From a virus (Duplodnaviria; Caudoviricetes), in the IMG/VR virus record IMGVR_UViG_3300008116_000046, positions 1 through 58,460 of that record: a stretch of 58,460 bases of DNA; one strand, given 5' to 3'. The position numbers and the translations under genes are program-made. The notes beneath the pieces are model-generated. The model was given only the letters and a program-made list of their open reading frames with translations. It searched no databases and was not told where the DNA came from. Positions 1 to 58,460 of this stretch are shown in pieces (position 1 is the first letter of the stretch; each line of letters begins with the position of its first letter).

Positions 1-1
1 T

Positions 2-214
2 GATTATGATACTCTGCTTGTGAAAGAAGTATCTGATGAAGAAGGAACAACTTATACTGATACGACAATGTGTATTCCTGTTTGGTTGTGCCCTTGGTTG
101 CAAGGATTCTTTGGCGAAGTTCCTGAGGAGATTTACATCAAAGTGCGTCCAATTAACAAAGGTCTTGAGTCTTTTGTTGCTGCTACTGGTATGAAAGGGT
201 TTTTGGATAAATAA
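2..214 (+). CDS. 5'-truncated hypothetical protein (WLCP..FF...PEEIY motif, DUF6717-like)
   Basis: Frame is open from the window edge; family recalled from the C-terminal motif only. Confidence 0.6.
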   Translation, partial: DYDTLLVKEVSDEEGTTYTDTTMCIPVWLCPWLQGFFGEVPEEIYIKVRPINKGLESFVAATGMKGFLDK

Positions 215-229
215 CTAGAAAAGATTACA

Positions 230-388
230 ATGAAACCAACACCAAGAGAACTACAAGAAACATATCAAACCTACGAAAGTCTTGTAGAACATTTAACATC
301 AGAAGGTTATGCTGATGATAGAGAATCTGCAGATAAAATCATCGCTGGTATGAGTGAAACTTGGTACAATTTTATAGTTAAAGAATGA
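230..388 (+). CDS. 52-aa protein, stand-alone HLxxEGYA...MSExW module
   Basis: Translated by hand: MKPTPRELQE...HLTSEGYADDRESADKIIAGMSETW; ATAAATA late-promoter-like box at 208-214. Confidence 0.7.
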   Translation: MKPTPRELQETYQTYESLVEHLTSEGYADDRESADKIIAGMSETWYNFIVKE

Positions 389-564
389 AATTTCCTTTTG
401 ACCACATAGTAAAAGTACCAGAAAAAGAAGTTTGGTTAAGATGCGAGAGTGCTATTACTGCTATGGGTATTAGCACTCTTATGAATAAGTTTTATCCAGG
501 ATTCACTGCAAAAATATGCAGTGAAGATTACTTAAATACACTGAAGAACCAGTTGGCGAACTGA
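385..564 (+). CDS. 59-aa hypothetical protein
   Basis: ATGA overlap with the upstream gene; MKFPFDHIVK...; stop lies inside palindrome copy 1. Confidence 0.65.
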   Translation: MKFPFDHIVKVPEKEVWLRCESAITAMGISTLMNKFYPGFTAKICSEDYLNTLKNQLAN

Positions 565-603
565 CCACTGACCTCCCCAAGGGCACCGATCCTGTGCTAT
601 GAT
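546..603 (+). promoter_or_regulatory. Palindrome-promoter element 1 (degenerate)
   Basis: GAACCAG-N8-CTGACCA, 30 bp, then TATGAT with TG extension. Confidence 0.6.
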
Positions 604-623
604 TACTAGGTAATCGAAAGAGA

Positions 624-845
624 TTGATGGAAGTCCTTGAATTCACTGACTCTTCTGCTATTGCAAAGATTCAGTTTGATGATGAGCAAAGTCAAGTTGG
701 TGTAGCATATACCTATAAACCAGAACACTTTTATGTTTTTGGTTGTGAAGACCTTGATTATGTTCGCCTTCACATCAAAACTGTCGAGAGTGTGGGTAAG
801 TTCATTGCCCAGATGAGAAAAGAAGGAACATTGCAAAGTATTTAA
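624..845 (+). CDS. KTSC-domain-like small protein
   Basis: SSAIAKIQFD...Y.F...SVGKFI pattern resembles KTSC. Confidence 0.55.
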   Translation: MMEVLEFTDSSAIAKIQFDDEQSQVGVAYTYKPEHFYVFGCEDLDYVRLHIKTVESVGKFIAQMRKEGTLQSI

Positions 846-1021
846 TGGAAGGATTTATAGTTGGGGATGGTAGTTATGCTGCCATCCCTTTTGGTACAAA
901 GGGATTCATTATTATTCATAATGGACAACAACTCGAACGTCTTTGTAAAACTGAAGAAACTGCAAGAAAATACATCAACGACCACAAGAAGGGTAAGTCA
1001 GTAGCAAAACTTCCATTGTGA
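845..1021 (+). CDS. 58-aa hypothetical protein
   Basis: TAATG coupling; MEGFIVGDGSYAAIPFG...; stop inside element 2. Confidence 0.65.
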   Translation: MEGFIVGDGSYAAIPFGTKGFIIIHNGQQLERLCKTEETARKYINDHKKGKSVAKLPL

Positions 1022-1075
1022 CGGTCTTTTGACTGGCACATAGATCTCCCATATGGGCACCGGATGCCCTATACT
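1018..1075 (+). promoter_or_regulatory. Palindrome-promoter element 2
   Basis: GTGACGG-N8-CTGGCAC, 30 bp, TATACT. Confidence 0.7.
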
Positions 1076-1101
1076 ACATTTGTTGATTTGAGGAACCTAC
1101 C

Positions 1102-1506
1102 ATCTCTACTCGCGGAAGAATTGGAATTGAACTTAAGAATGGTTCTATTCTTTCAGTATATCATCACTGGGACTCATATGAATCTTGGTTGGGTCGGATT
1201 CTAAAAACTCATTACAACACCCGCCAGAAAGTTTCAGAACTTATTGATGGCGGAGATATGAGTTCTTGTTGGACTGATAATCGTTGGGATGATAGTGCTG
1301 ATGGTTCTTATGGTCCTCAATACTATTCCCAGCGGGGTGATGATTCCCCTCCTCGTCTAGATGAGAATCTATCAGAGTATCTACGCATTAGAACTAGTGA
1401 AGAGTATCATTATCTCTTCACTCAATCTGGCGAATGGGTTTGTTATGATATGCATAATGACCTCCCCAACCTGATTGAAATTCCCACCGCAGCATTGATG
1501 GTATGA
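1102..1506 (+). CDS. Phage hypothetical protein (STRxRIG...SVYHHWD type) with ATC at the expected start position
   Basis: Frame extends 29 codons upstream of the 1189 track start; GAGGA RBS at 1090-1094. Confidence 0.65.
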   Translation: MSTRGRIGIELKNGSILSVYHHWDSYESWLGRILKTHYNTRQKVSELIDGGDMSSCWTDNRWDDSADGSYGPQYYSQRGDDSPPRLDENLSEYLRIRTSEEYHYLFTQSGEWVCYDMHNDLPNLIEIPTAALMV

Positions 1507-1669
1507 TTGAACTTCTTGCATCTGCACTTATTGCATCTTCTAATCAATCAGAAAAAATCAATAAGTTTTGTGCTTATGTTGTAGGAATTCCATATGCATC
1601 TGATAATTTTACAGATGAAGAATGGAGTCGTTTTGTTTATTGCCGCGAACACTTGAGAATTAACTGATT

Positions 1670-1852
1670 ATGAAAGCTCTGGGTCTTGTATTTGGAGTTG
1701 TTGTTCTTGTAACAGCAAGTCTCTTAATTGAAGCGTGGTTGCTTGGCATCATTCTTCCTTGGTTTGATGTATCATTGACATTCTGGCAAAACTTTACTAT
1801 CATTGTTCTCGCTAATATGATTTTCAAAAACACTGGAGTTTCTTCTAAATGA
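1670..1852 (+). CDS. Small membrane protein
   Basis: Two hydrophobic segments. Confidence 0.6.
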   Translation: MKALGLVFGVVVLVTASLLIEAWLLGIILPWFDVSLTFWQNFTIIVLANMIFKNTGVSSK

Positions 1853-1967
1853 TTACTACGATTATGGCAGGATTTGCCTTTGGTTATTGTGTAATGGATA
1901 TTATCCAAAACTATCGTGCTCGTCGCACTATGAATGAACTGCTGAAATCTACTCTGGAGAATGACAA

Positions 1968-2372
1968 ATGACACAAGACAACACTATGCGGAACGCCACT
2001 ATTATTGGTGTTTCGTTCATTCTCTCTCTGTTTATCATCAATGCTGTAGTTGGTCCACTCTATAATGTGTGGGCTCAATCTCTACAAGGTAAAGCAGAAC
2101 TTCAGAAAGCAGAATATACCCGACAGGTGGCAGTTCTTGAAGCCCAAGCAAAGAAAGATTCTGCACAACAACTTGCCGATGCTGAAGTGATCCGTGCTCA
2201 AGGTGTTGCCAAGGCAAACCAGATCATCGGCAACTCCCTCAAAGATAACCGTGAGTATCTTCAGTATCTGTATATCACTGGTCTTGAGGAAGGTGCAAAC
2301 AAAGGTAATGTGACCATCTATGTTCCCACTGAGGGTGGTATGCCTGTTCCTACTCTTCAAATGAATAAATGA
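1968..2372 (+). CDS. Membrane-anchored coiled-coil protein (SPFH/prohibitin C-terminal-like)
   Basis: N-terminal TM, AE/AQ-rich helix, AEVIRAQGVAKANQII, YVPTEGGMP; GGAG RBS. Confidence 0.65.
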   Translation: MTQDNTMRNATIIGVSFILSLFIINAVVGPLYNVWAQSLQGKAELQKAEYTRQVAVLEAQAKKDSAQQLADAEVIRAQGVAKANQIIGNSLKDNREYLQYLYITGLEEGANKGNVTIYVPTEGGMPVPTLQMNK

Positions 2373-2628
2373 ACTATAAGCACATTGTTGCTGGATTGAT
2401 TGGTATTTCACTCATTGCTGGGTGGAATATCTTTCTTGCTCAACGTGATGAAAAACTTTATTCCAAATATTATTATTCTAACGTCAAAAGATAGTCTAAA
2501 AATATGACTTTTATTCTTGGTATGGGAGTTGGTATTCTTTTGACTATAGGAACTGCACTCATAGTCGCCAGCGACATTGACAAAGACGACAATTAATTCT
2601 AAACTTAAGAGGTAATTTACAAAAACAA

Positions 2629-2859
2629 ATGAAGTATCTGTACATTGTTGACTACTGGGTTCCTTTTCCTTCTTCTGAGTATGGCGGACTAATCAATGTT
2701 ATTGCCGAAAATGATATTGAGTGCCACGATATTCTACGAGACTCAGATGATTATGATGACCGATACGAAAGTAAAATTATGGAGCGTGTAGTTGCTGCTC
2801 CTCGTTTTGCTCTTGCAAATGAAGAAGAATCTAAAATTGTTGAACACTTTACCACCTGA
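2629..2859 (+). CDS. Hypothetical protein (YIVDYWVPFPSSEYGG)
   Basis: Clean ORF in the + strand early cluster. Confidence 0.7.
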   Translation: MKYLYIVDYWVPFPSSEYGGLINVIAENDIECHDILRDSDDYDDRYESKIMERVVAAPRFALANEEESKIVEHFTT

Positions 2860-3032
2860 TTATGACACATAATATTGCTCATACCAACAAGATGTTGTTT
2901 GACCTAAAGCAAATGTATCAAACAAGGATTTCCTCTCTCCAAGATAAAATCAATGAACAAGAGCAAGAAATTGCTAAACTTAAGACATTGATTTCTCTTC
3001 TAACTATTGATAGGGAATATGATTGCTAATTT

Positions 3033-3269
3033 ATGTCTTATGATCCAAAAGTTAATGACTATGTAAAGTGGTCTAAAGGTGTTGAGGGTTGGGTTTATTT
3101 CAAAAGCAAAGAATACATTACGATCGAATACTCTGTCCGACCAAAGGATGAGGTGAATTATGGGTGCTGCTCTATTCACGCAAATGAAAGATTGCTTGTT
3201 CTTTGTTATAATGAGGATTGGAATAAATTAGAATATGTTAGATCAAGACAATCAATTTATGAAAAGTAG
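3033..3269 (+). CDS. Hypothetical protein (EGWVYFK)
   Basis: Clean ORF in the + strand early cluster. Confidence 0.7.
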   Translation: MSYDPKVNDYVKWSKGVEGWVYFKSKEYITIEYSVRPKDEVNYGCCSIHANERLLVLCYNEDWNKLEYVRSRQSIYEK

Positions 3270-3534
3270 GAAAACTCTATTTCGTCTCATTGCCAAAGCA
3301 CTAGGTGAAAAAGCAAGTAAATGTGATAAGGAAGCAGATAAAGTAGCAATTATCCGCTTCCTTATGTTTCTTTCCATCTTTATTACCAACGGGTTTATTG
3401 TCTTCAATGCAATAAGAACTCATATTATCCAGGCAGAACCTAAACCCGTCAGGTGTATTATCGAATCTTCTGTTCTTCCAGCATATCAGACTCCACAACC
3501 AAAGGAATTGAATACTTCTTTTGAATACGAGTAA
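3259..3534 (+). CDS. Small membrane protein (KALGEKAS..DKEAD)
   Basis: ATG at 3259; one TM segment. Confidence 0.65.
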   Translation: MKSRKTLFRLIAKALGEKASKCDKEADKVAIIRFLMFLSIFITNGFIVFNAIRTHIIQAEPKPVRCIIESSVLPAYQTPQPKELNTSFEYE

Positions 3535-3535
3535 A

Positions 3536-3543
3536 TATAAATA
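3536..3543 (+). promoter_or_regulatory. T4-type late promoter TATAAATA
   Basis: Exact T4 gp55 late-promoter consensus upstream of ATG 3569. Confidence 0.7.
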
Positions 3544-3568
3544 TTCTTATAGTGCCCCCAAAATACAA

Positions 3569-4198
3569 ATGAATTCAAAAGATTTCCACACTTTGCAAGA
3601 AGCATATTTGAGTGTTTATGAATCACAGTCTCTAGAAGAGGGTCTTCGTTCTGCTGTAAAGAGACTTCTTGGTGGTAAGAAAAAAGAAGTAAAAGCATCC
3701 GAACCTGAAAGTAGAGGTGCATATCTTCGTAGAAGATATAATGTCGGGCCAGAAAGATCAGATACTTCTGCAAAGAGACAAATCTTAGATAGATCTCGTG
3801 CAAGAAAGGATAGAGACGAAGCAAAGTATGGTGATTCTGTATATACTAAAAAAGTCGCTCAACAATCTGCAGATGCACACGACCGTTATTTGAGAGCAGG
3901 TTATAGTAAGTATGGCGCTGATCTGAAGCATGGTCGTGGTAGTAAAGCAGCAAAAAGAGCAGCAGCACTTCAAAGAGAAAATCTTGAATGGATTGTAGAT
4001 ACTCTAGTTAATGAAGGGTATGATCTTTCGTCATACACTTGGAATGATATGTATGAAATCTGTACTGAGGAATTGGCAGATCTTTATGATGTCCTTTTCA
4101 ATCATCTACTTGATGAAGGATATGCCGAAACACAAGAAGCAGCAGAAGCAATTATGGAGTGTATGAGTGAAGAGTGGGTTGATAGTATTTTAAAATAA
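3569..4198 (+). CDS. Putative internal virion protein
   Basis: Late promoter; LQEAY..VYE..LEE N-terminus, basic core, C-terminal LLDEGYAE...MSEEW module. Confidence 0.6.
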   Translation: MNSKDFHTLQEAYLSVYESQSLEEGLRSAVKRLLGGKKKEVKASEPESRGAYLRRRYNVGPERSDTSAKRQILDRSRARKDRDEAKYGDSVYTKKVAQQSADAHDRYLRAGYSKYGADLKHGRGSKAAKRAAALQRENLEWIVDTLVNEGYDLSSYTWNDMYEICTEELADLYDVLFNHLLDEGYAETQEAAEAIMECMSEEWVDSILK

Positions 4199-4213
4199 AA
4201 CCCGAATAATAAA

Positions 4214-4237
4214 AAAGGAGGGGTAAAACCCTCCTTT
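4214..4237. terminator. Intrinsic terminator between convergent genes
   Basis: AAAGGAGGG-GTAAAA-CCCTCCTTT with flanking A and T runs. Confidence 0.75.
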
Positions 4238-4241
4238 AATA

Positions 4242-4445
4242 TTATTTGGAACTTACGAAATCATTGATGATTTGTGCTTGTTCCAGGACTTTATCTAAAG
4301 TTGGAAACTCTGGATAATCTATTTTTACTGTATTCTCTGAATTATCATTCCAAACACGAGCAGTGTCATATTCAATACTAAACTGATCGTTCATCATAGC
4401 ATATGCTTGCTTGAAGACTTCGAAGCGAAGTTCGTAAGGTGTCAT
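4242..4445 (-). CDS. Hypothetical protein (MTPYELRFEVFKQA)
   Basis: AGGAG RBS on the minus strand; terminator immediately downstream. Confidence 0.75.
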   Translation of the reverse strand: MTPYELRFEVFKQAYAMMNDQFSIEYDTARVWNDNSENTVKIDYPEFPTLDKVLEQAQIINDFVSSK

Positions 4446-4527
4446 AGGTATTCTCCTAATGTGTGTGATGTGTGAGTATAATACTCAACATTTATTATAC
4501 AATAAATAATCAAAAAGTCAAGAGATA

Positions 4528-4752
4528 ATGAAAACTTTTCAGCAATTTCAAGAAAATATAGAACAACTTAGAAAAGGTCTTGAAACTCTTGAACGTCAAT
4601 CTGCACCAAGAGAAAGACTTGCTGCAAGAAGAGCAGCAGCAAGACAAAGAAGTAGAACTCTTGCATCAGATTTTCAACGAAGACAAAAAGAAAAGATGCG
4701 AGCACAAAGAGAAAGAATGCAGAAAGAGGAATTGCAGACTGGGACACTTTAA
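4528..4752 (+). CDS. Putative internal head protein with capsid-targeting-like N-terminus
   Basis: AATAAATA at 4501-4508; MKTFQQFQE resembles the T4 internal-protein signal MKTYQEFIAE; Arg-rich helix. Confidence 0.55.
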   Translation: MKTFQQFQENIEQLRKGLETLERQSAPRERLAARRAAARQRSRTLASDFQRRQKEKMRAQRERMQKEELQTGTL

Positions 4753-4798
4753 GAACCGTCCCTCACCCCTTCCCAGACCCCCCAGGATGGTGTATGAT
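4741..4798 (+). promoter_or_regulatory. Palindrome-promoter element 3
   Basis: GGGACAC-N8-CCGTCCC, 30 bp, TATGAT. Confidence 0.7.
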
Positions 4799-4824
4799 AC
4801 TTAAGTTCAGATGAGGACAGGTCA

Positions 4825-4959
4825 ATGGACGATTTTGATGATTTTCAAATTGAAGAGATTTCTGGTTTTGATTTTGCAGAGGCATCATTTGATGGACTCT
4901 TCGATGAAGATGAAGACCAAGCATTCAATACTTTTTTGAAGAGCAATTACGATTATTGA
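4825..4959 (+). CDS. 44-aa very acidic protein
   Basis: MDDFDDFQIEEISGFDFAEASFDGLFDEDEDQAF...; GAGGA RBS; first gene after element 3. Confidence 0.6.
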   Translation: MDDFDDFQIEEISGFDFAEASFDGLFDEDEDQAFNTFLKSNYDY

Positions 4960-5006
4960 TGTTTGCTTCTATTCTTATTCGTCATCATTTTAATAACCTT
5001 GCAACT

Positions 5007-5192
5007 ATGACACCCGATACATACAATTTTACTGGAGATGCTGTCACAATCCTTGGTTTTGTTGGTGTTGTTTCGGCGCTTGTTATTGTTAATGTTGCTT
5101 TCCGTAGGTTCTTCAATAGTCCTTACAATGTTCGCGTAAATACTCAATCCAACAACGAAACCCCCGAACTTTATACCGAAACCAATGACTGA
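5007..5192 (+). CDS. Small membrane protein
   Basis: MTPDTYNFTGDAV then a TM segment then RRFFNSPYN. Confidence 0.6.
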   Translation: MTPDTYNFTGDAVTILGFVGVVSALVIVNVAFRRFFNSPYNVRVNTQSNNETPELYTETND

Positions 5193-5376
5193 TACTGTAA
5201 ATGTTCTTCCGCACCTTCAAGAACTTCAACAAACTTGGAGGCGGCAAGATTTCAATCTGACTCAATCTCAAAAAGAACAATATGAAATGCTCCTTCAAGC
5301 AAGGCGAGAACGAGTAAAATACTTTTATGATAATGGTCTAGTCTCAAAGGGTCGCACTAAGACGGACACTCCCTGA
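5185..5376 (+). CDS. Hypothetical protein
   Basis: Overlaps upstream stop; ends inside element 4. Confidence 0.65.
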   Translation: MTDTVNVLPHLQELQQTWRRQDFNLTQSQKEQYEMLLQARRERVKYFYDNGLVSKGRTKTDTP

Positions 5377-5421
5377 ACTGGCACAAGAGGGGTTGCGGGG
5401 TGCCCCAAACCCTGCTATATT
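5363..5421 (+). promoter_or_regulatory. Palindrome-promoter element 4
   Basis: CGGACAC-N8-CTGGCAC, 31 bp, TATATT with TG extension. Confidence 0.7.
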
Positions 5422-5450
5422 ACATATGTTCCTGAGAAACGAACCACCCA

Positions 5451-5636
5451 ATGGTTATTGATCAAACCAATAGTCTCCAAAAAAACTATAACTTTGATCT
5501 TCTACAAGATATTTGTAGCACTCGCATTGAAACTGCAAACTTCTTCCTTGGAATCTACGAAACTCTTGATGATTATGAAGTAGAGAGTGAATACTACCGC
5601 GAAGAGATTGCACAGTATAAACTTTATGACGTGTGA
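5451..5636 (+). CDS. Acidic hypothetical protein
   Basis: Only gene between elements 4 and 5. Confidence 0.6.
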   Translation: MVIDQTNSLQKNYNFDLLQDICSTRIETANFFLGIYETLDDYEVESEYYREEIAQYKLYDV

Positions 5637-5691
5637 CAGTCTTTGAACCGGCACAGGACCTCTTGACCTGCTGCCGGTTTCCTGCTACAAT
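5633..5691 (+). promoter_or_regulatory. Palindrome-promoter element 5
   Basis: GTGACAG-N8-CCGGCAC; TTGACC at 5663, 17 bp, TACAAT with TG extension. Confidence 0.75.
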
Positions 5692-5717
5692 ACATTCATA
5701 CAAAACAAACCAACTTT

Positions 5718-5861
5718 ATGAAGTACGTTGTTGAACTTTATGTTGGAGGAAAGGTCTTCAAAGAAGAAGTGCAGGCAGTAAATCCAAAAGATGCGCGAGA
5801 AACTGCTCTTGCAAGAAATCCCACAGCAAAAGTAGTGGGTGTTAATGTATCTTTCAAGTGA
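5718..5861 (+). CDS. 47-aa hypothetical protein (ALARNPTAKV)
   Basis: Translated by hand; first gene after element 5. Confidence 0.65.
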   Translation: MKYVVELYVGGKVFKEEVQAVNPKDARETALARNPTAKVVGVNVSFK

Positions 5862-6142
5862 GTTCAATGACTACTGACTTCGCCAATTCAAATCTTTCTA
5901 AGATTCGCCCCAAACTTCGCACTCAGGGAGTTGTTTCTGGCAATTTCGGGAAAGCAAAGGTAAAATCAGGTTCTTCTCTTAAAGAACTTGGCAATACCAA
6001 TGTTAAAGTAGTTAAATGTGCTACTCAAGATGAGTATCTCACTCGTCTTTACAAAGCATTTGACGCAACTGAAGATCCTAAACTAAAGAAGTTTATTTAC
6101 ACCGAAATCCGCAAAATCCACGTTCAACGAGGTGAATGGTAA
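5858..6142 (+). CDS. Hypothetical protein
   Basis: Clean ORF; KIRPKLRTQG.VSGNFG. Confidence 0.7.
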   Translation: MSSMTTDFANSNLSKIRPKLRTQGVVSGNFGKAKVKSGSSLKELGNTNVKVVKCATQDEYLTRLYKAFDATEDPKLKKFIYTEIRKIHVQRGEW

Positions 6143-6321
6143 TGAGTGAAATACGAACTGGAATACTGGCAGAGTGTGATATTCGCAGAGCAGTGAAACA
6201 ACACTTGCTTGATTGTTTGAAACGTCCAGAATACTATAATTATCCTCACGCCGATCTTGTTGCAGATTATACCAAAAAGATCAAAGATATTGATGAATTT
6301 CTAGAGAAGTTTGATAAGTAA
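6136..6321 (+). CDS. Hypothetical protein
   Basis: Coupled ORF. Confidence 0.55.
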   Translation: MVMSEIRTGILAECDIRRAVKQHLLDCLKRPEYYNYPHADLVADYTKKIKDIDEFLEKFDK

Positions 6322-6347
6322 TTTTTGAGTGTATAACTAATACTACT

Positions 6348-6405
6348 GTGCCACCTTTTGAAGTGGCACAATAACCTTTACGGGGCGCGGTCAGCGTGCT
6401 ATGAT
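6348..6405 (+). promoter_or_regulatory. Palindrome-promoter element 6
   Basis: Perfect GTGCCAC-N8-GTGGCAC, 30 bp, TATGAT with TG extension. Confidence 0.8.
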
Positions 6406-6431
6406 ACATTCATCAAGTCAAGGAGGTCTCA

Positions 6432-6575
6432 ATGGTTATTAAAAATCAGATTCTTATGGACACTTATGGAGAGTTTGCTTTGAATTATCTTGGAATTGAT
6501 CTTGAGGATTATATTGAACTCATTAGCGATTATGATGTCAAAGATGAGGAACTTGATTACTCCTTGAGCGTTTGA
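6432..6575 (+). CDS. 47-aa acidic hypothetical protein
   Basis: AGGAGG RBS; first gene after element 6. Confidence 0.6.
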   Translation: MVIKNQILMDTYGEFALNYLGIDLEDYIELISDYDVKDEELDYSLSV

Positions 6576-6599
6576 TACATAGACCGCCGCAGTTCGGTC

Positions 6600-6607
6600 T
6601 ATAAATA
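6600..6607 (+). promoter_or_regulatory. Late promoter TATAAATA upstream of tRNA-Ala
   Basis: Consensus match overlapping the hairpin ATAGACCG/CGGTCTAT (6579-6602). Confidence 0.6.
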
Positions 6608-6617
6608 TAAACTGTTC

Positions 6618-6688
6618 GGGGAATTAGTTAAACGGTATAACGGGTGCTTTGCAAGCACTTATTAGGAGTTCGATTCTCCTATTCTCCA
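6618..6688 (+). tRNA. tRNA-Ala(UGC)
   Basis: Acceptor GGGGAAT/ATTCTCC with G3:U70; anticodon arm GGTGC-TTTGCAA-GCACT; T arm AGGAG-TTCGATT-CTCCT; CCA not encoded. Confidence 0.93.
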
Positions 6689-6728
6689 TTGGGAATTACA
6701 TTCCCAAATTACCCACTCACATTTTACT

Positions 6729-6911
6729 ATGTCTGTCGAACTGATTGAATTCGCTGCTGAGATCGCTGATACCAATCCTGAGGGTGCTCAACTGATTATC
6801 AATCTCACCAAGGCAGAGACTGGTGCAGAAATCCTTGAAGCACTTGATAGTTATGATTCTGCATTGATTGAAAACTGTGTTCAATCTGTAGAAAACGCTG
6901 TTGCTGTCTGA
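6729..6911 (+). CDS. Acidic hypothetical protein
   Basis: Clean ORF. Confidence 0.6.
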   Translation: MSVELIEFAAEIADTNPEGAQLIINLTKAETGAEILEALDSYDSALIENCVQSVENAVAV

Positions 6912-6950
6912 GTTCTAATTCAAATTCAAATCAACTAACTAATTTTTATT

Positions 6951-7202
6951 ATGGCACGTCGTTGCAACTCTGCTTCCCGTCAAGTGGTTGAAAATCTTCA
7001 AGATCAACTTGTTGAGTATTTTCAAGAAAATGTCCTTGATGATTGTGATTACCGAGATATGACTGGTTCCGAACTTCTTGAGGCACTGGTTGGTACTTTC
7101 CGAGAACTAGAAAGTGAAATTCAAAAGAAACTGAACCCTCTTCAGTTTGTACTCAACAAACTGGAACCGAAAGATATCAATTCTCAGCACATTGATGTTT
7201 GA
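6951..7202 (+). CDS. Hypothetical protein
   Basis: Clean ORF followed by a terminator. Confidence 0.65.
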   Translation: MARRCNSASRQVVENLQDQLVEYFQENVLDDCDYRDMTGSELLEALVGTFRELESEIQKKLNPLQFVLNKLEPKDINSQHIDV

Positions 7203-7208
7203 ATAATT

Positions 7209-7229
7209 GGGAGCACTGCTCCCTTTTTT
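7209..7229 (+). terminator. Intrinsic terminator
   Basis: GGGAGC-ACT-GCTCCC-TTTTTT. Confidence 0.7.
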
Positions 7230-7231
7230 AT

Positions 7232-7303
7232 GGGCACATAGTTAAGCGGATATAACCTTCGCCTTCTAAGCGAATGTCCCTGGTTCGATTCCAGGTGTGC
7301 CTG
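7232..7303 (+). tRNA. tRNA-Arg(UCU)
   Basis: Acceptor GGGCACA/TGTGCCT; anticodon arm TTCGC-CTTCTAA-GCGAA; T arm CCTGG-TTCGATT-CCAGG; CCA not encoded. Confidence 0.93.
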
Positions 7304-7324
7304 CTACTCTTTATTCATTCAAAA

Positions 7325-7576
7325 ATGACTATTCTTCATATCGAAAGCATTTTCCAAGACGAATTTGGTATTGTGAATGTTAATGCAATAATTGAAGATA
7401 TGGTTGTGATTATTCCACAAACTTATAACTATCCCGCAGAATATGGATCTGCATTGTGCGAAGCATCATTTGAACTTGACGAAGATGAAACTCTTCCTGA
7501 TAAGGAATCGGATCTAATCCAATTCCTTGAGAAACTTAATTTGGATTGGATTATCATAGATACTAGCGATTACTGA
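7325..7576 (+). CDS. Acidic hypothetical protein (PAEYGSALC)
   Basis: ATG at 7325; the track start at 7274 falls inside the tRNA. Confidence 0.65.
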   Translation: MTILHIESIFQDEFGIVNVNAIIEDMVVIIPQTYNYPAEYGSALCEASFELDEDETLPDKESDLIQFLEKLNLDWIIIDTSDY

Positions 7577-7681
7577 GTAAAACAATGAAGGATCTAACGC
7601 TAGATGAAATGCTTGAGATTGCTGCAGAAAGAGAAGCAGCGAACGAAGCACTACTAAAACAACATCAAGAGGGTGATGCTA

Positions 7682-7739
7682 GGGACAGTTCTTCAAGTGT
7701 CCCTACAGACCCCCACAGCGCCCTCTGATGCCCTATCAT
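7682..7739 (+). promoter_or_regulatory. Palindrome-promoter element 7
   Basis: GGGACAG-N8-GTGTCCC, 30 bp, TATCAT. Confidence 0.7.
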
Positions 7740-7761
7740 AGTCCTATGAGACATCAAGGCA

Positions 7762-7887
7762 ATGACTACACCAAATTGGCAACACAATTCAGGAAAGGAT
7801 AAAACTACAAAAGGAACTTGCAAGGGGAAACTCAAAGCAAGGAAACAGGCATTACAATCACTCAAACGCAAACTGAACATTAAGTAA
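7762..7887 (+). CDS. 41-aa basic protein (MTTPNWQHNSGK)
   Basis: Translated by hand; TAATG coupling to the next gene. Confidence 0.65.
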   Translation: MTTPNWQHNSGKDKTTKGTCKGKLKARKQALQSLKRKLNIK

Positions 7888-8276
7888 TGAAAGATCAAGT
7901 TCTTGATTTGATTCAACAATACTGCGATATTCTTCGCACCAATTTCCAAACTTATTCAATTAAACAACACCAGAACAAAATTGAAGTCGGTGAAAATGTA
8001 GAGTATCACCGAGAGCAGATTGATAAATTGTCTGAAGGTGAAGGTCTATACAGATACTACTTTGAAAAAGGAAGAAAGTACGCACGGATCATAATGCAAA
8101 CGCCAGAAGGACAAAGAAGTGCTCACGCATTTGTAGATATGAATACTGCTGATGTATATAAAGCAGCATCTTGGAAAGGTCCAGCAAAAGGTATTCGTTA
8201 TAATCTCCTTGATGATAAATCAAAGGAAGAAATGTATAAACGTGCAGATTGGTCTGGCGGACATCTATACGCCTGA
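7887..8276 (+). CDS. Conserved-type phage hypothetical protein
   Basis: GRKY..I...SAHAFVD...VYKAASWKGPAKG.RYNL motif. Confidence 0.8.
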   Translation: MKDQVLDLIQQYCDILRTNFQTYSIKQHQNKIEVGENVEYHREQIDKLSEGEGLYRYYFEKGRKYARIIMQTPEGQRSAHAFVDMNTADVYKAASWKGPAKGIRYNLLDDKSKEEMYKRADWSGGHLYA

Positions 8277-8333
8277 GGACACTTGTTCTAGTGGCACTGT
8301 AATCTCCCACAGTGCCCTCTGATTCCCTATAAT
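8276..8333 (+). promoter_or_regulatory. Palindrome-promoter element 8
   Basis: AGGACAC-N8-GTGGCAC, 30 bp, TATAAT. Confidence 0.75.
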
Positions 8334-8355
8334 ACAAAGACACAAGCAAACCAAA

Positions 8356-8958
8356 ATGTTTCCCCCAATTCTTGTCGAGGTTGTTTCTTTTTTGAATGGC
8401 ATAAATGTCGATATCAGTGAAAATCATGAAGATGGGCGTGTGAATAGTATTCATGATGAAAAAACTGTTATTGATATTCTTGAAGAAAAATATGGAAAAG
8501 AAAATGTCATTAGACCTAAAGTAAGGGATTGGTGGGATGTAAAACTTTTTGGTTATGTTACAAACATCAAATCTTCCAAGTTTGGATCTGCTGCAGATAA
8601 TTTCACTTCTAAAGCATCTGTTGTTTATGCTCTGACTGATCTCGATGAGAGTGAGGTTAAAAAACATACTTGGAAGCAATTTGAATCTGCATTGAAGAAT
8701 CATAGTAATGCTGACAATAATAGAGATTATTACATTCTAGCTCTTAACAAAGTTACAAATGAGGTACATCTTGCTTCTTTGAAGACTTTGGCTAAGATTA
8801 CTTCTAATGGTAGTAATCTGCTTTTTCAAATTGAGTGGCGTCGGAATACCAAACCTGTTTATCGTACTCATCGACAAGCATATGAGTTTCTGGTAGAATG
8901 CTACAAACAATCCGTTCGTAAAAAGATCAGCGCCCATGATGGATTTGAGTCGCTTTGA
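8356..8958 (+). CDS. Putative type II restriction endonuclease (PD-(D/E)xK-like)
   Basis: 200 aa; overlaps the MTase start; EDGRVNS..DE and WWD...NIK candidate catalytic pattern. Confidence 0.5.
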   Translation: MFPPILVEVVSFLNGINVDISENHEDGRVNSIHDEKTVIDILEEKYGKENVIRPKVRDWWDVKLFGYVTNIKSSKFGSAADNFTSKASVVYALTDLDESEVKKHTWKQFESALKNHSNADNNRDYYILALNKVTNEVHLASLKTLAKITSNGSNLLFQIEWRRNTKPVYRTHRQAYEFLVECYKQSVRKKISAHDGFESL

Positions 8959-9721
8959 GTTGCAACTAGGTAATTGTCTGGAACTCATGAAAGAGATTCC
9001 AGACAATTCTATTGATTTTATCTGTTGCGATCCTCCTTATGGGACTACAAGCATCAAATGGGATGAGGTAATTGACTTCCATAAAATGTGGGAACAATAT
9101 GAAAGAATTATCAAACCAAAAGGAATAGTTTGTTTATTTGGTTCTCAACCATTTTCTGCACAACTTATTTGTTCTAAAATTGATTGGTTTAGATATGAAT
9201 TAGTTTGGAACAAAAACAAATGTGGTTCTCCTGGTCTTGCAAAACACAGACCTATGAAAACGCACGAAAATATCCTTATTTTTTCAAAAAAACCTGGTGG
9301 AACTTATAATCCACAAATGGAAAGGGGAGAACCATATTCAAGAACATCAAAAAACCCAGAAGGATATGTTGGAAAAAAGAATGATCACAATTATGGTCTA
9401 AAACCAAGAAAATCTTTCACAAATGAAGGGACAAGATATCCAAAATCAATCTTAAACATCTCTAGAGATTTTAGTGCTCAACAACAGGTTCATCCAACAC
9501 AAAAACCAGTTCCTCTTCTTGAATGGTTGATTAAAACATATTCAAATGAAAATGAGACTGTATTAGATAATTGTATGGGAAGTGGAAGTTGTGGAGTTGC
9601 TGCAATAAATCTTAACCGCAAATTTATTGGAATAGAAATGGATCCCAATTATTTCAAAGTTTCTGAAGATAGGATAAAAATTGCATCAAATGCGAAACCT
9701 TTAGATAGTTTTTTTGAATGA
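8936..9721 (+). CDS. DNA amino-methyltransferase (N6A/N4C, beta class)
   Basis: DPPY motif IV N-terminal; HPTQKP; VLDNCMGSGS motif I C-terminal; FIGIE. Confidence 0.93.
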   Translation: MMDLSRFELQLGNCLELMKEIPDNSIDFICCDPPYGTTSIKWDEVIDFHKMWEQYERIIKPKGIVCLFGSQPFSAQLICSKIDWFRYELVWNKNKCGSPGLAKHRPMKTHENILIFSKKPGGTYNPQMERGEPYSRTSKNPEGYVGKKNDHNYGLKPRKSFTNEGTRYPKSILNISRDFSAQQQVHPTQKPVPLLEWLIKTYSNENETVLDNCMGSGSCGVAAINLNRKFIGIEMDPNYFKVSEDRIKIASNAKPLDSFFE

Positions 9722-9729
9722 CTACCAAG

Positions 9730-9787
9730 GTGCCAGTCGTAGCACTGGCACAGTAAAAGAGCACAGACCCCCCTGATGCCCTATAAT
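9730..9787 (+). promoter_or_regulatory. Palindrome-promoter element 9
   Basis: GTGCCAG-N8-CTGGCAC then AGTAAAAGAGCACAGACCCC; TATAAT 30 bp after the palindrome. Confidence 0.8.
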
Positions 9788-9813
9788 ACAGGGACACAAG
9801 CAAAGGAGACCTG

Positions 9814-10065
9814 ATGATTGTTTCTGAAGTGTTCCATTACACTACTTCCCGTTGGGATTGGCACGATTGTAATGTGAATCAGATGTGGATTGAAGAGATT
9901 GAAGAATCTCCTGATTGCTACCGTTATATTGCTGTTGCTTACAATCCTCGCAAGGATGCAAGTATGGTGATGAGTGAACCTCGTTGCTATGCTGATACCT
10001 TGAACTGGGTTCGTATTTGGTGCAACTCTTTCTGCATCCTTCCTGAGTTCTCTGTTGCTGTTTGA
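9814..10065 (+). CDS. Hypothetical protein
   Basis: AGGAG RBS; first gene after element 9. Confidence 0.7.
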   Translation: MIVSEVFHYTTSRWDWHDCNVNQMWIEEIEESPDCYRYIAVAYNPRKDASMVMSEPRCYADTLNWVRIWCNSFCILPEFSVAV

Positions 10066-10254
10066 TTGATTATGACTTACACGCAACAAATTAACATTTT
10101 AATTGCACAAACTCTTGAGAAGTTGCAAGAGTTAAATCCAGAACGTTATGGTGTTTGGTATAGCAAACTGTATCCTCCTTTTGGTGATAAAGAGAACTGG
10201 AATATAAAAACTCTCCACACACTTGAACAACTGTTGATTGATTACGCTAACTGA
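10066..10254 (+). CDS. Hypothetical protein
   Basis: Tandem ORF. Confidence 0.6.
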   Translation: MIMTYTQQINILIAQTLEKLQELNPERYGVWYSKLYPPFGDKENWNIKTLHTLEQLLIDYAN

Positions 10255-10256
10255 TT

Positions 10257-10562
10257 ATGACTATCACCTTCCCCCGTCTGTCTGCTGGAATCTACGAGAT
10301 TCAAAAGAATTCTAACACAGTTGGTTTCATCCGTAAAGCAAATGCTACTAAATGGATTGTTGCTGATGTTGTAGATACTCCTCAACACGTCTCTAAAACC
10401 CTCAAAGATGCAAAGGATGCTTGTATCAATCTAATCATCTTTGATAAGGTAGTTGACAAGATCTCTGATAGTAAGTACAATACCTTTGTCGAGGTTGATA
10501 GGAATGATCTAGGTACTTCTAAGGTATTCAAAGAACCAACTCTAGATCCTATCTTATTCTGA
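10257..10562 (+). CDS. Hypothetical protein
   Basis: Tandem ORF; stop abuts element 10. Confidence 0.65.
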   Translation: MTITFPRLSAGIYEIQKNSNTVGFIRKANATKWIVADVVDTPQHVSKTLKDAKDACINLIIFDKVVDKISDSKYNTFVEVDRNDLGTSKVFKEPTLDPILF

Positions 10563-10620
10563 GTGCCACTTGTGGAACCGTCCAGCATCTCTCCCAAACC
10601 CACGGGAGGGGTGCTATACT
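10563..10620 (+). promoter_or_regulatory. Palindrome-promoter element 10
   Basis: GTGCCAC-N8-CCGTCCA, 30 bp, TATACT with TG extension. Confidence 0.7.
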
Positions 10621-10646
10621 GTATGAATACAAACGTTAATTGATTG

Positions 10647-11879
10647 ATGCTGACTCTTCTTCCTTATCAACAACGTGCCCTTGATGCTGTGCAGAAAGCA
10701 ATCAGGGGTTCTGTGTATATTCCTACTGGTGGTGGGAAGACTGTTGTGATGATGGAAGATGCCCGTCAACGTGTTCTTAATGCACTAGAACCGATGACGT
10801 TTGTTGTTGTTGCACCTCGAATCCTGCTTGCAAATCAACTCTGTTCAGAGTTCGAAGAATATCTCAAAGACCAGAATGTTGCTTATATGCACGTTCATAG
10901 TGGAGAAACTCATCATCAATCCTCTACACGTTCAGCAGTCATTGCAGAATATAATGACACTGCAATCGGAAGTGGTAAGCATCAGTTCATCTTCACCACT
11001 TACAATTCAATTCAACGGGTGAATGATGCAGATATTAACATTGATGTTGTGTATTTCGATGAAGCACATCACTGTGTGAAACCATCTAACTTTGTGGGTA
11101 TTGCTCACACTTCAGCAGTTGCAAATAATGCTTATTTCTTCACTGCAACTCCGAAGTTCAATAACAGCAAGGAGTCGATGAACAATACTGATGTGTATGG
11201 TAATAATATCATCAGTATTCCTGCACAAGAACTGATTGAGGCAGGTAGTATCATTCCTCCTCGGGTTGTGCCTTATGAAGCACAAACTATCCGCACCAAA
11301 GAGAATGCACCTTTTGTAGATGCAGAGAACATTGTAGGTATTCTCTCAGAGATTTCTGATTGTGATGCACCCAAAGTTCTTGTTGCTGCTCCCAGCACCA
11401 AAGTAATTTGGGCAATGTTCACTGAGAGTGATTTGCTGCAACAACTCAATGATATGGGTTATACCATTATGCACATCACATCTAAGCACGGTGCATATAT
11501 TGATAAGAAGAAAGTATCCCGTGAGGTATTCTTTGACACAATGAATGAGTTTGGTGCTGACCCTGACAAGAAGTTCATTGTGTTTCACTATTCGATTATG
11601 AGTGAGGGTATTAGTATTCAAGGTCTTACGCATTGCATTATGCTTCGCAATCTTCCTATGATTGAAATGTGTCAGACTATTGGTAGGGTTATTCGAGTTC
11701 ATAAGGATGATCGAAAAGCAATCGCATCTGGTGAAATGAAAGCAGGGGAGTTTGCTTTCTACAAGAAACCATTTGGAACTATCACTATTCCTGTGAATAA
11801 CAACTATGGAGATAGGATTGCTCGGCAACTTCAGAGTGTCATTGACACTGTATTTGTCAAAGGTGAGGTTGTTGCATAA
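10647..11879 (+). CDS. Superfamily 2 DExH helicase (ResIII-like)
   Basis: Q motif PYQ; PTGGGKT; DEAHH; TAT; QTIGRVIR. Confidence 0.9.
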   Translation: MLTLLPYQQRALDAVQKAIRGSVYIPTGGGKTVVMMEDARQRVLNALEPMTFVVVAPRILLANQLCSEFEEYLKDQNVAYMHVHSGETHHQSSTRSAVIAEYNDTAIGSGKHQFIFTTYNSIQRVNDADINIDVVYFDEAHHCVKPSNFVGIAHTSAVANNAYFFTATPKFNNSKESMNNTDVYGNNIISIPAQELIEAGSIIPPRVVPYEAQTIRTKENAPFVDAENIVGILSEISDCDAPKVLVAAPSTKVIWAMFTESDLLQQLNDMGYTIMHITSKHGAYIDKKKVSREVFFDTMNEFGADPDKKFIVFHYSIMSEGISIQGLTHCIMLRNLPMIEMCQTIGRVIRVHKDDRKAIASGEMKAGEFAFYKKPFGTITIPVNNNYGDRIARQLQSVIDTVFVKGEVVA

Positions 11880-11905
11880 ATCTCTATACACTACAATCGA
11901 ATATA

Positions 11906-12070
11906 ATGCCATTCTCAAAGAAGTTTCCCAAATCAGGTGAAACAAAACATATCAGAGTTCCAGTTGTTTATGCTGACCTAGTATTAGAACTTATGGAACT
12001 CTTTGAATCTAGATTTGAACCTGATAAGGGGAAACATCTACTGAAGAAATACATAAGCAATCTCAGTTGA
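11906..12070 (+). CDS. 54-aa putative ribbon-helix-helix DNA-binding protein
   Basis: MPFSKKFPKSGETKHIRVPVVYADLVLELMELF: TKHIRVP strand followed by amphipathic helices. Confidence 0.5.
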   Translation: MPFSKKFPKSGETKHIRVPVVYADLVLELMELFESRFEPDKGKHLLKKYISNLS

Positions 12071-12085
12071 GATTCAGTTGGGACT

Positions 12086-12142
12086 GTGCCACTTGTAGGG
12101 GTGGCACACTAAAAGAGCACAGACCCCAAAATCTGGTATAGT
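12086..12142 (+). promoter_or_regulatory. Palindrome-promoter element 11
   Basis: GTGCCAC-N8-GTGGCAC then ACTAAAAGAGCACAGACCCC; TATAGT 29 bp after the palindrome. Confidence 0.8.
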
Positions 12143-12336
12143 AGTTCTATGGTTGAGGAAGACCTCCAATGACTTACGTTCCACACATTCCACATAACAT
12201 TCCTTATTTGCGAGTTCCTGAGAATCGTGTGAATCTTGTTTCTGATTGGTATTCCAGGAAACAAGATCATCCAATGAACTTTCCTGCTTATGCTTATTGG
12301 ATTCAAGAGTGTGAGAATGATGGGAGTGATTACTGA

Positions 12337-12534
12337 TTGATGACTAACACTAACACAATGCTCGATAAAGTTCTTATGGTTGAAGAATTGCTGAACGAAA
12401 AGCAACTTAATGCTCTCCGTGACATTCTCTACTTCTACAAGGAGTTTGAGAATGAGTTGTATAACTATCCTCCTGAAGATACACTCTTCACTAAAACTCA
12501 ATTCGAAATCTTCGACATTTTTGACATCAAATGA
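12337..12534 (+). CDS. Hypothetical protein
   Basis: Tandem coupled ORF. Confidence 0.6.
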   Translation: MMTNTNTMLDKVLMVEELLNEKQLNALRDILYFYKEFENELYNYPPEDTLFTKTQFEIFDIFDIK

Positions 12535-12761
12535 CTTTCATTGAAGCACTCATCGCATCTGGTTATGTATTTGATGATGAGAATTATGATGGTTGTTATG
12601 TAAAACAAGACTCGGAAGGTTTCATTCACTGTTATCAGGAAAATGTGGAGGATGAGACTGATAAGGAGTGGAATTATGTTAAGATGACAGAAGATTTCGA
12701 TGTTATCATTGAAACTAGTGTCAATGTTGATGACAACTGCCTTCCCAATTCTGCACAATGA
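12531..12761 (+). CDS. Acidic hypothetical protein
   Basis: ATGA coupling. Confidence 0.65.
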   Translation: MTFIEALIASGYVFDDENYDGCYVKQDSEGFIHCYQENVEDETDKEWNYVKMTEDFDVIIETSVNVDDNCLPNSAQ

Positions 12762-12967
12762 CTTCAATCTCTTTTACTTCTGGTGAGTTGCTAGACATTA
12801 TCTCTGCACTTGAAGAAAAGGAAAATCTTGCTTACCTTGTGGATTATGACCCAGGACTTGCTGCTTATTATATGAATCTTGGAAATCAATTCCAACGGAT
12901 TTATGATAAGTTGCAGGATTTTGTTCCTGAGAACCGAGTTGCCAACCTTGTCCTTGCTGTGAATTGA
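12758..12967 (+). CDS. Hypothetical protein
   Basis: ATGA coupling. Confidence 0.65.
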   Translation: MTSISFTSGELLDIISALEEKENLAYLVDYDPGLAAYYMNLGNQFQRIYDKLQDFVPENRVANLVLAVN

Positions 12968-13239
12968 TGACTATGCAAATCCACAATCTGATTATTCTTT
13001 CTACTGCTCACCTGCATCCATTGGAAGCAGCAAAGATTGATGAGTATGCTTATGTTGGAAACAAAGAATGTGCTCTTGTTTCTACTGTTTCAGAGATGAG
13101 GGATTTCTATTATAAGGGTGGATTGGTTTGCTTGTGCGACCTGTTGAAATTGGTGCAAGAAAGGTATAATGTAAAATATGTACTTTTTGACCCCGATGCA
13201 GATACTAATAATGATGAGTTCAAGTATTATGATTGGTGA
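12964..13239 (+). CDS. Hypothetical protein (LSTAHL...FDPDA)
   Basis: Coupled ORF. Confidence 0.65.
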   Translation: MMTMQIHNLIILSTAHLHPLEAAKIDEYAYVGNKECALVSTVSEMRDFYYKGGLVCLCDLLKLVQERYNVKYVLFDPDADTNNDEFKYYDW

Positions 13240-13408
13240 ATCTCTATGAACTACCTTTGTTTGGTTGATGGTGTGGTAGAATACGGGAGCACCAGTCTCT
13301 CTGACTTCGCACACTATCAGTTGGTGTATGCTGAAAACCACAGTGATGCTGATGTTCAGTATCTTACTCTAACTGATGAAGAGTATTCTAACTTGTTCCC
13401 TGTAGAAG

Positions 13409-13594
13409 ATGATGAAACCTAGATTCCGTGTTGTATTAGAAAGAGCAATCGAGGATGGTGCAAGGTATGGATACCACCGTGCCTTTAAGCATACTTCAGA
13501 ACCACACGATGATGCTGTTATTGATAACATCGTAACTGAAATCTTTAACTCACTCGACACTTGGTTTGAGGACGTAAATGATGTTGAAAACTAA
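13409..13594 (+). CDS. Hypothetical protein (GYHRAFKH)
   Basis: Clean ORF. Confidence 0.65.
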   Translation: MMKPRFRVVLERAIEDGARYGYHRAFKHTSEPHDDAVIDNIVTEIFNSLDTWFEDVNDVEN

Positions 13595-13976
13595 AATGAA
13601 CCCTGAAGTGAAGCAGAAGTGGATTGGTGCTCTGCGTTCTGGTAAATACGAACAAGGCACTGAGAAACTCCGCAGTGTGAGTGGTTATTGTTGCCTTGGT
13701 GTTCTGTGTGACCTTTACGCACAAGAACACAATACTGAATGGGAGTTTAGAGGTAATGAAGAAACAAATCTTCAACCTCAAGACTATTGGTATTTTGATA
13801 AGGAAAGTGAGTTTCTACCTGAATCAGTAATGAATTGGGCGAAACTGTTCCGCAATCCTATGTTGCGTATTGAGGATGATGATGAAATGTTTGAAGTTAA
13901 TGAAGAGGTCTCTACGCTGAATGATGAAGGTTATAGTTTCTCTACGATTGCGGACCTAATTGAAGCACAGATGTGA
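13578..13976 (+). CDS. Conserved-type phage hypothetical protein
   Basis: W..ALRSG.Y.QG...CCLGVLCD...LND.G.SF..IAD.IE motif. Confidence 0.8.
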   Translation: MMLKTKMNPEVKQKWIGALRSGKYEQGTEKLRSVSGYCCLGVLCDLYAQEHNTEWEFRGNEETNLQPQDYWYFDKESEFLPESVMNWAKLFRNPMLRIEDDDEMFEVNEEVSTLNDEGYSFSTIADLIEAQM

Positions 13977-13995
13977 GTGAGACCAAGGTTGAGAT

Positions 13996-14052
13996 GTGCC
14001 ACTTGTACCACTGGCACACTAAAAGAGCACAGACCCCAAAACCTGGTATATT
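13996..14052 (+). promoter_or_regulatory. Palindrome-promoter element 12
   Basis: GTGCCAC-N8-CTGGCAC then ACTAAAAGAGCACAGACCCC; TATATT 29 bp after the palindrome. Confidence 0.8.
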
Positions 14053-14106
14053 AAAGGGGTGGTGAGGGATGGACCCAATCCACTCTGTTCTCTATTCTCT
14101 ACAACA

Positions 14107-14436
14107 ATGGAACTGACTAATTCTTTCCCCCCTGCGGATGCAATGGTAAAGAAAATCCAAGAGTTTAATTATGTGAAGTTTGGAGATAATGTAGTTAAGT
14201 ATTCTATTACTGCTTGTGCTATTGTAGTTGCTGTAAGTTCTTATCTTTGGACTGCATTTCAACTGTGGTGGGATGATAATGGTGAAGCAACGCAAGTTAA
14301 TCTCATTCGCTTTGTTGTGAATGTAATTGATTTCATTGCTGCGATTGTGATTGCTACTCCCAAAGTTTATCGCTGGGTGAAACTGAATAGCAATCGCCTG
14401 GTTGATTCCCTCTTCTTCCAATACACTTTCGCTTGA
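14107..14436 (+). CDS. Membrane protein
   Basis: ATG at 14107; two hydrophobic segments. Confidence 0.6.
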   Translation: MELTNSFPPADAMVKKIQEFNYVKFGDNVVKYSITACAIVVAVSSYLWTAFQLWWDDNGEATQVNLIRFVVNVIDFIAAIVIATPKVYRWVKLNSNRLVDSLFFQYTFA

Positions 14437-14693
14437 TTATGGCACGCACACTTCAACTACTCAAAGAATCTGTTGAGAGACTGATTTCTGAACAAGGTGC
14501 AGATGCTCCTGTTGCTGCATTTATTTTCACTCAGGAAGATGTATTTGAGATGGATGAAAATCTAGACCAACATCATCTTCCTTTGGATAAAGCAGAGCAA
14601 GTTCTAGATGAAATTGATTCTCTAGATTATATCTACGAACAAATCTTTGAGTGTATTGACGACCAAATTACTATGCTCAAGGTGAAATCTTGA
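14433..14693 (+). CDS. Hypothetical protein
   Basis: Tandem ORF; QGADAPVAAFIFT. Confidence 0.65.
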   Translation: MIMARTLQLLKESVERLISEQGADAPVAAFIFTQEDVFEMDENLDQHHLPLDKAEQVLDEIDSLDYIYEQIFECIDDQITMLKVKS

Positions 14694-14700
14694 CGCTGAT

Positions 14701-14759
14701 GTGCCACTAATCCTTGTGGCACATTACACGCCCCAAACCCCCGCTGGGGGTGCTACAAT
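14701..14759 (+). promoter_or_regulatory. Palindrome-promoter element 13
   Basis: Perfect GTGCCAC-N8-GTGGCAC, 31 bp, TACAAT with TG extension. Confidence 0.8.
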
Positions 14760-14786
14760 TACGAAGTAATCAAGGTTAAACACCAA

Positions 14787-15182
14787 ATGACTGCAACTCA
14801 AGTGGAACTCAAGTCTGAAACTCAAGATTTCATTGCTGAACTTGTTGAGAACTCTTACTCTGAAGAGGACATCTATGATTTCATTGAAGAGCAAGGTGAA
14901 GATAATCTTGTAAATTTCTATGAAGAGTATTGTGAGTTTGGCGAATCGTATTCTTATGATGCTGTAGATGCTTTTGTTGCTGAGTTTGGTATTCAGAGCA
15001 TTTCTGGTTTTGATGATGCTTATCGCGGTGAGTATTCCTCTAAAGCAGACTATGCAGAACAGTTTGTAACTGACTGTTATACCACTGATTTGCCTGGTTT
15101 TGTTGAGGTTGATTGGGAAGCAACTTTTGACAATATGGATTGTGTGTATGTTGATGGATTTGTGTTCGATACGCAATTCTGA
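14787..15182 (+). CDS. ArdA-like antirestriction (DNA mimic) protein
   Basis: Extremely D/E-rich; C-terminal FDDAYRGEYSS.ADYAE...VDWE....DGFVF matches the ArdA C-terminal pattern. Confidence 0.7.
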   Translation: MTATQVELKSETQDFIAELVENSYSEEDIYDFIEEQGEDNLVNFYEEYCEFGESYSYDAVDAFVAEFGIQSISGFDDAYRGEYSSKADYAEQFVTDCYTTDLPGFVEVDWEATFDNMDCVYVDGFVFDTQF

Positions 15183-15226
15183 TCCAATAGTTTCTCAATT
15201 TTAATTCACTTCAACTTAATCACTCA

Positions 15227-15475
15227 ATGAAACTTCAATCTAAAGATGGCAACATGGTGGTGGATTTCTACCCCATTCAAACTCCGATGGGTAATGTATC
15301 CGAAGAGTGGTTTCTGAAGACTTTGACCTTTATGGGTCAAAGTCAATCCAAGAAGTTTCTCAATCGAATTGAGATGAATCTTGAGGTTGAAGAGTATCTC
15401 AATCACACTATTCCGTATGAAGTTGTAGATTTCAATATGATTCCGCAACTTGCTAATCCTTTTGCTGAGGTTTGA
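15227..15475 (+). CDS. Hypothetical protein (MVVDFYP)
   Basis: Clean ORF. Confidence 0.65.
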   Translation: MKLQSKDGNMVVDFYPIQTPMGNVSEEWFLKTLTFMGQSQSKKFLNRIEMNLEVEEYLNHTIPYEVVDFNMIPQLANPFAEV

Positions 15476-15736
15476 TGATTACTCTTGTGATTGGTGGAGT
15501 TATTGTCTCTGCCTTTTTGATTCTTTTTTACCTTGAAGATAAAGATGGTGGTGGTCTTTATGACCCCGATCCATCTGCATCTTATCGACACAAAAAATCA
15601 AACAAATGAGAATTGCATTTCTGATTGCTACTCTTGCTCTTGGTCTTCGCTTTGGTTTGGTTGCACACGCAACAACCAATGAATATCAAGAACAACAAGC
15701 AGAAATGTTCTGTCAAGCAAACTCTAACTACTGCAA

Positions 15737-15940
15737 GTGATGAAATTTCAACTTGAAAAAATTGTGTTTGATTTTGATGATTCTGCTTCCTATGATAAGG
15801 AACCTGAATACTTTCAAACAATTATTGATGAAACTATGGACACCATTTGGGAGGTAGATGATGAAGAGGATCTTGTAGATGAGATCAGTGATGCAACGGG
15901 TTGGTGTATTAAATCTATTGTCTATTCTGAAACTTACTGA
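15737..15940 (+). CDS. Acidic hypothetical protein (DEEDLVDEISDATGWCI)
   Basis: Clean ORF. Confidence 0.65.
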   Translation: MMKFQLEKIVFDFDDSASYDKEPEYFQTIIDETMDTIWEVDDEEDLVDEISDATGWCIKSIVYSETY

Positions 15941-15951
15941 ATCCTACTGAA

Positions 15952-16137
15952 ATGACTGAAATCAACCGTCAAGAACTTGTTGAAGCATACATTGACCGTG
16001 TGCTTGATAATATGAGCACCAAAGATTTGATTCGGATTGTTGGAGACCAACTGGAAGAGGATCTTTCTACTTACAGTGATGATGAACTTCTAACTGAAGT
16101 TGAAGAATACTATCCTGAACTGCTGGAATCTGCCTGA
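15952..16137 (+). CDS. Acidic hypothetical protein (EEYYPELL)
   Basis: Clean ORF. Confidence 0.65.
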   Translation: MTEINRQELVEAYIDRVLDNMSTKDLIRIVGDQLEEDLSTYSDDELLTEVEEYYPELLESA

Positions 16138-16140
16138 TTC

Positions 16141-16400
16141 TCAACAGTTTCAGATGGACCGTCGATGAGATTGCGGTCAATGACCTAGGGCACCTGGACC
16201 CCAGATTGCAGGAAAATCCCAAATCAACAGTTTCACACGAGACTGCAATGGGACTGCATCCTGCGGTGGGGGGTGCCTGGATTGCAGGTGGAATTGAAGA
16301 AAACTCAAAGTTCTTCAACGGTCTCATTATGTGTCCCGCATAGGACTCAGGGGGGTTGGTGCTTCCTAGCAAAATCCAGTCCCACCGAGTCCAACTATGC
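16141..16400. ncRNA. Candidate structured non-coding element
   Basis: GC-rich 260-bp intergenic stretch with several nested complementary segments; no credible ORF. Confidence 0.35.
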
Positions 16401-16403
16401 GAT

Positions 16404-16460
16404 GTGCCACTTGTACCACTGACACACTAAAAGAGCACAGACCCCAAAAGGTGCTATATT
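16404..16460 (+). promoter_or_regulatory. Palindrome-promoter element 14
   Basis: GTGCCAC-N8-CTGACAC then ACTAAAAGAGCACAGACCCC; TATATT 29 bp after the palindrome. Confidence 0.8.
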
Positions 16461-16514
16461 AAGAGGGTGGAAGGGGTCAGACCCACCTACAAACGTCCAA
16501 CTAACTTAATTACA

Positions 16515-16712
16515 ATGACTGTTGATTTCTCCAAGGATGTTATGCTCGGTATGCTCCGCAAGGGTGCTACTGGTACTCAACTCCTGGATATTCTGAATAC
16601 CCTGGTTCCCGATCAAACTGAACTCACCCGTGAGTATGTTTGTGATCAACTGGGAATCGCTGATTGTCCCGAGAATGATGATGAGATTGCTGCTTATATG
16701 GCGGCGGTCTGA
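16515..16712 (+). CDS. Hypothetical protein
   Basis: ATG at 16515; followed by a GGGAGA-TTTT-TCTCCC hairpin. Confidence 0.65.
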   Translation: MTVDFSKDVMLGMLRKGATGTQLLDILNTLVPDQTELTREYVCDQLGIADCPENDDEIAAYMAAV

Positions 16713-16772
16713 GTTTAATTTGGGGGGAGATTTTTCTCCCCTCTGTGGTTAAGTTCTTTACTCTCAACTCCA

Positions 16773-16958
16773 ATGTTTGTTGCTTGCCCTGTTACTTTCA
16801 CTCTTGAAGATGGAGAGTGGTTTGATGAACTTGAAGATGCAAAAGAAGATGCGCTTGATTGGAGTGTTGAACTCTCTGGTGAGAATGTGATTGTTTATGA
16901 AGCAATCGAAGGTAATTATGGTTATGACTTCAAACCTGTAAGTTCTATTTGTGCTTGA
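16773..16958 (+). CDS. Acidic hypothetical protein
   Basis: Clean ORF. Confidence 0.6.
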   Translation: MFVACPVTFTLEDGEWFDELEDAKEDALDWSVELSGENVIVYEAIEGNYGYDFKPVSSICA

Positions 16959-17103
16959 TGAGAACCAAAACTCTCACATTCAAGGCACCAGATAAGATGA
17001 GGACTATAATTCTTATCTTTGCAGTTGCATTTGTATTCTCTCCTGGAGTGCGAAATGCAACTGCAAATACTCTTTACACTGTTGCTGACCTCATTTCCAC
17101 CAA

Positions 17104-17289
17104 ATGACTGTTGCTGAATTTATTGAAAAACTCAAAGAGTTTCCACTTGATCAAGAAGTAAGAATTACTGATGAATACAGGTATAACTTTTATCAAGGTG
17201 ATTTTGAATTCCAACTCTTTGAGGAGGTAAATGGTTCTACCTTTGTGGATATTGGTGTTGGTGGATTTGATGAGTTTGATGACGATTAG
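17104..17289 (+). CDS. Hypothetical protein (MTVAEFIEKLKEFP)
   Basis: N-terminus typical of small phage proteins. Confidence 0.65.
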   Translation: MTVAEFIEKLKEFPLDQEVRITDEYRYNFYQGDFEFQLFEEVNGSTFVDIGVGGFDEFDDD

Positions 17290-17302
17290 CAAGGACTCTT
17301 TA

Positions 17303-17854
17303 ATGGACATTTACTCTCACCTCAAAGAAAGAAATGTCAATATGAGTCTTCATCGACCAATCATTGATGAAGAGAATTGTATTGCAACTTATCTGCTTTA
17401 TAATCTCTCTGGTCAAATTGTAGGTTATCAGCAATACAATCCACTTGGTGATAAGAAAATCAATAATAAACCACAAGCAAAGTATTATACTTATGTGAGC
17501 AAGAATAAAAGTTCTGTTGTTCTTTATGGTCTTGAGAGTCTGGATATATCTGATGGTGTGATTTATGTAACTGAAGGCATCTATGATGCAATGCGACTCA
17601 CAAATAAAGGTCAAACTGCACTTGCAACTCTCACAAATAGTCCATCCAAAGATGTAATCAATCAACTCAAACTTCTGAATCGACCTATTGTTGTTGTTTG
17701 TGACAATGATGATGCAGGACGCAAACTTGCAAAGTGTGGCGATTATGTAGAAGTTGTTGAGGGTGCAAAAGACCTATCAGAAGCACCCGAATCTTATGTC
17801 AATCACCTGATTGAAAAGTATGGTGGTGTGCCACTTGTACCGCTGGCACAGTAA
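17303..17854 (+). CDS. Small TOPRIM-domain (primase-like) protein
   Basis: VTEGIYDA and CDNDDAG TOPRIM motifs; KDLSE; AAGGA RBS before ATG 17303. Confidence 0.8.
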   Translation: MDIYSHLKERNVNMSLHRPIIDEENCIATYLLYNLSGQIVGYQQYNPLGDKKINNKPQAKYYTYVSKNKSSVVLYGLESLDISDGVIYVTEGIYDAMRLTNKGQTALATLTNSPSKDVINQLKLLNRPIVVVCDNDDAGRKLAKCGDYVEVVEGAKDLSEAPESYVNHLIEKYGGVPLVPLAQ

Positions 17855-17884
17855 ATGAGCACGGTGCCCAAAATGTGGTAGATT
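17828..17884 (+). promoter_or_regulatory. Palindrome-promoter element 15
   Basis: GTGCCAC-N8-CTGGCAC then AGTAAATGAGCAC; TAGATT 29 bp after the palindrome. Confidence 0.75.
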
Positions 17885-17935
17885 AAGAAGGTGGAGGGAG
17901 TGAGTCCCGCCCGAGTCCAATTCTTCATTTTTATT

Positions 17936-18610
17936 ATGGATCGCACTCAAGTTATTGCAAAGATTCAGTCCATTCTGAAACTGCAAGAAAATACCACTTT
18001 TGATGGTGAGGCATCCGCTGCCGCTGCAATGATTGATAAACTGTGCAAACAGTATGGTATTACAATCAATGAGGCAACTGAAACTCAAGTTATTGATGAG
18101 GAGTTTTTCACTTTCAAGCGTGTTAATGCTGCACTGAGTCTTCTGCTTAATGCTGTTGCAAACTTCTATGATGCAAAAGCATATCTGAAGAATGGTGATA
18201 CTAAATCCATTCAGGTAATCGGTTCTGAGGCACAACAAATCCAAGTGCGACTCTATTATGATTACCTGGTGCAAGTGATGGAGAAAGAAGCAGAAGTTGC
18301 ACATCAAGCAGAGAAAGTTCTTTCTTCTCTGACTGGTATTACTGTTTCCCGCAGTTTCAAGATTAACTTCCGCAAGGCATTTGCTGAGAAAGTATCTTTG
18401 CGACTGCAAGAAATGAAACAGGAAGAGGGTCGAGTTCACGATGATGCTGATGCAGTGAAAAACAAACTCTCTGCTATGCGATTCGGACGTGCAAAGAAAA
18501 TGAATGGTGCAAGCGGTGCTGGTGCTTATGCTGGTTCTAATGTTGGTGCTGGTGTTTCTTTGAACCGTCAAGCATCTGGTTCTGTTGCAAAGCAACTGTG
18601 TGGGGTATAG
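17936..18610 (+). CDS. DUF2786-like protein
   Basis: IAKIQSILKL......EA.AA......L.KQYGI N-terminus; C-terminal G...G..VSLNRQ. Confidence 0.7.
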   Translation: MDRTQVIAKIQSILKLQENTTFDGEASAAAAMIDKLCKQYGITINEATETQVIDEEFFTFKRVNAALSLLLNAVANFYDAKAYLKNGDTKSIQVIGSEAQQIQVRLYYDYLVQVMEKEAEVAHQAEKVLSSLTGITVSRSFKINFRKAFAEKVSLRLQEMKQEEGRVHDDADAVKNKLSAMRFGRAKKMNGASGAGAYAGSNVGAGVSLNRQASGSVAKQLCGV

Positions 18611-18671
18611 ACCCCCACTATGTGGGACGCATATAATTGTACTCTTAATCATTCTTTTCTGAGATTAAAAA

Positions 18672-19001
18672 ATGGAAATGCAACTTTCGATTGGTGAGTG
18701 TCAAGTGATGTGGGTTATTGGTGCTGCTGAGCGACTCGCAACCCTGGGACTACTTTCTCCCGATATTCCGATGCGACTTAGTGCTGAAGCAGTGGATCTT
18801 TTTATGGAAATTGATCGGGATGTTAATTTGCTCTTCCCGAATGATTTTGAAGTTGCAAGCATCTTCCGCGAAATTGCATCTAGGCACAATGAACATGAAG
18901 TTGATGAAGCAAATACCAATCAAATTGTACATCTGATTCTTGAGTATAAGAATAATCGCACGGAACTGGTGAAGTATGCACTCTCGCACCAACTCACCTG
19001 A
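18672..19001 (+). CDS. Hypothetical protein
   Basis: Clean ORF. Confidence 0.65.
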   Translation: MEMQLSIGECQVMWVIGAAERLATLGLLSPDIPMRLSAEAVDLFMEIDRDVNLLFPNDFEVASIFREIASRHNEHEVDEANTNQIVHLILEYKNNRTELVKYALSHQLT

Positions 19002-19016
19002 GTCCAATGATACGCT

Positions 19017-19073
19017 GTGCCACTTGTACTGGTGGCACACTAAAAGAGCACGGGGTCCGAAATGTGGTATTCT
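19017..19073 (+). promoter_or_regulatory. Palindrome-promoter element 16
   Basis: GTGCCAC-N8-GTGGCAC then ACTAAAAGAGCAC; TATTCT 29 bp after the palindrome. Confidence 0.8.
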
Positions 19074-19130
19074 TAAAGGGTGGAGGGAGCAGGTCGCACT
19101 GTCCCACCTAAGTCCCATTCTTAATTGTTT

Positions 19131-19703
19131 ATGACTTCTTTCACTGTTGTTAAAAAGGGCGAAGAGATTCAGTTTGATTCTGCTTTCGCAGATGTAAATG
19201 AAGCAAAAACCTATTTGCTTCAGAAAATGTCTTACAATGACTTCGCAATGAATCTTGTTGAGGCAAAGAAAGTCTCTGCAAAGCAAATTGCTTGGATGCA
19301 CTATCTTGCAACTCAAGATGTCATTGATTCTCAAACTCCTGTTGAGTTTGGTCCTTACAAGCAACTGGTGAATAAGATGTATGACACAATGACTGCTAAA
19401 AAGTTTCAGGTGCGCCTGCCTGGAATGACTCTGAGCACGGTAAATAAAGGTGCAAACATTGGTTGTGTTTATGTCTTCGAGAATGGCAAATATGTTGGTA
19501 AGATTACTTCCACTGGTGATCTGAAAGGTGATGCGAGTGAGGATGTGCTGAATATGCTGGAGGATGCAAATGATAATCTCCTGCAACTGGCGAAGATTTA
19601 TGGTCATCAGACTGGCACTTGTTCGATTTGTGCTCGCACTCTGAATGATCCTCTCTCTGTGCAGATGGGAATTGGTCCTGTTTGTGCTAAGCGCCTTGCC
19701 TAG
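19131..19703 (+). CDS. DUF6011-like zinc-finger protein
   Basis: C-terminal CSICARTLNDPLSVQMGIGPVC. Confidence 0.75.
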   Translation: MTSFTVVKKGEEIQFDSAFADVNEAKTYLLQKMSYNDFAMNLVEAKKVSAKQIAWMHYLATQDVIDSQTPVEFGPYKQLVNKMYDTMTAKKFQVRLPGMTLSTVNKGANIGCVYVFENGKYVGKITSTGDLKGDASEDVLNMLEDANDNLLQLAKIYGHQTGTCSICARTLNDPLSVQMGIGPVCAKRLA

Positions 19704-19739
19704 TTTCTAATTCATCTGTCCCACATAACAACAACTCCA

Positions 19740-19988
19740 ATGTTCGATCAACTTATTTTTGAAGCACACCCTATTCCTGGTGCAATTCAAGCAAGGTATA
19801 AGTTCAGCAATGATTGGAGTATTTCTGTTGTTTCTGGACTTCCTGGAAGTGGATTATATGGTAATGTGACTGATAATACATATGAAGTTGCAATCTTCCG
19901 CCCGAATGGAAATATGACTGAAGATGTAATTGGTTGGAATACAAAAGCAGAAGTTTCTGCAATGATGAGAGTTTTGGTTCAACTGTAA
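19740..19988 (+). CDS. Hypothetical protein (F.N.W.ISVV...YEVAI)
   Basis: Clean ORF. Confidence 0.7.
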   Translation: MFDQLIFEAHPIPGAIQARYKFSNDWSISVVSGLPGSGLYGNVTDNTYEVAIFRPNGNMTEDVIGWNTKAEVSAMMRVLVQL

Positions 19989-20008
19989 ATCTTTATCACT
20001 CACTAAAA

Positions 20009-20227
20009 ATGTCTAAAACTCATCGCAACTACGGCAATCATTATCCCTATCGCAAACCGAAAACATTCAATGAGCGCAAACAGTTGGAAACCTTGTTGCA
20101 CGATGATGAAGTTGAATTGAGTAATCGCGAAAAGGCAAAAGTCAATAATCTTCCCACTGTTTATGATGATATTGTAAAGAGTGGATTTTATGAAGAATAT
20201 AACTGGAAACACTACTGGGATTGTTAA
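20009..20227 (+). CDS. Hypothetical protein (RKPKT..ER...LPT.YDD)
   Basis: ATG at 20009. Confidence 0.65.
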   Translation: MSKTHRNYGNHYPYRKPKTFNERKQLETLLHDDEVELSNREKAKVNNLPTVYDDIVKSGFYEEYNWKHYWDC

Positions 20228-20233
20228 ACACAC

Positions 20234-20467
20234 ATGAAAATCACAACAATGCAAACTCTTTCACATTTCATTGAAGAACTGGAAGCAGATTTGAATGATC
20301 TTGCAATTCAAATGAATGATGAAGTTGATGCTCATTGTTTGGATGATAATGATGATGATGGTTGGCATGAAACTCATATGGAGCAATTAAATGATGAGTA
20401 TGAAGAGAAACAAGAACATCTGAGTAATCTTAAAACTCTGTTGAGTTCTCTACGCGCTTATGAGTGA
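20234..20467 (+). CDS. Acidic coiled-coil hypothetical protein
   Basis: Clean ORF. Confidence 0.6.
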   Translation: MKITTMQTLSHFIEELEADLNDLAIQMNDEVDAHCLDDNDDDGWHETHMEQLNDEYEEKQEHLSNLKTLLSSLRAYE

Positions 20468-20515
20468 CCGAGGCATACATCAGGGATGCTGATGGGTAGA
20501 AGAACCGTAAACCCC

Positions 20516-20544
20516 TTGACAAGCGCCCAGATCCGTGCTATGAT
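20516..20544 (+). promoter_or_regulatory. Consensus sigma70 promoter
   Basis: TTGACA-17 bp-TATGAT with TG extension. Confidence 0.8.
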
Positions 20545-20778
20545 GAACGAAGTTCAGAGGATGAGACAGTGACCACTGCACAACGGATGGAGAAAAAGTT
20601 TTTCATTAACTTCATTCAACTTGTTAATGAAGTACAAAGTGCAAAGACTCAACTTCCTTCTCAAGCAAAGTCTTACAAAAAGTCCGCCTGGGTGAAGCAG
20701 ATTTCAAATCCCAAGCAAAAAGCAGATGCACTGTCCCGCGTTTAAGTTTTAATTCTCTCAACACTCAAACAAACAACA

Positions 20779-21006
20779 ATGATGTCTACTTTCACTCAAG
20801 TTCAAAACTTCATCATTAACTATCTGGAGAGTGGATATGATATGTACGATGGAATGCAAGATCCTATCACTGCCAGTGATGTATCAACTTGGTGTGGTTA
20901 TGCTTCTTTTGAGGATAATATGAAAGAAATTGCAGATGCTGTTGAGGATCTTTCTCTGATGGAGGATGTTGCTAAAGCAGTCAATCTGTACTTTAATTTG
21001 ATCTAA
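20779..21006 (+). CDS. Acidic hypothetical protein
   Basis: Clean ORF. Confidence 0.6.
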   Translation: MMSTFTQVQNFIINYLESGYDMYDGMQDPITASDVSTWCGYASFEDNMKEIADAVEDLSLMEDVAKAVNLYFNLI

Positions 21007-21207
21007 CTCTTTCTTCTTTCTTCACCAACACTCACTCAAACAAAATGATCATTAAGTACACTTTCGACATTGAAACCCAACAACCTGCTTATGCAATTTG
21101 TAATGATAATCACCAATGTGGATATGTAACTTATGACATCACAAAAGCAATCAAAGCAGTTCAATGTAAAGACTTCGATCAAGTTCAACAACTCATCAAT
21201 GCCTGAA

Positions 21208-21405
21208 ATGACTGATTTTGTAATGGTTCAATCTATTGCTGAAATGATTACACAATCTGCAACTGATCCTCAAACAGTTATTAACATTCAAGAGATGCAC
21301 AAACATCCTAAAGGTGCAGAAACTCTTCGATTGATTGTAAGAGATAACATTGCAGGTGCAGGTGATGTTATTGCTAATGCACTTTTGAATAAAGTAAGCA
21401 ACTGA
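21208..21405 (+). CDS. Hypothetical protein
   Basis: ATG at 21208, directly after a 53-aa ORF at 21045-21206. Confidence 0.55.
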   Translation: MTDFVMVQSIAEMITQSATDPQTVINIQEMHKHPKGAETLRLIVRDNIAGAGDVIANALLNKVSN

Positions 21406-21964
21406 AATGATTTCTCTTCCTAATCCAATGATTGATTCTGTAGAACTTCATTCCACTCTTTTTGAACTCTGCAAAGAGAATGATGAATTACTCGAACAAA
21501 TTCTAGATGAATATGTAAGTTCTCTTAACAATGATGAATTGAATCATCTAGAAGACTTCCTGGTAAACAACTTTGGCAATGACTGAGGACAAAATGTACA
21601 ATCAAGTTCAGATTACTTATCAAACTCCCTATGGCAATCAAGAATGGAGGTTTCAATCTTTCCCTAATGTAAGAGAAGCACAATCAATGGTTGATTTTTA
21701 TAGGTCTTGTGGTTCGCCTGCTAAACTTGTAGAAGATAATGATGACTGAATTGATTTTTAGATTCACTCTTGAAGAACTCAATGTCCTTCAAGATATTCT
21801 TTCATTCTTTGATGGCAATGATTATGAAGATGATTTAGATGTAGAGAATTATCAGTCCCTATTCAACAAGGTAATGTCTAACTGATGAAAAAGAAAACTA
21901 AAATCAATCTGCTGTCAAAAGCAATCAACGGTAAAGAACTTCTCATTATCCTAAACTCCCTGAA

Positions 21965-22165
21965 ATGATTCTCCTTCAAAAACAAGATTACGGTTGCATC
22001 TTTACGATTGACCCTGATTCAAAAGAATTGTATTATGCTCCTATCTACAAAGACAATACTGTAAATCTAAATGAATTTGCACCTGTTGATCTTGCTGATG
22101 TAGATGATGAGTATGATGTACTCACAATTCAAAAAGAACTGATTCAACTTACTATTAACAACTGA
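21965..22165 (+). CDS. Hypothetical protein (ELYYAPI)
   Basis: Clean ORF. Confidence 0.65.
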   Translation: MILLQKQDYGCIFTIDPDSKELYYAPIYKDNTVNLNEFAPVDLADVDDEYDVLTIQKELIQLTINN

Positions 22166-22376
22166 TGAACGATTCAACACTTGATCTTTTCTGCCAGCAT
22201 GAAGATGAAAATTATGCTGATGAATATGCAATGGAGATTGAAAGGAAATGTGCTGAATTAGAAATTACTGTCGATTATTACTTGATGGAGTTTATTTAAG
22301 TTGTTATATTAAATGTATTAAAAAACATATGTAAGTGTTTTGAATTGCTGATAAATATCTGATTCTTATCACTTAT

Positions 22377-22425
22377 TAAAACCCTTATAAACTCCTATAA
22401 ATTAAGTTCTTAAAACCCTTATAAA
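22377..22425. repeat. Direct repeat TAAAACCCTTATAAA in an AT-rich tract
   Basis: Exact 15-bp copies at 22377 and 22411; partial copies near 22394, 22568 and 22653. Confidence 0.7.
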
Positions 22426-22454
22426 TGCTGGTTTTTGTAGTGATCTTGGGCTGT

Positions 22455-22512
22455 ATTCTATCACAACACCACTGTTTTGTCAATACCCCCCGGACACTCC
22501 AAAAACTGGCAC
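22455..22512 (-). promoter_or_regulatory. Inverted palindrome-promoter element 17
   Basis: Minus strand: GTGCCAG-N8-GTGTCCG; TTGACA (22483-22478)-17 bp-TAGAAT (22460-22455) with TG extension; same 30-bp palindrome to -10 gap. Confidence 0.8.
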
Positions 22513-22654
22513 ACCCTGATAAGAATCACAAACGCTCTGAGACACCTCTATATGCCTCCACAGCACGCTTATAAACACTCTCAGGGGTGAGACTACCGAA
22601 TAGCACTGATTCGCTCTTATTTTAGTTAGGGTTTCATAACACAAAATGAAACCT

Positions 22655-22662
22655 TATAAATA
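22655..22662 (+). promoter_or_regulatory. Late promoter TATAAATA with no downstream ORF
   Basis: Consensus match directly after hairpin GGTTTCAT/ATGAAACC (22630-22653). Confidence 0.5.
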
Positions 22663-22936
22663 AATCATCTATTTGAATTCATTAGAGCAGCTCTTGAACT
22701 TTCCTACGGGACCAAAAAGGTAACAATCTGACAGAAGACAATAGAACTTACACATTATGAGAGATTGATTATTATCAAAGAGGGAGTTAGAACACGGTCT
22801 CCGGCACAATAAAATCGTTAAGATGATTATATCTTAGAAATCCAAACAGCGGCACATTCGAATAAATCAGCATTCTCTGGATGATAAGTTTTCTATGCAA
22901 AACTTTGAAATTTGTGAGAAGGTTTTGTTGTGTTTA

Positions 22937-23246
22937 TTCGTTATTAGATAAGACACCGTACAGAACCATCAGAATCAAACAGACAATGAGATTACATCTC
23001 AGAACTTGTTCGTGATTAGATAAGATTCGTACAGAGATTTGATAATGCGAACTGATGAGAATTAAGAACTCATAAGTTTGTTCGTGATTAGATAAGATTC
23101 GTATAGAGCATAACAATATAACACTGCTGTTATATTCTAATCTGATAATTCATTCGTGTTTAGATAAGATTCGTATTGGAGAATTGGTTGTATAAGTCTT
23201 CCGCGCACTTACAGATAGAAAGTATTCGTGTATAATTAAGATTCGT
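22937..23246. repeat. Interspaced repeat array: 5 copies of TTCGTGATTAGATAAGATTCGTA-like repeat, 72-bp period, unique spacers
   Basis: Repeat starts 22937, 23009, 23081, 23153, 23225; copies 2 and 3 identical over 26 bp. Confidence 0.85.
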
Positions 23247-23259
23247 TGTAGGGAATAAC

Positions 23260-23288
23260 TTGACGGGTAGAGTAGGGTCTGGTAGAAT
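23260..23288 (+). promoter_or_regulatory. Sigma70 promoter
   Basis: TTGACG-17 bp-TAGAAT with TG extension. Confidence 0.75.
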
Positions 23289-23329
23289 TCAACAGTAGAG
23301 TTTATTCGTTCCTCCGTTCTTTCTCTCTT

Positions 23330-23497
23330 ATGGCAACTGCTTCTCTCACAGCACAAAAGAATAAGTATCGCATCACGTTAGAACTCAACGTGAATGAAGA
23401 TTTTAATCCACATCAGATTAACTGGAACAAACTCTTTGAACTTGATCGTAATGAACAGGTGAAGAGTTATGTAGAAGATCTCAACGTGCGTTGGTAA
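23330..23497 (+). CDS. 55-aa hypothetical protein (KYRITLEL...DFNPHQINW)
   Basis: Translated by hand; has its own promoter. Confidence 0.7.
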   Translation: MATASLTAQKNKYRITLELNVNEDFNPHQINWNKLFELDRNEQVKSYVEDLNVRW

Positions 23498-23990
23498 TTA
23501 GAATACTCTTCAAATCGCCCTAAGTGTATTATACTCAGCGTCAGTAAGGTACATCGCCTGATAGATGTTTCGTTTATTATTATTACTTTGTCTGATTGTT
23601 TATATCACTTGGGGCAACTTAATTCTTTATAGTTATTATTGTTCGTCGTTAATTGGCAGCAGTTCGTATAAAGAATAGGCAGTTCTTTATGTATAAGTAG
23701 GGTTTTTGTTGGGAGTTAGTGTAAAGAACTGCGTTGTTTTATAGTAATAACGCAGTGATTGGGGGCAGTTAGTATAAACAATGACGAATAATGATAGTTA
23801 TTCGTTGTCAGTTGTTTATTCGTTATAGCAGTTATTATGTTTTATTGTTAATTGTTTATATTTTGCGTTGCCCCCCGTTATGAAAAATCGATAAGTCCCT
23901 AACCTACAGTGTATGTCTTTTTCGACCTCTATCTCACTCTCATAAAAAAAAAAATTTCCCAGAAAAAAATGGCACCAAAAAGCAAATAAA

Positions 23991-24131
23991 ATGAAACACC
24001 GCCCATATTGGAGTTTCTGGAAAGTAGTCTTTGCGGGGTGGCTGATACGCTATCCGGGGAAAATGCTGAAAATCTTTGGCGTTCCGCTTGGAATTCTGAC
24101 TGTTATGATATATAATGCAGTGACCAAATAA
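23991..24131 (+). CDS. 46-aa membrane peptide (PYWSFWKVVFAGWLIRYP)
   Basis: Translated by hand. Confidence 0.55.
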   Translation: MKHRPYWSFWKVVFAGWLIRYPGKMLKIFGVPLGILTVMIYNAVTK

Positions 24132-24153
24132 AAAATTCCCGAAAAATTTTTTT

Positions 24154-24354
24154 ATGAGAAATCAAGAAAAGATATATCACATATATGCAAAGGATAAGTG
24201 CATATATCACAGTCTTCCAGAGGAAAAATTTTCTGAGGTCTGGGAGATGCTACACAGGATGGTTGATTTGCTTGGGAAAGACATAAACAAAGATGATTTA
24301 CAATATGAATCTTTGTTTGTGAATAAAGAGGTTGTATTAAATTCTTCTCATTGA
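24154..24354 (+). CDS. Hypothetical protein (YHIYAKDKC)
   Basis: Clean ORF. Confidence 0.65.
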   Translation: MRNQEKIYHIYAKDKCIYHSLPEEKFSEVWEMLHRMVDLLGKDINKDDLQYESLFVNKEVVLNSSH

Positions 24355-24380
24355 CAATCGAATATATACAGTGTTAATAT
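24351..24380 (+). promoter_or_regulatory. Sigma70-like promoter
   Basis: TTGACA-18 bp-TAATAT with TG extension, upstream of ATG 24404. Confidence 0.55.
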
Positions 24381-24403
24381 TGAAATGAAGGTTTATTAAC
24401 TTT

Positions 24404-25174
24404 ATGGCAAAAGGATTTACAGTAAAAGCAAAGGCACCAACAACATCTCAAGAACAAGAATGGGATTATGATGCTATTAAAGAGAGAATGAGAGGTAAAA
24501 GTATTGTCTTCTGTTTGCCCGGAAGAGGTTGCTCTTTTATTTTCCTCAAAGCATTTGTACAGTTGTGCTTTGACATCGTTCAAAATGGAATGAGTATTCA
24601 GATTTCTCAAGACTACTCATCAATGGTTAATTTCGCCCGTTGCAAATGTCTTGGAGCAAATGTTCTAAGAGGACCAAAGCAAATTCCTTGGGATGGAAGA
24701 CTTCAATATGATTATCAACTTTGGATTGATAGTGATATTGTTTTTGATTCTAACAAATTCTGGCAACTCTGTGATGTTGCTTTCCCTGCAGAAGGAGAGG
24801 AGCGTGAAATTGTCGCTGGTTGGTATGCAACTGAAGACGGACACACAACCTCTGTCGCGCACTGGTTGGAGGAAGATGACTTCCGCAAGAATGGTGGAGT
24901 TATGAATCATGAGACTGTAGAGTCCATCTCCAAGCGCCGTAAGCCATTCACTGTAGACTATACAGGTTTTGGTTGGGTTATGATTAAAAATGGAGTTTTT
25001 GAAAATCTTGAATATCCTTGGTTTGCTCCTAAGATGCAAGTCTTTGAATCTGGTGCAGTGCAAGATATGTGTGGGGAAGATGTTTCATTCTGTCTTGATG
25101 CAAAGGAAGAGGGATTTGAAATCTGGTGCGATCCTCGTATTAGAGTTGGTCATGAGAAAACTCGTATTATCTGA
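24404..25174 (+). CDS. Glycosyltransferase-like protein (GT-A fold)
   Basis: LWIDSD DxD motif; TGFGW; GEDVSFC; RVGHEK. Confidence 0.8.
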   Translation: MAKGFTVKAKAPTTSQEQEWDYDAIKERMRGKSIVFCLPGRGCSFIFLKAFVQLCFDIVQNGMSIQISQDYSSMVNFARCKCLGANVLRGPKQIPWDGRLQYDYQLWIDSDIVFDSNKFWQLCDVAFPAEGEEREIVAGWYATEDGHTTSVAHWLEEDDFRKNGGVMNHETVESISKRRKPFTVDYTGFGWVMIKNGVFENLEYPWFAPKMQVFESGAVQDMCGEDVSFCLDAKEEGFEIWCDPRIRVGHEKTRII

Positions 25175-25326
25175 TGGAAACAACTTACAATCTTTTATAT
25201 AAAGGGCGTAAAATTTATAAAGATCTTACTGCAGAAGAATGTAGTGAGATCTTACAAGACTTCTCTGAACGTTATTTTTCAGGGGAAGACATTGATCCAA
25301 ATTTAATTGAACTGGAGGAAATTTAA
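25174..25326 (+). CDS. 50-aa hypothetical protein
   Basis: TGATG coupling; translated by hand. Confidence 0.65.
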   Translation: METTYNLLYKGRKIYKDLTAEECSEILQDFSERYFSGEDIDPNLIELEEI

Positions 25327-25327
25327 A

Positions 25328-25471
25328 ATGGCAACTAAAGGTGGAAGTAATAAGGTTAATTTTGAACCTGGAGCACCTAAGAAGACCAGACAGGGCCGTT
25401 CTGCTCGTACATTGCTAAGTGCAACTTCTCGTAATGGACGTAAGAAAAGGTATCGCGGTCAAGGAAAATAA
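25328..25471 (+). CDS. 47-aa basic protein ending KKRYRGQGK
   Basis: GGAGG RBS; PKKTRQG...YRGQG motif. Confidence 0.75.
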   Translation: MATKGGSNKVNFEPGAPKKTRQGRSARTLLSATSRNGRKKRYRGQGK

Positions 25472-25477
25472 AATAAA

Positions 25478-25693
25478 ATGCTACAATTAAATCCCCAAAT
25501 CCCAGTCTTTACTCCTAAAGGTAAAGGTTGGGCTTTTTTTGTAATTGATCGTTCTCAAGAGCATGATTTAGAGTGGGTTGTGTTCCTAGATAGTAATGGA
25601 GAGTGTTGGACTTTTAAAAATTCTGATGTCAGAATACAAAAAAATTATACTTTAAATCGACACAATACTAACATTTTTGAGAACTCGGGATAG
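25478..25693 (+). CDS. Hypothetical protein (MLQLNPQIP.TPKG.G)
   Basis: Clean ORF. Confidence 0.75.
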   Translation: MLQLNPQIPVFTPKGKGWAFFVIDRSQEHDLEWVVFLDSNGECWTFKNSDVRIQKNYTLNRHNTNIFENSG

Positions 25694-25736
25694 CAACCCC
25701 GTAAAAAGTTCTGATTTTCAATAATCAGGAGCTAAA

Positions 25737-25991
25737 ATGACCAAAAAAGTCGATAAAGATCAAAACTTCATGCAAAGTAAATGGGGAACTCAATATTTGG
25801 CAAGTGAATATGGGTGGGAAAGTAAAATCTCATCTCAGAAAATGCTTCGCGAGATCTCAAATGATGATCTTACTCCAAAAAAGCATGATTTTTTTCATCA
25901 AAACGAACTCCATTCAACAATTCGCAATGATAATGACTATGATGATTGGGAATATGGAACAGAGCCAATTTATGAGACAAAAAATCTATAA
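25737..25991 (+). CDS. Hypothetical protein
   Basis: AGGAG RBS. Confidence 0.7.
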   Translation: MTKKVDKDQNFMQSKWGTQYLASEYGWESKISSQKMLREISNDDLTPKKHDFFHQNELHSTIRNDNDYDDWEYGTEPIYETKNL

Positions 25992-26017
25992 TAAATAATA
26001 TTAAATTTTAATTTAAT

Positions 26018-26419
26018 ATGCCTTTAGAACGAGTAAGTAGTGGTTTTAAAGATATAAGTATGTCATTTCAGGCTAATCCTCTGAACAATGACCTTATTGG
26101 AATTAAAAATGAAACTGCAATTGCTCGTTCTATAAGAAATATTGTTTTCACTCAACCTGGAGAAAAATTTTTTAATCCCTTTTTTGGTTCTCAAGTAAAA
26201 AGATCGTTATTTGAAAACTTTGATGATCTTACATCTACTACAATTAAAGATGAAATAGAAAATTCTATTCGAAATTATGAACCAAGAGTCGAATTAATTG
26301 ATGTTAGTGCTGTCCCAGATTATGATAATAATACTTTTAACGTAACAATAATCTATAGAATTATTGGTGCAGATGTACAACCACAACAGTTAGAATTTGT
26401 ATTACTGCCTTCTAGATAA
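26018..26419 (+). CDS. gp25: Baseplate wedge subunit gp25
   Basis: IARSIRNIV.T.PGEKFF.P.FGS; NYEPRV; AATAAATA late promoter at 25990. Confidence 0.93.
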   Translation: MPLERVSSGFKDISMSFQANPLNNDLIGIKNETAIARSIRNIVFTQPGEKFFNPFFGSQVKRSLFENFDDLTSTTIKDEIENSIRNYEPRVELIDVSAVPDYDNNTFNVTIIYRIIGADVQPQQLEFVLLPSR

Positions 26420-28330
26420 ATGACATTAACAAATTTTTCAAATTTAGATTTCGATCAGATCAAGACAACACTAAAAGATTATTTGAGATCAAACTCAAAT
26501 TTTACTGACTATAATTTTGAAGGATCTAATTTATCTACAATTTTAGATGTATTAGCATATAATACCTATATTACTTCATATAATGCAAATATGGTTGCAA
26601 ATGAGGTTTTTATAGATAGTGCGACATTAAGAGAAAATGTTGTTGCTCTTGCGAGAAACATTGGATATGTTCCAAGATCCAAAAAATCAGCAAGAGCAAC
26701 AGTAAGTTTTTTTGTAGATCTTTCAAACTCGAATATACAAAGTTCTACAATAACTCTTAAAAAAGGAATAGTATCTTCAAGTTCAAACACATTTTCAAAC
26801 CAATCATTTGTATTTTCAATCTTAGAGAATATTACAAAACCAATTTTTAACGGCATTGCATCTTTTGAGGATATTAAAATCTATGAAGGTTCATTGATTA
26901 CTACTAACTTTACATATAACACTAATAATTTAAATCAAAGATTTATTTTACCCAATCCTGGCATTGATACTGATTTGCTTTCTGTCTCTGTGGATAGAGA
27001 TGGTGTCAAATCAAATTATATGCTTCATAAAAATATACTAGACATAGATAATAATTCCAAAGTATTTTTCATACAAGAAGTAGAAGATGAAAGATATGAA
27101 ATAATTTTTGGCGATGGTGTATTTGGAGAATCTCTGCAAAATGGAGATCAAATAGAAGTTTCTTATATTGTATCCAATGGAGAATCTGGAAATGGAATAT
27201 CTCAATTTTCTTTTTCTGGAACATTGTCGTCTTCAAATAACCAAAATATTACCTCTGGAATTTCTTTATTATCAACTGGGCTAATTTCGTCTGGTGGAGA
27301 GGATATAGAAGAGATTGAATCCATTAAAAAATACTCAGGAAGGATATACGCATCTCAAAATAGAGCCGTAACATCAAATGATTACGAATCTCTTATTAAA
27401 ACTGTAGTATATCCAGAAACAGAATCTATTTCTGTTTTCGGTGGAGAAGAATTGATTCCCCCTCAGTATGGAAAAGTCTTCATTAGTATTAAGCCAAGGA
27501 CTGGAGATTTTCTACCAAATTTAATCAAAGAAAATATAAAATTAAAGTTAAAGCAATATTCTGTTGCAGGAATAGTTCCCGAAATTCTAGATTTAAAATA
27601 TCTTTACGTAGAGACAGATTCTAAAATTTATTATAATCCAAATTTATCTTCAGGGTCAGAACAGGTATTAACTGCAATTAATTATAATGTAAATAAGTAT
27701 GCAAAATCCACTGAGTTGAATAAGTATGGGGCGAGATTTAAATATAGTAAATTTTTAAAAATTATAGATGACAGTCATAGTGCAATTACATCTAACATTA
27801 CAAAAATTTCTATTCGTAGGGATTTAAGAATAGTAGCAAATTCTTTTGCAACATATTCAATTGGATTCGGCAATCAATTTCATATTTCGGATCTGAACGG
27901 TTTCAATATTAAATCTACTGCATTTAGAATATCTGGGGTACAAGAAGACCTCTACTTATCAGACATACCAAACACTGATAGGGAAACAGGGATCATATTC
28001 TTCTTTAGTCTGCCAAATAAATCCTCAACTAACCCAACTATTGTTAGGAGAAGTGCTGGAACTATAGATTATAAAAAAGGTATAATTAATTTAAATCCAT
28101 TAAATATAATATCTACTGAAAAAATAATAAATGGACAACCGACTATTCAAATATCTGCAATTCCAAAATCAAATGATGTAATTGGATTGCAGGATTTATA
28201 TTTGCAACTAGATATTAATAGCAGTTTATTTGAAATGGTAGTTGATGAAATTTCTTCTGGAGCAGATCCTTCAGCATCAAACTATATTGTATCTTCAAGC
28301 TATGGTAATGGAAATTTAGTAAGATCTTAA
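26420..28330 (+). CDS. gp6: Baseplate wedge subunit gp6
   Basis: LDFDQIK..LK.YL; FTDYNFEGS; QNRAVT.NDY; synteny after gp25. Confidence 0.93.
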   Translation: MTLTNFSNLDFDQIKTTLKDYLRSNSNFTDYNFEGSNLSTILDVLAYNTYITSYNANMVANEVFIDSATLRENVVALARNIGYVPRSKKSARATVSFFVDLSNSNIQSSTITLKKGIVSSSSNTFSNQSFVFSILENITKPIFNGIASFEDIKIYEGSLITTNFTYNTNNLNQRFILPNPGIDTDLLSVSVDRDGVKSNYMLHKNILDIDNNSKVFFIQEVEDERYEIIFGDGVFGESLQNGDQIEVSYIVSNGESGNGISQFSFSGTLSSSNNQNITSGISLLSTGLISSGGEDIEEIESIKKYSGRIYASQNRAVTSNDYESLIKTVVYPETESISVFGGEELIPPQYGKVFISIKPRTGDFLPNLIKENIKLKLKQYSVAGIVPEILDLKYLYVETDSKIYYNPNLSSGSEQVLTAINYNVNKYAKSTELNKYGARFKYSKFLKIIDDSHSAITSNITKISIRRDLRIVANSFATYSIGFGNQFHISDLNGFNIKSTAFRISGVQEDLYLSDIPNTDRETGIIFFFSLPNKSSTNPTIVRRSAGTIDYKKGIINLNPLNIISTEKIINGQPTIQISAIPKSNDVIGLQDLYLQLDINSSLFEMVVDEISSGADPSASNYIVSSSYGNGNLVRS

Positions 28331-28334
28331 AAAA

Positions 28335-31300
28335 ATGTCAGAAACCAGAATTAAATTCTCTAATATTGTCGAAAATCAACTTCCAGAATATATTAAAGAG
28401 GAATTTCCTCTTTTTTCAGAATTTTTAACGCAATATTATATTTCTAATGAATATCAAGGATCTCCTGCAGACTTGATTCAGAATATTGATAGATATACTA
28501 AAATTGACAACTCTGCAGAGAATGTAAGTGATGTAATTTTAAAGGAAGATATATCGTTTCTTGATGAGGTAATCACTGTTGATTTGGAGAAAAATCCAAC
28601 AGGAACTCAAGGATTTCCAAAATCATACGGATTATTACAAATTGATGACGAAATCATCACCTATAAAGAAACATCCCAAGATTCTTTCATTGGATGTGTT
28701 AGAGGATTTAGTGGCATTGTTTCTTATGAAGCAGAAGGATCTTCAGATGAAGTATTATTTAAAACTTCACTATCAGACACTCATAAATCTGGTTCAAAAA
28801 TAATTAATTTAAGTGTATTATTTTTAAATGAGTTCTTAAAAAAAACTAAATATCAACTTTTACCGGGATTTGAAGAAAAGAATTTATATTCTGCGGTTAA
28901 TGAAAAACTTTTTATCAAACAGGGACATGATTTTTATTCTTCAAAGGGAACAGACGAATCTTTTAACATATTATTTAAATGTCTTTATGGGCAAAGTGTA
29001 AAAATTATAAGACCAAAAGATTACTTATTTAAGCCGTCAGATGCTCAGTATAATGTAACCTATGATTTTGTCGTAGAATCTATAGACGGAAATCCATTAG
29101 ATTTGGTGAATTCTACTTTATATCAAGATGAATATGAATATGGAAATTATGCAAAATCATATGCTCCGATTACAAGTGTAGAAACACTTATCACAAAATC
29201 TGGCGAAAAATATTATAAATTAAGCGTAGATGCAGGATACTCCAGAGATATTAGCGTAGATGGTTCTGTTTATGGCGAGTTTTCAATTCACCCCAAAACT
29301 AAAGTAATTGATGATCATTCAGAACTATCAGACGTGATTACTGTAGACTCGACATTAGGATTTCCTAAAAATGGACATTTAAGTGTTGAGTATACAGATG
29401 GAACTTCTGGAATAGTTTCATACACATCAAAGTCAGTAAATCAATTTTATGGGTGTTTTAGTGTAAATGGAAGTAGTATTGGATCAATTTCAAATGGTTC
29501 TAAAGTATCAATAAACACCTTTGCGTATGGAAGTTCCCTAAATTCAGAAGTAATAAAGGTTAAAATTAATTCTATATTGAATCAAGTAGAATTAAAAAAT
29601 AACCCTGATAATTTTTATCATAACCCCAATACAAAAATATCAGTTAAATCTTTAGGATTTAATGAGGATAATAATTTTGCGTTCAATAATTGGATTTTCA
29701 ATACTTCCCCAACTTATAATAATTGTTCGGTAGAATTGACAAATTCTCAAGAGAAAAAATACACTATAACCACAAAATCAAATAATATTATAAGAAAAGG
29801 TGATTTTGTAGAAATTAAAAATATAAACTCTAATGTGAAAGTAGATGAAGTATTTAATAAAACCTCATTTTCGATCAAAGGAATTGATCTATCACCAAAT
29901 GTTCTATATTCAATAAGAAGAAAAATATCTAAGGTAAATATACAATCATCAAAGTACTCTAATCTATTAAAAATTTCATCAGATGTACAAAATATATACG
30001 AAAAAGATAATCAATTAATAGTTGCAACAAATTCTTTACCGAAGTATGAGGATTTGCCTTTAAGTACTAATGACTTTTCAGTCACTGGCAATTTTATTGG
30101 AATTAGTACAATACAAATAGAAGGTGGTCATTATTTTGAGAGCGGAGATATAGTATATTTCACTCCAGCAAATAATGAGAAAGCCCAAAATTTACTTGAG
30201 GAAGGAATTTATTTCGTAAACAGACAAAACGATACTCAAATTAACTTGGGTAAAAGTAGATCATCAATTTATAAATCAGATTTTGTTGAATTAAATTTAG
30301 ATGAAAATTCTACCTATGATGATGCAGACGGGTGCAAAATAGAATTTTTTAATTTTGCTTCAAAGTCCCTAAATGCTCAAAAACTACTTAGAGTAATTCC
30401 TACACCAACAAACGACAGTAATGATTATGAGTCTTTTCCTGGAGCAATTGGAATATTAATAAACGGAACAGAAATATTCAATTATAAATCTACGGATAAA
30501 ATATATTATGGACAAATTGAATCTATAGAGATATTGTCTTCTGAAAATGATTATGATGTAATAAATCCACCCATTTTAAAAGTAGAAGATTCTTTAGGAA
30601 GTGGAGTATCTGGATATTGCTCGGTTGAGGGAATCTTAGCAGATATTGAAGTTATAGATCCTGGATTTGATTACGTAGAAACACCCATAATATCCATTAC
30701 AGGAGGAAACGGCACCGGTGCCAATGCTGTAGCAAATATCAAGTTAGTTGACCATGAAGTCTTATTTGACGCTCAAAAAAATGTAACCACAGGAAATTCA
30801 ACTGCATCAAAAATAGGGTTTTCTACTTATCATAAATTTAGAAATGGCGAAAGAGTAATTTACAAGACTAATGGATATTCTTCAGTTGGAGGCATATCTA
30901 CTAATGCTTCATACTATGTGTCAGTAAAATCACCAACAGAGATTCAACTTCATTCTAATATAGAACAATTTAATTCTGGAATTGCAATATCTTTTACTTC
31001 TCTGGGAGTAGGGGAACATAAAATTTTAGCATATGATAAAAAAATTACTGTAGGATCTATTAGTATTATCGATCCAGGAAGCGGATATCAAAATAAAAAA
31101 AGAACTACTTCTTCTTCTGGGATTAGTACTTTCTCTGGATATGGAGCAATTTTTATAGAAAACCATGGATATGAATCTGGAGAAATATTAAAATATTCAG
31201 TGGAAGGAACTGCGATTTCTGGTTTATCTACAAATAAAGAATACTTCATAACAAAACTGAATGAAGATCGTTTTACTCTTTCGGAAGTTGGCGTAGGAAT

Positions 31301-34300
31301 TACAGAGAAAGATTTTTATTACAAATCAGCACAGTATATTAAATTTAATTCTGTTGGGGTTGGTACTCATATTTTCAATTATCCAGAAATAAATGTAAGT
31401 GTTATTGGAGAAATTGGAGTATCTACTGTAGGTGGATCAATAACAAAGGATGTTTTTAAATCTAGAGTAAATCCAAAGTTTAGAGGAAAAGTTTCTTCTA
31501 TTCATCTTAACAATAAAGGAACTAATTATGGATCTCCGGATATTTTAAATTTCAATAGATTACCTGAAATTTCTTTAGAATCTGGTTCTGGAGCAGTGTT
31601 AAGTCCTATCATAAAAGAAGGAAGAATAGTAGATGTCTCCATTATTTCCTCAGGACAGGATTATAACTCTTCTCCCGTCATTTCAGTGATAGGTGATGGA
31701 ATTGGTGCAGTTTTAAATCCAATAGTAAGTGGAGGATCTATAATTTCTGTTAAAGTTATAGAAAGTGGATTTGGGTATAGTCAAAGCGGAACACAAATAA
31801 CTGTGCTAGCAAATGGCAGCGGAGCTAAATTATATCCAAAGATTCAAACATGGACTATCAATTTAGTAGAAAGATTTTTAAAATCTTTTAGTCAGTTAGA
31901 TGATGGCGCATTATTTAAATCAATTTCTAAAGAAGATGAATTGCAGTATGGACATTTGTATTATCCAAGAAAATTTAAGGAAATTTTGAATGATAATACA
32001 AATCCAAATATTTTATCACACTCTCCTTTAATAGGATGGGCATACGATGGAAATCCCATATATGGTCCTTATGGATATAATAAAAAAAATGGTAGTGGTG
32101 GAATAGTTCAATTAAACTCAGGATACTTACTAAAAACATCTGCTCAAAATAATAGACCAGAATTTCCATTAGGATTTTTTATAGAAGATTATGAGTATAA
32201 AAACAAAAATGATGAAAATTGTCTCGATGAGTACAATGGAAGATTTTGTATTACTCCAGAATTTCCCCTAGGAGTATATGCTTATTTTTCTACATTAGAT
32301 TTAACTACATCTAGCGAATTTAATGGATATAAAAAACCAAAATTCCCATATTTTGTAGGAAATTTCTACCGCTCAAAACCAAATGGATTTAATTTTGTTT
32401 CAGGTTCAACTCAAGAAAAACTTGATTTGAATGAAATCGAATGTTTAAGAAATACAAATTCTTATGGATTGGATGATAAAAATATTATCTATGAATATTT
32501 GAATACTCAAGATTATAAAATACAATTCTCTGAAGTTAAATCCATTTCTCCGGGATATATTGAAAAGGTAGAAATATTAAATTCAGGAGAAAATTACCGG
32601 GTAGGAGATAATATAATATTTGATAACCAAGGAACATCTGGTTATAATGCTGCCGCAAAAGTCTCTAAAGTTTTTGGAAAAGCGATACAAAATATAAGTG
32701 TAACAACGACTAGTGTTAGTAATGTTGAATTCTATCCAGATTTTAGAAATAATTCATTTTTAGGAATTTTTAAAGACCCACATCAGTTTAAAGATGATGA
32801 AGTAGTAACAATATCTGGATTGAGTACTACAACTTATACTTTTGATGGATTGCACTTAATTGAGGTCCCAAGCAATTTCTTAGTACTAAGAGAAAATGTA
32901 GGTAGTGTTTCTTCCACGGGAATAGTAACTTATTTTTCTGTCTCTGGTAATATTGATAATTTTAAATCTAACGACATTTTAGGAATAGGAACTGAAAAAG
33001 TTAGAGTTTTAAATGCTGATAATTTATCTTCTAGAATAAGAGTTTTAAGGTCTGTTTACGGAACTGTTGGTTCTGCCCATTCAGCACTGGAGGTATTAGA
33101 GGAAAAATCAAGAAAAATAATATTCCAAAATCAATATTCGCCAAAATTCGAATATAAACTAAATGATGAACTCTATTTTAATCCAAAAGATTCTTTAGGA
33201 TTGGGTGTTGGAATTGGATATACTTTAAATTTTTCAAATCCAGGAAGTGGAGCAACAACATTGTTAATTCCAAGCAAATCAGTTTATTTTCCAAATCATG
33301 GATTAAAAACTGGAGATGAGTTAATATATTCTTCCAATGGAGGATCTACCATACAAGTCTCTATAAATGGATCTTCAAATTTTTCTTTATCCAATAATAC
33401 AAAACTTTTTGTAGCAAAGATTTCTGATGATATTATAGGAGTTTCGACGGTTAAGGTAGGAATTGGTAGTACAGGTGGATTTGTTGGGATTACTAGTGCA
33501 ACAAAAAATTCTACAACTTTGTATTTTTCTGGTATAGGAACTGGAACTAATCATAGTTTTAAAACCAATTATGAAAAAATATATGGAACGGTGTCAAAAA
33601 ATGTTGTTACTGTATCCACATCAAGCACTCATGGATTAACAACTAATGACATAGTATCCATAGATGTAAATCCAAAGACATCAACATCAGTAATTGTAAA
33701 ATATGATGATCAAAAAAGAAGAGTTATTATAAATCCAAAGAATTTTATATCTTCAGGAGTTAGTACTTTGAATAGTACTATTACTATTGATGATCACAGA
33801 TTTGTCACAGGGCAAAAAATAATTTACAAAACAGATACCTCAACACAAAATTTAACCAATAATGAAATTTATTACATTTTAGTTTTAGATGAAAATACTA
33901 TAAAATTATGTGATTCTTATTATGACTCTATTTCTCCAGACCCAAAAACAATAAAAATAACTTCTGTTTCTAATGGATCGATTTCCCCAATTAATCCGTT
34001 AATAAAATTATATAAAGAATCTGATGTTACTTTTGATTTATCGGATTCTTCTCTAGCATATACAGCAAATAACAATCAATATTCAGCCTTTAAATTTGAA
34101 CTTTATACTGACCCATATTTTAAAAATGTTTTCAATAAAACAGAAGAATATGAAGAATTTAATATTATTCAAGAAGGAACTGTTGGAATTAGTCAGAATG
34201 CAAAGGTCATTTTAAACATAAAGAGTGATTTTCCTGACAAATTATATTATCGATTAGTTCCAGTATTTACTGATGGAATTGTTTATCCAGAAAATAAAAG

Positions 34301-37300
34301 AGAAATTATAGTTGATAATTTATTAATAGAGTCAAATAATACCTTAGATTTATTGAGAAGTGGTTATATAGGAAATTACCCCGTTTTTGTTGGTGTTGGT
34401 TCTACTTCTTCTTTCGAGTACTTATTACCCAATAAACCAGAGGTTGTTTCGTATTCATCAACAATATCATCATTAAGTTATAGTACAAATTCTATCAGTG
34501 CTTTTGGTCCCATTTCAGAGATAAAGGTAGTTGATCCTGGGAAAAATTATTACTCTTTACCAAGAATTTCGAAAATAAATTCAATTAATGGAAAAGATGC
34601 TTTATTGGAAGGTTTTAGTGAGTCTATTGGAAAAATAAAAGGATATAAAATTAATAATATAGGATTTGATTTTTCTTCTGATACCACTTTAGTGCCAAAA
34701 AATTATCCTATACTAGTAGTAAAATTAGAATCTTTATATTCTATCGATACAATAACAGTTTCCTCCTTTGGAATAAATTATAATACTCCACCAAAATTGT
34801 TAGCAATAGATAGCAAAACTAATGAAGTTATACAAGATTTGGATTTGGAGTATTCCCTAAACAACACTGTCGTAAAAATAGTAAAAAATACTTCTACTTT
34901 GAGTGGGTTGATTCCAAAAATAATACCAATAGAAAATAACAATGGATTTAAAATAAACTCCATAGAGTTTAATTCTACTACCAAACTTGTTACAATTACT
35001 TTTCCATATACTGGAGATTTTCCATTCTCTCTTAATGATAAAATACTTATTGAAAATGCAAAGGTTTCTGACAGTGAAAGTAAAGGATATAATTCCGAAA
35101 ATTACAATTATGAACTATTCACTATAGAGCAATTAACCGTAGATGTTGGATTGGGTCAAGGAACATTAACCTATAGTTTAAAAGATTACTTAGAATCTGG
35201 AGAAGATCCTGGTGTTTTTGATAATATTAATTCTGTGGGTAGAATTATTCCGGAAAAATATTTCCCTTCATTTACTATTACGTTAAAAAGAGGTCAATAT
35301 TTAGTTGGAGAAAATATTAAATCAGAGTCATCACAAGAAAAAGAAGGTTATGTATCTGATTGGGACGAATATTCGGGTCTTTTAACTATTTCAAATCCAA
35401 CTAAGGAATTTCAAATTGGTGAAGTAATTCAGGGAGAATCTACTGGGGCAAAATCAAAAATTTTAAACATATACAAAACAGATTCTACAACTAATATTTC
35501 TTCAAAAACAAAGTTGAATAAAGGATGGAAACAAAATAGTGGATTTTTGAATGATGATATTCAAAAAATTCAAGATAGTTTCTATTATCAAAATTTTTCA
35601 TATTCAATAAAATCAAAAGTAGATTATGATACTTGGAAAGACTCTGTTTTAACTTTAAATCACCCCAAAGGGTTCAAAGTTTTTTCTGATTATCAATTAG
35701 AATCTACTCAATATGCTGGAATATCAACAACTAAACCATCTGATCTTTCCGTTACATTAGATATTTTTAGCAAATCGGATTTTAATACTTATTATTTTGA
35801 TCTTTCTTCAGAAAATATCTTCAATATAGACTCAAAATTAGTCTCAAATGAGATTATATTTAAAAATAAAGTAGTACAAGATTATATTTTATCATTCGGA
35901 AATAAAGTTCTTAGCATAGATGATATAAGTTCTCAATTTGATAGTAGTGATAATGTATCTAAAAAAGATTTTATTTTAACCAGTAACGATTATCCGATAT
36001 TTAAGAGAGTTTTTAAAGGAAATGATCAGTCTATCGTAGATACTACATCAGATACTATAGAAATAGAAAATCACTTTTTTGTTACTGGGGAAAAAATTTC
36101 CTACTTTAATGGAACAAATTCAGTATCCAATTCAATTGGAATTGCTTCTACTTACTTTGGAGTGGGAATAGGGACGACAAATAAATTACCAAATGAACTA
36201 TATGTAGTAAAAATAGACGATAATAAAATAAAGATATCGCGAAATGCAGAAGATGCGTTAAATTCTACACCAAAAACTTTAGATATCACTAGTGTCGGTA
36301 TAGGAACAACTCATTATTTTTCTTGCTTTAATCAAAATTCTAGAGTATTAATTTCTATAGATGGAATTATTCAATCTCCAATTACAATAACATCAGTGAA
36401 AAGTTCATTGTCTCAAAATATTTCAATATCGACAGATTTTGTTTATGCTACAGGAATTTCTTCATTTTTTAATGGAGATTTTATAAAAATTGATGACGAA
36501 ATAATGAAAATTAATTCCGTAGGTATTGGATCTACAAATTTAATAAAAGTAGATCGATCTTTATTAGGAACAGATCCAGAATCACATTCTCAAGGATCAA
36601 TAATTACAAAAATTATTGGAAACTATAACATAAATGAAAATACTATCAATTTTGCATCACCCCCTTTATCACTAGTAGATCCTTTAGACGCATTCTTAAC
36701 ACAAAAATCGAAATTCCACGGAAGATCTTTTATAAAATCTGGCAATCCTGACCAAAATAAAGATACATATAGCAATAATTATATTTTTGACGATATTTCA
36801 GATTCTTTTACTGGTATTTCCAGTGGATTTATTCTTAAAAACAATCAAACGAATGTTTCTGGAATATCAACAGATAATATAATGTTATTAATTAATAACA
36901 TTCCCCAGATACCATCAATAACAACAAACGAAATAACTCTAACAAATAATTATTATTTGTCTGAAGGATCTGGTGTTACTACAGTATTTTTTGTGGGTTC
37001 CAATAACATTCCAAATCAAACTGACATTAACACTGGGAATTTGCCCACAAAAGGAGTTATAGTATCTGTTGGATCTAGCGATAGTCTTGGATATCAACCA
37101 TTAGTTTCTGCGGGGGGCACTGTTATTGTTTCAATATCTGGAACGATTTCCTCAGTTTCAATTGGAAATAGTGGATCTGGATATAGATCAGGAATACAAA
37201 GTCCGATTAGGGTTGGTGTTATAACTCAATATGAACAAGATAATAAAATTACTTATATTGGAATAGCAACAGTAAGCAAAGGAAATATAGTTGGGGTATC

Positions 37301-39185
37301 TATAACTAATCCAGGATCTGGATACTCCCAATCTAATCCTCCTATATTAACTATTGATGACCCTCTACCTTATTCAAATATTCCACTCATTTATTCATCA
37401 CAGTCATCTGGCATAGGAACTCAAGCAAAAATTGATGTTATTGTTGGAAATGGATCCAGTATAATAAATTTTGAAATAAAGAACTTTGGTTATAACTATA
37501 AAAAAGGAGATATTTTAACTATTCCTATTGGTGGTACTATAGGAATTCCTACAGATACAACTAAACAATTTAAAGAATTTAATATTTTTGTTGAAGAAAT
37601 AAGATCCGATAAGTTCTCAGGATGGTTTATTGGTGGAATTAAAGTACTTGATAATATAAGTGGTCTTTTCGATGGGGTTAGAAAAAGATTTCCATTGTCT
37701 ATAGGAAATCAAAGATATTCTTTGATTTCTAACCAAGGATCAAAAATAAACCTTGAAAATAACCTACTAGTGTTCATAAATGATGTTTTGCAAGTTCCTG
37801 GCGAATCTTATAGTTTTACAAAAGGAGATAAAATAATTTTTAATGAAGCACCTAAAGGAAAATCTTCAGATAATGTAATTTCTGGAGATACTTGCAAAAT
37901 TCTTTTCTATACCGGAAATTCTGTTTATGACACAAATACAGTTGATGCTATAGAAACCATTAAAGAGGGCGATGAACTACAACTTTCATACGATATTTTT
38001 TCAAATCAACCACAAAGTTTAGAACAAAATAAAAGAACAATAACTACTTTATACTCAAATTCAGCAGAAACTGAATTATATTTTGGAGAAGGAATTTCAC
38101 AAGATCAAACTCTATATCGCCCAACATTTTGGAGAAAACAAACTGAAGATAAACTTATAGATTTTCTTATTGTTTCTAAAAATAGAGTAACTTATGAACC
38201 TGCAATATATCCAAGCGCATATATTATAAATTCAGTTGGTGTAAATTCAACCACTGTTTATGTTGATAATATAAGACCATTTTTCAATTCCCCCAAAGAA
38301 TCATCTACCGGCAATTTAAATTTCCAATATGAAGTGACTTTATTATCCAATGACACAACAGAATTTGCCAGAGCATCTTCTGTTGTATCTTCAGCAGGAA
38401 CAGTTACTTCAATTAATATTACGGATGCAGGTAGTGGTTATGTGTCTGCACCTTCTGTTATTTTAGAATCCCCAGTTGGTCTAGGAACTACTTTTAGAGC
38501 TTCGGCATCTTCGTCAATTAATGGAGGAAAAATATCAAATATTACAGTGACTTATGGCGGAAGTATGTATGAAACCACAAATCCACCTCAAGTTTTAATT
38601 GAACCACCTTCAATTAAAAAAGAAAAATGTATTGTATCTGATTATTTTGGAGATCATGGAATTATTACGGGTATTGCAACTACATCAATAGTTGGTGTTG
38701 CTGTTACTGGATTGGTATTTGATTTGTTCATACCAAATAATTCTTATCTTAGAAATAGTTCCATAAGTGGAACTGCAACTACTATAAGCGGAATTAAAAC
38801 CGGAGACTATTTCGTTGTTTATAATTCTAAAGTTGGAAATGGAGTAACTTCCTTAAATTCTACAGGAAGCATAGTTGGGGTCGGAACTTCAAGGTTAGAT
38901 AATGTTTATATCGCACGGTCAGTTTCTGTTGGGTCATCTTTTGTTCCTAGTGGAGGACAATCTTCAGTATTAAAAGTTGTAGTCAGTCTAGCGTCGTATA
39001 ATAATCTAACCGGATTAGGATTTAGTGATTTTTATGGAGAGTATAGTTGGGGTAAAATAGATCTACAACAAAGATCTTCTTCCAATGAATATTCCTCATA
39101 TAGAAATAATGGTATCATTGGATTGAGTACTAGTGCGGTTGTTATAAGATCCAATCCACTAAGATATGTTGGGTACGTTACGTAA
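28335..39185 (+). CDS. gp7: Giant baseplate wedge initiator, gp7-like (3616 aa)
   Basis: Between gp6 and gp8; QLPEYI..EFP.F; FYSSKGT..SF..LF; DSFYYQNFSYSIKS...HPKG; repeated beta modules. Confidence 0.8.
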   Translation: MSETRIKFSNIVENQLPEYIKEEFPLFSEFLTQYYISNEYQGSPADLIQNIDRYTKIDNSAENVSDVILKEDISFLDEVITVDLEKNPTGTQGFPKSYGLLQIDDEIITYKETSQDSFIGCVRGFSGIVSYEAEGSSDEVLFKTSLSDTHKSGSKIINLSVLFLNEFLKKTKYQLLPGFEEKNLYSAVNEKLFIKQGHDFYSSKGTDESFNILFKCLYGQSVKIIRPKDYLFKPSDAQYNVTYDFVVESIDGNPLDLVNSTLYQDEYEYGNYAKSYAPITSVETLITKSGEKYYKLSVDAGYSRDISVDGSVYGEFSIHPKTKVIDDHSELSDVITVDSTLGFPKNGHLSVEYTDGTSGIVSYTSKSVNQFYGCFSVNGSSIGSISNGSKVSINTFAYGSSLNSEVIKVKINSILNQVELKNNPDNFYHNPNTKISVKSLGFNEDNNFAFNNWIFNTSPTYNNCSVELTNSQEKKYTITTKSNNIIRKGDFVEIKNINSNVKVDEVFNKTSFSIKGIDLSPNVLYSIRRKISKVNIQSSKYSNLLKISSDVQNIYEKDNQLIVATNSLPKYEDLPLSTNDFSVTGNFIGISTIQIEGGHYFESGDIVYFTPANNEKAQNLLEEGIYFVNRQNDTQINLGKSRSSIYKSDFVELNLDENSTYDDADGCKIEFFNFASKSLNAQKLLRVIPTPTNDSNDYESFPGAIGILINGTEIFNYKSTDKIYYGQIESIEILSSENDYDVINPPILKVEDSLGSGVSGYCSVEGILADIEVIDPGFDYVETPIISITGGNGTGANAVANIKLVDHEVLFDAQKNVTTGNSTASKIGFSTYHKFRNGERVIYKTNGYSSVGGISTNASYYVSVKSPTEIQLHSNIEQFNSGIAISFTSLGVGEHKILAYDKKITVGSISIIDPGSGYQNKKRTTSSSGISTFSGYGAIFIENHGYESGEILKYSVEGTAISGLSTNKEYFITKLNEDRFTLSEVGVGITEKDFYYKSAQYIKFNSVGVGTHIFNYPEINVSVIGEIGVSTVGGSITKDVFKSRVNPKFRGKVSSIHLNNKGTNYGSPDILNFNRLPEISLESGSGAVLSPIIKEGRIVDVSIISSGQDYNSSPVISVIGDGIGAVLNPIVSGGSIISVKVIESGFGYSQSGTQITVLANGSGAKLYPKIQTWTINLVERFLKSFSQLDDGALFKSISKEDELQYGHLYYPRKFKEILNDNTNPNILSHSPLIGWAYDGNPIYGPYGYNKKNGSGGIVQLNSGYLLKTSAQNNRPEFPLGFFIEDYEYKNKNDENCLDEYNGRFCITPEFPLGVYAYFSTLDLTTSSEFNGYKKPKFPYFVGNFYRSKPNGFNFVSGSTQEKLDLNEIECLRNTNSYGLDDKNIIYEYLNTQDYKIQFSEVKSISPGYIEKVEILNSGENYRVGDNIIFDNQGTSGYNAAAKVSKVFGKAIQNISVTTTSVSNVEFYPDFRNNSFLGIFKDPHQFKDDEVVTISGLSTTTYTFDGLHLIEVPSNFLVLRENVGSVSSTGIVTYFSVSGNIDNFKSNDILGIGTEKVRVLNADNLSSRIRVLRSVYGTVGSAHSALEVLEEKSRKIIFQNQYSPKFEYKLNDELYFNPKDSLGLGVGIGYTLNFSNPGSGATTLLIPSKSVYFPNHGLKTGDELIYSSNGGSTIQVSINGSSNFSLSNNTKLFVAKISDDIIGVSTVKVGIGSTGGFVGITSATKNSTTLYFSGIGTGTNHSFKTNYEKIYGTVSKNVVTVSTSSTHGLTTNDIVSIDVNPKTSTSVIVKYDDQKRRVIINPKNFISSGVSTLNSTITIDDHRFVTGQKIIYKTDTSTQNLTNNEIYYILVLDENTIKLCDSYYDSISPDPKTIKITSVSNGSISPINPLIKLYKESDVTFDLSDSSLAYTANNNQYSAFKFELYTDPYFKNVFNKTEEYEEFNIIQEGTVGISQNAKVILNIKSDFPDKLYYRLVPVFTDGIVYPENKREIIVDNLLIESNNTLDLLRSGYIGNYPVFVGVGSTSSFEYLLPNKPEVVSYSSTISSLSYSTNSISAFGPISEIKVVDPGKNYYSLPRISKINSINGKDALLEGFSESIGKIKGYKINNIGFDFSSDTTLVPKNYPILVVKLESLYSIDTITVSSFGINYNTPPKLLAIDSKTNEVIQDLDLEYSLNNTVVKIVKNTSTLSGLIPKIIPIENNNGFKINSIEFNSTTKLVTITFPYTGDFPFSLNDKILIENAKVSDSESKGYNSENYNYELFTIEQLTVDVGLGQGTLTYSLKDYLESGEDPGVFDNINSVGRIIPEKYFPSFTITLKRGQYLVGENIKSESSQEKEGYVSDWDEYSGLLTISNPTKEFQIGEVIQGESTGAKSKILNIYKTDSTTNISSKTKLNKGWKQNSGFLNDDIQKIQDSFYYQNFSYSIKSKVDYDTWKDSVLTLNHPKGFKVFSDYQLESTQYAGISTTKPSDLSVTLDIFSKSDFNTYYFDLSSENIFNIDSKLVSNEIIFKNKVVQDYILSFGNKVLSIDDISSQFDSSDNVSKKDFILTSNDYPIFKRVFKGNDQSIVDTTSDTIEIENHFFVTGEKISYFNGTNSVSNSIGIASTYFGVGIGTTNKLPNELYVVKIDDNKIKISRNAEDALNSTPKTLDITSVGIGTTHYFSCFNQNSRVLISIDGIIQSPITITSVKSSLSQNISISTDFVYATGISSFFNGDFIKIDDEIMKINSVGIGSTNLIKVDRSLLGTDPESHSQGSIITKIIGNYNINENTINFASPPLSLVDPLDAFLTQKSKFHGRSFIKSGNPDQNKDTYSNNYIFDDISDSFTGISSGFILKNNQTNVSGISTDNIMLLINNIPQIPSITTNEITLTNNYYLSEGSGVTTVFFVGSNNIPNQTDINTGNLPTKGVIVSVGSSDSLGYQPLVSAGGTVIVSISGTISSVSIGNSGSGYRSGIQSPIRVGVITQYEQDNKITYIGIATVSKGNIVGVSITNPGSGYSQSNPPILTIDDPLPYSNIPLIYSSQSSGIGTQAKIDVIVGNGSSIINFEIKNFGYNYKKGDILTIPIGGTIGIPTDTTKQFKEFNIFVEEIRSDKFSGWFIGGIKVLDNISGLFDGVRKRFPLSIGNQRYSLISNQGSKINLENNLLVFINDVLQVPGESYSFTKGDKIIFNEAPKGKSSDNVISGDTCKILFYTGNSVYDTNTVDAIETIKEGDELQLSYDIFSNQPQSLEQNKRTITTLYSNSAETELYFGEGISQDQTLYRPTFWRKQTEDKLIDFLIVSKNRVTYEPAIYPSAYIINSVGVNSTTVYVDNIRPFFNSPKESSTGNLNFQYEVTLLSNDTTEFARASSVVSSAGTVTSINITDAGSGYVSAPSVILESPVGLGTTFRASASSSINGGKISNITVTYGGSMYETTNPPQVLIEPPSIKKEKCIVSDYFGDHGIITGIATTSIVGVAVTGLVFDLFIPNNSYLRNSSISGTATTISGIKTGDYFVVYNSKVGNGVTSLNSTGSIVGVGTSRLDNVYIARSVSVGSSFVPSGGQSSVLKVVVSLASYNNLTGLGFSDFYGEYSWGKIDLQQRSSSNEYSSYRNNGIIGLSTSAVVIRSNPLRYVGYVT

Positions 39186-39213
39186 TAAATAAATAAATAA
39201 AACCTCATAAAAA

Positions 39214-40764
39214 ATGTCGGCAATTATAACTGATCAATTTAGAATATTAAATGCTAAAAATTTTTTGAGTTCAATTTCTTCCACTCAAGATTCATACTAT
39301 ACCTTTGTAGGTCTACCAAACCCATCAGAGGTATTATCTACTTGGGATTCAGATCCCCCTTCCCACAAAGATAGTTTTAATGATGAGAATATTTGTTGGG
39401 AAACAATGATCTCATTGAAAAAAATTAATAGTAATGATGTTAGATTAGTAATACCAAAAATAACTTGGTCTTCTGGAAGAGTTTATGATTATTATAGACA
39501 TGATTATACAATTTCAAATCGTCCTGAAATATCAGATTCTTCTACTTTATATACTTCATTTTTTTACGTATTAAATAGCGATTATCGTGTCTATATTTGC
39601 CTAGAGAACGGGACAAATCCAGAAAATGAAAAAGGGAAACCCTCATTAGATGAACCAACATTTGTAGACTTAGAACCAAGACCAGCCGGATCTAGTAATG
39701 ATGGGTATATTTGGAAATATTTGTATACAATAAAACCTTCAGATATTGTAAAATTCGAATCCACAGATTATATACCAGTTCCTTCGGATTGGGAATCAAA
39801 TGTAGAAAATGCTGCGATTAAGAATAATTCAACAGATGGGTCAATTAAAACTATAATTATAACAAATAGAGGTGTCTCTGTAGGATCTGGAAATCAAATT
39901 TACAAAAATGTTCCTATAAAAGGAGATGGAACTGGGGCAGAATGCACAATAGTAACTAATTCAGAACAAAAAGTAGAATCAATAACAATAACAAATCAAG
40001 GATCAGGATATACCTTTGGCAGTGTTGATTTAATTGCGGGTGGAATAACCACTTTTGATACTAGACCGACATTTGACGTTATAATTCCACCTAAAGGAGG
40101 TCATGGATTTGATATTTACAGAGAATTGGGGGCATTTAATGTATTAATTTATTCTAGATTGGAAAATGATGTTCAAAATCCAGATTTTATAACAGGAAAC
40201 CAAATTGCAAGAGTTGGAATTATTAACAGACCAAGAGCATCTAATGGTTCTATATTATCATCAGATAAGGCAAGTGCTACTTACGCATTAAAATTAACCG
40301 GTTCTTCATACAATACCGCATCTTTTACTCCAGATTCTGTAATAACGCAAACAATAGGAACCGGAGTTACTGCAGCAGGAAGAGTAGTTAGTTACGATCA
40401 AAACACGGGTGTTTTAAAATACTGGCAAGATAGATCTATAGCAGGAATTAACACTGACGGTTCTCAACAAACAAATCCCATATATGGATTTAATTTGAAC
40501 GAATTTACAAGTTCAATATCATCTGGAGGTAGTTTAACAATTACTGGAAATACTGGAGGAACTTTGAATATTGATTCTGGATTTACTGGCATAGATACAA
40601 CAATAAATAATAAAAAATACTATTTGGGACAAAGTTTTGTTGGCGGAGTTGCTCAACCAGAAGTTCAAAAATATTCTGGAAATATAATTTATGTTGATAA
40701 TAGGCCATCTATTACCAGATCAACAAATCAAAAAGAAGATATTAAAGTCATTTTGCAGTTTTAA
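39214..40764 (+). CDS. gp8: Baseplate wedge subunit gp8
   Basis: MSAIITDQFRI.NA; YRVYICL.N; DGYIWKYLYTI; QKEDIKVILQF; late promoter at 39184. Confidence 0.92.
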   Translation: MSAIITDQFRILNAKNFLSSISSTQDSYYTFVGLPNPSEVLSTWDSDPPSHKDSFNDENICWETMISLKKINSNDVRLVIPKITWSSGRVYDYYRHDYTISNRPEISDSSTLYTSFFYVLNSDYRVYICLENGTNPENEKGKPSLDEPTFVDLEPRPAGSSNDGYIWKYLYTIKPSDIVKFESTDYIPVPSDWESNVENAAIKNNSTDGSIKTIIITNRGVSVGSGNQIYKNVPIKGDGTGAECTIVTNSEQKVESITITNQGSGYTFGSVDLIAGGITTFDTRPTFDVIIPPKGGHGFDIYRELGAFNVLIYSRLENDVQNPDFITGNQIARVGIINRPRASNGSILSSDKASATYALKLTGSSYNTASFTPDSVITQTIGTGVTAAGRVVSYDQNTGVLKYWQDRSIAGINTDGSQQTNPIYGFNLNEFTSSISSGGSLTITGNTGGTLNIDSGFTGIDTTINNKKYYLGQSFVGGVAQPEVQKYSGNIIYVDNRPSITRSTNQKEDIKVILQF

Positions 40765-40770
40765 CGAATC

Positions 40771-43700
40771 ATGTCACAACAAACAAATTTAAATGTATCC
40801 CCATATTTTGATGATTTTGACGCAAACAATGACTATTATAAAGTCCTATTTAAACCAGGATATCCCGTACAGGCGAGAGAATTAACCACACTCCAATCAA
40901 TTCTACAAAACCAAATAGAAAAATTTGGGCAGCATTTCTTTAAAGATGGCGCAAAGGTAATCCCTGGAAATACTTTTTATAATAACTTTTATGAATGCGT
41001 AGAATTAGAAAATACTTATTTGGGAATCCCAGTATCTTCTTATGCAGATCAATTGGTAGGTTCTACAATAACAGGTCTAACTTCTGGAATAACTGCTGTA
41101 GTAAACCAAGTTTTACTTCCCCAAAATTCTGAAAGAGGAAACTTAACATTATACCTCAATTATCTCCAATCCAGTACAGTTGGGTCTGGAACTAGATTTG
41201 TTGAAGGAGAACAACTCTCTTCAAATAATATTGTAATTTCTCAATTACTAGGAACTTCTAATATTCCAGTAGGAGAACCGTTTGGGATAACTGTCTCTAG
41301 AAATTGTACCTCAACAGGATCTTCATTTTCTGTCAACGATGGTATATATTTTATTAGGGGACATTTTGTAAGGGTAAGTAAAGAAACCTTGATATTGGAT
41401 CAATATTCATTTACCCCCAACTATAGAATTGGTTTTTTTGTAAATGAGCAAATTATAAACTCAGATTTAGACGAAGAATTAAATGATAATTCTCAAGGAT
41501 TTAATAATTATTCTTCTCCAGGTGCAGATAGATTAAAAATCACTGTTTCTTTATTTAAAAAAAGTTTAGATGACTTTGAGGATACTAATTTCATTGAATT
41601 AGCAAGAGTAAGATCTGGTGTTATTAAATACTCTTCTGATAAGTATACTCAATACAGTGGTTTGGCAGAAGAATTTGCCAGAAGAACATATGATGAATCT
41701 GGAGATTATTATATAAAACCTTTTGATGTTGTTTTGAAAAATTCATTAAATGATAAACTTGGTAATAGTGGAATATTCAATTCCACCGATTTAACTGATG
41801 GTGGATCAGTGCCTTCAGATGATCTTGCTTTATATCAAATTTCTCCCGGAAAAGCATATGTAAGAGGTTATGAACTCGAAGTCATAAGCAGTTCTCTTAT
41901 TGATGTCCCTAAACCAAGAGAAACAAAAACACTAGAAAATCAAACTATCGTATATAATACCGGACCAACATTTAAACTAAATAGAGTTTATGGTTCTCCG
42001 AAAGTTGGAATTGGAAATAATTATGTCCTTAGTCTCAGAGATTCTAGAGTTGGTAACACAGGAATAACTTCAGAAGGAAAAGAAATTGGTGTTGCGCGAG
42101 TATATGATTTTAGACTAGAATCTGGATCATATGACAGCAATAACCCCAACCTCAATGAATGGAATATATCATTATATGATATTCAAACAACTACAGAAAT
42201 AACTTTAAATGAAGCAATAACATTAAGTACTCCTACTTTTGTTAAAGGGAAGAATAGTGGAGCTACTGGATTCTTAAAAACCTCCGTAAGTAATAGTACT
42301 TTAATGGTTCTCTATCAAACAACAGGAGAATTTTCAAATTTTGAGACTCTGATTTTTGATGGAGATGAGACAATCAGCAGAATTTGTAGGAATGTAATTT
42401 CATATGGAATTTCTGATGTTAGATCAGTATATGGAACAGTAGGAACAGGAAAGACTTTCTCTGCTGATGTCATCCAAACAACCAAATTTAATGTTGGAAT
42501 TGCTAGCATAGTACCAAACAATTCTTCTATTATCATTACAAGTACAAATCCTCTTTTCTCTGGAAAAAATGTAAAGGTTGGAGAAATAATAAAATATACA
42601 AATCCACAAAAGTTGTCTTTGCCTTATTATGCAAAAGTCAGTGGGATTAATACTGCATCCATAGAAGCGGTAGGAGTTACTTCCGTATCAAATTTTATAG
42701 AAGGTGGTATCCCATCAAGTAACATTATTGTGAATGATTTAGAAATATTAACAACTTCTTTAGTATCATCACAAGATAATACTTTATACTCAAAATTATC
42801 AAAAAGTAATATTTCCAATGTTGATTTAACAAATTCTACATTAACAATTAGAAAAAGTTTTGATAATCAAATAATAACTTCAGATAAATTGATAGTTTCT
42901 TTAAGTGATCCAGACGAATCATTTTTGCCATTTGATGAAGAAAGATATACTTTAACAAATTCAAATGGAACTATACAAACATTGACTAAAGATAAGTTTT
43001 CTATTAATGGAAATACTTTAACAATTAGTAATATTTCATTTGATTTGGGTGGATCTACTTTAGTTGCTACTATTAGAAAAAGCAAACCAAAAGAAAAAAT
43101 CAAAAAGAAAAATAGAATCAATTATACAATTATTGACAAGTCAATACTAGAAGGTTCTGGTACTGGACAAGATACAATAAACAATGGACTAGTGTATGGA
43201 AATTATCCTTATGGAACAAGAGTTGAGGATGATCTAATTTCTCTAAATTATCCAGATGTAATTGAAATTCATGCAATATTTGAATCTAAGGGAACTTCCG
43301 CTGCCAATTCCCCATCATTGTTACTTTCTTCAATAGGAAGTCAGAGTGGAAAAACTTCGGATCTAATAATCGGAGAGAAAATTATAGGCGAGTCTAGTGG
43401 ATCGGTTGCAATTTTAGTAGAAAGAAAAACAGATTCTGAAATTAGATATATTTCAAAAAATAATATTTCGTTCAGAATTGGAGAAACCTTATTGTTTGAA
43501 GAGTCTAACATTAAGTGTATTTTAGCATCTTCGGATTCTGATAGTAATGACATTACTACTCATTACTCATTCAATTCTGGACAAAGATCAACTTTCTATG
43601 ATTACTCTACTGTAGTAAAGAAATCTAACTTTAATTCTCCAACCAGACAATTAAAAATATATTTTTCCAATGCATATTATGATTCTTCAGATGAAGGAGA

Positions 43701-46700
43701 TATAACAACAAGAAACTCTTATTTTGAATGTGATTATTCAAAAGAAATAGCAGTCGTTGACAATACTAGAGTGACTGATATTATTGATATTAGACCAAGA
43801 GTTTCTCCTTATACTGCAACAATTGATACTAGATCTCCACTAGAATTTTATGGAAGATCATTTACTACATCCGAAAATTCTTCTAAAAATTCTTTAGCAT
43901 CTGATGAATCTATTGTATTAAATGACTCTTTCTATCTCGGAAGAGTAGATACTATCTATTTGAGCAAAAATGGAACTTTACAAACAAAGTTAGGAGCATC
44001 TGCAGAAAATCCAGAAAGACCAGTTCCAATAGATGATTCTTTAGAAATCGCGACTATTAATTTACCACCATATCTTTACAATGCTTCAGATGCAGTTATA
44101 AATCTCACTGAACATAAAAGATATCGAATGCATGATATTAAAGTGTTGGAAGATAGAATAAGAAATCTAGAATACTATACAAGCCTTTCTCTTCTTGAAT
44201 CAAAAACTTCAAATCTTTTAATTCAAGATTCTAACGGATTGAATAAATTTAAATCTGGATTCTTTGTAGATAATTTTTCTGACGATAAGGCACCTATTCA
44301 AGATCTTTCATTTGGAAGAAATAACTCTATAGATCCATCATCACAAGAATTAAGACCCAACATAGATACACAAAATATCAATTTACTTCCATTTAATGAT
44401 AAAATAATTTCCGTAGATGATGATAACTCCATAGAAGGAGAAAATGTAGTTATTAATGATGGTATTATCACATTAAGATACACGGATACTATATGGAGAA
44501 GTCAAGATATAGCTACTAGGACAGAAAGTGTAACGCCTTTTATCTTAAATTACTGGAAAGGATCAATAGAACTTACTCCATCAACAGATACTTGGTTTGA
44601 TTCCCCAGTACTATTGGAAGCAGAAAACTTTATTGCTGATGTTGGAGATGCCGATTTATACAAAAAAGTGTATAATCTAAATGAATCTGGGGCATTAGTT
44701 ACTTATAATAATTGGCAAACTACATGGTCAGGAACTCCTGATAGAAAGACTGAAGAGAATAAAACCAATTTAAGGCAAGTGACTTATCAGGGATGGACCA
44801 CAAATACTAGAATATACAATGAAAAAACTATTACTACTTTTGAAACTGGAACCACTTCAAGAACAGGGACTAAAATTTCACTAGATCCTTCTATCGGATC
44901 TCCAATAAGTGTAGGACAAAGAGTGGTTAAAAGGGATAATTCCCAATTTATAAGGTCTAGAAATATTCAATTTGAAGGAAAGGGACTTCTTCCAGGAACG
45001 GAAGTAAAGGCATATTTTGATGGTGTTGATGTTACAAATAATTGTTTTCCAAAATTACTTGAAATAGAAATGGTTTCTGGTACAGGAAAGTTCCAGATTG
45101 GAGAAAATATCATTGCTAGTTTTAATAATGGCACTACTTTGCAGCATAATGCAACATTAAGAGCTTGTCATCCAAGACATAAATCTGGTCCTCATGCAAT
45201 TATAAATGAAAATGATTTTAAAACTTACTTCAAAATTAATCCCTACACAAATGTAGAAATTCCAAACAATTATAGCGAGACATCTGATATTTTAAACATA
45301 GATACTTATCTTTTATCAGATACATCTTCTTCGAGTTATGGTGGAATTGTTTTCCCTAATATGATTCTAGAAGGTGCTACTTCTAAGGCAAAAGCTAAAG
45401 TTCTTCGTACAAGATTGAAAGTAGATTACAGTTCCGTTGTTATGGGTAGTTTCTTTATATACCCAGCAAAAGACTCATTGGTTAAATTTGGCACAGGAAC
45501 AAAGACATTTAAATTGTCAGATCAATCCTCAACAGATGCGCAAGAAAACTTTACTGCAAGTGGATTTGTAGAAACTATCCAACCTACCACAATTTCAGTA
45601 AGAACCTATAAATTAGCATCAAGGGAAATATTAGAAACTGGGCAAACTCAAGAAAGAGTTCTTAAAACAGATATAACCCAAGAAACTGTATCTAGAACTT
45701 CTGTCGATAATACCCCACCGCCTCCACCACCGCCATCATATAGTTATAGTCCCCCTCCACAACCAGCGGCACCTGCAGCACCTGCAGCACCTGCAGCACC
45801 CGCAGCACCCGCAGCACCCGCAGCACCAACACAAATAAACTATGATGGACCAGTTTATGCTCAAGGTGCTCAGCAAAGATTAGTAGAGGCAGCAGCTGCT
45901 GTTGGATTAACTGGAGGACTAAGAAGTGTAGCAGAACAACTTGGAATTAACAACTTTGAAAGAGGTGGAGGAGGAAATGTATCCAAAGAATTGGGAGATA
46001 AAATTACAAATAGACTTGTAGGGAAAGGAGCAAATATTTGTGCGAGAGATCCTTTAGCTCAATCATTTACTGTAGGTTCAAAGGGAGTATTTTTGAGTAA
46101 GTGTGTTATTTACTTCAATTCCAAGCCATCAACTGATGGTCTTACTGTAGATTTTGAACTTAGATCTATGTCAAATGGATACGTATCCAGCGGTCCAAAA
46201 CCATCAGATTATATTTTAGATGGTTCTCAAATTTCAAAATTACCATCTGAAGTTAATATTTCAAATGATGGTTCAGTAGGAACTGAATTTAGATTCAAGC
46301 ATCCCATTTATTTGGAGGGAAATAAAGAATACGCGATAGTTTTATTATCACAATCTCCAGATTATTCGGTATTTATTTCAAGAGTTAATGAAACTGATTT
46401 AATTACAAATTCATTTGTATCAAATCAAGAAGATTTTGGATCCTTGTTCAAATCCCAAAATTCAACAACTTGGGAACCAAGTCAATGGGAAGATTTAAAA
46501 TATCAACTTTGGAGAGCAGATTTTGTTAGATCTGGTTTTGTTAATTTCTATAATCCAAAACTAACTAATGAGACTTTAAATTATTCTAAAAAATTATTCC
46601 CAGATTCAGTTATACTAAATTCCAGAAAGCTTAGAATTGGATTAGCATCATCTCTACCAAGCAATTCGGGACTAGTAATAGGAAACACTATTTTACAATC

Positions 46701-48480
46701 AAATTCAAAAGGTGTTGGAAATTATGTCGGAAGTGCAGGATCTGCTTTTGGAGCACTAAATCTAATAAATTCTGGCATAGGATATACTCCATCTTCGGGA
46801 AGCCTTGTATTTTCTAACGTAAATTTAGAAACTATTACGGGAGATGGAAGAAATGCGTCAGCAACTATTTTTATAACTAACGGAAAAGTATCTTCAGCTC
46901 TTATTAGCAACGGTGGAATAGGATATAAGATTGGCGATGTTCTCGGAATTTCGTCCGGATCATTAAATGTGGGGTCTGGGGCAAGAGTTTCTATATCAAG
47001 CATATCTTCAGTAAATGAAATAATAGTAGATAATGTCCAGGGAGACTTTATAGTTTCTGGAACACCATCGCTTCAATATAAAAATGATGTTGGTTCAACT
47101 GTCAATTTAAATATTGCAGCAAGTAATATAATTACAGTTTCTGATGGTTTGCATGTAAAAGTAAATCAAAAAAATCATGGGATGCATTCATCCCAAAATT
47201 ATGTAATTATTTCTGGCGTTGAGAGTGATATAAAACCAACAAAACTATCTCAAAATATTGTTGCTAGCACAATAACCTCCGGAGGTTCGATATATGTAGA
47301 TGACTCCAGCTACTTCCAATCTTTTGAAAATGTTGGAGTAGCTTCAACAAATCCAGGTTATTTGCTTATTGGAAATGAGATAATACCATACGAATCTACC
47401 TCAAATGGAGCAATTAATGGATTAATAGTAAAACCTGAAAAAGATTATGAAGTGGGAACTTTGGTTTATAAGTATGAATTGGGCGGAGTGTCTCTAAGAA
47501 GAATCAATAAGCAACATAATTTATCTCTTGTTGATACTTCAATTATTAAGGATCCAATAGAATTTGATTCATATCACGTTAAACTTGATATGTCTTCTGC
47601 TGGAATTGATAGATCTGTAGAGACCTCTTTACCAAAACTCTATATAAATGAATCTAAATCATCGGGAGGATTAAATATTTCTGCCTCCAAAAATATACAA
47701 TTTGAACTAATTCAACCAATAATCCCAAACACTACAGTCACTGGAACATCAATAAGTGGAGTAATTAGAACTACTCAAGGAACAAGTATAAATGGTAATG
47801 AATCTTCTTTCATAGATGTTGGTTTTGAACCAGTTTCAATATACGAAAATAATTATCTAGATTCCCCAAGGATCATCTGTTCAGATGTAAATGAGGTTCA
47901 GAATTTACTAGGAGAAAAATCATTCAACTTGAGAGTCAATTTATCTTCTACTGATAGTTTATTAAGTCCCACGATTGATGCAAGAGCATCATCAATTACT
48001 CTGGTTACAAATAGAGTCAATGATGTTATAGATGACTATGCACAGGATAATAGGGTTAATAGTCCAATTGATGATCCAACTTCATTTAAGTACATTTCGA
48101 AAGAGGTTCAATTAGAAACTTCCTCTACATCTATAAAAATTATATTAGATTCTCATTTGACTTCAAGTTCAAATATTCGCGCTTTTTATGCAATTAGCGA
48201 TAATCCTAATTTCTCGCCAATATTCATACCATTCCCCGGATATTTGAATTTAAACAAATATAAAGAAGTTATAAATTTTGAAGATAGTGACGGTCTTCCG
48301 GACAACTATATTTTACCTTCAACATTATCAACATTTAATAATGTTGATTTTAGAGAATGTACATTTACCGCAAATAATTTACCATCTTTCCGTTATTTCA
48401 GAATAAAACTAATAGGAACATCGAGCAGTCAAGTTCATGTTCCTAGAATTAAAAACCTAAGAGTTCTTGCTCTTGCATAA
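40771..48480 (+). CDS. Large virion structural protein (VrlC/DUF4815-like, 2569 aa)
   Basis: NLNVSPYFDDF...VLFKPG.PVQARELT.LQS; LEYYTSLSLLE; FKSGFFVDNF; DPLAQSF; PRIKNLRVLALA. Confidence 0.85.
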   Translation: MSQQTNLNVSPYFDDFDANNDYYKVLFKPGYPVQARELTTLQSILQNQIEKFGQHFFKDGAKVIPGNTFYNNFYECVELENTYLGIPVSSYADQLVGSTITGLTSGITAVVNQVLLPQNSERGNLTLYLNYLQSSTVGSGTRFVEGEQLSSNNIVISQLLGTSNIPVGEPFGITVSRNCTSTGSSFSVNDGIYFIRGHFVRVSKETLILDQYSFTPNYRIGFFVNEQIINSDLDEELNDNSQGFNNYSSPGADRLKITVSLFKKSLDDFEDTNFIELARVRSGVIKYSSDKYTQYSGLAEEFARRTYDESGDYYIKPFDVVLKNSLNDKLGNSGIFNSTDLTDGGSVPSDDLALYQISPGKAYVRGYELEVISSSLIDVPKPRETKTLENQTIVYNTGPTFKLNRVYGSPKVGIGNNYVLSLRDSRVGNTGITSEGKEIGVARVYDFRLESGSYDSNNPNLNEWNISLYDIQTTTEITLNEAITLSTPTFVKGKNSGATGFLKTSVSNSTLMVLYQTTGEFSNFETLIFDGDETISRICRNVISYGISDVRSVYGTVGTGKTFSADVIQTTKFNVGIASIVPNNSSIIITSTNPLFSGKNVKVGEIIKYTNPQKLSLPYYAKVSGINTASIEAVGVTSVSNFIEGGIPSSNIIVNDLEILTTSLVSSQDNTLYSKLSKSNISNVDLTNSTLTIRKSFDNQIITSDKLIVSLSDPDESFLPFDEERYTLTNSNGTIQTLTKDKFSINGNTLTISNISFDLGGSTLVATIRKSKPKEKIKKKNRINYTIIDKSILEGSGTGQDTINNGLVYGNYPYGTRVEDDLISLNYPDVIEIHAIFESKGTSAANSPSLLLSSIGSQSGKTSDLIIGEKIIGESSGSVAILVERKTDSEIRYISKNNISFRIGETLLFEESNIKCILASSDSDSNDITTHYSFNSGQRSTFYDYSTVVKKSNFNSPTRQLKIYFSNAYYDSSDEGDITTRNSYFECDYSKEIAVVDNTRVTDIIDIRPRVSPYTATIDTRSPLEFYGRSFTTSENSSKNSLASDESIVLNDSFYLGRVDTIYLSKNGTLQTKLGASAENPERPVPIDDSLEIATINLPPYLYNASDAVINLTEHKRYRMHDIKVLEDRIRNLEYYTSLSLLESKTSNLLIQDSNGLNKFKSGFFVDNFSDDKAPIQDLSFGRNNSIDPSSQELRPNIDTQNINLLPFNDKIISVDDDNSIEGENVVINDGIITLRYTDTIWRSQDIATRTESVTPFILNYWKGSIELTPSTDTWFDSPVLLEAENFIADVGDADLYKKVYNLNESGALVTYNNWQTTWSGTPDRKTEENKTNLRQVTYQGWTTNTRIYNEKTITTFETGTTSRTGTKISLDPSIGSPISVGQRVVKRDNSQFIRSRNIQFEGKGLLPGTEVKAYFDGVDVTNNCFPKLLEIEMVSGTGKFQIGENIIASFNNGTTLQHNATLRACHPRHKSGPHAIINENDFKTYFKINPYTNVEIPNNYSETSDILNIDTYLLSDTSSSSYGGIVFPNMILEGATSKAKAKVLRTRLKVDYSSVVMGSFFIYPAKDSLVKFGTGTKTFKLSDQSSTDAQENFTASGFVETIQPTTISVRTYKLASREILETGQTQERVLKTDITQETVSRTSVDNTPPPPPPPSYSYSPPPQPAAPAAPAAPAAPAAPAAPAAPTQINYDGPVYAQGAQQRLVEAAAAVGLTGGLRSVAEQLGINNFERGGGGNVSKELGDKITNRLVGKGANICARDPLAQSFTVGSKGVFLSKCVIYFNSKPSTDGLTVDFELRSMSNGYVSSGPKPSDYILDGSQISKLPSEVNISNDGSVGTEFRFKHPIYLEGNKEYAIVLLSQSPDYSVFISRVNETDLITNSFVSNQEDFGSLFKSQNSTTWEPSQWEDLKYQLWRADFVRSGFVNFYNPKLTNETLNYSKKLFPDSVILNSRKLRIGLASSLPSNSGLVIGNTILQSNSKGVGNYVGSAGSAFGALNLINSGIGYTPSSGSLVFSNVNLETITGDGRNASATIFITNGKVSSALISNGGIGYKIGDVLGISSGSLNVGSGARVSISSISSVNEIIVDNVQGDFIVSGTPSLQYKNDVGSTVNLNIAASNIITVSDGLHVKVNQKNHGMHSSQNYVIISGVESDIKPTKLSQNIVASTITSGGSIYVDDSSYFQSFENVGVASTNPGYLLIGNEIIPYESTSNGAINGLIVKPEKDYEVGTLVYKYELGGVSLRRINKQHNLSLVDTSIIKDPIEFDSYHVKLDMSSAGIDRSVETSLPKLYINESKSSGGLNISASKNIQFELIQPIIPNTTVTGTSISGVIRTTQGTSINGNESSFIDVGFEPVSIYENNYLDSPRIICSDVNEVQNLLGEKSFNLRVNLSSTDSLLSPTIDARASSITLVTNRVNDVIDDYAQDNRVNSPIDDPTSFKYISKEVQLETSSTSIKIILDSHLTSSSNIRAFYAISDNPNFSPIFIPFPGYLNLNKYKEVINFEDSDGLPDNYILPSTLSTFNNVDFRECTFTANNLPSFRYFRIKLIGTSSSQVHVPRIKNLRVLALA
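45763..45825 (+). repeat. 9-bp coding tandem repeat (Pro-Ala-Ala)x7
   Basis: CCAGCGGCA, CCTGCAGCA x3, CCCGCAGCA x3. Confidence 0.9.
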
Positions 48481-48483
48481 ACT

Positions 48484-48711
48484 ATGAAATATATTAAAGT
48501 AAAAGATAATAGTGATTTGGTAAGAGATGTTACCACAAATTCCATTATTAATACAAATGTAAATGAATATCAAAGATACTTATCTATGAAAATGGATAGA
48601 GATGCTGAGAGTAAAAAATTACAGAATTTTGAAAATGATTTGAATAATATTAAAGATGATATCAATGAAATAAAATCTCTACTAAGGAGTTTAATAAATG
48701 AATCCCGATGA
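48484..48711 (+). CDS. Small coiled-coil protein upstream of gp13
   Basis: LVRD..TNSIIN; C-terminal heptads. Confidence 0.75.
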   Translation: MKYIKVKDNSDLVRDVTTNSIINTNVNEYQRYLSMKMDRDAESKKLQNFENDLNNIKDDINEIKSLLRSLINESR

Positions 48712-48880
48712 AATTAAATTGGAAAATTTGAGCAAAAGTTTTGAATATTTTAAATATTCCTCAGAAATAGATTCTATAGATGATATTGATAAATTAAAAG
48801 ATATTGCAAAATGTTATTATAAATTGTATTTAAAACAACAAGAAGTTGTTTTAAACCTTTCGTCTATGAATTTTTCATAA
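48698..48880 (+). CDS. Hypothetical protein (KLYLKQQE)
   Basis: AGGAG RBS; overlaps the upstream gene. Confidence 0.7.
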   Translation: MNPDEIKLENLSKSFEYFKYSSEIDSIDDIDKLKDIAKCYYKLYLKQQEVVLNLSSMNFS

Positions 48881-48902
48881 ATATTTTTACGAGGTAATAA
48901 AA

Positions 48903-49751
48903 ATGGCACAACCATCTACCAGGCAAGAATTAATAGATTACTGTAAAAGAAAACTTGGTGCCCCAGTTTTAGAGATAAATGTTGCTGACGAGCAAATTGA
49001 AGACTTGGTAGATGATGCTATACAATTTTTTCAAGAAAGGCATTTTGATGGCGTTTATCCCACATTCTATAAGTATAAAGTCACATCACAAGACATCGCT
49101 AGAGGAAGAGCAAGAGGATTAAATCAAAACTCTGTAGGTATTGTCACTACCACAGTATCAACTAATATAGTAGGAACTGCTGCTACATTTTCTTATGAAG
49201 AGAATAGCAATTACTTGCAAGTTCCGCCCAATGTTATAGGAGTAAATAAAATTTTCACCTTTGATGGTGCTAATACTATTACCCACAATATGTTTAGTGT
49301 TAAATATCAACTATTTTTAAATGATATTTATTATTGGGGAACTACTGAACTTTTAAGTTATGCAATGGTAAAAACATATTTGGAAGATTTGGATTTCTTA
49401 TTAAATACACAAAAACAGATAAGATTTAATAAGAGGCAAGATAGGTTGTATTTGGATATTGATTGGGGATCAGTAACAGAAAATCATTATTTTATTATAG
49501 ATTGTTATTCAACTTTAGATCCAAATGATTATTCAAGAGTTTGGAATGATTCATTCATAAAACCATATTTAACTTCTTTGATTAAAAGACAATGGGGACA
49601 AAATATGATGAAATTCACCGGAGTTAAACTTCCAGGTGGAGTGGAATTGAATGGAAGACAAATGTATGATGATGCTCAAAAAGAGATTGATATTTTAATG
49701 GAGAAGATGTCAAATACTTATGAGCTCCCTCCACTAGATATGATTGGTTAA
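48903..49751 (+). CDS. gp13: Neck protein gp13
   Basis: RQELIDYC.RKLGAPV.EINV; KRQWGQN..KF.GV.LPGGV.LNG; CATAAATA at 48876. Confidence 0.95.
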   Translation: MAQPSTRQELIDYCKRKLGAPVLEINVADEQIEDLVDDAIQFFQERHFDGVYPTFYKYKVTSQDIARGRARGLNQNSVGIVTTTVSTNIVGTAATFSYEENSNYLQVPPNVIGVNKIFTFDGANTITHNMFSVKYQLFLNDIYYWGTTELLSYAMVKTYLEDLDFLLNTQKQIRFNKRQDRLYLDIDWGSVTENHYFIIDCYSTLDPNDYSRVWNDSFIKPYLTSLIKRQWGQNMMKFTGVKLPGGVELNGRQMYDDAQKEIDILMEKMSNTYELPPLDMIG

Positions 49752-49753
49752 TT

Positions 49754-51160
49754 ATGTTAAATCCATTTTTTCTACAAGGTTCCAAATCAGAGCAGGGTCT
49801 CATACAAGACTTAATTAATGAGCAATTGAGGATGTATGGAATAGAAGTTTATTATCTACCAAGAAAATATATAACAGAAAAAAAGGTAATTAGAGAGGTT
49901 ATTGAATCTGAATTTTCAAATGCATATCCAATAGAAGCTTACCTAGACAATTTTGAAGGTTATGGTGATAACACAACAATATTATCTAAATTTGGAATAC
50001 AAGCACTTAATGAAATTAATTTAATAATTTCTAGAGAGAGATTTAAAACTTATATTTCTCCATTAATAGAGAACATACCAAATATTAAATTATCTACAAG
50101 ACCTAAGGAAGGAGATTTAATTTATTTCCCTCTCGGGGATAGAATTTTTGAAATAAAATATGTCGAGCACGAAAAACCTTTTTATCAACTTCAAGGACTA
50201 TATACCTATCAGTTAAAATGCGAATTGTTCCGCTACGAAGATGAAATTATTGATACTGGAATAACAGATATTGATGACAATATAAATGGAAGTATAGGAG
50301 GAGATGTATCTCCAATTGGTCCAATACAAAAACTCCAAATGATAGGGGTGGGCATAACTGCAACCGCAAGCACTGGAATAGTAAATGGTGGAATTAGATT
50401 TATAACGGTAACCAATAGAGGAGGAGGTTATACTGGCATACCTGCCGTTGGAATTTCTTCTGCCCCAGCAAATACACAATCTGCTTCTGCAATCGCTAAG
50501 ATGATTGGAGGAATAGTCGTATGTAACGACAATACAAATCCATCCGCACAATCAGTACAAAGTGTTGAAATTACAAACCCAGGATATGGATATACTACAA
50601 CTCCTGGAGTTAGATTTATTGGTGGTGGTGGCAATGGAGCAACCGCAAAAGCAACTCTAGGAGATGGAATAGTAGGAATTATTACTATTACTAATTCGGG
50701 TTCAGGTTATGTAAATCCACCAACAATAACTTTTACTGGCATTTCATCAGTTTCTGCAGCAGCAACAGCAGTTGTTTCCGCTGCTGGATCAATTACTTCT
50801 ATTAGAATCACGAATGCCGGTCTTGGATATACACAGACACCAACAATTGTCATTGGTACTCCTTCAATTAATTCGAGTGGAAGTTTTATATTCAACGAAA
50901 TTGTAACAGGAAATCAAAGTGGAGTAACTGCTAGAGTTAGATCTTGGAATTCTATTACAAATGTGTTAGAGGTTTCTAATGTAAATGGACAATTTAATCC
51001 AGGAGAAAACATAGTAGGAACTGCATCAAGTGCTTCTCATTATTTGAGAAGAGTAGAAACCCTTTCGGTTAAAGATGGTTTTACAAATAATGACGAAATT
51101 GAAGATGAAGCAGATGAAATAATAGATTTTAGTGAAAGAAATCCCTTTGGGATGCCATAA
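49754..51160 (+). CDS. gp14: Neck protein gp14
   Basis: EQ.LIQDLINEQ; RPKEGDLIYFP; PFYQL; DFSERNPFG. Confidence 0.93.
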   Translation: MLNPFFLQGSKSEQGLIQDLINEQLRMYGIEVYYLPRKYITEKKVIREVIESEFSNAYPIEAYLDNFEGYGDNTTILSKFGIQALNEINLIISRERFKTYISPLIENIPNIKLSTRPKEGDLIYFPLGDRIFEIKYVEHEKPFYQLQGLYTYQLKCELFRYEDEIIDTGITDIDDNINGSIGGDVSPIGPIQKLQMIGVGITATASTGIVNGGIRFITVTNRGGGYTGIPAVGISSAPANTQSASAIAKMIGGIVVCNDNTNPSAQSVQSVEITNPGYGYTTTPGVRFIGGGGNGATAKATLGDGIVGIITITNSGSGYVNPPTITFTGISSVSAAATAVVSAAGSITSIRITNAGLGYTQTPTIVIGTPSINSSGSFIFNEIVTGNQSGVTARVRSWNSITNVLEVSNVNGQFNPGENIVGTASSASHYLRRVETLSVKDGFTNNDEIEDEADEIIDFSERNPFGMP

Positions 51161-51208
51161 ATAGAAAATAATCAATCAATTTATTAATATAGTAAGGAAA
51201 GTTAAAGT

Positions 51209-52210
51209 ATGTTTGAATATTTTTATCACGAAATTTTAAGAAGGACAGTTATTGCATTTGGTTCTTTGTTTAATGATATTAGTATCAAGCATACTGACAA
51301 CAATCAGAATGTAAAGAGTGTAATAAAAGTACCTCTTGCATATGGACCAACTCAAAAATTTCTTGCAAGATTAGAGCAATCGCCAGACTTGAACAAACCG
51401 GTTCAAATTACTCTGCCAAGAATGTCTTTTGAATTTACGGGATTAACATATGATTCCTCAAGAAAGGCGACAACGACTCAGACATTCACTATGAAATCGT
51501 CTTCAAATGGGACAGAAACTAAGAAGGCATATTTGCCAGTTCCATATAATATGCAATTTGAACTTAGTATTATGTCCAAATTGAATGATGATGCATTGCA
51601 AATCATTGAACAAATTTTACCATATTTTCAACCAGCATATGCTATGTCTGTAGAATTGGTGGAAGATATTGGAGAAAAAAGAGATATTCCTGTGGTTTTA
51701 GAAAGCATTAGTATGCAGGATGATTATGAAGGAAACTTTCTTACAAGAAGGGTGTTGTTATATACTTTAAGATTTACAGTAAAAACTTATCTTTTTGGAC
51801 CAGTTTCTTCCGCAACAAAAGATATTATCAAAAAAGCAACTATTGGTTATATTGCAGGCGATACTACAAATTCTCCAATACGAGAAGTTGTTTATTCTGC
51901 CCAACCAAGAGCAATTAAAAACTACACAGGCAACGTTCTGACTACATTAACTAAAGATATAAGTGCAGAGGATATATTAATTCAAGTCAATGATTCATCT
52001 TCTATACTCCCCAATACATATCTTGATATTGAAGGGGAAGAGGTGTTTGTAAAAATTATTTCAGCAAATACTTTGACTGTAGAAAGAGGAAGAGACGAAA
52101 CAACAGTTACTTCTCATCTAATTGGAGCAGAAGTAAAATCTATAACCTCATCTGATAATTTATTGGTAGAAGATGGTGACGATTTTGGTTTTAGTGGTTC
52201 AAATCTATAA
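51209..52210 (+). CDS. gp15: Tail sheath stabilizer/terminator gp15
   Basis: FYHEI.RRTVIAFGSLFN; VPLAYGP.QKFLARL; LPRMSFE; EQILPYFQP; CATAAATA at 51156. Confidence 0.95.
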   Translation: MFEYFYHEILRRTVIAFGSLFNDISIKHTDNNQNVKSVIKVPLAYGPTQKFLARLEQSPDLNKPVQITLPRMSFEFTGLTYDSSRKATTTQTFTMKSSSNGTETKKAYLPVPYNMQFELSIMSKLNDDALQIIEQILPYFQPAYAMSVELVEDIGEKRDIPVVLESISMQDDYEGNFLTRRVLLYTLRFTVKTYLFGPVSSATKDIIKKATIGYIAGDTTNSPIREVVYSAQPRAIKNYTGNVLTTLTKDISAEDILIQVNDSSSILPNTYLDIEGEEVFVKIISANTLTVERGRDETTVTSHLIGAEVKSITSSDNLLVEDGDDFGFSGSNL

Positions 52211-52215
52211 AATTT

Positions 52216-52650
52216 ATGAAAATGACAAAAAAATTCGATGGTTTGAATGAAACGTTTAATACTAGCGCAGAGATTGTATCTAAAAAAATAGACAGCAATA
52301 CAGAAAATATTGAAATATCTACAAATACTATTTCTGATGATATAAAAAAAGATTACATTTATACTAGAGGAAATTTATACTCTCTTATAGAAAAGGGTCA
52401 AGAAGCTATTAATGGGATCCTGGAATTGGCTCAGGAAAGTGAGATGCCGAGGGCATATGAAGTTGCTGGACAACTCATTAAAAGTGTCGCTGATGCAACG
52501 GACAAATTAATGGAACTGCAAAAAAAATTAAAGGATATTGAAGAAGATAAACCAAAAGGACCAACAACAGTGAATAATGCCTTGTTTGTAGGATCTACGG
52601 CAGAATTAGCAAAATTTTTAAAACAACAATCCCAAGAAACTGTAGAGTAA
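52216..52650 (+). CDS. gp16: Terminase small subunit gp16
   Basis: DY.YTRGNLY.LIEKGQEA; PRAYEVAGQLIK; NNALFVGSTAEL. Confidence 0.93.
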   Translation: MKMTKKFDGLNETFNTSAEIVSKKIDSNTENIEISTNTISDDIKKDYIYTRGNLYSLIEKGQEAINGILELAQESEMPRAYEVAGQLIKSVADATDKLMELQKKLKDIEEDKPKGPTTVNNALFVGSTAELAKFLKQQSQETVE

Positions 52651-52678
52651 TAAATATAAAAAGGTACTTCTCAATTCA

Positions 52679-54751
52679 ATGTCTAGATTGAAATCTCATA
52701 AAACAGTTGAGCAAATTGCGAAGAAACATCGTCTTGACGTTTCTTTTATACAAAAGCAACTTGATATGGGAGAGCCTATTGAGCATGAACATACTCAAGA
52801 TCACAATCTTGCCAGAAATATTGCCCTTCAACATCTTGACGAAATACCAGATTATTATACTCGTTTGAAAAAAATGGAGTCATCTGCAAAAAAAGAACAT
52901 AAAAAGTTCAAAGATGTAAAAGAAGAAAATAAATCTGGCGATAAAGGATTGCGCGATTGGTTTAATAAATCAAGCGGAAGAGATCCAAAAACCGGAAGAA
53001 AAGTTAAAGGGTGGGTTCAAATTGGCGGTCCTTTTGCTGGTGCTCCATGCGCTCGTCAAGAAGGACAAACTTCCACACCAAAATGCGGAAGTTCTAAAAT
53101 GGCAACAAATTTATCACCAGAAGAGGAAGAAAAGGCATTTAGAAGAAAAAACAAGCAAGATTCAAATCAACCACAGAAAAGAAACGCTGCAAAACCAACT
53201 AACGTAAGAACTGAAGAGATGGATTTACAGGAAAAGAAAAAAGAAGGTAAAAAAGACGCCTGCTATCATAAAGTAAAATCTAAATATGATGTTTGGCCAA
53301 GTGCATATGCTTCTGGAGCACTTGTCAAATGTCGCAAAGTTGGTGCAGCAAACTGGGGAACCAAATCGGAGGAAACTATGCACGAAGAAGAAAGATATTG
53401 TCCTTTATGCGATAAAAGAGAAACAAGATCCGAGTGCTCTTATGGAGAGAAAGCATGGGATAAAGTTTCTGTTAAAGATGAAGAATATTCAATGGCAAGA
53501 TCAGAACTCAAAACCATTGAGAATGCAGTAAAGAGACTTAAAGCAAAAGTTGGCAAAGGAGAAGGTGATTTGGAAGCATGGGTACAATCAAAGATCACTA
53601 AAGCAGCAGATTATATTGATACTGCAGCGGACTACATTGCAAGCGGAGAAATGACAACTGAAAATGTTGAGCGTGGTCCCATTTTGCCCATGAAAGAAAA
53701 AGGTAAAAGAGTTTTTGCTAAAGGTCAACAACCAAGACCAACAGGAGCAAAACTTCCAAAAATCAATAAAGAAGAAACTTTAGTCGATAAAATTCTAGGC
53801 GAACTTCAAGAAGAAGATCCTTGTTGGAAAGGATATACTCAAGTTGGAATGAAGAAAAAGGGGGGAAAGCAGGTTCCAAATTGTGTTCCTTCAAAAGGAT
53901 ATGAGGAAGAAGTTGTTCGTGAACGTGCGGATTTTTGGCATCCAGACCCAGAACAAGATCGCAAACTAGGTGGACCTGGAGCAAATCAACGGGCCCGTGA
54001 AGATAGTATTGCATCTAAATCTACTTCTACTTCAAAATCTGATAATAAATTAAGACCAGGTGAGTCTTATATGCAATTTGCTAAGCGCAAAGCAGCGGAA
54101 AGAATGAAGGAAGATGTAACAATCGAGGATGCCGATGGAAATACTTTTGCCGAAATAATTGATATAATAAAACCAGAACCAATTAAAGGATTTAAGTCCC
54201 AAGTAAGTGAGGCAACAAGACTCCAAGCACAAACTGGAAATGTAATCGCCGTCACTCTTTCTTGGAGAGGGAAATATTATTCTCTTAAAATGTTTTTCCC
54301 TCAAGTTAAGACTCCAACAAGAAAAGAAATCAATGATGAACTTCAAAAAGTTTATCCAGGTTCTAATGTAGTTTATCATTCAATCTCAGAAATTCAACCC
54401 GGACAACCATTGATTCAAGCGTTTGGTCCTCAAGGAGGTAGTTCCGCTAAACCAGGTTCAAATATAAACTACGTCAAACCAATGGGAGAAGAAGTTGAGT
54501 TGGAAGAAGAAGGTCCCCCTCTGTCTGTAGGTAGGGGAGAAAAACTTCCTGTAAGTAGAGGTGGAGGTCTTACTAAAAAGGGAAGAGAAAAATATAATCG
54601 TGCTACGGGATCTAATTTGCAGGCACCTGTAACTGGAGATGTAAAACCTGGTAGTGCAGCAGCAAAAAGACGTAAAGCATTTTGCTCTCGTAGTAGAAGT
54701 TGGGATGGAGAAAGAGGATTAGCAGCAAGAAGACGTTGGAATTGTAATTAA
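52679..54751 (+). CDS. Modular 690-aa late protein, putative internal head polyprotein
   Basis: AATAAATA at 52649; basic mini-domains joined by Glu-rich xxEE junctions. Confidence 0.7.
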   Translation: MSRLKSHKTVEQIAKKHRLDVSFIQKQLDMGEPIEHEHTQDHNLARNIALQHLDEIPDYYTRLKKMESSAKKEHKKFKDVKEENKSGDKGLRDWFNKSSGRDPKTGRKVKGWVQIGGPFAGAPCARQEGQTSTPKCGSSKMATNLSPEEEEKAFRRKNKQDSNQPQKRNAAKPTNVRTEEMDLQEKKKEGKKDACYHKVKSKYDVWPSAYASGALVKCRKVGAANWGTKSEETMHEEERYCPLCDKRETRSECSYGEKAWDKVSVKDEEYSMARSELKTIENAVKRLKAKVGKGEGDLEAWVQSKITKAADYIDTAADYIASGEMTTENVERGPILPMKEKGKRVFAKGQQPRPTGAKLPKINKEETLVDKILGELQEEDPCWKGYTQVGMKKKGGKQVPNCVPSKGYEEEVVRERADFWHPDPEQDRKLGGPGANQRAREDSIASKSTSTSKSDNKLRPGESYMQFAKRKAAERMKEDVTIEDADGNTFAEIIDIIKPEPIKGFKSQVSEATRLQAQTGNVIAVTLSWRGKYYSLKMFFPQVKTPTRKEINDELQKVYPGSNVVYHSISEIQPGQPLIQAFGPQGGSSAKPGSNINYVKPMGEEVELEEEGPPLSVGRGEKLPVSRGGGLTKKGREKYNRATGSNLQAPVTGDVKPGSAAAKRRKAFCSRSRSWDGERGLAARRRWNCN

Positions 54752-54768
54752 TTTTTTAGAGGTTCGTT

Positions 54769-56418
54769 ATGGCAAATAATGATGTTTATCTTGGTAATCC
54801 GCTATTAAAAAAAGCGAATACCACTCATGAATTTACTGAAGAGCAAATTATTGAGATTGCAAAATGTATGGAAGATCCCGTATATTTTGCAAAAAATTAT
54901 GTAAAAATTGTAACCCTTGATCATGGATTGCAACCTTTCAAGCTGTATCCTTTTCAAGAGAAACTTGTAAGAAGATTCCACGAGCACAGATTTAATATCT
55001 GCAAAATGCCCCGTCAGACGGGAAAAAGTACTACTGTAGTATCTTTCCTATTACATTATGCCGTGTTTAATGATAATGTGAATATTGGCATTCTTGCAAA
55101 CAAAGCAGCAACAGCAAGAGAACTCTTAGACAGACTGCAGACCGCTTATGAAAACTTGCCGAAGTGGATGCAACAAGGAATTATATCGTGGAACAAGGGT
55201 TCCTTGGAACTGGAGAATGGAAGTAAAATCTTGGCTGCTTCTACTTCTGCTTCTGCAGTTCGTGGTATGTCATTCAATATTCTATTTTTGGACGAATTTG
55301 CGTTCGTTCCCAATCACATCGCAGATTCATTTTTTGCATCAGTATATCCGACAATTACTTCAGGTAAAAACACAAAAGTAATTGTTGTATCTACCCCACA
55401 CGGTATGAATCATTTCTACCGAATGTGGCATGATGCTGAGAAAGGAAAAAATGAATATATTTTTACGGATGTTCATTGGAGTGAAGTTCCAGGAAGAGAC
55501 AATGAATGGAAAGCACAGACTATTGCAAACACTTCAGAACAACAATTTAAAGTTGAATTTGAATGCGAATTTTTGGGATCGGTAGATACTCTTATTGCAC
55601 CATCAAAACTTAGAAGTCTCGTTTATGACCACCCTAAGACCCGTAGTGCAGGTTTAGATGTATATGTAGATCCTATTGAGAACCATGACTATTTGATCAC
55701 TGTGGATGTTGCTAGAGGGGTTGGAAATGATTATTCAGCATTCACTGTTGTTGATATAACTGAGTTTCCTCATAAAGTAGTTGCAAAGTACAGAAATAAT
55801 GAAATTAAACCGATGCTTTTCCCAAGTATAATTGATGAAATTGGGAAGAGTTATAACGAAGCATATATTTTGTGTGAAGTTAATGACGTTGGAGATCAAG
55901 TAGCAAGTATTCTTCAATATGACTTAGAATATAAAAATCTTCTAATGTGCTCTATGAGAGGTAGAGCTGGTCAGATTGTTGGACAAGGATTTAGTGGTAA
56001 GAAAACCCAACTTGGAGTAAAGATGTCCAAGACAGTAAAAAAAGTTGGGTGCCTCAATCTTAAAACTATGATTGAAGAGAATAAATTATATTTAAACGAT
56101 TATGAGATAATTTCAGAATTAACTACATTTATTCAGAAACATAATTCATTTGAGGCGGAAGAGGGATGCAACGACGACCTCGCAATGTGTCTGGTGATTT
56201 ATGCTTGGTTAGTTGCACAAGATTATTTTAAAGAACTTACAGATCAAGATGTGAGAAAAAGATTATATGAAGAGCAGAGAAATCAAATAGAACAAGATAT
56301 GTCTCCGTTTGGGTTTGTATCTGACGGATTAGATAGTGGTAGTTTTATTGATAATGATGGGGATAGGTGGTATGTTGATGAATATGGAGACAGGTCTTAT
56401 ATGTGGGAATATATGTAA
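54769..56418 (+). CDS. gp17: Terminase large subunit gp17
   Basis: YLGNPLLK; PRQTGKST Walker A; LFLDEFAF Walker B; STPHG; VDVARG; NDDLAM. Confidence 0.97.
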   Translation: MANNDVYLGNPLLKKANTTHEFTEEQIIEIAKCMEDPVYFAKNYVKIVTLDHGLQPFKLYPFQEKLVRRFHEHRFNICKMPRQTGKSTTVVSFLLHYAVFNDNVNIGILANKAATARELLDRLQTAYENLPKWMQQGIISWNKGSLELENGSKILAASTSASAVRGMSFNILFLDEFAFVPNHIADSFFASVYPTITSGKNTKVIVVSTPHGMNHFYRMWHDAEKGKNEYIFTDVHWSEVPGRDNEWKAQTIANTSEQQFKVEFECEFLGSVDTLIAPSKLRSLVYDHPKTRSAGLDVYVDPIENHDYLITVDVARGVGNDYSAFTVVDITEFPHKVVAKYRNNEIKPMLFPSIIDEIGKSYNEAYILCEVNDVGDQVASILQYDLEYKNLLMCSMRGRAGQIVGQGFSGKKTQLGVKMSKTVKKVGCLNLKTMIEENKLYLNDYEIISELTTFIQKHNSFEAEEGCNDDLAMCLVIYAWLVAQDYFKELTDQDVRKRLYEEQRNQIEQDMSPFGFVSDGLDSGSFIDNDGDRWYVDEYGDRSYMWEYM

Positions 56419-56648
56419 TGGATCTAGATAAACAAATAAAACTTGGACATTTGTTGTTAGTAGATAGAAAATGTAGAGTTTGTGGGGAGGTTAAGAATTT
56501 AATAGATTCTTTTTATAGGACAAGAAAAGACAGGGGACCGGTTACATCTTCATACTCATATGAGTGTAAAGAATGTACCATAAAAAGAATTTGTAGTAGA
56601 AAAAATATAATAGAAAAAAATTTAAAATGGGAATATCCTGATTGGTAA
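56418..56648 (+). CDS. Small zinc-finger protein
   Basis: CRVC...YECKEC; TAATG coupling to gp17. Confidence 0.7.
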   Translation: MDLDKQIKLGHLLLVDRKCRVCGEVKNLIDSFYRTRKDRGPVTSSYSYECKECTIKRICSRKNIIEKNLKWEYPDW

Positions 56649-56730
56649 ATATTCACGTCAGGTTTCCCCTGTGTAAAGTATATTTTTAATAAATATTTTT
56701 TAGATAAACTGAGACTTTACGGAGAAAAAC

Positions 56731-58460
56731 ATGGCGACTCCTCAATTATCTCCAGGCGTACTCGTCAGAGAGGTTGATTTAACAGTAGGAAGAGCTGATA
56801 ATGTTTTAGATAATATTGGTGCGATTGCAGGACCTTTTCCAATCGGACCAGTTGATTACCCAATTGATATCACTACAGAGCAAGACTTAATCAACGTATT
56901 TGGAAAACCACTCTCGACAGATTCCCAATACGAATACTGGATGAGTGCATCATCATATCTTTCATATGGTGGCGTTCTAAAGGTCGTAAGAACTAGTGGC
57001 ACATTACTAAACAATGCAAACGCAGGTGTTGGTGCAGCATCAACCGCTTCTTTGGATATTGACAACTACGACGATTACATCAACAATCACTCAGAAGGAA
57101 ACAACTTCACTTATGCTGCAAAGAACCCAGGTTCTTGGGCAAACAACATGAAGGTTTGCTTCATTGATGATTATGCTGACCAAACTATTGGCATTGCTAC
57201 AACCAATCCTTCTGCTTTAGGAGCATTGATTGGATATGGTGTTACTACAGCTTTAACAAATGCCACTTTACCTGGGGCAGGTTCTACGTCAGTATTTAAT
57301 GGATACTTAAAGGGAATTATTGTTGGCGTAACAACAGATGCTACGAATAGCAATTCCACTATCGATGTCAAAATTCTTTCCAGAGTTTCTGTTGGCGGAA
57401 CAGAAACAAGAATTAGTTATGCAGAAGGAAGCACTTATGCGGCATTTGCTTCTGGCAATTCTTTAAGATTCGTCAATAATTCTGGAGCAACGCAGTCTGG
57501 TATTGCAACAGTAGCATCAATTTCAGACTGGTATAATGACCAAACTCTTGGTTTAACTAATACTACAATTTATTGGAAATCAATCGCTCCAAAACCAGGA
57601 ACAACAAGATATGCATCTGAAAGAAATTCACATAATGATGAACTTCATGTTGTAGTTGTTGATGATCTTGGAACTATTACCGGAAATCAAGCAACACTTC
57701 TTGAAAAGCATATTGGTCTTTCTAAAGCATTAGACGCTGTTTCTGCCGTAAATTCTCCACAGAAGATATGGTATGAGCAATATCTTGCAGACTTCTCTTC
57801 TCAGATTTATGCAGGAGGAAATCCATCAAGCGCAGTCGATTCTCATTGGGGAACATCACCAAGAGCAACTGGTTTTACAACATATTCTGGCGTTCCATCT
57901 GCTTCATTTGCAGTAGTTCCAACTGCAAATGGTCTATGGGGTCTGAATGCACAGGACGTAACTTTCAGTGCTATTGGAAATAAGACTTATACCTTAACTG
58001 GTGGTGTTGATTATTCTGCCTCGGGTGGAATGAAGCCAACGTTAGGAAATCTTGTGACCTCATACAATTTATTCTCAAATAAGGATGAGGTTCAAGTTGA
58101 TTATCTGATTATGGGTCCAGGAATGGATTCAGTATCAGATTCCCAAGCAAAAGCTGGTTATTTAATCTCACTTGCAGAGCAAAGAAAAGACTGTATTGCT
58201 GTGATTGGACCCCATAGGTCTGATTTAATTGGTATTACTAATACTACAACACAGACAAATAATCTTATTAAGTTCTTTAGTGGAGTCAATAGTTCTTTAC
58301 CATCTTCATCTTATGCAGTATTTGATAGTGGATATAAGTACACATATGATAGATTCAATAACAAGTTCGTCTATGTTCCTTGCAATGCTGATGTTGCAGG
58401 TCTAATGTGCCGCACCAATATCGTTGCATATCCTTGGTTCTCTCCTGCTGGACAGCAAAG
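56731..58460 (+). CDS. gp18: Tail sheath protein gp18 (3'-truncated by the window end)
   Basis: MATPQLSPGVLVREVDLT; AKNPGSWAN; RKDCIA; PWFSPAG at the window end; late promoter at 56688; GGAG RBS. Confidence 0.95.
   Translation, partial: MATPQLSPGVLVREVDLTVGRADNVLDNIGAIAGPFPIGPVDYPIDITTEQDLINVFGKPLSTDSQYEYWMSASSYLSYGGVLKVVRTSGTLLNNANAGVGAASTASLDIDNYDDYINNHSEGNNFTYAAKNPGSWANNMKVCFIDDYADQTIGIATTNPSALGALIGYGVTTALTNATLPGAGSTSVFNGYLKGIIVGVTTDATNSNSTIDVKILSRVSVGGTETRISYAEGSTYAAFASGNSLRFVNNSGATQSGIATVASISDWYNDQTLGLTNTTIYWKSIAPKPGTTRYASERNSHNDELHVVVVDDLGTITGNQATLLEKHIGLSKALDAVSAVNSPQKIWYEQYLADFSSQIYAGGNPSSAVDSHWGTSPRATGFTTYSGVPSASFAVVPTANGLWGLNAQDVTFSAIGNKTYTLTGGVDYSASGGMKPTLGNLVTSYNLFSNKDEVQVDYLIMGPGMDSVSDSQAKAGYLISLAEQRKDCIAVIGPHRSDLIGITNTTTQTNNLIKFFSGVNSSLPSSSYAVFDSGYKYTYDRFNNKFVYVPCNADVAGLMCRTNIVAYPWFSPAGQQ

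Follow-up and report, generated by a model that had tools for sequence, protein, structure and literature searches.

An array of five bipartite repeat cores, spaced at exactly 72 bp, lies in the control region of a freshwater T4-like cyanomyovirus. Its best explanation is that the cores are spaced protein-binding sites, similar to iterons or operators, in a control region that looks like an origin; we give this reading about an even chance. The window analysed here is the whole 58,460-nucleotide stretch of this viral DNA, and the array sits in its sole large non-coding control region, which is ~1.5 kb long, unique and conserved. We infer origin activity of the locus from this context.

The repeat array and its core

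All five copies that the sequence-only reading had placed at 22937, 23009, 23081, 23153 and 23225 were found again on the plus strand, with start-to-start distances of 72, 72, 72 and 72 bp. The inner three match the 23-mer with 0, 0 and 1 mismatch, and 0/100 dinucleotide shuffles had any match. Unit 2 (23009..23031; TTCGTGATTAGATAAGATTCGTA, 0 mismatches) lies in a conserved block at 23006-23036, unit 3 (23081..23103) has the same core sequence, and unit 4 (23153..23175) carries the one mismatch. The outer copies had been called degenerate, which was borne out by reading of the sequence. Unit 1 (22937..22960; TTCGTTATTAGATAAGACACCGTA) stays in the 72-bp register, with a G>T change and a second half longer by 1 nt. 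Unit 5 (23225..23247) differs at 5/23 positions, with both TTCGT pentamers kept and TATAAT in the middle, and this degenerate form is kept in relatives.

A repeat of ~23 bp is indeed present, but this length is an understatement, as about 27-35 bp are conserved. The conserved core, (AAAGTTCA)TTCGTGATTAGA-N6-TCGTATAGA, is bipartite and occurs in a single orientation, and its best-conserved parts are TTCGTGATTAG and TCGTAT. The middle of the core is variable: it is uniform over most or all full units of a given array and otherwise lineage-specific (ATAAGTCT in L070, TAATGT in L076 and TAAGAT in the main clade), a pattern which, judged from sequence comparison, fits co-evolution with a cognate protein. 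The core half-site is also found 550 bp downstream as a perfect inverted repeat, ACGAATAA-N6-TTATTCGT (23784-23791 / 23798-23805, in the non-coding block behind the small ORF described below), which is invariant in most aligned lineages. Such a palindromic half-site would be as expected of a dimer operator.

The array locus is unique in the genome, and its clustered, same-orientation direct repeats are kept among relatives. A 13-mer of the core, with 0-1 mismatch allowed, was found in the array only (contigs of 156, 76 and 71 kb), and in four genomes ATTCGT reached 10-14 copies per 1.2 kb at the array locus only, compared with 0.5-0.7 expected. Tandem Repeats Finder missed the array. A coding repeat (72 bp = 24 codons) was rejected: by sequence reading the core has stops in all three plus-strand frames, the minus-strand ORFs are just 60-68 aa, and periods of 69, 70, 71 and 73 bp occur in relatives. 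Units resembling tRNAs were also rejected; ARAGORN found two tRNAs in total, both distant from the array.

Fixed spacing and free spacers

Of 58 related viral contigs that could be assessed, 39 carry the array at the same place and in the same orientation. In the main clade, 71 of 72 intervals are 72 bp and the remaining one is 73 bp. The more distant clades gave 44 intervals, of which 40 measure 69-74 bp and the other four (82-93 bp) are all promoter-adjacent. Unit number ranges from 3 to 7, with whole-unit differences between arrays. A spacer has its orthologue at the same position in other lineages, and substitutions have lowered the ungapped identity between lineages to 0.33-0.49, which is almost random; spacer 4 shows compensating indels in relatives' contigs, with 3 bases lost and 3 gained. 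The adjoining non-coding flank can be as short as 154 bp or as long as 547 bp. Selection on geometry, which had been proposed from the window, is thus supported, because unit length is kept while the spacers randomise and the flank length swings. The comparison supports a filler whose length would be under selection and whose sequence would be free. The array was absent from cultured relatives with the small ORF.

In the window itself, the four spacers between the cores (22961..23224, plus strand) are ~48-49 bp each, of free sequence and fixed length. They are mutually unrelated, as first described, with an in-register identity of 0.305 compared with 0.283 +/- 0.064 in shifted controls. Descent of the spacers from a decayed tandem duplication was rejected, since in-register identity (0.29-0.40) is barely higher than shifted identity (0.28-0.34). 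A neutral relic, that is, an old 72-bp tandem duplication now decaying whose cores are alike through gene conversion alone, is consistent with the degenerate outer units, with copy numbers that vary by whole units, and with a faint in-register spacer signal in some lineages (0.386 vs 0.303 in L016). However, core and unit length outlast near-random spacers while adjacent DNA shifts by hundreds of bases, place and orientation are kept at most assessable loci, and conversion confined to ~30 bp that never homogenised the spacers is itself unlikely. We consider such a relic very improbable.

Each window spacer holds an inverted repeat, as the sequence-only reading had reported, but these are hardly meaningful hairpins, being weakly above chance and not conserved. 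Folding z-scores of the four spacers were -0.74, -2.40, -1.22 and +1.40. In six lineages, 5 of 24 spacers had p<0.05 against shuffles, with a mean z of ~-0.55, some of these spacers being orthologous and not independent. RNAalifold gave no consensus structure (0.0) for 58 unique unit junctions, and the candidate stem GAATGAA/TTCATTC was rejected, as it pairs no better than in slid controls. The best Rfam matches scored 20-21 bits against gathering scores of 45-50 (E = 0.08-0.5). Of the combination pictured for relatives at the outset, variable spacers and a persistent period were found, but persistent hairpins were not.

CRISPR arrays likewise have unique spacers of near-constant length between repeats, and degenerate terminal repeats, and a guide or decoy small-RNA array of the phage had been suggested. 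This suggestion is not supported: the spacers are inherited by position, there is no host repeat, and no hairpin is conserved. Whether as a CRISPR-like mini-array or as a Cas-independent guide/decoy RNA array, it is largely refuted and now scarcely credible. The geometry, with a core of ~23-31 bp and spacers of 41-49 bp, is within the CRISPR range, and a promoter lies upstream of the array in some lineages. Nevertheless, the spacers are positional orthologues with point changes and without leader-end turnover, the repeat is without a hairpin, and it occurs nearby also as single sites and as a palindrome. The reported lack of a cas-like gene held: there was no Cas family among the matches listed (25 of 70 PADLOC, 25 of 28 Pfam) for 88 window ORFs, a set that excludes the giant ORFs at 28335-39185 and 40771-48480. 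The repeat pattern, with two free positions, had no exact match in the genomes of 185,579 prokaryote species. A blastn search with 22300-23700, which includes the spacers, gave no match at E <= 1e-5 in 50,697 phage records. The locus therefore differs from CRISPR arrays in its vertical spacer inheritance and in having no cas genes, host repeat or protospacer match in phage records; moreover, CRISPR length is set by an integration ruler, whereas here constant length is kept by selection.

Helically phased protein sites had been offered as the other option. Protein sites fit the context best, but strict phasing over 7 turns is doubtful, because any length from 69 to 74 bp is tolerated, which does not amount to a fixed number of helical turns, and 10.3-bp A-tract periodicity is absent from the spacers. 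An intrinsic bending or wrapping signal was tried and rejected, AA/TT periodicity at 10-10.5 bp being depleted (z -1.9 to -3.1, AA/TT and AA measures).

The control region and its promoters

The control region has PL on its left and PR, an early promoter that precedes a conserved 55-aa gene, on its right, and these divergent promoters are kept across many cyanomyovirus contigs. PL is a leftward promoter (22455..22483, minus strand; TTGACA-17-TAGAAT with TG, 11/12) without an ORF behind it, and forms the left boundary of the region. S-SM2, Bellamy and S-SCSM1 have retained it, 87 viral contigs each contain a single copy of a 17-mer variant of the PL element, and AT-rich AACCCTTATAAAT repeats lie to the left of PL. 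PR is of the sigma-70 type (23260..23288, plus strand; TTGACG-17-TAGAAT with TG) and is found in all array-bearing loci. Its start 13 bp past the last core confirmed the sigma70 promoter first noted behind the array. A promoter-like site, P1 (23208..23236, plus strand; CTTACA-17-TATAAT), overlaps unit 5, the TATAAT in the middle of this unit being the -10 of P1; relatives have TTTACA-17-TATAAT. By arithmetic from the coordinates, the centre of unit 5 is near -60 of PR. On the far side of the array, a T4-type late-promoter-like TATAAATA (22655..22662, plus strand) points toward the array from 282 bp upstream, in agreement with the ~280 bp originally given, and is kept in relatives as TATAAATAAA. 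It had been likened to a leader; it may well transcribe the array, but it is not thereby a CRISPR leader.

These promoters raise the question of whether the array is itself a tandem promoter array or RNA-polymerase sink. Each ~72-bp unit would then combine, or once have combined, an upstream element with a sigma-70-type promoter. With the units packed at roughly the footprint of one polymerase, several host polymerases could load next to one another at infection. The open-complex footprint is ~70-75 bp, near the 69-74 bp period. PR itself lies within the spacer after unit 5, L065 and L066 have a perfect TTGACA-17-TATAAT in a unit spacer at an offset of 29 (31 for PR), and in one orthologous unit of seven lineages the core TAGATA, with nATAAT 17-18 bp further on, gives 10 of 12 promoter matches. 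On the other hand, a -10-like hexamer at fixed register was present in 9 of 25 non-redundant units, compared with 6.1 +/- 2.0 after shuffling, which is not significant (113/1000 shuffles reach 9 units). Promoter-like sites in the window region are not in excess either (14 vs 11.9 +/- 3.1 expected), and TTCGTGATTAG and TCGTAT are unlike -35/-10 elements. Both the array of promoters and the polymerase loading are in our view improbable.

An RNA-level element is also unlikely, though less so. Here the array would be transcribed by read-through or from a late or early promoter ahead of it, and its UUCGUGAUUAGA...UCGUAUAGA repeats would act in the RNA, either by offering many sites to an RNA-binding protein or nuclease, as a platform or sponge, or by being cut into ~72-nt units. 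The motif has a strong strand bias, with 15 TTCGT on the forward strand and 1 on the reverse (ACGAA) in 22937-23819, and TTCGT recurs in the 5' leader and the downstream non-coding region. L004, L069, L071 and L076 have a consensus promoter, TTGACx-17-TAGAAT, ~25 nt upstream of unit 1. The conserved TATAAATA lies upstream, and no terminator-like site was found in 21900-24500. Contigs from RNA libraries of 4 studies span the array at a depth like that of the neighbouring genes, and one such contig ends at 22668, the expected T4-type late start, which is a weak hint. However, assembled contigs show presence rather than transcription, strand or ends, and may reflect DNA carry-over; stretches that they leave uncovered carry no information. 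There is no conserved structure or covariation, and no Rfam match below E = 0.08. An unstructured spacer would give no cause for a length held within +/-2 nt while the sequence randomises, and the half-site palindrome, like the palindromic DNA operators in the same slot elsewhere, also speaks against an RNA element.

The TTCGT strand bias, the promoters ahead of unit 1 and the RNA-library cover count against the protein-site reading. Those promoters, together with the RNA-library contigs, suggest that the array is probably transcribed.

Behind PR, the conserved 5' leader GTTTATTCGTTC carries an extra TTCGT (23305..23309, plus strand), 80 bp past unit 5. The first gene is the conserved 55-aa ORF (23330..23497, plus strand), which belongs to phrog_12516, of unknown function. 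AlphaFold2 predicts a beta-hairpin and a short helix (pLDDT 75); the protein had no Pfam family, and the model had no PDB match at E <= 0.001. A role of this protein as the binding factor was rejected: it is conserved regardless of repeat class, shows no sequence variation that follows the class, and has no fold match, which argues that it is not the specificity factor. The ORF is followed by a highly conserved non-coding block (23498..23990, plus strand) with repeats, an inverted repeat, a hairpin and an A-tract. Besides the inverted repeat described above, the block contains three repeats of the GCAGTTnGTATAAAGAA type that recur every 53 bp (23652-23782) and the hairpin at 23729-23755.

In relatives that lack the array, the slot between PL and PR is filled by different repeat families of operator-like character. 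They include the palindromic ATCTCGACGAGAT, which occurs beside the -35 of PR among other places, and CTAGATTC, with one copy inside the PR spacer; in L092 a DnaA box lies in the PR spacer. Perfect DnaA boxes are ~20-fold enriched beside the PL element (58 in 96.5 kb vs 17 in 600 kb elsewhere), and 56 of these 58 are within 200 bp to its left. At least one box is present at 29 of 80 PL loci and at least two at 23. Array-bearing L062 and L037 also have DnaA boxes; near the array in the window none was found with one mismatch allowed.

We propose that the protein sites would work as follows. The array would provide five DNA docking sites for one putative sequence-specific DNA-binding protein, probably phage-encoded and co-evolving with its site, and the bipartite ~27-bp cores would be held ~24 nm apart (69-74 bp, here 72). 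The protein may fill the cores cooperatively and build a higher-order complex ending on the degenerate unit 5, over the -10 of P1 and near -60 of PR. This complex might govern early rightward transcription or the firing of an origin, or do both, in the manner of iterons and their initiators at plasmid and phage origins. Among the families listed for the 88 ORFs, there was no helix-turn-helix, initiator or Rep family as candidate binder. Phylogenetic profiling for a partner (80 window ORFs vs three array-bearing contigs) was discarded as uninformative: since the phages with the array make up a single clade, every gene peculiar to that clade would track the array.

A more specific proposal, which we regard as possible but rather doubtful, is that the array supplies the cis-acting half of a so far undescribed origin/early-switch module of T4-like cyanophages. 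In this module, a 'ruler' nucleoprotein complex would form as a co-evolving phage protein occupies cores ~24 nm apart, with about one DNA superhelical turn per unit. It would act with an antisense primer-type promoter and, in many relatives, with host DnaA boxes, and repeat-and-protein pairs would be swapped at the slot between lineages. If so, no replication origin would have been defined in cyanomyoviruses before it, and it would also be their first known use of host DnaA.

Few viruses of aquatic primary producers are as abundant as T4-like cyanophages, and a literature search brought up neither replication origins nor early regulatory circuits described for them. The locus is a concrete, testable candidate origin or control region, with lineage-specific repeats, and with DnaA boxes in about a third of the sampled relatives; if the origin reading is true, phage replication would be tied to the host initiator DnaA. 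The array also shows, as a natural example and with unusual clarity, selection that acts on spacing alone, and suits study of how higher-order protein-DNA assemblies measure distance.

Comparison with known origins and arrays

F sopC is a centromere-like array (43 bp x 12) in which the whole unit is conserved. Operator/enhancer and sopC-type arrays resemble the present one in a fixed spacing that exceeds site length and in a promoter-proximal site placed to repress or activate. In contrast to sopC-type arrays, ~40% of the unit is conserved here, and partition is not expected in a lytic myovirus.

Iteron-type theta origins include P1 oriR, F, pSC101 and R6K gamma, and classical iterons measure 17-22 bp and, as little filler separates them, repeat about every 22 bp. 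As in these origins, the repeats studied here are direct, in the same orientation and at a unique locus, and the last repeat overlaps a promoter. The lineage-specific repeats suggest a co-evolving initiator, and DnaA boxes and AT-rich repeats are found in relatives. The array differs in its 72-bp period (69-74 in relatives), with ~45 bp of free filler, and has neither an adjacent Rep-type gene nor a DnaA box nearby. A lytic T4-like phage supplies its own replisome. R6K is mentioned in a paper on T4 (PMC3016281).

T4 oriE is an origin within the T4 family itself. No sequence or protein homology was found between the oriE locus and the window, and repEA/repEB homologues were not recognised among PHROG matches. 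The oriE repeats, 12-nt GTTGAAGGTAAT-type sequences recurring every 24 bp in at least 6 copies, sit in the coding sequence of gene 5, so that a repetitive peptide could account for the 24-bp period; the present array lies in non-coding DNA and has a 72-bp period and a ~27-nt core. The role of the oriE repeats ('iterons') is likewise described as unproven in PMC3016281. Both loci have evenly spaced short direct repeats with non-repeated filler; the T4 locus includes the small early genes repEA and repEB. Both also lie a few kb upstream of baseplate wedge gene 6: in the T4 record oriE is at 79355 and gp6 at 81081, and in the window gp25 (26018) and gp6 (26420) are ~3 kb downstream of the array. 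According to the same source and the T4 record, oriE needs an early-mode sigma-70 promoter, and its minus-strand primer RNA opposes the surrounding late genes. PL is correspondingly a minus-strand consensus promoter among plus-strand genes. By this analogy, the position and layout of the array appear to resemble those of T4 oriE.

Array geometry and its conservation among relatives

Direct reading of 22400-23700 confirmed the five TTCGT-N12-TTCGT copies claimed in the sequence-only reading, at 22937, 23009, 23081, 23153, and 23225 (units 1-5, left to right). A repeat finder grouped the cores as one family with spacings of 72, 72, and 72 bp. The 23-mer matched the three inner cores with 0, 0, and 1 mismatch, and none of 100 shuffles contained any match. 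By direct reading, the second half of the unit 1 core is longer by 1 nt, and the unit 5 core departs from the 23-mer at 5 positions, with TATAAT at its centre. The array was absent from the Tandem Repeats Finder output for the window, because the spacers are mutually dissimilar (in-register identity 0.305 vs 0.283 ± 0.064 in shifted controls). The core segment TGATTAGATAA (window 23014-23024), present in every full core, was also read directly to hold TGA, TAG, and TAA in three different plus-strand frames, and therefore each full unit would end translation in any frame; in AT-rich DNA such a pattern could arise by chance.

An exact-pattern scan found the core in 28 viral contigs, and multi-copy contigs always showed 72-bp spacing. 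Anchoring on the conserved 55-aa ORF to the right of the array (23330..23497, plus strand) gave 61 loci, 58 of them assessable; L038 (upstream sequence absent) and L096 and L097 (ORF end only) were left out. TTCGT-type units were present in 39 of the 58. Intervals in the main clade, where many loci are near-identical and about seven lineages are represented in all, were 72 bp in 71 of 72 cases and 73 bp in one. Nine more distant loci had 69-74 bp in 40/44 intervals, and the four exceptions (82, 87, 89, and 93 bp) all adjoin the promoter. The array was absent in the cultured carriers of the small ORF, S-SM2, Bellamy, P-TIM68, S-SCSM1, and S-B05.

Across units and lineages the conserved core is (AAAGTTCA)TTCGTGATTAGA-N6-TCGTATAGA, in which N6 is shared by most or all of the full units within an array and varies from lineage to lineage. 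The spacers are orthologous by position, with an ungapped identity between lineages of only 0.33-0.49. Aligning the units requires several compensating gaps that leave the total unit length unchanged; in spacer 4 of the relatives' contigs, for example, 3 bases were lost and 3 gained. The first core, by contrast, is 154, 185, 282, 292, or 547 bp away from the conserved TATAAATAAA, depending on the locus. Fixed unit length together with drifting spacers and a variable flank therefore indicates selection on length rather than on sequence, which upholds the central proposal made from the sequence. That the array is a neutral relic is quite unlikely, because it is conserved across saturated divergence.

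Spacer structure and the CRISPR-like option

The inverted repeats previously noted in the spacers do exist, but they are not kept in position and folding is only mildly below that of shuffles. The folding z-scores of the four window spacers were -0.74, -2.40, -1.22, and +1.40, and 5 of 24 spacers folded at p<0.05 against shuffles. RNAalifold gave no consensus structure over 58 junctions, and no Rfam family came near its threshold. A candidate junction stem was rejected, as it fails slid controls. The spacers lack A-tract periodicity of 10-10.5 bp and so lend no support to intrinsic bending or to simple helical phasing; nor is 69-74 bp a constant number of helical turns.

The CRISPR-like or guide-RNA array that had been offered as one option is highly improbable. 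Relatives showed no spacer turnover, no Cas family was among the matches listed for 88 ORFs other than the two giant ones, and the repeat was absent from the genomes of 185,579 prokaryote species. A blastn comparison of the array region with the phage collection gave no match.

Genome setting and promoters of the control region

The window is a 58-kb fragment from an IMG/VR virus record, with an estimated completeness of 27%. It codes for gp25-, gp6-, and gp8-like baseplate proteins, neck proteins, a tail sheath stabiliser, and a T4-type large terminase with 86.5% identity to that of Synechococcus phage S-SCSM1, which places the phage among the T4-like cyanomyoviruses (Kyanoviridae). Two giant ORFs flank the gp8-family baseplate ORF (39214-40764): one of 3616 aa (28335-39185) between it and the gp6-like ORF, and one of 2569 aa (40771-48480) between it and the neck genes. 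At least half of the sampled words of the stretch occurred in each of 14 public DNA runs, mostly labelled 'fungus metagenome'; the remaining DNA runs and the six RNA runs were labelled freshwater or lake water. Positions 1-22300 are densely filled with small plus-strand ORFs and include genes for tRNA-Ala(TGC) (6618-6688) and tRNA-Arg(TCT) (7232-7304). At 0.39-0.42, the G+C content of the region 8936-19700 exceeds that of the structural genes beyond 26 kb (0.27-0.37). This region codes for an N6/N4 DNA methyltransferase, an SF2 helicase, a Toprim-like protein, DUF2786/DUF7168, DUF6011, and DUF5983, gave a weak ArdA-like match, and is common to the array-bearing contig G001 and mostly to G003 too.

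The largest non-coding stretches are 22300-23330, which holds the array, and 23498-23990. The latter, a block of about 490 bp conserved above the adjacent ORF, contains three GCAGTTnGTATAAAGAA-type repeats at 53-bp intervals (23652, 23705, 23758), a hairpin with apparent compensatory changes between lineages (23729-23755), a conserved CCCTAACCTACA, and a long A-tract. It also includes a perfect inverted repeat of the half-site, ACGAATAA-N6-TTATTCGT (23784-23805), and a further direct TTCGT copy at 23819; another copy lies in the conserved 5' leader at 23305. Altogether, 15 of the 41 TTCGT copies in the window fall within 22937-23819, all on the plus strand, where ACGAA occurs once. Box A, a 13-mer part of the core, was found with 0-1 mismatch only in the array in 156-, 76-, and 71-kb contigs of array-bearing phages. 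In four genomes, the array locus alone had ATTCGT at a density of 10-14 copies per 1.2 kb (expected, 0.5-0.7).

A promoter scan located three sites, PR, P1, and PL. PR is the early promoter of the 55-aa ORF (TTGACG-17-TAGAAT, 23260-23288). P1 (CTTACA-17-TATAAT, 23208-23236) has a -10 that coincides with the middle of unit 5; in relatives it reads TTTACA-17-TATAAT, which agrees with the consensus at 11 of 12 bases. The units could each be a promoter in tandem, given a period near one polymerase footprint and the one striking case of a perfect consensus promoter within an L065/L066 unit, but they fail the register test and we regard this as unlikely. Left of the array, PL is a near-consensus minus-strand promoter (TTGACA-17-TAGAAT with TG, 22483..22455) with no ORF behind it and plus-strand genes around. 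PL and its first ~20 transcribed bases (GCnCGCYAAGATCAC; window bases to 22441) are conserved in marine cyanophages, and a stringent 17-mer variant of the element is single-copy in each of 87 viral contigs. Its product could be a primer RNA or a non-coding RNA. Late-promoter-like AACCCTTATAAA(T/C) motifs are repeated near PL (22380-22426, 22565-22576, 22649-22662), and relatives have 3-4 CCTTATAAATG copies just left of it.

An array that is transcribed and acts at the RNA level would agree with the strand-biased TTCGT, with the consensus promoter that four lineages have about 25 nt before unit 1, with the conserved late promoter upstream, and with the absence of terminator-like sites. It would also agree with the RNA-library contigs that cover the array, although such contigs prove neither transcription nor ends. 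Unstructured RNA, however, offers no reason for length conservation, and this reading appears rather unlikely. The end of one RNA-library contig falls at 22668, some 6 nt past TATAAATA, and contigs of two other studies both start at 22762; these may be transcript ends or mere assembly break points.

Neighbouring repeats, DnaA boxes, and a possible role of the array

The slot between PL and PR is a repeat hot spot; in relatives that lack the TTCGT array, it is filled by other repeat families. L079, L081, and L091 have six copies of the palindromic ATCTCGACGAGAT plus two about 1.3-1.6 kb downstream, and L082 and L090 have 8-9 copies of CTAGATTC, one within the PR spacer. Both families are irregularly spaced, with copies inside or beside the PR core promoter. 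L092 has five perfect DnaA boxes (342-682), one within the PR spacer. Directly left of PL, S-SM2 (L032; 2767, 2788) and the array-bearing L062 (1442, 1463) have two TGTGGAAAA boxes each, 21 bp apart; boxes also occur in L037 (832, 864) and L074 (2172, 2184).

Perfect host-type boxes (TTTTCCACA or TTATCCACA) were counted in 80 listed loci with the PL element (L116-L195). Within -600..+700 of the element there were 58 in 96.5 kb (0.60 per kb), compared with 17 in 600 kb (0.028 per kb) over the rest of these loci. Nearly all near boxes (56/58) lay at most 200 bp left of the element; 29 of the 80 loci had at least one and 23 at least two. The window itself has no DnaA box near the array.

We propose with moderate confidence that the array is a set of iteron- or operator-like sites bound by a protein at the DNA level, in a control region that resembles a replication origin or an early switch. 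Pointing to such a putative protein-binding array are its unique locus, the oriented bipartite cores with lineage-specific middles, the half-site that recurs as a palindrome, the promoter-proximal unit over a -10, the strict spacing with free filler, and the divergent promoters, DnaA boxes, and AT-rich repeats as neighbours. Binding of a protein to the cores and a start of replication at this locus are both inferred. The families listed for the window ORFs include no DNA-binding family. The 55-aa protein was rejected as the specificity factor, being conserved whatever the repeat class, with no family and no fold match.

A literature search, with supplements and subscription papers outside its scope, found no account of cyanophage iterons, DnaA boxes, or repeat-bearing origins, and no core motif string in full text. 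The closest known analogue of the array locus is T4 oriE, 1.7 kb upstream of gene 6 (PMC3016281; T4 record). The role of its repeats is given as still undefined in PMC3016281. Like the array, T4 oriE has evenly spaced repeats, in its case of 12 nt with a period of 24 bp as measured here.
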